Shown piece after piece: positions 1 through 64,000 of a stretch of 64,000 nucleotides of DNA (its first letter is position 1; the number at the start of each line of letters is the position of its first letter). Made by a program: the position numbers and the translations under genes. Source of the stretch: a virus; the IMG/VR virus record IMGVR_UViG_3300005683_000016, positions 1-64,000 of that record; one strand, given 5' to 3'. The notes under the pieces are model-generated. The model searched no databases. It saw nothing but the letters and a program-made list of their open reading frames with translations, and was not told the DNA's origin.

Positions 1-10800: not shown

Positions 10801-13800
10801 TTCGTCTTTGTTAAGGATTGAATCAAAAAGTCCCCACTTAACTTTTCCTTGAGACTTAATTCGACTTAACTCTCCCTTGAGATAGTTTTCCCAAACTTTG
10901 TAAAGTTTAGATTCAATTGATAAATCAAACTGATTATCTTTTCTATCAAACTCTGAATTAACATCAGAAAAAGAGAAGGGAGTGTAAGAAACTCCGGGAA
11001 CATTAGGTTGCCAATTAGATAGTCTAAAAAAGTAAGAAGTAGAAGCGGTTTCAGCACGAGTATTTTCTATGATACCGTGCTTGACCATTCCTATAAAATT
11101 GAGACTCAACCAAGAAGCATCATCCAAATCTATAGTAAGATTTCCTTCAGATGCTCTACCTTTTTGTTCTTTTTTAAATCCGTTTAAAAGTTCTACTTCT
11201 ACTTTTACGTTCGATCTTTGTTCTACTAAAGAGTTAGTGGTTTCATCTACTACTTGAGGAAATAAAACTTGCTTAGTTAAAGAATACTCAAACATTGGAT
11301 TCTTCAACCTTTCGTATTCTTCTAAGAGTTCTTCCTTAGTTCTTGCTTTATTAAGTAAGTTGCGATATTGTAAGATGGCGTTTAATTGAGAAAGAGTAGA
11401 TTGATTTTCTCCTTCTGCGTTCTTAACCATAGTAGTGGTTGATAGGGGTCTTATTGAGTCTTCTCTTGAGAGGACTTTGTTCATCAACCCTGACAACCCT
11501 TCGTACTTTTTATCACCTACTGTACCACCATTAAATATAGATTCAGAAATACTGATAGAAACCTTTTCAAGATTTAAAAGCAACTCTGCCAAGTAAGGTT
11601 CTAAAGCAAGTATTTCTTGAGATACCATACCATTCTCCCTAAGGGTTTTGGGATGAAACCCAAGCCCTAAAAGTTCTACTAATAGTTTATTTCCGAGATC
11701 TACTTTATCTTCTTTTAAAATACCAAGATGGGTAAATAGTCTTTTAATGTCAATTTCATCACTTTCCCTGTCATAGAATTCTAAAAATTCGTCGTTGACT
11801 TTCCTAAGAAAGTTGGAGTCTATTTTCTTTTTACCGTTACTTTGAATATCTTTGGATTCGTTCTTAAAATAGTACCTACCTGATTCAGACTTAATCATTA
11901 CATAAGTATCTACTGTTGCTTTTTTAAATGCTGTTTCTATTCTTAGATTAAGATCAACATCCCAGTCATTCGGATTAGTTACGTTTAATCTGTCTCTAAG
12001 AACAAAAACCTCAGGAACAATGTCTAATGCTGATTCGTTGAGAGAATCAAGCATCTCCTCTAAAGTCATTTTGTTAGCAAAAAGAGTTGCTATAAGATTC
12101 CAAGTCTCAGTATAATCGTTTAGTTCAAGACTACCAGTAGAATCAGTTTTGTATTTAATCCAACCGTTTGGAACTTTAGTAAAATAAGAAGTATGAGTTC
12201 CTTTGTCTATAAGGCCCTTCCTATCTTCGTCAGAGTAAATTTTAGTAACACCGTTTACTCTTTCAACTTTAGGAATGAGTTTTACAAAAGCACGACTAAT
12301 AGGGTCAGCAGATTCCAAAGAACTCTCCTTAACTCCAGATCTATCAAAGTCACCTACTTTTTCATTCTCTACTTCACCTCCTGTTATGTTAGCAGTGTCT
12401 TGTTCCTTTTCAGGGTTTTCATTCTCCTCTACTTCGTTGGGGTCGTTTTCAAGATTATCTTCAATTTCTATTGTTGGGGGTTTTTCTCCCTTTTTATGTT
12501 TTCTTACTCGAACCAAAGTAGTGTTCTCAATCCAGTAATCTCTTAAGAACTCGTTGTTGGGTAAAAAAAAGTTATCCAAATAATCAACCTCTTCCTTACT
12601 AAGAATAGATTCGTTTTCCTCCAAATACTCAAGTAAGAAATTGTTGTAAAGACCAAATACATTTTCAAAACCTAATTGACCTTCAAGTAGTTGAGGTAAA
12701 AATCCTTGGTCAAAAATGAATTGTGCTATACCAGCATCTATCCTTCTTACTGATTGGTTTAAGTAAGTTTCACTAAAGCCTTGGTTTAAAACCTCTTTGA
12801 GCGAGTTTTCATCATACCCCAAAGAAAGAGGTTTGGTATCCATCTTAAACCTGTCTCTCTTGGTTTTGGGAGTTATGGGTTCAAGACTTATACTTGCTAA
12901 GGATTCAAGAAACTCTGCGTAAAGGGAAGGTTCTTTTTTTAAATCGAAGATTAGAGATAAAATGTCCTTAACTACTTCTTTGAGTTTTTCAAAGAGAGTC
13001 TTGTTTTTAGACTTTACTTTTTTAAGTTCTTTGATTACATTGGGATCTGTGAGTCTTGCTAAGACCTCATAAACAAATCTTGGATCTTCTTTCTTGTAAC
13101 CTGCTTTTTCAATAATCTCTACAACTGAGTCAGGAACTTGTGTTGCTAACTCGTTGAGTTGTTTGGTAAGTTCATGTTCAGGATTTTTACTAATCCACTC
13201 CGAGGTTAGAACGTGAACTATTTCGTGAACAATTATTTCATAATTAGCGGGATTGTTTATAAGAGAAAAATTGATAAGTATTTCCTTATCATCTGCCATA
13301 CCTTTAAAGTCCTTACTATAAGTAGTAACAAACTTTATAGTAGCATCTTGTAGTTTCTTTTTTACTTCCGATTTTTCAATCAGAGCGTTTAAAACTACTA
13401 ATACGTCCTTGAAATCACCTTGAACTTTATTACTCATGTTGAGCAACTCATCGGTAATTTTTTCTAAAGGAATAACTTCGTCTTGGGTAATTTCAAGATT
13501 ACCTACCTTGGGGTTTTCTTGGAATTCTTTATCTCGTGTGAGTTCTGAACTCTCATATTTGACATCAAACAAAAGAGATTTGATAGGCCCGTAAACTACG
13601 TCCTTACCCAACTTGATTTGACGAAAAACAGTCTGGTGATGTTCTAAGTAAAAGTCTTCAAAATTAGTATTTGCTTCTCTAAGTTCTCCGTTGAATATAA
13701 TAGGAGTTAATACGGTTTGACCTACCCAATCTTTATGTACATTTATTCTTGCATAAGATAAAACCTTGGACAATTCAGCAATATCTACATCTGTAGGATC

Positions 13801-15240
13801 AATACGGTTAAAAACTTTAACTCCATTTACATCTACGAAAGTAGATCTTCTTTGTGCTTTTATCTTGTTACCTCTTAGAGAGAATTGAACGTCTCCTCCT
13901 TTAAAGTCTAACAGAGCGTTTAGAAATTTAACAACTCGATTCCCTTCTTCTTGAGTGTAAGTGTGATTGACTAAATCAATTACTCTCTTTTGCCAACTTT
14001 CAGACAAAGGAGTTCTATCCAAAGGAACTTTAGTCCCGTTAAAGTCTAAATATAAATTACCAGCATAATTAATCTTGTCGTCTTTAGAAGCAAGAACAAG
14101 TTTGTTAGGTTTTCCTTGAAGAAAAGTTTTAGCAGTAATTACTCTTTCAGAATAAGGAATCTTGGAATAAGCCTTAGGATAATCACTTACTGTACCCTTT
14201 ACTTCCAAGAAGGAAGAAGGAGAACCCTTTTGAACCTGTTGCTTGTAATCAATAAGAACCTGTCTTACTATGTCATTTACATTAGCATAACGATCTTTTT
14301 CAAAGTTGGGTAGAGTAAGGGTAAATCCTTTTTGTTTATTGGCACCAATAGGAACTCCCTTATTGGGATCGGTAGTTAATCTAACCTTCCCTCCATAAAA
14401 ATCATCAAAGGATTCGATATAAACTCGTTTCCATTCATTCTCCCACTTATACAAAACTCCTACTACGCCAAATCCTGTAAAATCGGGTAAAGAAAAGACA
14501 TCTTCTACAGATTGAGTATTTGTAGATACGTCCTTTTCAAACCTTACTGCAAATCGTTCTCCTTGAGCAAGTTGATTTTCTACTTCTTGAGAAACATTAT
14601 GTTTAAGTATAGATAGCCCTTCAACTCCTTGAAGAACATCTTCCTTTGAAGGTCTATATAAAAAGGTTTGGGTGTATTCATAAGGTGCTTGTTTTTGTAC
14701 ATCTTGTTGTGCAGATTCATCTGTTCTTATTTCGTCCTCTAAAGTGTCAAGATCAAGTTCTTTCTCAATCTGATTAAATAGAGTATTAATTCTCTCCCGA
14801 ATACCAAGATAAGTTTGATAGACAGGACTACTTTGAAAAGATTTTTCTACTGGATAATTGTTAAAGAAAGGAACCAAAGAATTTAAAAAATCTCTGTCAT
14901 CACTCTTTTCTTCAGTAGGAATGTTTTGATCAGACTCGTATTTCTCTACAAGTTTAATCAACGTATCTAAAAACGCAGCATAGTGTTCTTGAGGATCATT
15001 AGATTCTAACACCCCTGACAAGAGGAGTGTCACAAGTCCATTTCCCTTAACGTCAAGATTATCAACTAAAAATCCATTCTCTGTAGGTTCAATCTTTTTC
15101 AACTCCCCCTTTAGAGGGATGTACATTTTTTTAGCAAGATTGGACTTGATGCTTTTTACAAATTCTGTATAAGAATCAAACCTGTCTTGCTCCAGAAAGA
15201 ATTTAAGAGTAGGATCAAGTATAACGAGAGTACATTTCAT
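4870..15240 (-). CDS. Virion-packaged double-psi-barrel RNA polymerase (crAss/phi14:2 gp66-like), fused to zincin, SLOG and degenerate zincin domains
   Basis: Catalytic TQSGTDYDYDKM (DYDYD 8788-8802) preceded by YRIPNQG; HEIVH at 13213-13227; SLOG-like HSGGAYGGD...GGT...FAGVGSR; C-terminal EELIH. The likely start is ATG 15240 (MKCTL), after taataaaa. Confidence 0.9.
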   Translation of the reverse strand: MKCTLVILDPTLKFFLEQDRFDSYTEFVKSIKSNLAKKMYIPLKGELKKIEPTENGFLVDNLDVKGNGLVTLLLSGVLESNDPQEHYAAFLDTLIKLVEKYESDQNIPTEEKSDDRDFLNSLVPFFNNYPVEKSFQSSPVYQTYLGIRERINTLFNQIEKELDLDTLEDEIRTDESAQQDVQKQAPYEYTQTFLYRPSKEDVLQGVEGLSILKHNVSQEVENQLAQGERFAVRFEKDVSTNTQSVEDVFSLPDFTGFGVVGVLYKWENEWKRVYIESFDDFYGGKVRLTTDPNKGVPIGANKQKGFTLTLPNFEKDRYANVNDIVRQVLIDYKQQVQKGSPSSFLEVKGTVSDYPKAYSKIPYSERVITAKTFLQGKPNKLVLASKDDKINYAGNLYLDFNGTKVPLDRTPLSESWQKRVIDLVNHTYTQEEGNRVVKFLNALLDFKGGDVQFSLRGNKIKAQRRSTFVDVNGVKVFNRIDPTDVDIAELSKVLSYARINVHKDWVGQTVLTPIIFNGELREANTNFEDFYLEHHQTVFRQIKLGKDVVYGPIKSLLFDVKYESSELTRDKEFQENPKVGNLEITQDEVIPLEKITDELLNMSNKVQGDFKDVLVVLNALIEKSEVKKKLQDATIKFVTTYSKDFKGMADDKEILINFSLINNPANYEIIVHEIVHVLTSEWISKNPEHELTKQLNELATQVPDSVVEIIEKAGYKKEDPRFVYEVLARLTDPNVIKELKKVKSKNKTLFEKLKEVVKDILSLIFDLKKEPSLYAEFLESLASISLEPITPKTKRDRFKMDTKPLSLGYDENSLKEVLNQGFSETYLNQSVRRIDAGIAQFIFDQGFLPQLLEGQLGFENVFGLYNNFLLEYLEENESILSKEEVDYLDNFFLPNNEFLRDYWIENTTLVRVRKHKKGEKPPTIEIEDNLENDPNEVEENENPEKEQDTANITGGEVENEKVGDFDRSGVKESSLESADPISRAFVKLIPKVERVNGVTKIYSDEDRKGLIDKGTHTSYFTKVPNGWIKYKTDSTGSLELNDYTETWNLIATLFANKMTLEEMLDSLNESALDIVPEVFVLRDRLNVTNPNDWDVDLNLRIETAFKKATVDTYVMIKSESGRYYFKNESKDIQSNGKKKIDSNFLRKVNDEFLEFYDRESDEIDIKRLFTHLGILKEDKVDLGNKLLVELLGLGFHPKTLRENGMVSQEILALEPYLAELLLNLEKVSISISESIFNGGTVGDKKYEGLSGLMNKVLSREDSIRPLSTTTMVKNAEGENQSTLSQLNAILQYRNLLNKARTKEELLEEYERLKNPMFEYSLTKQVLFPQVVDETTNSLVEQRSNVKVEVELLNGFKKEQKGRASEGNLTIDLDDASWLSLNFIGMVKHGIIENTRAETASTSYFFRLSNWQPNVPGVSYTPFSFSDVNSEFDRKDNQFDLSIESKLYKVWENYLKGELSRIKSQGKVKWGLFDSILNKDEKEILLREIDPDTLKNALNRFFTEQYNEYDKLFEKTMGGVNALVGEYATYRGNQEVYGDKGLWNLLDGKVNTWKAFYVVNSMTLHTEEAILFQGDLSQTPKYYKRAKGVQSTGTPLSLSKTALESTNKRLRENSFGAVFGYPFQLGRTYKSSTLKDDIKPSAYKDDFLTGFVESQKLYYKELGITKTEDQIKSEAESLLKGYGEVNIGDGGGVTQPDFHWAMLKHVGNISLEQQQVYDALVLDAKAHAKDYLGEGFVNTPLTKEEKEKVKIGFDLMSKGKGQFSLAKFTHRNTMLNSDTVVKPEIMDKFALFPLFPQFVQDKPVAKALLISMMKSGTAYVKFQSGTKIDSPDAVDFISMVERGELEVTLSTHELKTDFLREQIKTPNKHKEKNTFGSQVRKNILAELGKVKLFHESFKGEFKLEWEKLNQEFSFEVKKEVLGKLGIEETPSGWDFANVDKAKVAKILYEESVARDLPLNLKTYFDKYKRGVLDPESLYDYFEASMGAQQIQNLLASIIKKISVQKLEGSQYRQVPSSFFDRNIKSNGKTRELGFYKYDTETNTVSAAECKIGMGGSFLNLLNLQDVTNYIEYRQLEDTMMNRLMALNKKLEDDSWVEKHKDVLTIAAYRIPNQGHNSDEVFIIREFLPPFHAGEIILPPEVTTQSGTDYDYDKMSAIVPSIGKNGKLITKESKGIQNEMIKTISKILLDPVNYHKLIVPNSNHIIFDFLKKDLLPKLYPDLRFDKMSPTEIITLKRNLRQFVSVQGKNLLGIAAVWNPFTVLVQNHKVTIQDSYNKEIGFGKKAVTLEVPVNPLMGSTESSTVTKDNLNKLEVISQLINVTVDMPSDDTFGMAGFTRDDFAAFIYSMSMLNYGFEDSMNLFHQPIIFKYKSMVKDLMRKGKKRYKANVEVLSALLDIPLVETEAGINYTKSEIEIFKQLTELEQGFDKSKFNVLSVEKALSKNKFSDSQKAFLAHYIKLVDQSGQVRTVQSALNFDTSPDNNLAKAKDRIKNYNEAKNVGIITSEKIDEIQYNSVISGLYATDILENLTTSLFPILYSEENKTLFDEIRESFVQSSEQAFRRASNDFLLAVLQNYGKVNNRSLINIAKLYIEGSKKADIIRGARETQKKLFKEGKNYRLLDILVANVSKPNKIKRINPQLIMGMENSAADKDQLTEEFRELLNHSDESVRNFAIVLAVTGLIQSGWSKSPLYFSDVIPEEFITPIIRESLREYERTSNLEKAAFRSQFEKNFNYYEGKSLGRKSTNSTSYHEDSYRLMDYTRGVEEEIEKFKEEESKKPLVEDINYEDIIVESQPVLEQVNVDMSKLTNHSGGAYGGDTFWDIIGREFGVTEHKHYRDSGNQSLSKQLRDNKVTATVLTKEQMNKARTELEALLGKKYPDTIQGNLQVRNYYQVINSDAVFAIAKLDNSEDTSKPDNLTDPTKSIKSYKFDKVKGGTNTAVQLGIKLNKPVYVWNITSEKWYKYDGFQFVETETPTLTKNFAGVGSRDIENYNVQDKETGNWVPRKEYVGKEKEEKAKQAIRDVYQKTQKQGIQKISPTQKQTQEQQSLFDIEKLNKKEAFEKMLSRKKDPETTEDWIATYFETGKINPKSFDEHLDRNYKTERLNYIDKKGQSLDGIKESIEDDSKREIQIEDIVNFIKDYKSVTNYWNSIQAKILEDLNYYYNQEIQETLKQEINGTRPTGIDVTTNKGFVWGELSTSKFNTDTQFKQTDRKQTGSVDSLQNRINGRTFSEIWNSNEFSSVERATILLHSIQERILDRNSFNGRLFEKINKQLGGLELRVFEGIEEKPLFAFDHIYLQPSKLLDYLEKLNVENIDEYLNLAIAEELIHILTNRITDRFDKFAVIEELSKVPRFFQQLGQKYKSLQNGDYDAAYLEYVRMIVQQEVLGTTTEQIKYTKGGIIDQIIKKVWEFLYSIFKQGSPKLTAVVKRHINFIESQSVSAISKSQEESKICTNI
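5385..5714 (-). CDS. Putative overprinted (+1 frame) small protein nested in the vRNAP gene
   Basis: 109-codon same-strand ORF with an ATG start, homologous to 698..1138. Confidence 0.5.
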   Translation of the reverse strand: MVQDQQELMLQQTKDLYGESYPLLNLTLIHNLNKPIENRLVQLIPCKIELMEELSQKYGIPMSSLQWKEPLYYCILFKKEYLTEIPSTEDSLKKLTNSWEVWNLEYLRE

Positions 15241-15245
15241 TTTTA

Positions 15246-15671
15246 TTAGACTACAAGTAAGCAATAATCAGTATTATAACGAACTGGAAGATAAACCTCT
15301 TCTCCAAAAAAAAGAGATTTAAGGGTTCCTTCCCACTCTCCCCGATGAACAGATTCAACTCTTGTCCACATATTATATCGAGTTAAAAGGTTTCCTTTCT
15401 TTATATCTCTGGATTTACAAGGTTGTTCGTTAGTTAAAATAGATACGTTAGGTTTACAATAAATCAAACAAGAGTCTGTATAAATCTCTATCAGTACTCC
15501 TTTGTATTTATAGTCTGAAAACTCTTTAGGTTTTAAATATCCCAATCTGAACTCTTTGTCCAAAACAAGAACACTTCCCTTTGGATTGTAATGTGAAAGT
15601 TCTAACCAACCACTGTCGGTTAAAACTTCCATAAAATCTGGTATAAAAGATAATGATTCTGCCATTAACAT
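15246..15671 (-). CDS. Stand-alone degenerate Hint (mini-intein-like) domain protein
   Basis: Block A-like SFIPDFMEVLTDSGW, then YKGVLIEI, and block F/G-like EWEGTLKSL...LPVRYN. Lacks the block B TxxH and the terminal Asn. Confidence 0.65.
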   Translation of the reverse strand: MLMAESLSFIPDFMEVLTDSGWLELSHYNPKGSVLVLDKEFRLGYLKPKEFSDYKYKGVLIEIYTDSCLIYCKPNVSILTNEQPCKSRDIKKGNLLTRYNMWTRVESVHRGEWEGTLKSLFFGEEVYLPVRYNTDYCLLVV

Positions 15672-15680
15672 TTTAACAGT

Positions 15681-18600
15681 TTAACACTCTAACTTAAATT
15701 TGTTTTTATTTATGTGATCTCTGAATAAAGGAAGCAAAGATGTGTTCTTTTTTAGAAAAGATTTAATCTTCTGATCCATTTCGTCTATTACTGGTTCAGC
15801 AGGTTGTTTTGTAACTATAGGTTCACCCTCAGTGAATACTTGTTTGAACTGTTTATTAGGTAGTTTATTAAAAGGAGTTTTAAGTCTTTTCAAGTCTCCT
15901 AACGTAAGTCCTTCCTTAGTTTTAATTATTCTGGTTTTCTGAAATCCATCTTCAAAGATAGAATATACATCTGCTTCTGCTCCAAAGTTTTGAGGTTCTA
16001 TCCAATGAGTGTTAGGATAGTTTTTAATCTCGTCTTTTGAAAAGGTTTCTTGTCCTAACTGATAAATAGGTTTAGGTTGAGGTTTTTCTCTTTCAGGAAG
16101 TTTTTTAGAAAGATAATCATCTACAGGGTCGTTTTGTTCTTCCGTCGGTTTTACTCCCACTACCACTTCAGCAGCCTTTACCAAAACCCCGTCTTTTAAT
16201 ATCTGTGGACTTTTTGTTGATAAAATAGTATCTTCTTCTACTGAATAATCAGGACGATATTCTACTACTATTACTTTCATCCCTTCGTTAAACCTTTCTC
16301 CAGTAAGGTCTTTATATGTATATCCTTGGTCTGCAAGTTCTCGTTCTTTTTGCTCTATAAAACTTTGTTCTTCTTTAGTTATTGCTTCAGGAGAGCGTTT
16401 TATGTTTTGTTTTATTCTATGAATGGCCGTTAATATTTCTATCGGATCAGAAGATCCTTCTATTGTTTTCAAATGAGTTAACACTTGTTTTCTTCCTTTT
16501 ACCACAGGAAGAAGCATTTGAGCCTCTGGTGTAGATTTAACTATTTCCCCATTCTTATCTACTTGGTAAATGTTTCCTCTGTCATCTTCTACTGTTGCTT
16601 CATTTTCAAGAAGACTTTTGACAGTAAATAGTCTACCGTCAATCATAACATCCTTTCCTATCTCGAATTTGGAAAGAGGATTTATGTTAGGAACAGTCGG
16701 AGATTGTTCTACATAAGGTTCTTTGTTCTCTTCTGCTTCTTCGTTAACTTTAAGGATTTGTTCTTGAATATCTTCTGGTTTTTCAGATTCAGTTCTTTCT
16801 TTGACCTCTTCATTAAGATTTAAGTCTTTAATTTCCTCCTTGATTTTTTCTTTCTTAAACCTATCGAACTGCTCTTTTGAAACTTCTTCGTTTATAACAA
16901 GTTCTAAAAGTTCCTCCTCCTGCTCTTTAGAGAGTTTTTCTAAAGAGTTATAATAAGACAAAAGTTTATCATAATACTCTGTAGTTTTTTCTACTTGTTG
17001 TTTTGCTTGTCTTAATTGAAGTTTAGGATCAATTTCAGATTGATCTGTTACTGCGTTGGAAAGTTCTTCATAGTATTTAACTTGACGAACTAAGTCTTTA
17101 AGTTGAGCATGTTTAAAGTCGAGATAGTTTTTAAAACCTCTTTTTGATCTTGTCAAGTTTCCAAGATAAGCAATACTGTTGTCTTTAATCCCTAAAGACT
17201 TGAGATTCTGTTGGTTGTTAAGAATCTTTCCTTTGGTGTGTCTTAATAGAGATTCGTTTCTTGCTACCACCTCCTTAAAGTCGTTAAAGAGGTTTTCTTC
17301 AATACTGTTAATTTGAGACTCTTCATCGGTAGAAAACGCTTCTCTGATCCTTTTTAAGAAAGGATTGGTGGTATAAGGATTGTCCTTATAATAAAAGTTA
17401 ACCTTCTCTATGTCTGCCTTGACATTTTCTGCGTCTTCAATAAGTTGATTAACAAAAGCATCTCTTTCTAGTTCAGAAGTGAATTGTTTTCCAAATCCTT
17501 CGTTAAACTCTTTGAGATCTAGTTCTTTGAGATCGTTCAAAGAAGATAAAAAAGAATCATAAGAACCTAACTTTAGGTTATCGTGAACACTTGAATATAA
17601 AGCATCGTGCGCTGCTATGACTTCAACTGAGTCTTGATTGTTTAGGTCTATAGAAGATTGATATTGTTTAACTGTAGAGTTAAACCTTTTGTAACTATTC
17701 TCAAGATAGTTTACAGCACTTTCTGATCTGGTTCTTCCCTTGGTTAAAAGGGGGATAGAAGCAGGAGCACCCATTAAGAAACCTGTTAGAGAACCTATTC
17801 CTACGTTTTGCCAAAACTCATCATCAGTTAAAGTTTCAGGAAGATTCTCCATCAAGTAGGAGAGAAGATCAGATTTAGTTTTAGGATTTACTCTGTTAGC
17901 GTAGTAATCGTGAACAGACTTTCCTATGTGGTATTGAAGACCTTCTTCAAGACCTTCAGAAAAAATATCCTTGAGGGTTTCTTTTCCTATCTTTTTAAGA
18001 GCCTCTTTGGTAGAAAAAGTAGAGATTGCTTTTAATCCTTCCTTGGTTGCTTGAGTCTTTACAAAAGATTCTGCTCCTTTGATTATTCCTTTTCCCATTA
18101 TAAGGTTAGGAAACTGAAGCAAGTTGGAAGCAAGAATAACAGGCAAGTTTAAAGCAGTAGTGTATTTACCTGCTTTTTCTGCTCTCTCGTTTATCTCTTG
18201 AAGAGTTTCAGGATCAGTTTCATTTCTATAAATAGCGTCTTCCAAAAGTTGTTTCTTGGTATCCAACCATGTATGATACCCTTCAACAAATGCTTCTCCT
18301 TGAGCAGTAAAATAATTAATTGCTGCGTATCTACCTGCTGTAGTTATCTTAGAAAGAGCAGAGATTTCTAATCCTTTACTAAAGTTTTTGGTAAGTTGTG
18401 CTGCTGCTATAATATCATCGGTTTTGTCTGCTCCTTTTGCTACTTGTCGAACCATCGAGAATAACTTTGGTGACAAAGAACGAATCCTATTAATAGCACT
18501 TACTGTAGTTGCTGGTGAAGAAGTTCCTCCTGTTGCTACTGTGAGCAAAGCATCAGCAGTTAATCCTGCTGTAAGAGCACCCATTGAGAAACCTATATTC

Positions 18601-19196
18601 TTGATTACTTTGTCTCCCCAAAAGTTCATAGCACCACCACTAAAGGGAACAGCGTTGATCCAATCTGATCTATCTCTTTCGGATTGGGTGTAATAGTTGG
18701 GAAGTTTATCTTCTAACGCAGTTAGTTGATTTTGAATCCATTCAAACTTTCCATCTTCATTAAACGTTTCTCCTGTTCTCCAAGCATCAATACTTTTTGG
18801 CATCGAGAGAAAGGTAGAAACATAAGTACCCCAAAAGTTTGCTCCTGTTTTTAAAAAAGAGTTTAGAAACCTTTCTCCTGGGCCTTGAAACCTACCGTAA
18901 ATATCTTCAGAGTCTGTCCCATATAAATTAGTAGGGGTGAACTGAAGATAAGGGTTGTTGTATCTTTTTTCTTGTTTGGTTGTATAAGTGTAAGCAGGAT
19001 TATTAGTAGGTATATTATTTAGTCGGTTTGCTACAGTCTCTAATAAAGAAACTTGTTTATTAGCAGTTCCTTGAGGAAGACTTACATTAATATCAGCAGG
19101 AACATAGGGAGTTAACCTGACACTTAAGGAAGCATCCTCTATTGGAGTTTTAAGGTCTGTTCTGGTACTTATGAAATCAAACGGATCTGTGTGCAT
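15681..19196 (-). CDS. Large ejected cargo protein with hydrophobic G/A-rich helices and a GrpE-like domain
   Basis: GFSMGALTAGLTADALLTVATGG, SEGLEEGLQY and VGIGSLTGFLMGAPA segments; sits upstream of the vRNAP, as in crAss-like phages. Confidence 0.75.
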   Translation of the reverse strand: MHTDPFDFISTRTDLKTPIEDASLSVRLTPYVPADINVSLPQGTANKQVSLLETVANRLNNIPTNNPAYTYTTKQEKRYNNPYLQFTPTNLYGTDSEDIYGRFQGPGERFLNSFLKTGANFWGTYVSTFLSMPKSIDAWRTGETFNEDGKFEWIQNQLTALEDKLPNYYTQSERDRSDWINAVPFSGGAMNFWGDKVIKNIGFSMGALTAGLTADALLTVATGGTSSPATTVSAINRIRSLSPKLFSMVRQVAKGADKTDDIIAAAQLTKNFSKGLEISALSKITTAGRYAAINYFTAQGEAFVEGYHTWLDTKKQLLEDAIYRNETDPETLQEINERAEKAGKYTTALNLPVILASNLLQFPNLIMGKGIIKGAESFVKTQATKEGLKAISTFSTKEALKKIGKETLKDIFSEGLEEGLQYHIGKSVHDYYANRVNPKTKSDLLSYLMENLPETLTDDEFWQNVGIGSLTGFLMGAPASIPLLTKGRTRSESAVNYLENSYKRFNSTVKQYQSSIDLNNQDSVEVIAAHDALYSSVHDNLKLGSYDSFLSSLNDLKELDLKEFNEGFGKQFTSELERDAFVNQLIEDAENVKADIEKVNFYYKDNPYTTNPFLKRIREAFSTDEESQINSIEENLFNDFKEVVARNESLLRHTKGKILNNQQNLKSLGIKDNSIAYLGNLTRSKRGFKNYLDFKHAQLKDLVRQVKYYEELSNAVTDQSEIDPKLQLRQAKQQVEKTTEYYDKLLSYYNSLEKLSKEQEEELLELVINEEVSKEQFDRFKKEKIKEEIKDLNLNEEVKERTESEKPEDIQEQILKVNEEAEENKEPYVEQSPTVPNINPLSKFEIGKDVMIDGRLFTVKSLLENEATVEDDRGNIYQVDKNGEIVKSTPEAQMLLPVVKGRKQVLTHLKTIEGSSDPIEILTAIHRIKQNIKRSPEAITKEEQSFIEQKERELADQGYTYKDLTGERFNEGMKVIVVEYRPDYSVEEDTILSTKSPQILKDGVLVKAAEVVVGVKPTEEQNDPVDDYLSKKLPEREKPQPKPIYQLGQETFSKDEIKNYPNTHWIEPQNFGAEADVYSIFEDGFQKTRIIKTKEGLTLGDLKRLKTPFNKLPNKQFKQVFTEGEPIVTKQPAEPVIDEMDQKIKSFLKKNTSLLPLFRDHINKNKFKLEC

Positions 19197-21809
19197 TTAC
19201 TTGGGTTTACTTTCGGCTTGTTTCTGAAGTTTAAGAACGTTTTCTATTTCTTTAAAAATAATGTTAATGTCGTTTCTTTTTACTGCTTGAGGAGTTTTAC
19301 CATCTATTTCAACATAAATTTCATCACTTCCTTTAATATCTCTGACGATCACTTTAGTACCACCGATAGTTTTGCTTACTTCTCCCAAGTCTTCAAAGAT
19401 CAAATTTAATACGTGATCTCTTTGTGTGGCAGAAGGGACTTTGGCACGATACCATTCACCTGCTTTTATTTCTTCAACTTTGTTACCTTGAGCATCTATT
19501 AAGGGAAGATTTTCAAAGTGTTTAATGTGTTCAGGTTTAATCATAAATGCACCATCACCTTGATAATTAGGTTGAAGTACCATTGCTATTGAATTTAGCG
19601 GAATACCAAAATTACCATCCTCTGAAATTTGCTTAAGACTTTCTTCAATATAAGGTAAAAGTTTATTGATTTCTTTTGGATCAGAAATAGTATAGTGAGT
19701 ATTTTGAATAAATTGAGGAAGTTGTTCTGCTGTTATATCTTTGATTAATTGAGAACTTTTTTGTTCTTGTTCTATTGCTTTTTCTACAGTTGCTAAGAAG
19801 TTGGTATCATTGTTTAGAATTCCTTCATAGTGAGCACTTACACCTCTACCTGTAGGATTATAGAGTCCACTTACAACATCATCTACTCTACCTCTTAATT
19901 TGCCAGTCTGATATTCTCTTTTGACCTCATTCCAAGTCATTTGTTTATACCCTCCCTTGTCATCTCTTACCCCAAAGATCATTTCTCCCTGACCGTCCCA
20001 ATTGTTCATTCTTGCGTAATCTCCCAAGGAAGGCCCGTTACCTACTTTTACATCTGGAACTTTAGTTTCTCTATTAATAGTTTGAGCAACTTTTCCTGCT
20101 TTGTTTTTAAACCATTCCTGCTTAGTTAGGTCTGTATCGTAAGCCTCTTGAAGACTGTTAAGAGTTTGATCATTAGCAAAAAGTCCGTTCTTAACTCCGT
20201 TTTTAAATGCTTCAAATCCAGCAAGATTAGGTTTCTCATTAGTAAAGGCTATGTCTTTACCAAACTTACCTACATAAGCGTTCCAAAGTTTTACTTCATG
20301 GTTGTTAGTGTTTGCTTGCAACCATCTGTTATCTTGAAGGTTCTTGGGATCTATGTCATACTTATCTCCTGTCTTTGAAGTGATGATAGGAGTAGTTACG
20401 TCATTGATCTCTTTACCCATTTGCATAAATCTATCCCAAGAAGAAACCAACTCAGTCTCATCTTTGATAATATCTCTCGCTACTCCGGGGGTTGTTGTTT
20501 CTGTTGCTGCTCTTTTAAGTTCTAATTCTGCTGCTTTAATTGCAAGACCTGCTCTTCCTAACTCAGCATCGAGAGCAAGTCTGTCCTTCATACTGTTGAT
20601 TCTAAGTTGAGCAAAATAAGTTTCATCCAATCCTACTCTGCTTACTTCGTCCTTCCAAGACAGGGCTTGAGATATTCCGTTTACATAACTTTCGTTCGTA
20701 AGTTGGTTTATAAGAGGAAGCAGTTCTGTTTCAGACAACGCCATCCAATGTTGTTGTGATATTTTATTGGACGACTGTTTTATTAGAGCGTCGTTCAAAG
20801 AAGTTTCCATTTCTCCAAGTCTGTCTATCTCTGCTTGAAGTGCTGCTTTTTGAACAATAGATTCTGCTGGAGGAAGAGAAATGTTTTTTATGGTCTTTTC
20901 ATATTGTGCTTTCAAAGCCTGAACATCAGTAAGTTGTTTTTTTGTGTTTTGATGCTCGGTACTCAACCATCTGGAATATGAATTAAAAAGACCTAACCTT
21001 CCCTCTGGAGATTCGTTTTGTAGTATTCTGTATTTTGACAGTATCTCAAGTTGACTTCTTTCGTCCTGATCTAAAGTGGTTTCAAGAAGTTGTCTGATGC
21101 GAGATTGAGAAACACCTTTAGAAGCAGTTAAAATATCATATCCCGTTGGTACTTCTACTTCTTGTGTGGTTATAGAACCGTCGGGATTTCTTACTTCTAC
21201 CTTTTGTTTTTGCAAGACTGGTTTTTGAACAGTTTGACTTTCAGCATGAAGAAGTTTGGTAAGGTTCACCAACTTTTGATCTATATCTTTATAAGGGGTA
21301 TAGGATTGTTTTTTTTGATCCCAACCAGCAATGTCTCCTGCAAGATAAAAGTCCGTAAGTCCACCACTCCAATCTCTGAACACCGCTTCGTTTATAGAAT
21401 TATATCCACTCTTTGCAGGATCTTTGGAGTTTCTCATCCCCTCGATAATAGAGAGTTGTTGTTGATAGTGAGAACTCAATTGAGATCTTTTCTTCAGATC
21501 TGTGTCAGAACTTATCTTGGTGAATACAGATGCAAGTCTTGCCTGAACCTTGTCGTTTGTCAAGTCTCCTATATCTCCAGACAGCATATTGTCTATCTCC
21601 TTATTATATTCTTCGAGTTTATATTGACCATCTCTGTTCAACATAGAAATGTTGAGAGCAGAGTTTTGCATATTATGAAGCCTCGACAAGAAAACATCAT
21701 ACTGCTGTTGCTTTTTTATAAGCAAAGCCTGCTCCAGATCAGTATTATAATCTGTGGTCTTATACTGAGGCAGAACTAAACCTGGTGAATAAGGACTTAT
21801 TGTAGCCAT
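19197..21809 (-). CDS. Internal virion cargo protein
   Basis: 870-aa Cys-free helical ORF; N-terminal LLIKKQQQYD; located in the cargo cluster. Confidence 0.65.
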   Translation of the reverse strand: MATISPYSPGLVLPQYKTTDYNTDLEQALLIKKQQQYDVFLSRLHNMQNSALNISMLNRDGQYKLEEYNKEIDNMLSGDIGDLTNDKVQARLASVFTKISSDTDLKKRSQLSSHYQQQLSIIEGMRNSKDPAKSGYNSINEAVFRDWSGGLTDFYLAGDIAGWDQKKQSYTPYKDIDQKLVNLTKLLHAESQTVQKPVLQKQKVEVRNPDGSITTQEVEVPTGYDILTASKGVSQSRIRQLLETTLDQDERSQLEILSKYRILQNESPEGRLGLFNSYSRWLSTEHQNTKKQLTDVQALKAQYEKTIKNISLPPAESIVQKAALQAEIDRLGEMETSLNDALIKQSSNKISQQHWMALSETELLPLINQLTNESYVNGISQALSWKDEVSRVGLDETYFAQLRINSMKDRLALDAELGRAGLAIKAAELELKRAATETTTPGVARDIIKDETELVSSWDRFMQMGKEINDVTTPIITSKTGDKYDIDPKNLQDNRWLQANTNNHEVKLWNAYVGKFGKDIAFTNEKPNLAGFEAFKNGVKNGLFANDQTLNSLQEAYDTDLTKQEWFKNKAGKVAQTINRETKVPDVKVGNGPSLGDYARMNNWDGQGEMIFGVRDDKGGYKQMTWNEVKREYQTGKLRGRVDDVVSGLYNPTGRGVSAHYEGILNNDTNFLATVEKAIEQEQKSSQLIKDITAEQLPQFIQNTHYTISDPKEINKLLPYIEESLKQISEDGNFGIPLNSIAMVLQPNYQGDGAFMIKPEHIKHFENLPLIDAQGNKVEEIKAGEWYRAKVPSATQRDHVLNLIFEDLGEVSKTIGGTKVIVRDIKGSDEIYVEIDGKTPQAVKRNDINIIFKEIENVLKLQKQAESKPK

Positions 21810-21819
21810 TTATTTTGTA

Positions 21820-23880
21820 TTATCCTTTTACTACTGTTGCTTTACCTGTTGAATCAATGATTATTTCTACTCCTTGTGGAGTTTTTGCCAAAACCGCACC
21901 ATTGGGAAGATTTTTAACTGGTACAGCATTTTGGGCATATTGTTGCATTTCCATCTCTTTTTTCTTAAGAGCATCTTGTTTATTCCCCAAGAAGTCAATA
22001 CGACCCGTGATAGGATTTACACGATAGTTCTCAGAATTAAGTTGGTTTTTTATTCTCGTTTCTTCTACATAATCTAAATAATTGCGAATGGAATTGACTA
22101 CTCGTGATTTCTGTTGAGCATGAAATTGATCTTTAAGATAGTCTACTCTTGCTTTTTGTTGATTGTATCTTTCAACATCTTGAAAGTGTTGATCTATATT
22201 ATTGTTGATGTAAGTTTGAAGTTTTTCGGTATCTTGGTTTATCTTGGTTTCGTATCTCTGAGCGTTTCCAAATGCAACCTTTGCTGTATGGTCTTGATAT
22301 TGAGCATTAAGATTTGCTATTCGTGCTTGCTTAACTTCTTCAGGCATATTAGAATTTTGAATCTGTTGAATATTAAGTGCCAAGTTTCTACCTGCTTCTT
22401 TATCATCAAAGTCTACAAAACGAGAAAATAAAGGGGATTTTCTTAAGTCTCGATACTGAGGGTTTTGAACAGTAAGAGAATCTCCTAAAGCAAGTCCTAC
22501 ATCCAATATAGTTCCTGCCAACTTGTGACCTATACCAAAAGGATTTTTAGACTCTGTTTCTGTGTTTTTAGAAACGGTCTGTGAAGAATTAGAAGTACGA
22601 TTAAAACTAACCGAAGATGGATTTGTGCTTTTTACAGACGTGGGTATCGCTAAAGAAGGTATAGGATTTAGAGGGTTAACCGAAGTTCTCTGTTGTGATA
22701 CAGGTTGATTTGATGGAGTGTTTGTTCTGGTTCTTACAGAAGGTGTTTTAGAGGGTAGGGGAGCAACACTGGTATCATTGGGGTCTACCACATCCAAAGT
22801 TTTAGTTGCTGGAGGTAGAACTCCGTTTCCAAAATACACAGGACTGGTTTTTCTGTTGGGAGAACTCGCCATAGTAGAAGGTTCTGTTTCTGTTACCACC
22901 AAATCATACTTGGAACCTCCGGGATAAACAGGTCTTTTACCAGTTATGGTTGCTTCTGGTAATTGATTGTACATTGCTTTGATTTGTTGTAAAGGGGTAA
23001 GTTTTTGTTCTATTGTAAGTTCCTCAACGTCTTTACCCATTTCTATATCTTGGCGGGTGTCCCAAAAAGAAGTATACATTTTCTTTTGAGGTAACACAGG
23101 CCCACCATATTGATATTCAGAGTTTTTTCCAGACTTCATCTTTTCTTCTTCTTGAGTTTGGAAAATTGTCTCAAGCATTGCTAAGTTACCTGACATTTTA
23201 AGTTTAGCAGTTTCCTTCTCATATTGATCAGAGTCTGGATTTTGTAAAATCTTAGACCATTTAGTAGTGTCAAACTTCTTACTTAGGTCAGCATAAGACA
23301 TTTTTTTCTTAGTCTCTTTACCTAAGACTGTTTTAATAAGTTCTTTTGGGGCGCTGCTAAATTCGCTAAAAATTTTACTACCACCTTCAGCAAGTATATC
23401 AATACCTCCGTTAGCATGAGTATTACCATTAAAACCGTATAACTCACCATTGGGATTTAAGATTGTTTCTTTATCTTCTACTTCGATGGGAGTAAGTCCA
23501 CCCTGTTGATATTTTTTCCACATAGTCATTCCTCCCTTGAGAAACATTTCTTGTTCATTTGAACCAAGGGATTCAATATAGTCTATAACTTGATCCTGTT
23601 CATCTTCTTCGAGAGAAGAAAGATAAGATTCAAATTTATTTATAAGTCCACCTTTTTGTTTTTTATTCTTCATAGGTATTTCAATTACTGACTTTGTATT
23701 GAAAAGGTAATTTTCATTTGGTTTCATCATTTTAAATGAACCATCATCTAACACACCAACCAAAGGTGTTGATACATTTTTCATAGAAATGGAAGGAGAA
23801 TTTATTTCTAAATAAGGACTGTCTAAGAAAGGACTATTATTTCTATATCCGTATTTATCTATTAATTTTTGAATTTCCAT
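21820..23880 (-). CDS. Internal virion cargo protein with xxGG repeats
   Basis: GYRNNSP...ISMKNV domain, IEVEDKET...GNTHANGGI motif, repeated QKGG/QQGG/QYGG, and a S/T/P-rich linker. Confidence 0.7.
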   Translation of the reverse strand: MEIQKLIDKYGYRNNSPFLDSPYLEINSPSISMKNVSTPLVGVLDDGSFKMMKPNENYLFNTKSVIEIPMKNKKQKGGLINKFESYLSSLEEDEQDQVIDYIESLGSNEQEMFLKGGMTMWKKYQQGGLTPIEVEDKETILNPNGELYGFNGNTHANGGIDILAEGGSKIFSEFSSAPKELIKTVLGKETKKKMSYADLSKKFDTTKWSKILQNPDSDQYEKETAKLKMSGNLAMLETIFQTQEEEKMKSGKNSEYQYGGPVLPQKKMYTSFWDTRQDIEMGKDVEELTIEQKLTPLQQIKAMYNQLPEATITGKRPVYPGGSKYDLVVTETEPSTMASSPNRKTSPVYFGNGVLPPATKTLDVVDPNDTSVAPLPSKTPSVRTRTNTPSNQPVSQQRTSVNPLNPIPSLAIPTSVKSTNPSSVSFNRTSNSSQTVSKNTETESKNPFGIGHKLAGTILDVGLALGDSLTVQNPQYRDLRKSPLFSRFVDFDDKEAGRNLALNIQQIQNSNMPEEVKQARIANLNAQYQDHTAKVAFGNAQRYETKINQDTEKLQTYINNNIDQHFQDVERYNQQKARVDYLKDQFHAQQKSRVVNSIRNYLDYVEETRIKNQLNSENYRVNPITGRIDFLGNKQDALKKKEMEMQQYAQNAVPVKNLPNGAVLAKTPQGVEIIIDSTGKATVVKG

Positions 23881-24974
23881 AAATAATTATTATAAGAGAT
23901 GTTTCTTTTTATAGCATAATAAATTTTATCTCTTCTGTATCCTTTTTGTTCATAACTGGAAATTATATTTTCCTCTATTATAGAAAATTGATCTATATCA
24001 ATTTTTTGTATTAGTTTACTTTTAGACTCCCTCATTTTATTTTTACTTTCTTTAGAAAATTTGGCTCCTTTTCTATTTCCCGGATATTTACCTGTTATAT
24101 GATTTATAGAATGGTTTTTTAAAAATTCCAATCGTTCGTCTAAATCTTTTATCTTACAGATACTAAACGTATTATTTACAACTGATCTTTTAGATAGTAA
24201 AGATTTATAAAATTTTTTAACAGATATATTTAAAAGTGTGTATATGTCTTTTGGGGAATGATACAAACATACTTCATGTGTAAATACATTTATTAAAGCG
24301 TACTTATATCCAGTGAAAGGAACCACTCCTGTTTCAGACGGCAAATAATATGTTCTTAAATTTTTTTTCTGAATTATTTTCTTTATAACTTTTATATCCA
24401 TATTTAATAACTCAGAAATATATTTTGATGGATAATTTTTAAGTCTATATTCTTTTACTAAAGATATAATTTCAGGTGTTAGTCCACTTCTTTTTAGACC
24501 AGACTTTATAGCAGACTCTTTCTTTCTTTGTTTAAACTCCTCAGTAGAAAATGTCTTTTTTAAAGATTCTTTATGTTTTAAGGATTGTTTCTTAGTCAAT
24601 TTATATCCTTTATTAGAGTCTACTATTTTCCTAATACTATAAACAGGATTTAATATATCAGTAAATTTTTGTTCTAATTTTGTTAAATATTCTTCGGGAC
24701 AAATACCCAATATTTCAATTGTAAAATTTTGTATTCCGTGTTTTATAATAGCCTTGTGTATTACTTGACAATCTTTTTGTTTAACCACATTATTGTAATG
24801 CCCGTTCCAACGTGAATATAAATTTTTAGAACTTCCAATATAACATTTGTTATTTGTTATATTTGTAATCTTGTAAATTCCACATCTATTGAGAAAAGAC
24901 TTTCTTTCAATAGATGGAATATTGTTGAAAGATATTTTAAGTTTATTTTGAAATTTTATATAATAATTGTTCAT
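23862..24974 (-). mobile_element. Free-standing GIY-YIG homing endonuclease with NUMOD3-like repeats
   Basis: CGIYKITNITNNKCYIGSS...R...H; FSKESKNKMRESK; locally lower GC. Confidence 0.9.
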
Positions 24975-25139
24975 TTATTTCTTTTTAGACCACCTCTTTG
25001 TGTTTTGTGCAAAGACTGCTCTCCTTTTTGTAACTGGATTTTTACTATGAGTAAGTTCTTCTGTAGTTTTACCTGTACGTTTTTTAGTCTCGTTGAACTT
25101 ACCCCTATTCTCAGGTTTAATTTTAATTTTGTTTTTCAT
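24975..25139 (-). CDS. Small basic protein (54 aa) with a crAss-type IKPENRGKF...RAVFAQNxxxW motif
   Basis: Not in the ORF track. Translated by hand: MKNKIKIKPENRGKFNETKKRTGKTTEELTHSKNPVTKRRAVFAQNTKRWSKKK. It exactly fills the gap between two endonuclease genes. Confidence 0.8.
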   Translation of the reverse strand: MKNKIKIKPENRGKFNETKKRTGKTTEELTHSKNPVTKRRAVFAQNTKRWSKKK

Positions 25140-25148
25140 AATAAATAT

Positions 25149-25967
25149 TTAAGCGAGTTCACCCATTTTTTCATCAATGTGTAATAAAGTGATTTGTTCT
25201 GTACCAAATGATTCAAACATATCTATCCACATTTTGGAGGGATAAAATTTTTGAAATCTAATGTTGTTTACAACAGTTTTTCTTCTACAACGAGAATTTA
25301 AACTATAAACATTAAGACTATATTTTTCAGCACATTCTTTTAGTCCAAAAATTACATCAATAAGATTATTTTTTTCGTTATAAACACAAATATATACATT
25401 TTTTCTACTGCGAGATGCAACATAAGGCTTTAAATTCTTTTGTTTGGTTTTAAAAAACAAATATCCTTTTAGTTGAATACCTCTAAGTAGAGCATTCATA
25501 ATAGAGTTTCTATTGAAATTAAAGTATTCTGCGCATTCTGGTACACTATTCCATGTACCTATATAGTTTCCTTTTACACAATAACAATAAACTCTTCTCC
25601 CATATTTTTTTCTTACTGTTTTAATTCTACGTTTTAAAACTTCTCGTGACCATTCAGATATTTCCCCGCCTATAGTTAAATTAAATCCGTATTTATTATT
25701 ATTTGATCTATAATAACTGATCCAATACCGTTCCCTATCTCCAATAAAGATGTTTTCTATATTATTTTCTATTATAGTAAAAGAAAATACACTATAGAAA
25801 TCTTTATTGCTATACTTGTTATAGTGTTTTTGTAAGTATATATTGTAATGAGTTCCCTTTTCTAAAGATCTTTTATGATCACATTCTCTGCTGGAAATAT
25901 TTTTAGTTTTCCCAATATATACTTTATTATTTATTTTACTTCTAATCATGTATATATACTGACTCAT
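25149..25967 (-). mobile_element. Free-standing GIY-YIG homing endonuclease with NUMOD1-like HTH repeats and a ferritin-derived C-terminal tail
   Basis: YIYMIRSKINNKVYIGKT...RERYWI...YGFNLTIGG; C-terminus WIDMFESFGTEQITLLHIDEKMG. Confidence 0.9.
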
Positions 25968-25968
25968 A

Positions 25969-26517
25969 TTATACCATTTTTCCTAATTCAATATCTATTA
26001 ACAGCAAAGAAGTCTTATCATCTCCAAATGAATCTATCATGTCTATTATTTTAAGGGTCTTTCCAACTTCTTCACTTTGTTCTTGGGTAAGTTTTAAAGC
26101 AATAGGATAAAGCATTAACTGGTTTTCTTCAAATGCTGCTTTGGCAAGTTCTGCACACTGATTATAAACTTCAATCTCGTGTTGGTAACTTAAATTAACT
26201 ATTTCTACTAATCCAGTAAAATCTTGTTGAGGTTTTGGTAATTCAGGAGTAACAGGTCTGATACCGAGATCAAGTAAAAAAGAATAAATTATTTCTGCAT
26301 GAGTAAGTTCTTCATCAGAATATTTTTTCCAAAGTTTTGCTGCTCCTACATAACTCTTATCGTCCAACCATCTGGACATAGCAGAGTAAATACGGGAACT
26401 ATATTCTTCTTGTTGAATCCTGTAATTGCACAAATCAATCAATCGTTGACTGATTAGTTTGTCGAATTTGGGTTCAGGATTCTTCATTTTATCCAATATT
26501 TTTTTGCTGTCTATCAT
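25969..26517 (-). CDS. Ferritin (non-haem, FtnA-like)
   Basis: QQEEYSSRIY, DEELTHA, HEIEV and EQSEE ferroxidase-centre pattern; 182 aa. Confidence 0.85.
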   Translation of the reverse strand: MIDSKKILDKMKNPEPKFDKLISQRLIDLCNYRIQQEEYSSRIYSAMSRWLDDKSYVGAAKLWKKYSDEELTHAEIIYSFLLDLGIRPVTPELPKPQQDFTGLVEIVNLSYQHEIEVYNQCAELAKAAFEENQLMLYPIALKLTQEQSEEVGKTLKIIDMIDSFGDDKTSLLLIDIELGKMV

Positions 26518-28004
26518 TTTGTATTACCGTATATTTTTTTGTAAATAGTTGGAGATTCTCTCTTGGTCTGACGAAGTATAAGTTCGTTAAGTTCTTGGGA
26601 AGTAAGATCTTTCATTCTTTTGTTTGCTATCTGAGGATACAGGTCTGCTCCATAACCACTATTAGACCATCTTTTCATGGCATCTCCAACTGTAAGATTG
26701 GCATAACTACCAGAAGTTAATAAATCTTTCTGGGCTTGTAATCCTGCTTTCACCGAAGGAAAAACCGCAAATATCCCACCATCTGTTGCTGCTCTTCCCG
26801 GTTGTGCTCCATATTTTTGAGCAAACTTTCCATACTTTATGTTTCCGGGATTTGAGTGGGTTGTTGCAATATCTCCTTTGGGAACGTTTACGGATTGATA
26901 AGTAGAATGATAAATATCATTCGTAGTATAGGTATCCAAAGGATTCTCCTCAAAAAGCCAAGATAAAAGATTAGAATTCTTTTGCATTTCTTCTCCCGGA
27001 GAAGTCGAGGTAAGGAAGTTTTGAATTTCGTTCTCTGAAAAACCCTGATCTTCTACAGGAGATTGGAAATCAGAAGAGTACAAAGATTCTGTATCCGGTG
27101 CTTCTATTTCTCCTCCTTCTTGTTTTTCTCTTACCCAATTATCTCGTCGTCTTCTTTGTTGCCAGTTTCTATCTCTTAATGTAGTAAGTTTTTGAGAATC
27201 GGCACCATACATTTCTTTCTTATAGTCTTTATATGCTTCTATATCCGGCATAATTGTATTTTTTATATATGCTTGTTGTAAGGGATCTATTTTGGCAGGA
27301 TTTTCTCTTCCAAAAAATTCCACTCTCGCATCTTCTCTCCTTACTCTATCTGGAATAATTAAATGATCCAGTTTATTTGTAGCAACAGGTTTTACGAAAG
27401 TGGATTCTGGAATAATTCCTCCTTTTTGCAAAAACCCAAGCAGACCAGTTGCTCCTTCAAATATATTTCCAAAAGCATCTTTTTTAGTATTGTTTGCTTC
27501 TTGTTCCAATCTTTCGTTTTTATCCTTATATATGTCTGAAAGATGTTTTTGGAGCATCTTTGAGGACTGCTCTTGTTGGTTGTAAAAGTCCATAAACAAA
27601 TCCATCTGACCTCCGTTCTGATAAAAAGGAACATTCAACCCCTTCCTTGCAGTAAGATTATCAGTTCTTCCGGTAGTGTACGGAGTTATATAAAAATTGT
27701 TTGCTCTGGCCTTTTCTCTTCTCTGTCGAAGATCCTCAGCAGAAGCACTTTCATGTATATTTTGAATTCTTTCTTGTCTGTTTCCCTCGAAGATTCCTGC
27801 TATACCTCCTATTATTTGACCAATTGAACCAATAACAGGAAGGCTATCAATAAAAGAAGATTGCTCCTTTTGTTTTTGTGAATACAAAGGTTTTTGTGAA
27901 AACACATCGGAATCTATATAAGATACAGAATCTCTTATAAAATCTCCATATTGAGCCTTTTTCTTTTTTAAAAAAAGTTTCGATCTATTGGTTAAGTTAG
28001 ACAT
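26514..28004 (-). CDS. Cargo protein with xxGG repeats and a C-terminal lysozyme-like (virion peptidoglycan hydrolase-like) domain
   Basis: HSNPGNIKYG...FAVFPSVKAGLQA...Y..LTVGDAMKRWS; YQNGG/LQKGG/KQEGG repeats; no Cys. Confidence 0.65.
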   Translation of the reverse strand: MSNLTNRSKLFLKKKKAQYGDFIRDSVSYIDSDVFSQKPLYSQKQKEQSSFIDSLPVIGSIGQIIGGIAGIFEGNRQERIQNIHESASAEDLRQRREKARANNFYITPYTTGRTDNLTARKGLNVPFYQNGGQMDLFMDFYNQQEQSSKMLQKHLSDIYKDKNERLEQEANNTKKDAFGNIFEGATGLLGFLQKGGIIPESTFVKPVATNKLDHLIIPDRVRREDARVEFFGRENPAKIDPLQQAYIKNTIMPDIEAYKDYKKEMYGADSQKLTTLRDRNWQQRRRRDNWVREKQEGGEIEAPDTESLYSSDFQSPVEDQGFSENEIQNFLTSTSPGEEMQKNSNLLSWLFEENPLDTYTTNDIYHSTYQSVNVPKGDIATTHSNPGNIKYGKFAQKYGAQPGRAATDGGIFAVFPSVKAGLQAQKDLLTSGSYANLTVGDAMKRWSNSGYGADLYPQIANKRMKDLTSQELNELILRQTKRESPTIYKKIYGNTK

Positions 28005-31000
28005 TGATCAGATCTTGATTTGGAACTATAAGTTGTAACAATATTTTGTGATCGGTGTTTGTTTCACTTCTCAAGTGAAGTTTTACCCACTTCCCTTTTA
28101 TGTCGCTTCTTTGATGTGGCGGTATAGAGTTTGAAGTGGATTGAGGTGTATAATCCATACCATTGTCTGAAAGAAGAATCAAAGGATTGGAATTGTGATT
28201 TATTCTTAGATTTTCAAACTTGTTGATTCTAAACACGGAGTCTTGAACTCTGGTTACTTCTGCAACAACAGGATTGGATTCGGTATTCTGAATTAAAGAA
28301 TGGTTGGGATTGTTAAGGTTTTTAAGGTAAACATCAAGAAGCCCTGTAGACCCGTTATTGTTGTAGGCAAAGATTTTGTCAAAAAATTTGTTTGTTTTAT
28401 AAACAGGACTGCCATATACCTCTTGAGTATAAAATTCTGAAAACACTTCGATATTTTGAAGTTCAAGATTTTTGTACTTGTTGTTTATGACCATTCCAAC
28501 ATCAAATGGTACTTGTTCGTCGTAATAGGTTTGATAAGTAAACTCCTTGTTGTGCTTCCATATTCCAAATTCGTTTACTGTCAAATAAGTGTTCGGGTCT
28601 ACCAGAAAAAACCTTGGAGTAAAGGAGTGAAAACTTATCCATGATTCCAGTTTTGGTTTATAGGAAAGACACCACGGTTCTCTTTCTGAATATCCTCTTA
28701 TGTAAAGATTCTCTGTGTAATTGTCAAAAATTATAACTATGGTGTTATCTTCATATTCTGATCCTTGATTTCCAGTATAGTGTTGCAACCAAGACTGCAT
28801 AGTTCCAGTAATATCCTTTAAAGAACCGTTCCACTGAAACATCTTTCTACGATAACGATCAAAAAAGAAAGTACCATATCTTGTGTTGCAAAAGGACAAA
28901 GGATCTACACAACCCACATATCCCGTTTGTTCATTTGAAAGTCTTCTAAGCCTGTTTGTAAATATATCCCCTTGTGTCAACAATAAAGAATTTCCTTCGG
29001 TCGTGTTTAAGGAATAATTGAGTTGGGAATAAAGAATATTGTTTTCAAATGCAAAAAAGATGGAGTAGTCATCGGTGTAGTGCATTCCTGTAAACTCACC
29101 AAACACCCTTGGTAAAACAGCATAATTTAAAGGAAGAAATTGAAGCCATCTGTCATCTGTTGATTGAGGGTCGTCTTTTAAAGAGTAGGACACGATAAAA
29201 TCGTTATCTGAATCTGTGGGATCAGAGTTTCCGTATACTCTTTCAACTTCATTGGAAAGAAGGGAAAAGTTGTATAAAAACTTGTTGTCGAATCTAATTT
29301 TATCTGTTTTTGATATATCCCTATAATCTATTTTTGGATAAAAACTACCATTTGGGGTAAAGTCTCTTTCACGATAATCACCTATAAATTCTGATTCACA
29401 CCAAAAGTTTATTACTCCCGTAACAAAGACATAAAACAATCCCTGTGCATCGGATCCGACTCCATCCACATAAGGAAGAAAAACATTGTCCAAGTTGTAG
29501 TGCCATCCAGATTCTTTTACAAATTCGGTATCTATCCAAAATCTCGGATACCATAGATTTCTGTTTTCCCTGTAATCGAATTGTGTATCTATTGGTACGT
29601 CTTCCAACCACTGTTGACATATTGGCATTTTTCTCAAAAGAGTATGCTTCGATATAAATACGTCTCCAGCATATATCACATCGGAATCAAAAGAAACTTC
29701 ACCCGAAGTTACCTGCTTAAAACAACCTACTGGACGATAGGATATAGAATCTATAGAACCATATTGATTTGGTTGTTTTACTTTTATTCCTACATAGTAG
29801 GAAACTCCCTGAACGTTTAGATCATTTCCCGCATATCTATCAACCGTATTGAAATAATTGAAGGCAGGAAAATCCTTTGAATATCCATCGGAGGAGACTT
29901 CAGATGCAAGAACCCTGCTGGTGTCCAAAGATACAGTATCCGACAACAGCCGATCTATTTCTACATAGTAGGAAGATTCTCTAAGATTGTTGTTGATTTT
30001 TTTGTTGTTGGAAGCAATCTGGTTTATCGGTAAAAGATATTGACTCGAATTTATTTTAAACCTTGACGCAAGAGGAAGACTCCAAGGAAGAAAGGAAGAA
30101 TAGTTGCACACACTGTTCATTTGTGCAGCATGATTTCTATAGTTTGCAAGAAGTGCAATATCATCAAATGGAAGAAGTTCAGTTCCAAGTCTTGTCAGAG
30201 GATGAAGATACACATGATCAAATTTTCCTTCGATCCAGCCTCTTGATTCCCCATAGACCTTCATTTCGGTTCCAAACTCTCTTTGTATTTCCCTGAAATG
30301 AATATCGGGAGAGTGATAAGTAAAATCCTTTCTTGAGAAAGACTGGGGAGGAATCCAATCAGCATCGTATCCCTCACTTCCATCAGCATTTATTGCAGTT
30401 GGTCTTGTTGATAAGAAGACATCAGGGTGGAGATCGTTAAAAGGATAATTAGGATAATAAATCGTTGTCTCGGGAGTGGAGAAATCTTGTGTCATATTGA
30501 AGACAAGTCCTTTATGCAATACTGACTTGTTTCCCTTTCTGTCCCCTACGAGGATTCTATATCCAGATATATCTGGATCTGGAGTCATATCCGGTAAAAG
30601 AGGATACGGGATGTTTTTAAACCTAACCCCAAGTACATTGACACAATCGCTTTCCTTTACATAAGATTCTCCAGAGGTGCAAAATTCTATTTCTGGAAAT
30701 CCGGGAAAATTTATATCTATACAAGTGACATCCTGAAATTCTTCTGAAAAATTATTGTGAATATGTGTCAGATCGTGAGATGGCATTCTGTGGTGTCTTA
30801 TTGGTTGACACGCCAGATCCCCCCAAATATCGGGATCGTTGGGATAAGTAAATTCTTGACTTTCCCAATATCCCATTTTTCCAGACTTGTTGATTACTTC
30901 TCCTGAACAGTTCTGACATTCGTACTCGTTGTCCACTTCAATGGTGGCGGTATTTTCTATTTGCCAATACTTGAGGGTGGCAGGAACACAGTCTTCCAGT

Positions 31001-32187
31001 TCATAAATATCGGTAGTATTGTAGTCATCTCCTGTGTACTCTATTACGTCTCCAGAGGTAGATTGTCTTCCAACAATGGAAAAGATTCCTCTGGAGTTTC
31101 CTTTTAAACCAACCCACTCTAAAGAGAACGAATAAACTTCGTCTCTCATCAAAGAGGGATAGAAGGGAGCCAGTTCTTTGTCTATAAGAACCTCTACCCA
31201 CTCTGTTTCTATTTCAAGGGCTTGAGGTTGATAATTCAGTTTTTCTAAGTTGGCGTGTCTTCCCAACATAAGAATCTCTCCATTGGTTACTATGTGCTTG
31301 GAAGAATCAAATGCCACTTTCTTTTGAAGTGCTTGTTGAGTTGAGAATATCGTTGCGTTGTCTATTGAGTCTATCGTAAACTTATCGTTGGATACAGGGA
31401 AAAAACCAAGGTTATAAGTCACAAGAGAATTTTCTCTTGTATTGGTGACAAGTACAAGAGCGTATTGTGTAAAGGGAACATCCTGACATCCTATCTCTAC
31501 TTTCAGACCTATGTTGGAAGATTCCGAAAAAACCTTTATTGCCGAACTAAAAGTAAAATCCGTAAGAACCACATTGTCTATTGCGTAAGCAATCCCTATT
31601 TGGTACACTCCGCTCAACAACTTTCCTTCTTCTGTTTTTGTAAGATTTAAACAAGGTTTTATATAACTTTTGTTGATCTTGACTGCTTCACAATCAAAAT
31701 CAGTAGAATACTCTACGTCGCAGTTTTCACACCTTGAACTAAGAGGTCTTTTTGGATATTCTTTATCTATATCAAAATATCTATTGGGATTCTCTCCATC
31801 TACTATATAAACTCTCCTATCATTGTTTTTATTGTTGTATTTGTAGACTCCACGAATGTACCATTCAAGATTCAAACAGGGGTCGTTTGCCCATAGAGAG
31901 TAGGAACAATCGAGAGAATTCAATATTCCGAGTTCATAGGAATCAGGAGTTTTGAATGCCACAAAATGTTCATATCTTCCCAATTTGACAGAACCTTTAA
32001 ATTCATAATCTTCTGGAAATTCGTAACAAAGTTCGTTACCCAACTGATTGACAACAAACCAATTATTCCCTTCGTTGTCGAATACGTCCCCATTTAGCAA
32101 AAAAGTCAAATCCCTGTCCTCAAGCAAGGAAGGGTGTACATCGTAATTCAATTTTTGTCCAGCAGTTTGCTTAACAGAATCTACCAT
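27997..32187 (-). CDS. Tail stabilisation/muzzle protein (crAss-type)
   Basis: 1396-aa beta-rich ORF. LMRDEVYSF, PIRHHRMP, NYPFNDL and WISFHSFTP motifs; follows the ring-protein genes. Confidence 0.8.
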   Translation of the reverse strand: MVDSVKQTAGQKLNYDVHPSLLEDRDLTFLLNGDVFDNEGNNWFVVNQLGNELCYEFPEDYEFKGSVKLGRYEHFVAFKTPDSYELGILNSLDCSYSLWANDPCLNLEWYIRGVYKYNNKNNDRRVYIVDGENPNRYFDIDKEYPKRPLSSRCENCDVEYSTDFDCEAVKINKSYIKPCLNLTKTEEGKLLSGVYQIGIAYAIDNVVLTDFTFSSAIKVFSESSNIGLKVEIGCQDVPFTQYALVLVTNTRENSLVTYNLGFFPVSNDKFTIDSIDNATIFSTQQALQKKVAFDSSKHIVTNGEILMLGRHANLEKLNYQPQALEIETEWVEVLIDKELAPFYPSLMRDEVYSFSLEWVGLKGNSRGIFSIVGRQSTSGDVIEYTGDDYNTTDIYELEDCVPATLKYWQIENTATIEVDNEYECQNCSGEVINKSGKMGYWESQEFTYPNDPDIWGDLACQPIRHHRMPSHDLTHIHNNFSEEFQDVTCIDINFPGFPEIEFCTSGESYVKESDCVNVLGVRFKNIPYPLLPDMTPDPDISGYRILVGDRKGNKSVLHKGLVFNMTQDFSTPETTIYYPNYPFNDLHPDVFLSTRPTAINADGSEGYDADWIPPQSFSRKDFTYHSPDIHFREIQREFGTEMKVYGESRGWIEGKFDHVYLHPLTRLGTELLPFDDIALLANYRNHAAQMNSVCNYSSFLPWSLPLASRFKINSSQYLLPINQIASNNKKINNNLRESSYYVEIDRLLSDTVSLDTSRVLASEVSSDGYSKDFPAFNYFNTVDRYAGNDLNVQGVSYYVGIKVKQPNQYGSIDSISYRPVGCFKQVTSGEVSFDSDVIYAGDVFISKHTLLRKMPICQQWLEDVPIDTQFDYRENRNLWYPRFWIDTEFVKESGWHYNLDNVFLPYVDGVGSDAQGLFYVFVTGVINFWCESEFIGDYRERDFTPNGSFYPKIDYRDISKTDKIRFDNKFLYNFSLLSNEVERVYGNSDPTDSDNDFIVSYSLKDDPQSTDDRWLQFLPLNYAVLPRVFGEFTGMHYTDDYSIFFAFENNILYSQLNYSLNTTEGNSLLLTQGDIFTNRLRRLSNEQTGYVGCVDPLSFCNTRYGTFFFDRYRRKMFQWNGSLKDITGTMQSWLQHYTGNQGSEYEDNTIVIIFDNYTENLYIRGYSEREPWCLSYKPKLESWISFHSFTPRFFLVDPNTYLTVNEFGIWKHNKEFTYQTYYDEQVPFDVGMVINNKYKNLELQNIEVFSEFYTQEVYGSPVYKTNKFFDKIFAYNNNGSTGLLDVYLKNLNNPNHSLIQNTESNPVVAEVTRVQDSVFRINKFENLRINHNSNPLILLSDNGMDYTPQSTSNSIPPHQRSDIKGKWVKLHLRSETNTDHKILLQLIVPNQDLINV

Positions 32188-33092
32188 CTATTATTTAAAG
32201 GTCTTTTTGTAGGATGAGTTAATTGATTACCATGACCATATACAACTTGCTCAAACTTGGAATAACGATCATAAAAAGTTTTTCGAGCATCGTACATCTC
32301 TTTGAAATCTACTTGTTTTACAAAAGATCTTGCGTTAGCCTCCAACACAGCAAGTTCGTTCTTTGAATCATGGTATCTTTGTTGTACATCTGCGTCATTG
32401 TTCCAGTACATTACTTGAAATACTTTTTTGACACAAGCCCCCTTGATCCATTCTCTGATTCTTGCAAAGTCTGGAATTAACAAATCTTTCCCATCTATGG
32501 TATCTTTTTCCAACTTCTGAAGATACTCCATATAAATGTAACCTGTTTCAAAACCTGCTACTAAAAGTTTACTTGACAGGTCTATTTGATGTTGATGCAA
32601 AACACTTTTATTAAAGCAATTATTAGCACAGTAAGGTAAAGAAGAATTAGAAATAGATAAAGGAGCAAACTCCTTAAAAGTAACATCAAATGTTTCAAAT
32701 CTCTGAACTATTCCCCACTGATCCCCGCACTCATCTGTACACAAAGTCGACTTACCTGTAACCATGAAGTCAGCAATGGTTGAATCGCTGACTTCATACA
32801 ATTGAGGATTTTCTGTTGTAGTAGAGGTTATCTTGTAATCAAAACACGCTAATGCCAAGAGTAACTTATGAAAATCATCAGGTAAGGGAGACTTATAGTT
32901 GTCTACGAAAAGAGTAGTTTTTCCTACAGGATAAATCTTGGAACCTAACTTGGAAAGACACTCTGCTATCACTGGATATAAGTGAGAATTATCTACTACT
33001 GCTCTTTCAAAATAGACTCGTAGATCGTTCTTTACTTCAGCGAGTAGATCTTCAGCAGTAATAAAATTTACGTTCTTATCGAGATTGGTCAT
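32181..33092 (-). CDS. Tail ring/tubular protein
   Basis: LPDDFHKL and FETGYIYMEY...LLIPD motifs; adjacent to the muzzle gene. Confidence 0.7.
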   Translation of the reverse strand: MTNLDKNVNFITAEDLLAEVKNDLRVYFERAVVDNSHLYPVIAECLSKLGSKIYPVGKTTLFVDNYKSPLPDDFHKLLLALACFDYKITSTTTENPQLYEVSDSTIADFMVTGKSTLCTDECGDQWGIVQRFETFDVTFKEFAPLSISNSSLPYCANNCFNKSVLHQHQIDLSSKLLVAGFETGYIYMEYLQKLEKDTIDGKDLLIPDFARIREWIKGACVKKVFQVMYWNNDADVQQRYHDSKNELAVLEANARSFVKQVDFKEMYDARKTFYDRYSKFEQVVYGHGNQLTHPTKRPLNNRW

Positions 33093-33097
33093 AAGCG

Positions 33098-33811
33098 TTA
33101 AGGTGAAATTTGTCTTTCAATAGTATTGGCATTAGGATGTTCATCCGGTTTCAATTGGGTAATTGGAACCAACTCAGATCTTGCCATTTTAATGGCAGCA
33201 TCTTCCAAATAATCAGGAAGTTGCACTTTAGATCTCAGTTTGGAACCACAATCTCCACTACTTGAATCTATTGGAGGGTTGGAAATAGAGTTGTTGTTAG
33301 AAGTGTTACAGTTGAAATCTGCAAGATCTCCTTCAAACAACGCTGACAAGGACAACCAAGGATATTCATGTTTAGGAGTATAAAGAAATCCGTTGTGAAT
33401 AAAAGCATAATTCTCTCTATTAAAACGGACTTTGCTTTTTACTTCATATTGAAAAGGACTAACTATTACAAAAGTTCTGCTTAAGTCTGGTGTAGCCAAC
33501 CATCTGTAAATAATTCCGTCGTTACTTTCTATGAATTTGGGAAGTTTTCTTTTGGAACGATACACTTCACAATTGGTAGGTAGCACAAGACAATTGCAAT
33601 AAATAGAATTAACTGCTTCCATTTCTATACAAATGGGTTCCCACACATCAGACATGGAATAAATGTTACCGGAAGCAGTATCTTGTTTAAGCAACTGTTT
33701 CATGGCAGTCAAATAAGTATTCCACAAATATCTGTTTGAGTAGATAGAATCATCAGATACTTCTTTTATTGAGGAACGAAGTCTTGCTACCACTTCACCT
33801 ATAGTTGTCAT
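33098..33811 (-). CDS. Tail ring protein
   Basis: TIGEVVARLR...DDS...RYLW, RSKRKLPK, YAFIHNGFLY; crAss-like synteny. Confidence 0.65.
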   Translation of the reverse strand: MTTIGEVVARLRSSIKEVSDDSIYSNRYLWNTYLTAMKQLLKQDTASGNIYSMSDVWEPICIEMEAVNSIYCNCLVLPTNCEVYRSKRKLPKFIESNDGIIYRWLATPDLSRTFVIVSPFQYEVKSKVRFNRENYAFIHNGFLYTPKHEYPWLSLSALFEGDLADFNCNTSNNNSISNPPIDSSSGDCGSKLRSKVQLPDYLEDAAIKMARSELVPITQLKPDEHPNANTIERQISP

Positions 33812-33815
33812 TTTT

Positions 33816-34328
33816 CTATCTTAGAGATTTTATTAGATCAGTAGTTTCTTTTATTTTTTTGGGGTTTACTGCTTTTCGTTTAAAGAAGTCTAAGTCGTTT
33901 TCGTATTTAATCCAATGAAAAAATTTATCCTCCTTTATGCGACTGATAAGTTTATCTCTGAACAAACGAGCGGATTCAAACCTGTAACATAGTAACATTT
34001 GTAGTCTAAAACGTTCGAATTTTATATTCCACGCTAATTTATAATAAATGTTGTCTGTTCGTACCAACTTATGTTTTCTGTGTTTTTGTCTTTCAGTATC
34101 TATGTATTTAGCACCGATTATTTGAAGCCTACCCATTTTGTGAGGAAACTGAAAACCATCGGTAGTATCCAATATGACATCTTCTACGATTTCTCTAAAG
34201 GAAGATAGAATCTTTCTTATTGTCCAGTAATCAAATCCTTTCTCTTTAAGGTCAGGATGTCTTTTTTGAAACTCTCTCCATACTTCGTGAGAGATAGTTA
34301 TTTTATAATCATTGTATGCCTTGTACAT
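33816..34328 (-). CDS. IHF/HU-like protein (crAss tail-cluster type)
   Basis: Basic 170 aa; GFQFPHKMGRLQI, then W...YRF; position next to the ring genes. Confidence 0.6.
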   Translation of the reverse strand: MYKAYNDYKITISHEVWREFQKRHPDLKEKGFDYWTIRKILSSFREIVEDVILDTTDGFQFPHKMGRLQIIGAKYIDTERQKHRKHKLVRTDNIYYKLAWNIKFERFRLQMLLCYRFESARLFRDKLISRIKEDKFFHWIKYENDLDFFKRKAVNPKKIKETTDLIKSLR

Positions 34329-34357
34329 AATATAACTAATTCAGACTAAATTTCAAA
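34327..34357 (-). promoter_or_regulatory. Putative phage promoter TTTGAnAT-N12-AGTTATATTAT (copy 1)
   Basis: Same motif and spacing as 60695..60725. Confidence 0.55.
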
Positions 34358-34376
34358 GAAATAGGTGTAATGTTTA

Positions 34377-35474
34377 TTATGTGTAAAACAAGTAATGTTC
34401 TTCAATTGCGTTGTTGGTAAGGATGTCCATGCATACACCCTTGGTGTTTTGCATGAAATTGGTCTGTGACCATTTGGAAGAACCGTACATAGAGAGAACG
34501 TTCTTATACCTGAAAAATTCTCCAAACTGACAAGATGCTTGATGTTGATCCCCCTTGACTACATGAATGTATTTAGAACTGATTTGATGGGCATCTATAT
34601 ATCTTTTAAAATAAAGTTCGGTCTTTAAGTCCAAGGTAGAAGGTAGGGGATTTTTTAAATCTTCTGCATCCTTACCATGACATAAGATAAAACAATGATT
34701 ATCTATCTCAAAATGCTCGATAAATTTATCTCCTATGTAAACCTCTACATCTGGATATTTAAGATTTATTGCTGTCTCTAATGACTTGTTGCATATCCAC
34801 TCAAAATCCCCTCCGTGATTGGATTCTCCTGCTGTGATATAGGAAAGATTACACTTACACTTTTCTTGAATCGTATGAACAAAGTCCAAATGAACCTTCA
34901 TAAAAACAGAATAAACCTCACGATTGGTCATGTTTTGAGGAAGGGTATGACCTCCTCTTGTAGTTTTTTTATCAAATCCGTCCACGGTGTCTAAAAGATC
35001 TATAAGAACTATAGCATCAAATTGACGATTGTTATGAAGATCAATGATATGCTTTGCCAAAACAGTCATCCTTCTCTCAAACTCTTCAGCATTGTACTCG
35101 TTATCAAAAAGAGAGTTTTCTTTGGTCTGTGCTCCTATATGCTTGTCAGACATATAAACAAGTAGTGCAGAAGAAACATCTTCATAAACAGGTACGGTTT
35201 CTTGAACAGGAGAATAGGTTTTTAAAAAAGATTCGAACTCTTCCTTGTAGTTAACTCCGTCTCCCTGTTTGACCATAAAAGTAGATCTTCCTTTCTCTTT
35301 GATCCATTGAGCCTTGACATCCCAACCTTCTTTGATTTGTTCAAGTGCTTTTTCTTTGGCTTCTCTTACGAGTTCTTCTTCTACTCCCAAAGATTTGGCT
35401 ATAGAAGGAACTCCTTTTTCCAAGTAGGAACGATGTGCAATAAAATGTTGAACAAGTGTTTCTAAAGTGTACAT
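34377..35474 (-). CDS. Calcineurin-like metallophosphoesterase
   Basis: SDKHIG, DLLD, SNHG, CHGKD and KGDQH motifs. Confidence 0.8.
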   Translation of the reverse strand: MYTLETLVQHFIAHRSYLEKGVPSIAKSLGVEEELVREAKEKALEQIKEGWDVKAQWIKEKGRSTFMVKQGDGVNYKEEFESFLKTYSPVQETVPVYEDVSSALLVYMSDKHIGAQTKENSLFDNEYNAEEFERRMTVLAKHIIDLHNNRQFDAIVLIDLLDTVDGFDKKTTRGGHTLPQNMTNREVYSVFMKVHLDFVHTIQEKCKCNLSYITAGESNHGGDFEWICNKSLETAINLKYPDVEVYIGDKFIEHFEIDNHCFILCHGKDAEDLKNPLPSTLDLKTELYFKRYIDAHQISSKYIHVVKGDQHQASCQFGEFFRYKNVLSMYGSSKWSQTNFMQNTKGVCMDILTNNAIEEHYLFYT

Positions 35475-35500
35475 TCAGTGTGTTTTTGTAAAAAGTTGAA

Positions 35501-35531
35501 CAAAGATATGTCAAATCTTTCAATTAACAAA
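35501..35531 (-). promoter_or_regulatory. Bacteroidota housekeeping-type promoter
   Basis: TTTG-N19-TATCTTTG matches the -33/-7 consensus TTTG...TAnnTTTG; 26 nt upstream of the phosphoesterase ATG. Confidence 0.7.
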
Positions 35532-35558
35532 AAAGCCCCTCTCACTGTTGAGAAGAGC
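35529..35558 (-). terminator. Intrinsic terminator
   Basis: GCTCTTCTCA-ACAG-TGAGAGGGGC stem-loop followed by T6. Confidence 0.8.
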
Positions 35559-35589
35559 CTGTTATAACCAACAATCGGATTTTGCATAT

Positions 35590-36510
35590 TTAAGTGATGA
35601 AATAACTTATTCCAGAGAAGTATACATTTCCGTCAAGATTCACTCCTCCTGCTATATCATCAGCAGCGACAGAAACTATACCACCTGTAGTAATCAGTAT
35701 GCTTGCCCATCCATTTGAATCTGCATCTGTGCATCTTACATAAAAAGTCATATTATATGAAGGTCTGTATTCTACTGGAAGAAGAAAAGTTTGAGTAGAA
35801 TTTTCCCCATTCTTTACCGCACCAGAGATTTTTACTTCATTTCCCTTACGATGTATCCGTATAGGATAGCCCAAAACATCTTCCCAATCATTTTCAAGAT
35901 CTACACTTTCTGTATAGGTGACAAGTTCTCCTGTAAAGTTGTTGCTTACCACAAGCCACTGATAAGAAACGTCATTTATTTGTACGAGTTTAAGTCTAAG
36001 TACTTTGTGAACAGGATCGGCAAGATCATAAAAAGAATTGGTCGTAAGAAGAGGATTCCAACTGTACTGAATCTGTACGTTGAACTTGTAATTCAAAAAA
36101 GCAATCTGATTGTCTGTAACACTACTTATGTCCTTTATCAGGATTTCTTTGTTTATAAAGGCAGAAGTGGTGGGAAGGACTAAAGTATTTTCATAAGTAC
36201 CAGATGCTTCATCATCGGTAAACGTAAGCAGTAGTATTTTGGTAACATCCTCTTCTACAATAGTATAAGAATCTCCATCATCTGTTTCTCCATCAGAATG
36301 AAACTTTATGATCTTGGATGCCATTTCATTGTTACATTCTATCAATTGCAACAAGTCTGTAAGGGTTCTTTTATCACCATCGTCCACACTGGAATTTTCA
36401 AAACAAAGGGGGTCTTTATCATAAATGACACAGTCTGCGTTTACCGTAGAAGCACATCCGGTAGAGCAAGGAGTAATGGTTTTGGTTTGAGAGCAATTTG
36501 TACAAGTCAT
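35590..36510 (-). CDS. Cys-rich fibre/receptor-binding-like protein (paralog 1)
   Basis: N-terminal CTNC...VNADCV; C-terminal RKGNEVKISGAV...LPVEYRP...GISYFI. Confidence 0.65.
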   Translation of the reverse strand: MTCTNCSQTKTITPCSTGCASTVNADCVIYDKDPLCFENSSVDDGDKRTLTDLLQLIECNNEMASKIIKFHSDGETDDGDSYTIVEEDVTKILLLTFTDDEASGTYENTLVLPTTSAFINKEILIKDISSVTDNQIAFLNYKFNVQIQYSWNPLLTTNSFYDLADPVHKVLRLKLVQINDVSYQWLVVSNNFTGELVTYTESVDLENDWEDVLGYPIRIHRKGNEVKISGAVKNGENSTQTFLLPVEYRPSYNMTFYVRCTDADSNGWASILITTGGIVSVAADDIAGGVNLDGNVYFSGISYFIT

Positions 36511-36546
36511 TTTATTTGTCTTAAGAGTTGAGATTTAATTAATTGA

Positions 36547-37395
36547 CTAATCAACATACCAACTTACACCGAACAAAGAAAGATTTTCTCCACTCGTAAG
36601 ATGGGTTCCTCCCGGAAAACTAACTGCAATAAAGGTATTGATCGTAAGAAGTGCTCGATAAGGAGAAGCATCTACCGCTACCAAAAAATAACCGGAAGAA
36701 GAAGGTCTGTCTTTGGCATCAAGATTCAAAAGAGTTGTAGGGACATTTCCTCCAGTGACCATACCCTGCAATTGTCTTAGTTTACCGAGTCTGATAAGTT
36801 TGAGTTCTTCTACTATTTCCCAATTGCCCTCAAGATCTTCATCTGTGAACACTTGAACAGAGGGAGTTCCTATAGAAGGACTTGTTACCACCCAAGAGTA
36901 GTTGATACCGTCTTTTTTCAGATAAGTCAAGTACAAGACTTTGTGAGGCTCCCATGCAAGTTTATCAAACTCGTTTGTTTCCTCTTCTTGATCAAATACA
37001 ATGTTTTCAGAAAACTCCCAATATACTGTACCAGAAGGATCATAATCTACCGAAATATCTTTTAGGATAAGAGTTTTATCTATAAATTCCGCAGACTCTG
37101 GTAATGTAATGGTATAAGTAACATCGTTTGCACTATTGATGTCTCCGTTTAAAAGAAGAATCTTACAAGCATCCTCTGTCAGAATTTCGTAATCTCCTGT
37201 TACAATTTTAGCACTCCTTTCGCACTTATCCTCTCCTATCAGTTCAAGTATCGAAGAAAGAGAACGAGAAGATCCGTTGTTTACATTTGTCTCAAAAGGA
37301 AGTTTGTCTCCCTTATACTCTACACAATCTGCGTTTACAGTATAAGGACAGTCACAGTTTTCCAGACTTACTTTTTTGCATGCTGTACAAGCCAT
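36547..37395 (-). CDS. Cys-rich fibre/receptor-binding-like protein (paralog 2)
   Basis: Likely start MACTAC at 37395. Shares VNADCV, KILLL, LILKDIS and PHKVL with paralog 1. Confidence 0.65.
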   Translation of the reverse strand: MACTACKKVSLENCDCPYTVNADCVEYKGDKLPFETNVNNGSSRSLSSILELIGEDKCERSAKIVTGDYEILTEDACKILLLNGDINSANDVTYTITLPESAEFIDKTLILKDISVDYDPSGTVYWEFSENIVFDQEEETNEFDKLAWEPHKVLYLTYLKKDGINYSWVVTSPSIGTPSVQVFTDEDLEGNWEIVEELKLIRLGKLRQLQGMVTGGNVPTTLLNLDAKDRPSSSGYFLVAVDASPYRALLTINTFIAVSFPGGTHLTSGENLSLFGVSWYVD

Positions 37396-37459
37396 TTTAA
37401 ATAGTTTTTTTAAAAAACACATAAATATAAGTTATAGATATATGAATAAAAGATAACAA

Positions 37460-37924
37460 TTATTCAACAAAGAAAGATATACCATCAAGGTATAATTTGG
37501 ATGATTCTCCAGTTGGAGCAGTACCTGTAAAATAAAGTCTCAGATTTCGATCTACTTCGATCTTTAAAAATACGTTATAGGTTGTTCCTGTAAACTCGTG
37601 TGCCAAGGGAACAATTCTTCTTTCGGTTATTTTGACGGGTAAAGTTGCAATAACTGATTGAACATCTCCACCGGAAAGTTCTCCAGAAAGGTGATAAAGT
37701 TTACCTTTTTTGAGAAGTTTGGGCTGTCGAACAATAGTCCATCCAGTTCCTACAACAATATCCTGAACAGAATCTAAAGTTTCTTCCTGACAGCATAGTT
37801 TTTCAGAAATTTCCTTAAGCCAATCATTAAGAGTGTTACCTTCAAATTCAAAACATTTTGGTTTACGAAGACCTACTTCTATTACTTGGTTAGAAGATAT
37901 GGGATTTGTGTTACAGTTGTCCAT
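37460..37924 (-). CDS. Short paralog of the same C-terminal domain (paralog 3)
   Basis: GWTIV..PKLLKKGKLYHLSGELSGG...LYLDGISFFVE. Confidence 0.6.
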   Translation of the reverse strand: MDNCNTNPISSNQVIEVGLRKPKCFEFEGNTLNDWLKEISEKLCCQEETLDSVQDIVVGTGWTIVRQPKLLKKGKLYHLSGELSGGDVQSVIATLPVKITERRIVPLAHEFTGTTYNVFLKIEVDRNLRLYFTGTAPTGESSKLYLDGISFFVE

Positions 37925-37970
37925 GTTATTTAAGTTAATTAGTTGGTTAATAATTTAATAATTTAATAAT

Positions 37971-38909
37971 TTAATAATAAGAAGATACATTAGTATAAAT
38001 ACTACTTCTATTTGAAGATTGATTGGTCGGATAAACAATCAGTTCTTGAATTGATTCTGAGGAGTCAGCACTATCCGACCCAACCCATGCTGTAAACGTT
38101 CCCGATCTTGAAAAAGAAGCAAGACCTGAAGCAGACTCACTCTGAACTGAACCATCAATACGAATTTCAGCAGTTGACGCGTTTTGTACGATAGTTTCGC
38201 AAATATGCTGAGAATTGTCTGATACTGTTGTGTTCTTGTACATATATGACGAAACACCTTCAAACAAGGCATAAGAATTTGAAAAATCAGATCCAAAAAG
38301 AAGAAAATCGAGAGCAGTGTTATCACAGAGCGTATTTATAAAAGTGCTGGCAGACACTACCGAAATCCCGTATAATTGTGAAGAACCAGATACATCTGCA
38401 AAATCAACTGTTTCTGAAAGCGGAGTATCGTCCAATGAAAAAAGAGCAGGACGACTATTTTTTTCAAGAACAGAACCATTGTCAACTATTTGCCACTTAC
38501 TCATTGCGACATCAAACTCATATCCATTACCAGACTGGTCATACCATTTTATTACATATCCGTCTGTCCCGGAACAAAAAGTGGTCAACGCTGATTCATC
38601 GAGATCACCATCTGCTTCAAATCCTATGTCTTGGGTAGTGTTGTCTGAAGATCTTTGAACCCTGAGACAATTTCCCATATAAGAAGTAGAAAGTTTTCTA
38701 ACCGATAAAGCAAGTCCTGCTCCGGGATAATCATCAAGTATCCCTGTAAAGGTAGCCAGAGTAACACCGTTAACTTTTTTAATGTTTGAGTCAGAAACAG
38801 TAGATACTTTCTTAATGTCGGTATCTGTTACTCCATCTACTTTTTTGATGTCTTGAGAAGATAGAGGAAAAGAAATTAACAACAACAACAAAAACAACAA
38901 TCTTTTCAT
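37971..38909 (-). CDS. Signal-peptide protein with three IKKVxxV repeats and a GH54/ConA-like beta-sandwich domain
   Basis: MKRLLFLLLLLISFPLSS|Q; ALSVRKL...LRVQRSSDN..QDIGF...WYDQSGNG. Confidence 0.75.
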   Translation of the reverse strand: MKRLLFLLLLLISFPLSSQDIKKVDGVTDTDIKKVSTVSDSNIKKVNGVTLATFTGILDDYPGAGLALSVRKLSTSYMGNCLRVQRSSDNTTQDIGFEADGDLDESALTTFCSGTDGYVIKWYDQSGNGYEFDVAMSKWQIVDNGSVLEKNSRPALFSLDDTPLSETVDFADVSGSSQLYGISVVSASTFINTLCDNTALDFLLFGSDFSNSYALFEGVSSYMYKNTTVSDNSQHICETIVQNASTAEIRIDGSVQSESASGLASFSRSGTFTAWVGSDSADSSESIQELIVYPTNQSSNRSSIYTNVSSYY

Positions 38910-38922
38910 AGTGTGTTTATAA

Positions 38923-39618
38923 TTATTTTACTTCAACAATAGTTTGAGAAGGATTTAAAAATTCTTTTACCTGAATGTCATTATTGTTCTTTTTACTGAA
39001 CAAAGTATGAAAAAGAACATGGCATTCTTTACAAAAAGTAATTCCGTTATTTATATCTGTCCTTAATTCAACATGAGAAGCATAATTAAATATATGATGA
39101 GCATTCAATTCTCCACCTCTTTGTTTACATTTTTGACATGTATAATTATCTCTTTTAAATACTTCCTTTCTCCAAACTGTATCTGCTGTATATCTTTTTT
39201 GTTTTACAGGTGTTTTATAATTACCATCGACCCAATTAGGATGTTCCGAACCATAATATGTAGGTGGTTTATTACCGTTTAATAATGATTTTTGTCTTAT
39301 TTTGTTTTTATGGTCTTCTGATAAACTACCTGTTTTTAATCCTTTGTTCCAAGATTTACGTCCTTTATTAAAACTATTACAAAGCATTCTCGTACTTACT
39401 GCTTTGTTGTAACATTCTCTACAGCAGTATTTTCTTGGTCGTTTGTGCCATCTTCCTTTAGGTGTAAACTCTTTATTACATATTAAACAGTTTTGAACTA
39501 TTTTGTTTTTCTCTTTTAGAGACTTAGATTTTTCGTATCTAAGTTTTGCTTTCTCTCTAAGTTTTTCCCTGTTTAATATATAATACTCTTTTTGTTTGTT
39601 TTTATCTTTATAAGGCAT
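38923..39618 (-). mobile_element. Free-standing HNH homing endonuclease (zinc finger + NUMOD3 + HNH)
   Basis: CLIC...YCCREC; SEDHKNKI; RDNYTCQKC...AHHI...NGITFCKECH. Confidence 0.9.
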
Positions 39619-39624
39619 AATAAA

Positions 39625-42600
39625 TTATTTTATTTCTACAATGGTCTTGTCTGGATCAACTAATATTCTATCAGGATGTACTGCAATACCTACAATCACC
39701 ACACAATCATCAGTACCACTTGGAGCAGTTTGAGTAAGAGTATTTCCTGTTGTTCCCGTAGTAGAAAGATAGACATAACCTCCTACTGTCCAGTTCCAAG
39801 AGTCATTTCTTGCAATACCCTTAAGTAAATAGGTTGCTGAGTTACCAGTAGTAACGGTAGCGGTACACATAGCAACTACTTTTGCTGTTGCTATGCCATC
39901 TGCATCAGCAAGGGTTGCATCACCATCAGAACCTATATATACTACGTCACCAAATGCTTGGTTTTCATTAGCAGTAAAAGTTATTTTTTCACCACTTACT
40001 GTTGTGTTAGAAGAAGGTGCAGCAGTAATTACCATTGAGTTTAAGGTGGTTGTCGTAAAGGACAAACCGTCTCCCAAAGTTACACCAGAAAAATCACCAT
40101 CACCATCGGCACCAACCAGTATCGTCGGGTTATCTGTTGTAAGATCTGAAACCCTTAACTCACCTGTAATGTCTACTGTTCTTGCTGGAGCAGAGGTAGA
40201 ACCAAAACGAGTTGCACCAGCAAAGTTGTTTGTAGTGGAAGAACCAGACTGATAAATACCTTTTGCAGATGAATTTGAATAAGCGATTTCTAATCCTCTA
40301 AAATCTGCAATTGTCGTAAGGGTCGGATTTAAGTAGATTCCTCTGGTAATACCACTTGCTCCACCTGTCTGATTAATCGTAGAAGTAAGATTTAGAGATG
40401 CATATGCTTGAGTACCTGAAGTCGGATTAAAAGTATCATCTAACAGAATAGTATGATCTCCTAAAGTAGTTACACTATAAGTAGAGGGAGAATAGACATA
40501 AATTTCTTCTGCCGAATCATCAAATCCCCACAAAGGATTATTATCGTTCCAAGCAAAAAAGAAAGTTCCGTTGGAAGATGCTTTTGCTACCGTAGCATCT
40601 GGAATAACATCCGAACCTCCATAAATACCATTTCCTGCACCTGCTGTAGCAGTAAGAGTTGTTCCTGTAAGACTTAATCCACTTCCTACTGTAATACTGG
40701 ACAACACACCGTTAGCATCTGCTCCTACTATACTGGCAGGATTAGTAGTAGACAAATCTCGTATTCTTACTTCTCCTCCAACATCAAGAGTTCTACTTGG
40801 ACTTGATGTGGAAGACCCTATTCCTAACTTACCTCTTAGATAAGATCTTACAGTATCACCTTCTGGTTGCCACAAAAACGTGTGAGTAGAAGGTTTATAG
40901 TTGATTCCTCTAAAATCATTGGGAGCAGCAGTAAGAGTAGGATCTATGAACAAACCGTTCATGGGTTGATTTGCACCACTGGTTTGATTTATAGTAGTTC
41001 CCAACCTGAGCAAAGAAGGGTATCCTGTGAGAGTACTTGCCAAAGTAGGTGAGTAAGTACCTTCAATGTTTAAAAAGGTGCTTCCTACAAACGTATCTGT
41101 TTTAGCAGCAGTTGGTACTATAGTTACCCCTTGAATAAAAGAATTACCACCCGGAGGTTCTAATTTTATGGTACCGCCCGATGTTTTCAAGGTCATGTTT
41201 CCAGATCCACTGATATAAGACGCATCGTCTTGATAAAGAGAAAATCCAGTAGAGGAAGAAGATCTTTCAATAAATATACCATCAGCAGTGGTGGATTGTT
41301 TTAAATAAAGTCTATAACTTGAAGAGGGACTTGCTCCAATTCCAACTTGAGCACCATTAAAAGTAAAGTCTGCATCACTAGTAACAGTTTGAGTTCCGTT
41401 AAAATAAGCAACCCTACCGGATACTCCACTACCTGTAATGTCGTCACTTGCATTAGTATCTCCCGTGTTTGTTAAAGTGATAGTGGATCCAGATTCGTTA
41501 ATAGAAAGTCCTGTAGAAGCCTCAATTGTAACAGCAGTAGAACCACTGGTATTACTTACAATAGTAGAGGTGGTTCCGCTTCCAGCACCTACTGTTAAAC
41601 TTCCTTCATTGGTTACACTTCCATCCACTTCAGTTGCTGTCACAGTAACGGCACCTGCGGTTTGAGAAATTACAGCAATCCCCGCTCCTGTAATAGACCA
41701 CGAACCACCACCATTAGATAAAGTATTGGTATAAGTAGTAGTACCTCCGTGAGAATATGTTTGTAGTTCATTTGAAGTACTACCGTCTACCTCGGTAGTA
41801 GTGATACGAAGTACATTGGACGATGGTTCACTAAGTACACTTATTCCTGCTGCTTCAATGGTGATGTCGTTAGAAGAACCAGAAATGTCAAATACATAAG
41901 GATTGCTTCCAGTAAGAGACAAATCTTGTATTTCGTTGGTAGTTGAACCGTCAACTTCAGTTGCACCAATAGTTATGGTTGATCCACTTTCACTTACAGT
42001 GACTATTCCTGATCCTTCTATAGTTACTGCTGTGGAACCAGATGTGTTACTCACAATTGTAGAACTATTTCCACCTCCTGTTCCAACAGTTAAACTACCT
42101 TCATTACTAACACTTGCGTCAGTAGCAGTAAAGACAAGAGTATTTGCCGGAGATTCCGACAAAGTTATACCGCTTCCAGAAATTGTAACGTCTGTCCCTG
42201 TTGACGATTCAATTGTATAAGTAGGCCCTGCACCACCAATTGTAAGATCGGTTGCTCCACCAGTTGCGGTTAAAGTGGTTCCAGACAATGACAATCCTGT
42301 TCCTACTGTAATACCGGCAAAATCACCATCGCCGTCTGCACCTACTAAAACAGTTGGGTTGTCTGTTACCAAGTCGCTGACCCTCAGTTCTCCAGTAACA
42401 TCTAATGTGCGTGCAGGAGTAGAGGTAGATCCTATTCTTGTATTACCTGCAAAGTTGTTTGTAGTACTTGTTCCAGACTGATAAATACCTTTTGCTGTGG
42501 CACTTGAATAAGGTATGTCTATTCCTCTATAGTCTGCTACAGCAGTAAGAGTTGGATTGATATAAATAGATCTGATTATACCGTTTGCTCCACCTGTCTG

Positions 42601-45600
42601 ATTAAATGTTCCATCAAAAATAAGTTGATTGTGGATAGCATTCCCGGACGTGGGGTTGAGTCCGTAAGCAAACCTCATATAGTTTCGTGTACCAGATGTT
42701 TGTCCGAGATTAGCAATGTTTCCTATAATTATACCAGCAGTAGAGTTTGCTGCGTTCGCACTGGCTGTTATATCTATTGCACTTGCAGATGTTGCTGTAT
42801 TCGAAACACTTACTAAACCAGTACTGCCTCCAAGAGTTATATTTTGAGCAGAATTTCCTACAGTATAAGTAGTAGCGACAGTAATGGCAGAGTTGGAAAT
42901 AGTAACTGGTGTGGTAGATCCTATGGATAAAATACCTGTAGAAGTGGTTCTATCTAACTTCATTATCTCTGCCAATGCTCCTGCATTGTCTCCCAACTGA
43001 AAAGACAGTGCTGCTTCCCTATTTGCGTGCGTGGCATTAGTCCAATAAGAAGCGATTCGAGCCATATCTTGATTGGTCGTTGTAGAAGAGTGACCCTGAA
43101 ATAAAAGAGCGTTACCAAACAATGTACCACCAGCAGTAGTCGAGTTAGTACGGAGTGTGAGTATATCAGAAACCGTAACAGTGTTTGCAGTAACCTCTGT
43201 CAGGGTCATTTGTCCTCCGGTGGAAGCACCTGTTGAAATAGATGCTCTTGTTACTCCGTTTGTTTCAAAAGATAAAGTGTTGTTGTCATTTGTACCTATA
43301 ATCATTGCTGCACTGAACGAATTACCATTTTGTAAAACATCTCCCGTACCTATCGGTGTAGCCCACGTTCCATCACCCCTCCAAAAAGTAGAAGAAGATG
43401 CTCCAGAACCACTATTTAAGTTGGCAACGGGAAGGTTTCCTGTAATGGCATCCCCATCGGCTAAATCTAAAGCACCCCAAGCATAAGTAGAGGCTCCAGT
43501 TACTCTTAAAACTTGACCAACTGTAGAAGAGTTTGTGATGGCAGTTACAGCAGAGGTTCCGTTACCCTGTAAAATACCAGTTAAAGAACCTGCTCCAGTA
43601 CCACCACGAGATACCGCTAATTGTCCTGTCCAACCTAAAGTCAAACTTGCGTCTCTCAAAAGAGAAGTGGAGGGGTTTCCTCCTAGAGTTAAAGTAACAT
43701 TGGTGTCGTCTACCTTAGTTAAAGCACCTGCTGCGGTATAAGAAGGTGCTGCTGTAGAACCTGTAGCATTACCAAAGTAAGTATTTGCTCCTGCATTAGA
43801 AAGAGAAAAGGTCAAAGCAGGAGTAGTGGTAGTAGTGGCTTCACTCGTAGTAAACAAAGGAGACAAATCACCCGCACTAAAGTTTGTTACAGTACCATTA
43901 TTTGTTGCTGCAATGGTCACCACACCTGCTCCACTTGTACCAGTAGTAGTTAAGGTAATACCACTTCCTTCGGAAAATTGTATAGACCCGCCAGAATTTG
44001 ACAGGGTTAAAGTGTGTGTAGTAGCATCACTTGTATTAGCAAGTGTTTGAAGTTCGTTGGTAGCAGATTCGTCCTGAAATACTCTGGAAAATACCAAATT
44101 TGTAGTTCCTAAAGTGAAAGGCCCCTTAGTATCTAATTTCCAATAAGTAGCACCATAAGTAGCACCTAATTTTACTGCTACTAAAATACCGGGATCCAAT
44201 TTAGATGCTCCATCAGCATCCGTAGAGCGCGTCCACGATCCTGCTGCACAATCCCAAATGCCGTTTTCTTTAGGATCTGTTTGACCTGCCACTAATACTC
44301 GTTGACCGGCACTAATTGAAACACCATCGATTGTTTCAGTACCACTCAAGTCAAGATTGGAAGTGGCAACTGCTTGAACAAATAATTTAGAAGTAGCAGT
44401 ATGATTGTTAAACGTAAAAGTAGGATTACCAGAAACCCCGTTTGTGTTTGCACTACCAATACCTATGTAGGAGGAGGATAAAGAAGAAGCGGAAATAGAT
44501 CTGGTTGCCCAAGTACCATCTCCTGTTCTTACTGCTAATCCTGTAGTTGATAGTCCTTCAACTCCTGCCAGATCATTTGCAAGAGCAAGGGTCATGTTTC
44601 CACTTGAAGTAACAGGAGAACCCGATACAGTAATACCAGCAGCAGGTTGAGTAATTCCTACACTTGTAACTGTTCCTACAGTGTTAGTTACATCAAAACT
44701 AACGGAGGGACTGTTTGTAAGACTAATAGTAAATCGTTCTATTCCTCCTACAGTAGTAGAGTCTATGGAGAGGTCTTGAGTATCAGTATCAGTAATAGTT
44801 GAGGCTATAGTTACGGTTCCAGCAGAACCAGTACCACCTGTGGTTAAGGTGATTCCAGTACCTTCAATAAATTGAACTGTTCCTCCACTATTAGACAGAG
44901 TTACAGTGTGACTTGTAGCATCAGAAGAATTAGTTATGGTCTGAAGTTCGTTCGTGGTAGAGCCATCTACTTCGGTAGCAGTTATTGTTAAAGTGTTAGA
45001 AGTAGCATTATAAGAAGTAGAAGCAATACCAGCACCAGCAAATAATAAAGTTTGGTTGCTAATAACCTCAGTATCTCCTGCGTCACCATCTACTGTCCAA
45101 GCCTCATTAGTAGTACTACCATCTGTTTCAGTTGCTGTAATAGTAAAGTTTGGGTATGTTCCAGTTATGTCTACTATTCCACCTTCAGTAAGAGAAACAG
45201 TTTGATCAGGAGCACTGTTAGTAATAGTTATAGCGTCTGTACCTGCATTTGTGGTAATGGTAATTCCAGTACCGTTTACTAATGTTAAAGCGTCTGTAGT
45301 ACCGTCTGCAACTACATCAGATTGTCCAGAAACTGAAACTGTCTGAAAGATATTTTGAAGTTCGTTGGTTGTGCTACCATCTACCTCTGTAGTAGTGATT
45401 CTAAGAACATTAGCAGAAGGCTCACTAAGTACAGAAATACCAGACGCTTCTATTGTAATGTCATTAGAAGAAGTAGAGATGTCAAAAACATACGGATTGG
45501 TTCCTGTTAAAGAAAGATCTTGAATCTCATTAGAGGTAGAAGCATCTACAGCAGCAATAGTTAATTCGTTAGAACTGCGACTAAGAGTAATACCAGATCC

Positions 45601-48600
45601 TTCAGCGAAAGTTACATCTGTACCTGTGTTTGAATTAAGAGTATAGGGAGAACTGGAACCTGAAAAGGTTAAATCAGTTACCCCTGCACCCGGAGTAGCA
45701 GCAATAGTAATAGTAGAACCAGATTCAGTAATAGTAACGTTAGAACCGCCCTCTATAGTTACTGCGGTAGATCCACTTGTATTACTAACTATGGTTGAAG
45801 AGTTACCTCCACCAGCACCTACAGTGAGTGAACCTTCATTAGTTACGCTCCCGTCTACCTCAGTAGAAGTAATTAAGAGCACATCAGTAGAAGTATTATA
45901 GTCAGTAGTAGTTATACCTGCACCCTGAAACTTTACAGTCTGATTACTAATAACTTCAGTATCAGCATCGTCAGCATCAATAGTCCATGCTTCATTTGTA
46001 GTGGAACCATCGACTTCAGTAGAAGTTATTGTAAAATTTGGATAAGTACCTGTCACTACAGTAATTCCACCATTATTTAATACAACAGTTTGATCGGGAG
46101 AAGAGTTAGTAATAACCAAAGTGTTAGCAGGACTCTCTGAAAGTGAAATTCCAGTACCGGCAGAGAAATTAACATCGTTGGAAGAACCACTAATATCTAA
46201 GGTGTAAGGAGAAGAAGAACCTGTAATAGTTAAGTCTTGAATCTCATTTGAAGTGCTTCCATCCACCTCCGTAGCAGTAAGAGTAATAGAACCACCATTA
46301 GAAGAAGTAGACTCACTAATCGCAAGAATACCAGCAGCATTTATAGTTACAGCGTTTCCAGTAGAAGTTGTAGTTAACAAAGTAGCAGATGTACCACTAC
46401 CTGCACCAACTCCTAAAATACCTTCGTTGGATATACTACCATCAACTTCAGTCCCTGTAATGATTAAAGTATTAGCAGGAGACTCGGAGAGTGTAATTAT
46501 ACCGGCACCAGAAATAGTTATATCTGTTCCTGTAGAAGACTCTACTGTGTAAGTAGGCCCGCTTCCTCCGATAGTTAAATCAGTAGATGCAGAAGGAGGT
46601 ACAGCCCAAGTTCCATCTTCTCTTAAAAACTCATCAGTACCACTTCCGTCTCCATCTGGAACCAAACCTCTTAAAGAGGAAGTCATTATTGGAATAGTAG
46701 TACCTGTTCCACCACTAATACCCAAAGCCCCGGTAGATTGAGTATAACTTAAATTTTGAGCATCGGTGTTATCTAAGTAGGAAGAGAGATCAACTGTTTT
46801 GAAAGGAACCCCATCAGAACTAAGAGAAGCACGAAGTATATTACTTACAATTTCAAATGTATCAATTTGTTGAATTTCATTTGTCGTGCTACCGTCTACT
46901 TCAGTACTCGTAATAGTAATGGTGTTTCCAGATTCGTTTACAGTAGTAATTCCAGATCCAGTAAGTGTAATAGTTGCGCTACCAGAACTGTTAGATTGGA
47001 TTAAAGAAGTGGTTCCAGTACCTGCTCCTACTGATAATACACCTTCATTTGTAACAGATCCATCTACCTCTGTTGCAGTTAAAATTAAAGTATTTGCAGG
47101 TGATTCACTTAAAGTTAAGATACCTGCCCCTTGAATAGTTACATCAGAACCCCCACTGATAGCAATATCGTAAGTAGGCCCCGATCCTTCTATGGTAAGA
47201 TTTTGAGCATCTGTATTAGTGACAGTACTCGCTATAGTAAAATTGGGATAAGTCCCTGTTACATCAATCCCTGTTCCTTCAGAAAGACTAACCGTTTGGT
47301 CTGGAGAACTATTAGTAATAGTTAACTCATTAGAAGAACGAGACAATGAAATTCCTGTGCCAGCAGCAATGGTCACATCTGTTCCAGAAGACGAGTTTAA
47401 TGTAAACGGAGTAGATGCTCCGGTAAAAGTAAGGTCGGTAGCTCCTCCCGAAGGAGCATCACCCCAATATATCTGCGAACCAGATGAATACAGTATTTGT
47501 CCAGCATCACCATAAGTTCCTGCTGATTTTATCGCAATGCTGTCCGGCGTGACCTGGATCAGATTGTTAGCACTGTTTGCCAACTGAACAACATCATTGT
47601 CAATATATACTTGTGCTTGTGCATTTGGACTGTAAAATCCTACGTGCCCATCTGTGGCAAGCGAATCTTCGCCAGAGTAGAAATCTGCCATGATCTCGCT
47701 GTTCGGATACATGAACTGAATGCTTGCAACACTGTCAAAATTTACGAGCCTAACGGTATCGGCCAAAATATTTCCATTTGAGTTGTAGATATTCTGACCA
47801 CCGGCAGTATTAATGTCAAAATAAATTGAATTGCCATCTTCAATACTGATTTCAAATCTTTCAATGTCTCCGATCATTGCGGAGTCAATCGAAAGGTTTT
47901 GGTTGTCTGTGTCAGTAATGGTGCTTGCGATGGTGAAATTCGGGTATGTGCCCGTCACATCAATTCCCGTACCCTCGGAAAGGCTCACTGTTTGGTCAGG
48001 CGCCGAGTTGGTGATGGTAAAATTGGGATAGGTGCCACTCACGCTGATCCCCGTTCCGTTGTTCAGAACAACCGTCTGATCGGGCGCTGAGTTGGTAATC
48101 ACCAAGGTATTTGCCGGGGACTCCGACAATGTGACCCCTGTTCCAGAAGCAAAATTCACATCGTTTGCCGAACCTGAAATGTCCAGGGTGAATGGGGAAG
48201 AAGACCCTGTGATGCTCAAGTCCTGTGCGTCGGTATTGACGTATGAAGAAAGATCAACGCTGGAAAAAGGAAGTCCGTCGTTTAACAGCGAAAGCCTGAG
48301 GGTATTTGACACGATCTCAAATGTATCAATGGTCTGGATTTCGTTAGTAGTAGACCCATCCACTTCGGATTGGAGATACCTTCCATCGAGATCTACTGTA
48401 TTACCTCCACTGATTGAGAGTTCTCCATTAGACCCATTCCAAGAGAGTGTTTGAGCATCAGTATTCGTAGAGGTATTAGTAATGGTAAAGTTGGGATAAG
48501 TTCCAGTAACTGAGATACCTGTACCATTATTAAGCACTACTGTCTGATCAGGAGCAGAGTTTACTAAAGTAGTTCCACTGAAATTTAACCCTGTTCCTAA

Positions 48601-50055
48601 GGTAATTTCACTTACATTAGCAGTAGATCCTGTAGGATTTCCTAACAATGTTTGAGCAGTGGCTTGCTGCATCTTAGCGTAAGTAATTTGATTATTACCT
48701 ACATGGATAGTCAAAACATTCAAGGTGTCTAAGAAAAGACCTCCCGGAATCCAGTTAGAACCATCGGATGCGTAGAAGTATTTAGATCCGTTAACATCTA
48801 CTGTTTTTAGAATAATAGACCCCTCTATATCTACAGAGGGTAAAGGAGTTATAATATCTAAATTATAAACTTGAGGACTGCTTCCACTTACTCCCGGAAG
48901 AACTACAAAGTCTTCGGGAATAGAATCATTAAATAGAGAGATGTAAAGAGTATCATTAGAAACTCTAAACGTGTCTACATACTGAAGATATGTATCGTCG
49001 TTATAATCTTTATGAGTAATACTTAAGGAGTCAAACGTAGCCCTGTGATCTGAGTAGTAACGAGCATCATTACCTCTGATAGTAACTCGATCTGGAGAAG
49101 TAGTAAATAAATTAATCCCATTACCACTTATGTCTAATCTATTAGTTCCTCCTATGTCGTTTTGTTTAAGAGTTAAACTATCAGGAGTAAATCTTGCTTG
49201 TGCTCCATATACTGTAAGATCGTAAAGGATGTCAAAATAAGCAGAATCTTTATCTGACAAAAAGGTGATACCGGAATCAATTACTGCTTCGTGATGATAA
49301 GTTACAGTGTCAGAAACTCCATAAATACCACCTCCTTGACTTGCAGAAAGTCCAGTAAGAACTACAAATTTTTTAGGAACTCCATCACTTGACAGTGAGA
49401 GATAAAGAGTGTCGTTAGATAGAACGAAGGAATCTATCTGTTGAATTTCATTAGTAGTAGATCCATCAACCTCTGTTGAGGTTATAGTAAAGTTAGGATA
49501 CGTTCCACTAATAGCACTAATACCTGCTCCAGTTAAAGTCACAGTCTGGTCAGGAGAACTATTTGTGATAGTAAAATTAGGATAAGTTCCACTTGTAGTT
49601 ATTCCTGTACCAGAGTTTAAAACTACAGTTTGATCAGGTGCTGTGTTAGTGATTATGTTACTACCTATGCTAATTCCTGTTCCTGCTGTGTAAGGTACTG
49701 AAGCACAGTTAAGACAATTCCAAGTAGAACTGTTGTACCAATAAATTAAGTTAGAGTTGTTAATAATAAAGTCTGGTTCCCCATACTTGGGAGACACAGT
49801 AGGAGCAGCATTGGAGTTTAGTTTACCAATCATAGATCCTGCTAAAACCCACACACTATTAGTGCGGTTAAATCTCCAAATCTTCGAAGTGGTAATATCT
49901 ATGGCCCATTCACTGTCATATTGAACTCTTGGTGTACCTGTAGGTTGACCATTAGTATAAATAACAGCAGCACCTTTACTCACGTTAGTAACCTGAGAAT
50001 AGAGGGAAATAGTAGAAATTAAAAGCAAAAGAGTAAAAATAATTTTATTCAACAT
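39625..50055 (-). CDS. Giant repeat-rich fibre/adhesin-like protein (~3,476 aa) with a signal peptide and a C-terminal DUF2190/capsid-cement-like domain
   Basis: Likely start ATG 50055 ([20 protein letters not shown]|Q) overlaps the upstream stop. Many TEVDGSxxNE and PDQTV...GTYPNFTI repeats. C-terminal GDVVYI...LADAD...GGYVYLS...TAP...VGIAV. Confidence 0.8.
40050..49660 (-). repeat. Dispersed coding repeats within the giant fibre gene
   Basis: More than a dozen EVDGS(T/V)(T/S)NE units, several [24 protein letters not shown] units, and three ~110-aa NQTxGA...PTLT...RTxD...GAD units. Confidence 0.85.
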
Positions 50056-50419
50056 CTTCAACAAGGAGTTTAGGTGAACCATAAGGTAATCCATAAGTAT
50101 TATTTTCTGAAAGATAATAGATTTTGTCTTTTTGTACTCCGTTATCAAAGGCTTCTTGGTCATTAATAAAGAATTTAATAACGGTAGTTTCTCCGGGTAA
50201 AAGAGTACCGTCAGAAGTTACTATTCCCACATATCGAGTAGTTACCGAGAAAATTTCCGTAACTTCTTGGGGAAAGAATGAATTATTAAGTAAAAGATAA
50301 CTGTGTAGTAATTCAGACCAATCAATATCTTTTTGTCCTATTCCAAGATACCTTGAGAGGACATATTTATATTGTTGATTGAATAGTTTACATTTGGATT
50401 TATCGAGAGAAAACCGCAT
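50045..50419 (-). CDS. Hypothetical structural protein
   Basis: Overlaps both neighbours in the operon; C-terminal FINDQEA...G....IYYL...N.YG module. Confidence 0.6.
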
Positions 50420-50672
50420 ATAAGTTTTTTAAATATTTGTTACAGTTTGTATCATAATTCTTAATTGCTCTGTTAACTACTGAAAGGTCATAAGTAATTC
50501 GAGTAAGTTGAGTAGGAGTAGCACTAATTTTTTGATTTAAAAGAGACTCCTTTTTAGACTGAAGTTCTTCTAAAGTAAAGTGACATTCATCACTCTGTAC
50601 AGGTTCTTCTACAAAACGAGCATAAATCATTCCAGCATATTGCTGTTTTTGAGCACAAGATGCACAAGCCAT
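50400..50672 (-). CDS. Small Cys-containing hypothetical protein
   Basis: Likely start MACASCAQ at 50672, just after the upstream stop. The longer ORF-track start overlaps the neighbouring gene. Confidence 0.65.
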   Translation of the reverse strand: MACASCAQKQQYAGMIYARFVEEPVQSDECHFTLEELQSKKESLLNQKISATPTQLTRITYDLSVVNRAIKNYDTNCNKYLKNLYAVFSR

Positions 50673-50682
50673 AGTATTTTTA

Positions 50683-51228
50683 TTAACAGTCTCCTTGACA
50701 ATTATATTTTTTAAACGCTCTATCCACTTGGTTATAAATAATTGTAGCCTCTTCATGTTTTCCACAACACTCTGCCAAAAATTTTGCAGAGTCAAGGAGT
50801 TGGAGTAAGACAAAAATATCTTTAGACCAATTAGAAATATCAAGAGTGCAATTATTAATACCATCAAGTGTTGAACTAACATAACACATTATTTTCTTCT
50901 TAAGATTAACAATTCTAAAGTGATAATAATCTCTATAAAGACAATCATTGGGATAAACTGATTGTGTAAACTTCCAAAGTCCATCTGGAAGAATTAACAT
51001 AGAATCAAAAGAAGTAGTATCTGTCCACCCCAAAGCATTACTATTGATATAAATAGTGGAAAGCGTAGGGTAAATTAAAGAATAAACAGTAGAAAAATTA
51101 GGAGGACTAACTTTAAGCAGGGGTTGATCCACTTCTACGTCAGGGTTATATTCAGATACATCCTGAAGATAAATTAACTTTTCATTAGGGGTATCTATAA
51201 ACAATAATTCTAATTGAGTCTGGTTCAT
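50683..51228 (-). CDS. Putative tail hub/fibre-docking structural protein
   Basis: DVSEYNP...LPDGLWKF...CC...CQGDC; position after the ring gene. Confidence 0.55.
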   Translation of the reverse strand: MNQTQLELLFIDTPNEKLIYLQDVSEYNPDVEVDQPLLKVSPPNFSTVYSLIYPTLSTIYINSNALGWTDTTSFDSMLILPDGLWKFTQSVYPNDCLYRDYYHFRIVNLKKKIMCYVSSTLDGINNCTLDISNWSKDIFVLLQLLDSAKFLAECCGKHEEATIIYNQVDRAFKKYNCQGDC

Positions 51229-51237
51229 TTTTTAAAT

Positions 51238-51903
51238 TTAAGTATGTTTAATTCCTCTCTCTTGAGTTGTTTTATAATTCCACTGATCTGAAGTATCTGC
51301 CGATAAAAGATTGCAAGTATCGTTTAAAATTTCAATTAAAGACGGCCCTTGAAACTCTGGATGTACGTCAGTGGTGATTACTCCATTTACATCACTAAAC
51401 CCGTCACTCATGTTGATTGAGATTGGATACCTATAATATACTAAAACTATGTCAGATATTTGAAAAGAATTTTCTAAATCTGAATAAACTCTTAATTTAT
51501 TACCTATTAAGGTACACAGAGTTTCTCCCCATTCTATAGAAGGTTTCCAAAACTCATCTCTTAACAAAAGATTGATGTCCCCTTCTTTTTTAAGAATGTT
51601 TCTTATTTCACAAGGAGTATAAGAGACAGATCTTTTATAGTGAAAATAATCCAAGGGAAGATCTATTTCGTAATAGTTGTTGGTTGAAGTAGGTTTTAAT
51701 AGGTCGGTTTCTTTTAGCAACTGTTGAACTTCATCTTTACGAATAATGTTAGTTTCTGCTAATTTTATTCTATCTTCTGCCCATTGAAGTTGAACACTGT
51801 TGAACGCTAATACAAAAGCGTGTTTTGGAATGTTGTCTCCAAAGTTTGAACCAAGACGATTCAACCTTTCCTGCATATATTTATAAGCCTCGTTAACCGT
51901 CAT
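51238..51903 (-). CDS. Head-tail adaptor/ring protein
   Basis: Likely start MTVNEAY at 51903. FNSVQLQW, LPLDYFHY, FWKPSIEWGET and LVYYRYP motifs. Confidence 0.7.
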   Translation of the reverse strand: MTVNEAYKYMQERLNRLGSNFGDNIPKHAFVLAFNSVQLQWAEDRIKLAETNIIRKDEVQQLLKETDLLKPTSTNNYYEIDLPLDYFHYKRSVSYTPCEIRNILKKEGDINLLLRDEFWKPSIEWGETLCTLIGNKLRVYSDLENSFQISDIVLVYYRYPISINMSDGFSDVNGVITTDVHPEFQGPSLIEILNDTCNLLSADTSDQWNYKTTQERGIKHT

Positions 51904-51923
51904 CGTTTTAAGTTTAAGAAAAG

Positions 51924-51957
51924 AAAAAAAGGGAGTAGGAGTAATACCCCCACTCCC
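51924..51957 (-). terminator. Intrinsic terminator
   Basis: GGGAGTGGGGGT-ATT-ACTCCTACTCCC stem followed by T7. Confidence 0.85.
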
Positions 51958-51979
51958 CCGGTTATTTAGCAATTAAAGG

Positions 51980-53998
51980 TTAAACCCAATTCTCCAATTT
52001 TGCTTCAGGGAAAGCACTACCAACGAGTTGTTTAACACTTGTTACTGTAGCACTATCTTTTTGGTTGACAAAAAGAGTTACACAGTGACGACGGTTAGAA
52101 TGACTGGTAGTAGTATTTTGAGCGTAATCTTCATTGAAGTAGATGTCTACTGCATAGTAGAAGTCATCTGTATTTACACCCAACTTAATTCCTTCACGCT
52201 GCAAGAACAACTGATTGGTTTTATCAGTTTGGTTAACCCAAGGCTCTTGATTGTAGTAACGATCAGTGATAATACGTTTGATAACATCATCTCCTCTCAG
52301 TTGACGGAAAGTAGCACGTTGAGCATGTAACCAAGTAGGACTTGTGTAATTACAAATACGAGTGTCTTGATCATCACGATAAACGGTTACTACCAGTTCA
52401 ACGGGTTCTTTTTCTAAATAGGTTGCAAAGTCATATCCTGCAAAGTTGTCCAAAAGTTGAGTGGTGGGTAATGTTTCAAACTTGATACCACATTGGCAAC
52501 AATTGTCATCTGCTACAGGAGGTACGGGACAACCAGTATCTTCATCATAAGTCCAACCTACGCAAGGACAGACAGCCCAATGAGAACCTTTAAAGGGAGG
52601 AAGAGGATCAAAGCGCGGTGCTGGTTCAGTATCACAATCTGCTGTCAAATAAGCATTATTGTACTGACTAATAGTAAGTTGCATTACACAACCAGAGGGA
52701 TCATTTTGATCACCCAAAGCAAGAGAATCTGCAACCACATCAGAAAGATTACCAAAAAATGCTGCTGCTTCAGCAAGAAGAACTGCTTGAGTATCTTCAG
52801 GATCATCACCACATACATCAGCACCCAAGGAAAGACACAAATCACGTTGAACCTTATACGTAGTTCCGGCAGTTAACCAAGAAGTTGTAGTAGAACCACC
52901 AGAACATTGATCGGGAACTGTACCCAAAGCAGTAAGAACCTTGTAGTTATTTACCAAGGAATCCGTGAGTTCTGTATCACTGATCAAGTGCCAGATAGCA
53001 CCATTTGCAGTGGTAGATACTTTAGTTCCACTGGTTACATCAGTCCAGATACCTTGAATTGTACTAAGAGTTGTCAAAGGCCCATCTTCCCCACCGATTT
53101 CAACAAGGTAAGCGTAACCACCATCTACCGAAGAATAACCAGAAGGACAATCACCACATTCGTTTACAAAGATTACTGTTTGTTGAGTAAAACTGGAGGG
53201 AGCACCACCAGTTTTAATAATTTCGTAAGTAGTGTAAGGAGCCTTACGTTCTACTACAGTTACTTTGTTACTGGTGTACTGATTTTGAACAGCAGAGAGA
53301 GCGAGTTCATCACCATTGTCACATACGGTAAGACGATACTTATTGAAAGTAGTCTTGGTCAAACCAGTAGGTTCTTCTGCGCATTTAACAACTTTGGAAG
53401 CCTTGAAAAAACGAGATACCCACAAACCGTTGTTGAAACGGTCTACCAGATCATCAATATACTTGTAACAATCTTCACCTGTATTGCAACCTACTTGAGT
53501 GCAGGTATCACAACAATCAGTGGAAAATTCAATAATCTCTCGCATTTCACCGGGAAAGATGTTGCGAACAGGACGACCTTTTACTTCTACATGAAACATG
53601 TAAGTTTTACCACACTCAAAATTGAGTGATTGGCAAGGCGCAAGTGTACCGTTGTAACCCAAGTAATATACGTTGGGTTTTTCAGTTTCTTTAGGAACCT
53701 GATAACGAAGTACATCTACGTTTTTTACGGGAATCAATTCTGTACGAAAATTGAGATCAGAATTGTTCAAATTGGAAAGACGCTCCGGTTTGGAGTTTTG
53801 TGTGAATTGACGAATGTTGGGAGAACCCACAGCCATATAAACCTTGCGATGTTTAACAACATCACCTGCACTCAAGGTTTTGTGTGTGTCCTCGTTGAAG
53901 ATGCCCAACTCAAAAGGCAACAGATTTTCAATGCTTTTGTTAGCACTGGCAACGCTTCGTACAATCCAGGAAGTTGGAATGTGTTTTGGAAAAGACAT
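51980..53998 (-). CDS. Cys-rich abundant structural protein (auxiliary capsid protein-like)
   Basis: 672 aa, two genes downstream of the major capsid protein; MCP-like codon bias; followed by a terminator. Confidence 0.65.
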   Translation of the reverse strand: MSFPKHIPTSWIVRSVASANKSIENLLPFELGIFNEDTHKTLSAGDVVKHRKVYMAVGSPNIRQFTQNSKPERLSNLNNSDLNFRTELIPVKNVDVLRYQVPKETEKPNVYYLGYNGTLAPCQSLNFECGKTYMFHVEVKGRPVRNIFPGEMREIIEFSTDCCDTCTQVGCNTGEDCYKYIDDLVDRFNNGLWVSRFFKASKVVKCAEEPTGLTKTTFNKYRLTVCDNGDELALSAVQNQYTSNKVTVVERKAPYTTYEIIKTGGAPSSFTQQTVIFVNECGDCPSGYSSVDGGYAYLVEIGGEDGPLTTLSTIQGIWTDVTSGTKVSTTANGAIWHLISDTELTDSLVNNYKVLTALGTVPDQCSGGSTTTSWLTAGTTYKVQRDLCLSLGADVCGDDPEDTQAVLLAEAAAFFGNLSDVVADSLALGDQNDPSGCVMQLTISQYNNAYLTADCDTEPAPRFDPLPPFKGSHWAVCPCVGWTYDEDTGCPVPPVADDNCCQCGIKFETLPTTQLLDNFAGYDFATYLEKEPVELVVTVYRDDQDTRICNYTSPTWLHAQRATFRQLRGDDVIKRIITDRYYNQEPWVNQTDKTNQLFLQREGIKLGVNTDDFYYAVDIYFNEDYAQNTTTSHSNRRHCVTLFVNQKDSATVTSVKQLVGSAFPEAKLENWV

Positions 53999-54029
53999 TT
54001 TTAATTAGTTTGTTTGTTAAAGTTAAATA

Positions 54030-54041
54030 GTTAGTTAATTA
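54030..54041 (-). promoter_or_regulatory. TAATTAACTAAC leader motif (copy 1)
   Basis: Identical 12-mer upstream of three consecutive head genes. Confidence 0.45.
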
Positions 54042-54899
54042 ATCTGTATACTGTTTGAGTTGAGCCATAATTGAAGTTGGAGAATCGTTTTTACTACCTG
54101 TTCCCATAATATCCTGATTAGCAGGATCAGTACAGAAACGGATAATTTCTTCTTCATTTCTCCCTAATGGGGTTTGTGTTGCAAACAACACATATTGACC
54201 ATTTGTATTTCTAATAATGTTACGATAAATTGCTTCACGAACACTTACTACAGTTTGAAGGTATTCAGGTTCAATCTTCATAATATCTAAAAACTGAATA
54301 GCGTTTTTAGAAGACTTGTCTACATAGTCGTAGAGTTTATCAAAAGAGGTGTCTTTATTGTTACCTACTCCAATACTTACTCCGAAGATATATTTAGCCA
54401 AAAGATTAATACGATTGGAAGAAGCAGACTTAAGTTTACCCAATTCAATAAATGCTTGAGTTTTAGATTCCTTACCTTTTACCCTTTCTTCTACTTCAGC
54501 ATATTCATCGCTGGCTATAAACTTAAAAGTATCAACAGGAGAGTTCTCAATTTCTATTTCACTTGTTGCTACAATACCCATCCCACCGTTTACTTTAAGA
54601 ACGTGAAGATCAAAAGCATCCTTAGGGTTTTTAATGTCGTAAGCAGAAATGTCGTGATTAATTTTAATCTCGTAAGTGCTTAAAAATTGTTCTCCTTCAG
54701 GAGAATCAAAAGTTACACCAAAATGTTTTTCAAACCTCTCTCGAAGTTTTTTATCTTCAAGACCAATATTGTAACGATTATTAACAATAGGGATTTCCAT
54801 TGTAGTTACACAATTAGGAAATACCGACATGTTGTATCGTTCCAAACCCATCAAATTTGTACCCTCTTTAGGAGGACGTTGTTTAACAAAGATTGCCAT
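54039..54899 (-). CDS. Conserved crAss-like protein downstream of the major capsid protein
   Basis: Synteny; RYNIGL and VREAIYRNIIR...LGRN...FCTDPANQD motifs. Confidence 0.65.
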   Translation of the reverse strand: MAIFVKQRPPKEGTNLMGLERYNMSVFPNCVTTMEIPIVNNRYNIGLEDKKLRERFEKHFGVTFDSPEGEQFLSTYEIKINHDISAYDIKNPKDAFDLHVLKVNGGMGIVATSEIEIENSPVDTFKFIASDEYAEVEERVKGKESKTQAFIELGKLKSASSNRINLLAKYIFGVSIGVGNNKDTSFDKLYDYVDKSSKNAIQFLDIMKIEPEYLQTVVSVREAIYRNIIRNTNGQYVLFATQTPLGRNEEEIIRFCTDPANQDIMGTGSKNDSPTSIMAQLKQYTD

Positions 54900-54918
54900 T
54901 TTAATTATATTGTTGATT

Positions 54919-54930
54919 GTTAGTTAATTA
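54919..54930 (-). promoter_or_regulatory. TAATTAACTAAC leader motif (copy 2)
   Basis: Identical 12-mer, just downstream of the MCP terminator. Confidence 0.45.
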
Positions 54931-54952
54931 TAAGATTAAAAGTTTAAAATTT

Positions 54953-54988
54953 AAAAAAACCCGGCAGTTTGAATCAGGGACTGCCGGG
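54953..54988 (-). terminator. Intrinsic terminator after the major capsid gene
   Basis: CCCGGCAGT...ACTGCCGGG perfect 9-bp stem followed by T7. Confidence 0.85.
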
Positions 54989-55002
54989 AATAAGGTTCCA
55001 AA

Positions 55003-56688
55003 TTACCCGAAATAGGGTTCAAAGATAGGACGACCTGTACGGGGATTGTAAGGTTTAATCAAAAGGGATTTGGTGGGATCTTTTACCCAATAAGCCTTGT
55101 GACGTTTTTCAATATAAACTTCAAAACCTGGAACACCGGGGCCACTGGATTGATAAGGGCCAGAACGAGAAGTACCAAGGTTAGGATTATCCATGTAATT
55201 CATACGACCATTTACATAAAAGTGATTGAAATCACGATCAGGGCCATACACAATTTCATAGATGTTGTCATTTTGAGCAGTCAAGTCATCAATGATAAAT
55301 ACATAAGAACTCAAACGGTGCCCATCAACCATCGGATTTTCGAGATCATTAGCATGGATAGGATCAAGTGCAGGAACATGCACAAACTCTACCACACCAA
55401 AAGACATACGATATTTGATAAAGTTGGGAGCATCCAGATAAAGTTTCTGATTATCGTTACCAGAGATGTACTTGTCGGAATCCCAAGTAAGACCCAAAGA
55501 TTGAGCAACATCCAACATTTGACCTCTTACCAACTTAAGACCTGCAAGACCAGTACCAATACGAATTACATTTTGACCATAGGGATCAATTTTGTCTTTG
55601 AGACGACTGGTAATCCAACTTTCGAGTTTACGAAGTTGGAACTTGGGAATATTGTAATTGTAAGTAGGGCCAAGATTCATTTGTTGGAAAAGACCAACAG
55701 GAAGACGTACTTGAGTTCTACCTTCTACATCAAGAGTACCACCAGCACCCCACATAGCGTAGAATTCAACGTCACGTTCTACCATTGTCATAGCAAGTGC
55801 TTCAACTTCAGGAATCCATGTACGTTTCACAATGTCACGTGCAAGGGCTTTTTCATCACCTTTGTAAGCCTGAACAAGTGTAGAATAGTCACCTTGTCCA
55901 CTACGAGATACATCCCAAGCAGCACTGCCGGGACGAAGTTGATACATCTCAATTACTTTACGATACTCTTTAAGACCAAGAACACACTTCTGACTAATAG
56001 TAGAAAGGGCTGCATCACGAGTTACAGTAAAGTGTACGTTAGCAATACCCTGACCTACATAGTTGTAGTATTCGGTGTAACCAGTCTTAATTGTACCAAA
56101 GTCGTTGTAAGTCTGACCGTATTCACCCAAGAGAGAACCAATTTGAAAGAAGATAGTACCTGCTTGCAAGTACTCTTTGGGGAACCACTTGAGTTTTTTG
56201 TTGGTCGAGTTAAGTTTAACAGTGTAAATTACACCATCACCGTCGTTACGAATTTCATCAGCAGTAACATAAAGTTCAATACCACTGAATTTATCCGGGG
56301 TGATAATAGCACTATTACCAAAAGAACGTTTGTTAAGTTTCAACTTAAAAGTAGTTCCTTCAATACCGGGTTTGTCTACACCACTTACATCTTCTACGAC
56401 ATAAGTAGGTTGATCTGCAATTGGGGTTTTCCAAGTAAAAATGTGTCCGTCCATTTGGAGAACACGATTTTGACCTTTACCAATCAAATCCCACATGCCC
56501 GGACGTTCCATATAACCTGTGGTTATCCAAGGAGTAATCATACCGAGATCTGTGGCATCTTGAGCCTTACCTGCTTCCATTTGCATCAGGTGGGCTTTGT
56601 CAAGGTGTACATGGTAATCATACTCCCTCTGTTGGAGGTAGATACCATTTACAAGTGTTTTTGGAATCGTTTGAACATTGGTTGTCAT
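55003..56688 (-). CDS. Major capsid protein (crAss-like, HK97 fold)
   Basis: 561 aa, after the portal and scaffold-like genes; strong codon bias; GLFQQM, VHVPALD and WVKDPTKS motifs. Confidence 0.85.
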   Translation of the reverse strand: MTTNVQTIPKTLVNGIYLQQREYDYHVHLDKAHLMQMEAGKAQDATDLGMITPWITTGYMERPGMWDLIGKGQNRVLQMDGHIFTWKTPIADQPTYVVEDVSGVDKPGIEGTTFKLKLNKRSFGNSAIITPDKFSGIELYVTADEIRNDGDGVIYTVKLNSTNKKLKWFPKEYLQAGTIFFQIGSLLGEYGQTYNDFGTIKTGYTEYYNYVGQGIANVHFTVTRDAALSTISQKCVLGLKEYRKVIEMYQLRPGSAAWDVSRSGQGDYSTLVQAYKGDEKALARDIVKRTWIPEVEALAMTMVERDVEFYAMWGAGGTLDVEGRTQVRLPVGLFQQMNLGPTYNYNIPKFQLRKLESWITSRLKDKIDPYGQNVIRIGTGLAGLKLVRGQMLDVAQSLGLTWDSDKYISGNDNQKLYLDAPNFIKYRMSFGVVEFVHVPALDPIHANDLENPMVDGHRLSSYVFIIDDLTAQNDNIYEIVYGPDRDFNHFYVNGRMNYMDNPNLGTSRSGPYQSSGPGVPGFEVYIEKRHKAYWVKDPTKSLLIKPYNPRTGRPIFEPYFG

Positions 56689-56727
56689 TTTTTCTTTTTT
56701 TAATTTAATTTAATTAAAGTGTTAGTT

Positions 56728-56739
56728 GTTAGTTAATTA
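56728..56739 (-). promoter_or_regulatory. TAATTAACTAAC leader motif (copy 3)
   Basis: Identical 12-mer in the MCP leader. Confidence 0.45.
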
Positions 56740-57873
56740 TTACAGTGAAAGAGGCCATTTATAGTATTTTTCTTTGACCGGAGTTTCTTTTCGAGAAGAG
56801 TCCGGTTTAGAAACACCTCCACCTATTTTTAATCCGTTACTTTTTTTGATGTCTTTTACTACTTCGTTAGTTACTTGAGTAACTGCTCGTTTAGTGTAGA
56901 CATCTTCGAACTTTTCAGGATTAGTAAGCAAAAGAGTTGCAAGAGCAAGATTTTCAAGCGAACCCTTTTTATCGTACTTGTTAAAGAAGATGATTGCTTC
57001 AAGTGGAGTCATAGTTACTTTCTTACCTCCGTGAATAGTTACTTCCATTTCATCATTGGTTAAGAAAGAATAGACTTGACTCAAATCTTCTTTGTTAAGT
57101 TTTACTCCTTTGATTTGTCCTTCTTTTAGGACATTGATAACTCTTTGGGTATAGTCTTCGGAAACCTTTTTTTCCAACTCTCGAAGATTTTTTTGTTCTT
57201 CTTCCTTTTGTCGAGCAATATTTTCTGCTTCGAGATCCAGTTTAGGTTTAATTCGTTTTGCTTCTTTTTCCATCAAACCAGCGTCTTTTAACTCGCTAAT
57301 TTTCTCATCTATTTCTTCAGAGGTAAACTTGTCTTCATTTTTGTACCACTGACGAAGAATTTTTTCCTGATCGTATTCGTTTTCTGCGTTTAGAGATTTG
57401 ATCTGATTTTCTTCGACCAAAGTTCTAAGAAACTGATCTACATTTTCTCCCTTAGCGTTTACGTCATACTTAATAAGACGCTGAGAGTAGTCTGACAAGG
57501 AGGTGAAAAAAGAGTCAAAAGATTCTTCTACTTTTTTATTAATGTTTACTTCTAAAAACTTGGTCAGTGTTTCTTTAGTTACAGGAGCGTTTTCATCAAA
57601 GTCTTCCCAAACTTCACTATAACCAAGATCTACGAGTTCATTAATTGCAGTAACGTAAACTTTTTCATCGGTTTCTACTTCTTCCTCTTCTTCTTCTTTT
57701 ACAGAAACACCTTTTACAGGTTCTTTTTCTTCTTCCTCTTTAACAGGAGGTTCATCTTTTTTTGGTTCTTCTTTCTTTCCGAAGTCTAAACCAATGATGT
57801 CGGAGAATTCTTCGTCGTTAATTACTTCAGGATTACTAAATTCAAGACCGATTGATGTACTGTCGATTTGCAT
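56740..57873 (-). CDS. Acidic scaffold-like protein
   Basis: E/D/K-rich coiled-coil protein between the portal and MCP genes. Confidence 0.7.
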   Translation of the reverse strand: MQIDSTSIGLEFSNPEVINDEEFSDIIGLDFGKKEEPKKDEPPVKEEEEKEPVKGVSVKEEEEEEVETDEKVYVTAINELVDLGYSEVWEDFDENAPVTKETLTKFLEVNINKKVEESFDSFFTSLSDYSQRLIKYDVNAKGENVDQFLRTLVEENQIKSLNAENEYDQEKILRQWYKNEDKFTSEEIDEKISELKDAGLMEKEAKRIKPKLDLEAENIARQKEEEQKNLRELEKKVSEDYTQRVINVLKEGQIKGVKLNKEDLSQVYSFLTNDEMEVTIHGGKKVTMTPLEAIIFFNKYDKKGSLENLALATLLLTNPEKFEDVYTKRAVTQVTNEVVKDIKKSNGLKIGGGVSKPDSSRKETPVKEKYYKWPLSL

Positions 57874-57973
57874 AATTGTTGGTTTAAGATAATGATAATA
57901 TTAATTTTCTACAAGTATAACTTACTAATAACGTTTGTTACGATAAATTAGATTAGTAGTCATCTTAATGATT

Positions 57974-60691
57974 CTACTTTGAATATTTGTTTTTGTTTGT
58001 TTTTGCAATTAATAGATCGTTTTGAGATTTCTTTAAATCTGCTAATATTTTCTCTCTGCTAACATTTATTTTTTCTCTTTCGAGATCTAACTTGGATTGG
58101 TTAAGATTTCTATCTTCTACCGCTTTTTGCTTGTTCATATCAGCAGTAATCCTGTCTCTGTTAAGAGAAGTTAAAAGAGAATTATAGGTTGCTTTTTCTT
58201 TATCTTGAATTTGTTTAAGTTTAAGAAGTTCCTCATAACCGTCTCCTTCACTGAATTGAGACTGACCTATTACTCTGATTTCAGCAATTCTTTCTTCAGA
58301 TTCTCTATCAAGTTGTTTTTGGCGTGCTTCTTCTTCAAGTTTGGTTTGAAGCATTCTTTCTTGTGATTCTATTTGTTGTTGAACTAAGGATTGTTCTTGT
58401 TGATATTTTTGAGTTTCTTCTATTTGTTTTTTTAAGTTGATGTCTTTAAGTTTAGTATGGAGTTCAGAAACGCTTTTAGTACTTAAAGCAGTCACTTTTT
58501 CGTACAGATCTGCTCCCATTGTGTTATCTTGAAGAACCAGAGTTTTAATAGTCTGAATCAGAGAGTTGTCATCTATGCTTGAAGAGACGTAAACCCCTAA
58601 AAGATGAAGACTTAAATCTTCAGGAATAGAAAATATTTGACGTTCTCCTTCATCAGTGATGTACATTTTGGTTGGGTTGTTACCTCGAATGTCGTGGTAT
58701 TTAGCACATTCCAACATGGTTTGTCTAACAGACTCAAAGAGGGAGAAGTGTTCATCATACAAAGGTTTTAGTTGAGTTACACTTCTTTCAATTCCTTGTT
58801 GGATTCCTGTAGCAGTCTCGGAGGGTGAGATGTCTCCAAGAATCTGAGGAGAAAGTCCTACTTGAAGTAAGCATTCGTTCTTACATATTTCGGCAAGTTT
58901 TGCTTTTTCTAAAATCTGAGTAGTTACAGTGAGGTCTACTTCTTGTCCATAACCTCCAGTTGCAGCAAGCCCTGACTGTCCTGTATTTCCTAAAGAAGAA
59001 TCAACAGGGCCTACCTGTGTATCCCTTGCTGTGAGAATCCACTTCATGTAATTTTGTCTTCCCCACTCTTCTCCCATTGATTCTTGGGGGATGACATTTT
59101 GATTCATCAAAAAGAACTTACCTATTTCTCCCTTGATTAGTTGGTCGTTTCTATTCCATAAATAATTATAGAAAACCTGCCAAGGTTTACACTTATCTAC
59201 TAAGGTGATAGGATCATTATACTTGTTGGTTCTTGGGCCACCGTGAACAGGAATATAAGAACCGTATCTATATTCAGGTTTGGAAAGTTGAAAGGGATAT
59301 TTTTCTAAGGTAATCCAAATATCATCGTTGTTATCCGGGTTGGGATTTGTAGAGAGGTTGATCTTAAGAACCCTCCACAACTCATTGGTGTAGAACCAGT
59401 CTATGTGTTCACCATAAACCAAGGTTCTTTCTGTCTTTTCTTTTAAGATTGTAGTGTCATAAACAGGGTCTATGGTAGGTTTATAATACTCGTCCACTAT
59501 AGAGGAGACTTTTTCTCCTCCATTGGTCATTGTTAACTTTCCTAACTTACGGGGAATTTGGAGATACATGTGACAAATCTCCACAAGTCTTTCTTTATAC
59601 TCACCTCCTCTGTATCTATCATCTGTGTATTTAGAACCTCCTATTTCTCTGAACGCTAAGTAGTTTTGAGCAGCCTCTATATCTCCAGGAGTGTCAAGAT
59701 TGTATCTTTCGTTCGTGTTAATGTTAAGAAGAGTTCGATAGTGAATATGAAGGCTCTCCAACTTTTCCATACTCTCTTCGTCCAGTTTGGAACCAAAGCG
59801 AGTAATTAAGTTAAGAGGAGATTCGTATTCGTGCCACATGAACATTATCCCTTCACTTACATCGTCTATATAGGGACTCTTAAGATAAGCACAATAACGA
59901 GGATCTAAGACTTGAACAGAATAATCTGACTCAGAAAGGTTTACATGAACAAAAGGATGGTCTGTTACCAACTTATTAAAGAAGGCTTGTTTTTCTATGT
60001 CGTGTAACTTATATCTTCTTTGATCCATTTGAAGAGTATGATTGGCCCAATTCTCTGTTTCCAATCGAAACTCTTTTGCCATATATTTTTGGATTTTTGG
60101 CATCTGTTGAAACATTTCCATTTGTTGTTGGTAGACATCTGGGTGTGTTTCAGGTGTTACTCCTTGACTTTCAAGATCAGCGTTAAACTGTTCTTGGAGG
60201 GGTTGAATCAACATTTTTCGTAGAAGATTGTTTTTTTCTTCTACTATCATGTTTACTGCTTCTGGATTAACTGCTATTGCGGAGTAGTTAGTGTAGTTTT
60301 TGGACAACTCTCCTACTAACGTATTTATGATGTTAGGAATAATGGGGTAGAATTTAAGATCAAAATCTAAACTCTCTCCGTCCATTAATTCTAATTCTGC
60401 TTTATACTCAGAGTCTTGTTTAACGTAATCACTTGTATCAATTATCCCATAGGCTAAGTTAAACTTTTTATTAATAGCATCTCTGTGACGATTAATCTGT
60501 TGTCTACCTATCCATTCATAGTGATAAACTAATTGTTTAATCTTAGCAAAGTCATCCTTTTCTTTTTCTTCCTCAGAAAGAACAAAGGAATAGTCCATTG
60601 TTCCGTCTGTGTTCTGTTTGGTTCCCGGAATTACCTTCTTGGGTAATTTGGGTTTCATTCCTAATTGTGGTCTTTGATTTGAAGTAGTCAT
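57974..60691 (-). CDS. Portal protein
   Basis: 905 aa, after the terminase; FYPIIPNIINTLVGE, KPWQVFYN, GLSPQILG...ETATG; coiled-coil C-terminus. Confidence 0.88.
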   Translation of the reverse strand: MTTSNQRPQLGMKPKLPKKVIPGTKQNTDGTMDYSFVLSEEEKEKDDFAKIKQLVYHYEWIGRQQINRHRDAINKKFNLAYGIIDTSDYVKQDSEYKAELELMDGESLDFDLKFYPIIPNIINTLVGELSKNYTNYSAIAVNPEAVNMIVEEKNNLLRKMLIQPLQEQFNADLESQGVTPETHPDVYQQQMEMFQQMPKIQKYMAKEFRLETENWANHTLQMDQRRYKLHDIEKQAFFNKLVTDHPFVHVNLSESDYSVQVLDPRYCAYLKSPYIDDVSEGIMFMWHEYESPLNLITRFGSKLDEESMEKLESLHIHYRTLLNINTNERYNLDTPGDIEAAQNYLAFREIGGSKYTDDRYRGGEYKERLVEICHMYLQIPRKLGKLTMTNGGEKVSSIVDEYYKPTIDPVYDTTILKEKTERTLVYGEHIDWFYTNELWRVLKINLSTNPNPDNNDDIWITLEKYPFQLSKPEYRYGSYIPVHGGPRTNKYNDPITLVDKCKPWQVFYNYLWNRNDQLIKGEIGKFFLMNQNVIPQESMGEEWGRQNYMKWILTARDTQVGPVDSSLGNTGQSGLAATGGYGQEVDLTVTTQILEKAKLAEICKNECLLQVGLSPQILGDISPSETATGIQQGIERSVTQLKPLYDEHFSLFESVRQTMLECAKYHDIRGNNPTKMYITDEGERQIFSIPEDLSLHLLGVYVSSSIDDNSLIQTIKTLVLQDNTMGADLYEKVTALSTKSVSELHTKLKDINLKKQIEETQKYQQEQSLVQQQIESQERMLQTKLEEEARQKQLDRESEERIAEIRVIGQSQFSEGDGYEELLKLKQIQDKEKATYNSLLTSLNRDRITADMNKQKAVEDRNLNQSKLDLEREKINVSREKILADLKKSQNDLLIAKTNKNKYSK

Positions 60692-60694
60692 CCT

Positions 60695-60725
60695 ATAATA
60701 TAACTCTTTTTAAGAGTATGTCAAA
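60695..60725 (-). promoter_or_regulatory. Putative phage promoter TTTGAnAT-N12-AGTTATATTAT (copy 2)
   Basis: TTTGACATACTCTTAAAAAGAGTTATATTAT, 3 nt before the first portal ATG. Confidence 0.6.
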
Positions 60726-60745
60726 TTTTTTGTTCAATTATTTTA

Positions 60746-62890
60746 CTATTTTACAAAGGGAGATCTTACTCTTTTAAATTGAGTAGGTACTTTAGATCTA
60801 AAAGCACTTGGTAATTTGGTACTAATACTTTTAGGTGTATCTTTAAAAGGATTTTTAACTCCTGTTATAATGTGACGATTGGTATCTGATTGTACTGCTA
60901 TAATTGCCAAAAGAGTTGCTACAATTCTATCGGTGTTTAACTTGGGGGTAAATTTGAGCATCTCTTTGATTAACATTGGATCTCTTAGTTTAGACACGTT
61001 GTAAATGTCGTGAGATTCTCCTGTTTCCATATCAAAAGCAGTAGATATAGGAGTTTGTAACCAAGCAATTAATTTCTCTAAGGCCCTTTGTTTAAAGTTT
61101 GCTTCCATTCGTACTCCTATCTCATCTCTAATCGTAGTGTTGGGACTTAACTCGTTAATTACTGTAAGTTCTCTTCTTCTCATTAAAAATCTGGATTTAC
61201 CTTGTCTGATCATCCATTCAGTAAAGTCTTTAACGTTAGATTCTACTGCTGTTCGAGCGTTGTACCATTCAATAATTAGGGAGCATTGTTCGTAGGTATC
61301 TCTTACGTTTTTATGTCTTCCTATATACTGACATACGGGGTAGGGTTCTACTATTTTACCGTCTCTTTCGTGAGTTCCTATCCAAACAGTTATTGCCATC
61401 AAAGAACCTGACGTTGAAGTATCTAAGTTATAAATAGGGTCTACTCCTGCATAATAAAGACCAAAGGGAGGTTTATCTATTGGAAATTCATAGACTATAA
61501 TTGCTCCCCTATTATCTTCGTTGGGGTTGGGTTTTAGTTTCTGAATGGGTACATTATCAGAAAACTTGTGGATTATTTTTCCATGAAAATCTTTTTCCAA
61601 AGAAACTATGATAGGCTTTTCTCCTATTAGAAGTTGTTCTTGCTTTTTTAAGAGTTCAGTGGGGAAACGATTATCTTCTCGTTGGTCAAAAGCATCTTGT
61701 AAGGTTAAAGGGTGTTGAGACTTGTACATTTTAAGTTCGGCCTCACCCGCTTGTTTTGCTTTTGCTGCTTCTAACTCAATATACTTAAGGGCGAGTTGAA
61801 TATTTGAGTTTCCGTGTTCATCGTAACACTTAACAATCTCTCCAGTTTCTTCATTCTTATAAGTGTAATTCCAGTAATCAGGATAAAAAAAAGCAACAGG
61901 TTCTAAAGTACCTGAGAAAGTATCTTGTACAGGTCTAATATTATACGCAGTAGGGTTGAAACAGAAGTCTTGTAAATCAGCAGCATCTCGTAGTTCACCT
62001 ACACTACCCATTGCAATAAACATCCCTGTTTTTACACCACCCATTTTTAAGTTATCTTTTACATATCCAAAAACTTTTTTAAGGTTATTATAGATACCTG
62101 CTTCAGTAGCATAAATATATCTGGCAGCACCACCCACAGATTTTGCAATATTCTTTTTAGTAGTTGCTCCTTTAATACGAGTTTTATTTCCTTTAAAAAA
62201 GGCTCTTTTATTTATTGTTCCTTCAGTGACTAAAACTTTTTGTTCCCAATTTAAAGACTCATTAGGTGTAAACTGACGATACCAACCTGTGTTTGAGTTT
62301 AACCAATCTCTGTATCCTTCCATAATAGCCCACTCCATTAACACGTATTCTTCTTCCATCCCTACTATTTTTGTAGTACTTTTTTTACCAAACCATACCT
62401 CTTTGGTTAAAAGCGCCATTAAAAATAGTGAAATCCCGCGCTGACGACATTTTGTACCAGCAGCGTCTTGATCTTCTAATTCGCACAAATCTAAATATAA
62501 TGCAAGATGGTATTGTCCATCAAACAAATCAGGAAATGTTTCACACATTTCTAACTTGTTATAGATAGGAGTATAATTAATAAACCAATAATAACTTCCG
62601 GGTATAAATACTCCATCTACAATAATTCCCTGCTCACACTTTCTCCTTTCTATTAACCAAAAATCTTTATATTCTTTGGACTTTTGGTGATAAGGAGTAT
62701 ACCGTTTTTCTTTTTTATAATAAAGAGCAGGTTGTCTCCAATTTTCTGTTCCGGTAAAATTGTATTCTCCGGGTAATTTCCAGTTAGATTTGACAAAAGC
62801 GAGGTAAGTTTGATAAGTTTCAAACCTTCTTTTTGTCCATTCTTTTGTTTTAGAATCGTATTCTAATATAGATTTTGGTTTCCAGATCAT
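60746..62890 (-). CDS. terL: Terminase large subunit
   Basis: Walker A-like KCRQRGIS, Walker B-like YIYATEAG, RNase H-like YAGVDP, VESN and NTDRIVA. Confidence 0.9.
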   Translation of the reverse strand: MIWKPKSILEYDSKTKEWTKRRFETYQTYLAFVKSNWKLPGEYNFTGTENWRQPALYYKKEKRYTPYHQKSKEYKDFWLIERRKCEQGIIVDGVFIPGSYYWFINYTPIYNKLEMCETFPDLFDGQYHLALYLDLCELEDQDAAGTKCRQRGISLFLMALLTKEVWFGKKSTTKIVGMEEEYVLMEWAIMEGYRDWLNSNTGWYRQFTPNESLNWEQKVLVTEGTINKRAFFKGNKTRIKGATTKKNIAKSVGGAARYIYATEAGIYNNLKKVFGYVKDNLKMGGVKTGMFIAMGSVGELRDAADLQDFCFNPTAYNIRPVQDTFSGTLEPVAFFYPDYWNYTYKNEETGEIVKCYDEHGNSNIQLALKYIELEAAKAKQAGEAELKMYKSQHPLTLQDAFDQREDNRFPTELLKKQEQLLIGEKPIIVSLEKDFHGKIIHKFSDNVPIQKLKPNPNEDNRGAIIVYEFPIDKPPFGLYYAGVDPIYNLDTSTSGSLMAITVWIGTHERDGKIVEPYPVCQYIGRHKNVRDTYEQCSLIIEWYNARTAVESNVKDFTEWMIRQGKSRFLMRRRELTVINELSPNTTIRDEIGVRMEANFKQRALEKLIAWLQTPISTAFDMETGESHDIYNVSKLRDPMLIKEMLKFTPKLNTDRIVATLLAIIAVQSDTNRHIITGVKNPFKDTPKSISTKLPSAFRSKVPTQFKRVRSPFVK

Positions 62891-63666
62891 TTATATTTCC
62901 ATTTAAATCCCGCTGATTTATGCGTTTTACCTCTGAGACAAGATATTACAGAAGTCTTACTTACTCCACAAAATTCAGCAGCATCTTTTATACAATTCCA
63001 CTCCTTAATAAAGTTTCCATCTAAATCATATTGTAATATAGACTTAGAGTGTTTACTACTACCTCTTGAAGGCCACGTTCCAGGACGTTTGTAGGATTCA
63101 ATTTGTAGTCCTTTATATTCAAAAAACCACATCGTATTTTTAAATTTCTTTAAATGTCCTTTTAAACATTTTCGTAAAGTATTATACGGTATTCCTGTGC
63201 CTTCGGAAGCAAGAATAATTGAATCCCATTTCTTTATAAAATCTCCCTGAGTAGAATATTCAAATACACATTTTACAGTATGATGATTACTTCTACCTTT
63301 ACTTTTAAAAAACTCTTTTATTTTTTCTACTCTTTGACTTTTAACTTTATCTGGTAGTTTAAATCCAGACGTTCCTCCCGGAACTACGTTATATCCATGT
63401 GTAACACTTTGATAATAATTTATCCAAAAAATTTCTCGTTTGTTCAAATTTTTCGCAGAACAATACTCTATAACATAGAAGAATAAATTTTCTTTTCCAT
63501 ATTTATTATATGCTCTTTGTAGTTTAGTGCAATTACTTTGATTTTTACTAAGATCTCTATAATGACTATTTTTTCTTGTTTGTAAATTTGTAGTTAACCC
63601 TATATATCGCTTTCCGTTAACTATATTAAATATACAGTATATTCCTGATTTATTTGTTAATTTCAT
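62887..63666 (-). mobile_element. Free-standing GIY-YIG homing endonuclease with two NUMOD1 repeats
   Basis: SGIYCIFNIVNGKRYIG; QYDLDGNFIKEW...AA...GFKWKY; ATGA overlap with terL. Confidence 0.9.
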
Positions 63667-63676
63667 ATTTTAATGA

Positions 63677-64000
63677 TTAATCGTCATAATCGCTTTCATA
63701 ATCTTCATCTACTGCGTTTTGAGCATCTCCTCTGTTTCTTTGAAGTTCTTGCTTGTAAGCATTTTCTGCTTCTTGATAAGCCTTGAGAATTTGAGGTAAA
63801 GATTTAATAGTCTGGACTATCTGAGATAAGTTGCCGTCTCTACCATCAGAGATTTCAGTCTCACTTAAGAAGGACGAGATGTTTTCTACTGCTCTCTTTG
63901 CTCCTGCGAGAATCTTTCTTAAGGGAGAAAAGTAAAGACGTTCTGCTTTATCTATAGCCTCAGACATTTCAATAGACTGGAGATACTTTTGTACAGGAAA
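63677..64000 (-). CDS. Conserved protein upstream of terL (5'-truncated; possible small terminase)
   Basis: The frame stays open to the window edge upstream of Met 63967; ISDGRDGN...RG motif. Confidence 0.6.
   Translation of the reverse strand, partial: FPVQKYLQSIEMSEAIDKAERLYFSPLRKILAGAKRAVENISSFLSETEISDGRDGNLSQIVQTIKSLPQILKAYQEAENAYKQELQRNRGDAQNAVDEDYESDYDD

Follow-up and report, generated by a model that had tools for sequence, protein, structure and literature searches.

The closest described counterparts of the locus reported here are the gene hybrids that mobile endonuclease ORFs (mORFs) create in fungal mitochondria, known from atp6 of Allomyces macrogynus, from atp6, atp9, cox2 and nad3 of Glomus sp., from atp9 of Rhizopus oryzae and from cox2 of Mortierella verticillata (PMC3630166). 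In these hybrids, the 3' end of a conserved gene harbours an endonuclease ORF, with a copy of the C-terminal coding piece on either side. The inserted, diverged piece keeps the gene whole, the displaced downstream piece is closest to element-free relatives, and lateral transfer has been inferred from this contrast in identity (PMC3630166). The phage locus, in which a free-standing GIY-YIG homing endonuclease gene (HEG1) lies at the 3' end of a ferritin gene, has each of these properties, and the parallel with fungal mitochondrial genes that was drawn in an earlier note on this DNA is correct. The two arrangements work alike but belong to different lineages, the host here being a tailed phage and not a mitochondrion. 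Unlike some of the fungal hybrids, HEG1 is not fused to the upstream gene, having its own ATG 1 nt past the ferritin stop codon. Its ORF instead joins the displaced native tail in frame and takes over the stop codon of that tail. Cleavage by the Allomyces element has been demonstrated biochemically (PMC3630166), whereas cleavage by HEG1 is a prediction.

Among phages, the T4 genes for SegF and SegG (GIY-YIG) and MobE (HNH) are described in PMC2988022 and PMC2790892 as free-standing nuclease genes beside conserved genes, varying in presence among relatives and co-converted with flanking markers, with carrier immunity presumed to come from differences in target sequence. The ferritin locus resembles them in these respects. 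The T4 genes, however, lie between genes and leave no duplicated target end, whereas HEG1 lies inside a coding sequence for which it brings a substitute end. In the Aeh1 nrdA/mobE and T4 gene 60/mobA arrangements, a nuclease gene is inserted into a coding region without an intron or intein, as here, but the host gene is split and its two polypeptides reassemble (PMC2988022); the ferritin gene remains one complete ORF. As in ICP1 and other phages (PMC10448857), identical DNA gives way abruptly to diverged DNA at the nuclease cassette when related phages are compared. The free-standing phage nucleases described in PMC2988022 and PMC10448857 lie between genes or split genes, and a term search of both papers returned no mention of a duplicated or replaced gene end. 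A full-text literature search, with most subscription journals outside its coverage, likewise found no phage report of a 3'-end-replacement layout. Other known invaders of coding sequence are introns and inteins; on our reading, the locus represents a third route into phage coding sequence, gene-end replacement.

The window, a 64,000-nt stretch of DNA (positions 1 to 64,000 of IMG/VR record IMGVR_UViG_3300005683_000016), belongs to a virus record of 142,038 bp that is rated complete and encodes a portal, a large terminase (TerL) and a major head protein, together with two ORFs of ∼3,500 aa. We read the phage as crAss-like. Pfam and PHROGs confirm a ferritin and two homing-endonuclease-like GIY-YIG proteins near the locus (Table 1). 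Ferritin is encoded by one continuous ORF with its own stop codon, and HEG1 is borne by neither an intron nor an intein; a search of 23500-40500 against Rfam gave no match to an intron or other RNA family at E-values up to 0.1. The last 28 residues of the ferritin and HEG1 products align without a gap and in the same register up to the stop. We refer to the present ferritin end as tail A and to the C-terminus of HEG1 as tail B.

Table 1. Features of the ferritin locus and of the fibre locus, in window coordinates
Feature	Position	Strand	Remarks
496-aa gene	26514-28004	minus	first in gene order, upstream of ferritin
Ferritin gene	25969-26517	minus	182 aa; Pfam Ferritin PF00210, E 8e-18
Ferritin body, residues 1-153	26059-26517	minus	Pfam Ferritin, AlphaFold, Foldseek
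Tail A, replacement ferritin tail	25969-26058	minus	29 codons + stop
HEG1, free-standing GIY-YIG homing endonuclease gene	25149-25967	minus	272 aa; Pfam PF01541
GIY-YIG catalytic domain, HEG1 residues 4-99	25671-25958	minus	pLDDT 82-95
Possible NUMOD1-type helix-turn-helix, HEG1 residues 125-159	25491-25595	minus	weak hint
Tail B, displaced native ferritin tail, HEG1 C-terminus	25149-25232	minus	27 codons + native stop
Mobile block: last 15 nt of ferritin body + tail A + HEG1 + tail B	25155-26073	minus	
54-aa gene (p54), native downstream small gene	24975-25139	minus	resident context of tail B
Second GIY-YIG gene	23862-24974	minus	between 54-aa and 686-aa genes
686-aa gene	21820-23880	minus	last in listed gene order
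Second layout: fibre replacement end + HNH gene + displaced fibre end	38923-39660	minus	
Replacement end of fibre gene	39625-39660	minus	
HNH endonuclease gene	38923-39618	minus	Pfam HNH; just after 3,512-aa fibre gene
Displaced native fibre end	38923-38955	minus	read in frame by HNH gene

The nuclease is present or absent at one and the same site. In the contigs of close relatives that carry the ferritin P0002 (L078-L081), a homologue of the 496-aa gene is followed by ferritin, two bases and the next large gene, and the nuclease is absent. Four other assemblies (L082-L085, carrying the ferritin P0001) have a ferritin with tail A followed by the nuclease gene at 99-100% identity, and the cassette-bearing assemblies known, the window included, are five. 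By blastn, the ferritin body of the window (26517-26023) and tail B (25234-25145) both fall on the one ferritin gene that L078 has. According to junction alignments, the left break comes directly after the Gly-Lys codons of residues 152-153 and the right break within the two codons before the Met that opens tail B. An extra A at the junction, considered as a means of setting the nuclease frame, is not needed; an ungapped alignment with the break just before the Met fits equally well. A scan of metagenomes with the DNA of tail A returned one match, to the already known contig, and a scan of IMG/VR with the same DNA returned none; IMG/VR scans with either GIY-YIG protein found no relatives.

Alignment of both tails to endonuclease-free ferritins identifies tail B as the native one. 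When the HEG1 protein was used as a query in a collection of 5.8 billion proteins, it recovered nucleases and several ferritins that match only its last 27 residues. The nuclease-free ferritin P0002, which is identical to the window ferritin at 139 of 153 body residues (91%), agrees with tail B at 27/27 positions and with tail A at 11/29. At the DNA level, tail B is identical to the end of the L078 ferritin gene at 78/84 nt, all six differences being synonymous, and differs from tail A at 38/84 nt. Seven further ferritins, whose bodies are 67-78% identical, agree with tail B at 20-26 of 26-27 positions; the figures for P0006 and P0003 are 26/27 and 24/26. Tail B lies in its resident context, because it is followed by the native stop, spacer and small gene as in the nuclease-free L086, and the order ferritin, small gene, large gene is found in both L086 and L090. 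Judged by identity and gene context, then, the last 27 codons of HEG1 are the original end of the ferritin gene. The proposal in the earlier note that an element invaded the ferritin 3' end is supported, as the ferritins of L078-L081 end exactly with tail B, and the in-frame reading of HEG1 through the displaced tail to its stop, also proposed there, is seen directly in the sequence.

Comparison of the window with L082 delimits the block that has moved. The two are identical from 26073 to 25155, with 0 mismatches over 919 nt, whereas the ferritin body upstream of this stretch (26517-26074) has 41 mismatches in 444 nt (9%) and the 496-aa gene is only 33-90% identical. A single site, position 25154 in the last codon of tail B, differs at the other end, and beyond 25145 the DNA is unrelated. 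By our own arithmetic, the chance of 919 identical bases given a background divergence of 9% is of order 1e-38. A maximum-likelihood tree of ferritin bodies pairs the window with the nuclease-free P0002 (support 92/86) and places P0001 on the next branch (98/92), and the other members of the clade holding these three all have tail B. From the 919-nt identity and the tree it follows that the cassette is younger than the split of its carriers, and tail A is probably foreign to the history of the ferritin body. These comparisons indicate a recent transfer of the block between diverged phage backbones. They also support the suggestion that the element supplied a diverged replacement tail: tail A lies inside a block that is identical in a second lineage, and it does not resemble the tail of any ferritin that groups with this one by its body.

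The exchanged segment is a defined part of the ferritin fold. The AlphaFold model of the ferritin has a pLDDT of 93.6 and comprises helices A-E; Foldseek aligns it with bacterial ferritins at TM 0.86-0.96 and an rmsd of 0.9 Å, the values up to 0.96 being those for the Vibrio cholerae and E. coli proteins. With a four-helix bundle, helix E and the ferroxidase-centre ligands, the protein is a ferritin of the prokaryotic FtnA type. Residues E37, Y44, E70, H73, E114, Q147 and E150 are invariant in the ferritin alignment, and the invariant positions next to the break are E146, Q147, E150 and K153. The body breaks off within helix D, three residues beyond the last of the invariant ferroxidase ligands, and tail A codes for the remainder of this helix, for the turn and for helix E while keeping the family-conserved D159, F164, G165 and D175. 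The DNA just downstream of the break is strongly conserved in three nuclease-free alleles, whose proteins are 71-82% identical to that of the window, which makes this stretch a plausible candidate for the recognition site.

We consider it probable that the locus is an intron-less homing cassette that invades a coding sequence by swapping the 3' end of the gene. Three parts would make up the cassette, namely a replacement ferritin tail that ends in a stop of its own, the GIY-YIG gene and the native tail that was retained. During mixed infections, the uninterrupted ferritin gene of a co-infecting relative would be cut by the nuclease, presumably within or close to the codons that follow the ferroxidase motif on helix D and beside the DNA that is strongly conserved in endonuclease-free alleles. 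Repair from the cassette-bearing genome would then use the ferritin body as the left arm and the retained native tail as the right arm. Ferritin would remain functional, since the cassette brings a substitute for helix E and for the end of helix D in which the conserved residues are intact. The carrier would be spared because its working tail differs from the native one at those 38 of 84 nt, so that tail A is predicted to be cleavage-resistant, as the earlier note had it, and also because the retained native tail would lack the upstream half of the site. The nuclease ORF runs in frame into the retained tail and terminates on the native stop, with the putative benefit that the spacing to the next gene is unchanged. 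In-frame capture of the native tail could also occur by chance, at 1 in 3 per case.

Import of tail A, which would have come from an unsampled ferritin lineage, has one competitor, which we regard as unlikely. A single entry by illegitimate recombination might have duplicated the ferritin 3' end, after which the upstream copy would have diverged in place, selected both to keep ferritin working and to escape cleavage; no foreign tail would then have been imported, and the homing logic would otherwise be the same. Such an origin has been raised for some of the fungal hybrids (PMC3630166), and it is consistent with the features of the wider subclade that tails A and B have in common (a D-M pair after the conserved Ile, S-F-G and L-x-I-D). 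It also agrees with the donor search: among the best 120 listed ferritin matches in the 5.8-billion-protein collection, none has a closely matching tail, no donor lineage was found, and the best match to tail A outside its own allele P0001 is 15/29, in P0014. Divergence in place is less easily reconciled with the 16 non-synonymous codon changes that separate tail A from tail B, where tail B has none relative to its nuclease-free relatives, or with the likeness of tail A to a different subclade (P0009, P0010 and P0014), whose members likewise lack the Trp and have a Leu in the last turn but are only ∼50% identical to it. Both points discriminate poorly, as tail B could be refreshed again and again by homing.

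We infer that the block was moved by the nuclease and not by plain recombination. If the nuclease were inactive and the arrangement a fossil, the 919-nt block would have been spread by ordinary homologous recombination between co-infecting phages. The region is strongly mosaic, as this explanation would have it; exchange between lineages has affected the upstream 496-aa gene in its C-terminal domain and the 686-aa gene at its start. We nevertheless find it quite improbable: the HEG1 ORF is intact and encodes all the conserved GIY-YIG residues, and across four assemblies the gene has accumulated one or two substitutions only. Moreover, the stretch of perfect identity opens no more than 15 nt from the beginning of tail A and closes at the last codon of tail B, and thus coincides with the cassette.

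The same layout, with a nuclease of an unrelated family, is found a second time in this genome, at the giant fibre gene (Table 1). In the IMG/VR relative L096 (L096:1950-2075), the fibre C-terminal domain is 82% identical and the HNH gene is absent. Over their last 33 nt, the L096 fibre gene and the HNH ORF of the window agree completely, while the end of the window's own fibre gene differs from this native sequence at 9/33 positions. The HNH ORF continues in frame to the native stop and is followed by the start of the native downstream gene.

HEG1 itself has a GIY-YIG catalytic domain in its N-terminal part. The Pfam GIY-YIG match covers residues 4-92 (E 2e-7; 31.6 bits against a cut-off of 22.6 bits), the PHROG matches are to the homing-endonuclease families 7168, 314 and 5123, and the catalytic residues Y6, Y17, G19, R27, H31, E79 and N96 are all present in the alignment of HEG1 relatives. 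The AlphaFold model is confident for the catalytic domain alone, residues 100-272 having a pLDDT below 50, and the NUMOD1 match, at 17.8 bits, falls under the Pfam cut-off of 22.8 bits. A tblastn match between nuclease and ferritin that reached back to nuclease residue 193 (48%) was read as spurious, the extension covering DNA-binding repeats of the nuclease and not sequence derived from ferritin. Four further GIY-YIG paralogues, 30-41% identical to HEG1, are encoded in the genome (window 62887-63666, minus strand; genome 73564-73917, 110714-111256 and 114050-114451), and one of them, inside the window, adjoins the terminase gene.

No relative of HEG1 in the alignment has a ferritin-like end, and the ferritin tail is therefore not a feature of the nuclease family. 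This also bears on the idea that the ferritin-derived tail gives the nuclease a function, by joining it to ferritin assemblies or co-packaging it, or that the retained site serves as its own operator. Both cases in the genome are in frame, the retained tail encodes elements of ferritin assembly (helix E and the last part of helix D), and I-TevI binds an operator resembling its own homing site (PMC2988022). The HNH gene, however, keeps only 10-11 codons of the fibre, the model of HEG1 is unreliable in the part containing the tail, and the geometry of the insertion leads most simply to an ORF that reads on to the native stop. We therefore think a function of this kind very improbable.

The duplicate of the ferritin end at the end of HEG1, of equal length and register as originally claimed, is borne out statistically. 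The two ends are identical at 11/28 residues, for a BLOSUM62 score of 53, and at 46/87 nt. The identity has a p-value of ∼5e-6 over 200,000 shuffles, in which the score was reached 0 times. We also compared the gene ends of the whole 142-kb genome in every pairwise combination, aligning them from the stop codon (189 crude genes, 17,766 pairs). Ferritin and HEG1 are the top-scoring pair, with 59 against a 99.9th percentile of 24, and the HNH and fibre genes are second. Ranks 4 and 5 fall to three tandem genes (306, 291 and 154 aa; 35590-37924, minus strand) whose C-terminal ends are similar and which are probably paralogues. A chance likeness of the tails, or a duplication produced by misassembly, has practically nothing to recommend it, given the shuffle p-value and first rank, the 27/27 identity of tail B to independent nuclease-free alleles, and the recurrence of the layout in five independent assemblies, the four besides the window (L082-L085) refuting an assembly artefact.

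The two cases together raise the tentative possibility that a replacement end, a nuclease gene and a retained native end form a general, self-contained route by which free-standing nucleases of the GIY-YIG and HNH families enter phage coding sequences without an intron or intein. The native end might then be kept on purpose, as the right homology arm and as an in-frame terminus on the native stop that preserves translational coupling to the next gene. The locus offers complete material for comparison, namely an empty site, a filled site in two diverged backbones, the 919-nt cassette and a case from a second nuclease family, and it yields a directly testable target and a prediction of immunity. 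The layout would also account for a class of nuclease C-termini and hybrid gene ends that look odd when phages are annotated. Its signature, in which the end of the upstream gene is echoed at the end of the nuclease ORF, is computable and could be used to find active homing cassettes and their targets in metagenomes.

The ferritin neighbourhood is a hot spot for nuclease genes. LAGLIDADG-like ORFs are present in this region in relatives (L086:6494-7447 and L089:2667-3491), one of them directly upstream of ferritin. Neither of these two ORFs echoes the end of a neighbouring gene, and the layout is thus not universal. The second GIY-YIG gene of the window overlaps the start of the 686-aa gene by 19 nt and is absent from L078 and L082. 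We rejected the idea that it ends in a displaced tail of the 54-aa gene, since 0/120 listed relatives of the small protein end like the nuclease. The first ∼40 codons of the 686-aa gene (23755-23880) are strongly diverged from those of its relatives, after which DNA identity is 96%, and this diverged start may be a co-converted head.

Other genes of the neighbourhood are variable as well as conserved. The L078 homologue of the 686-aa gene contains an in-frame insert of ∼1,160 nt (L078:5590-6749), which brings it to 1,047 aa; the insert has no Pfam match, and no intein or nuclease signature was seen in it. The 54-aa protein has no Pfam or PHROG match. It is basic and belongs to an extremely conserved family, with a ∼45-aa core at 75-89% identity, that occurs in hundreds of phage contigs of up to ∼200 kb, many members having N-terminal extensions that end in K-K-G-G. 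The C-terminal domain of the 496-aa gene (26517-26900, minus strand) is unrelated to those of L078 and L082, the rest of the gene being 94% identical to L078; it resembles the domain in L086 and looks like a domain swap just upstream of ferritin.
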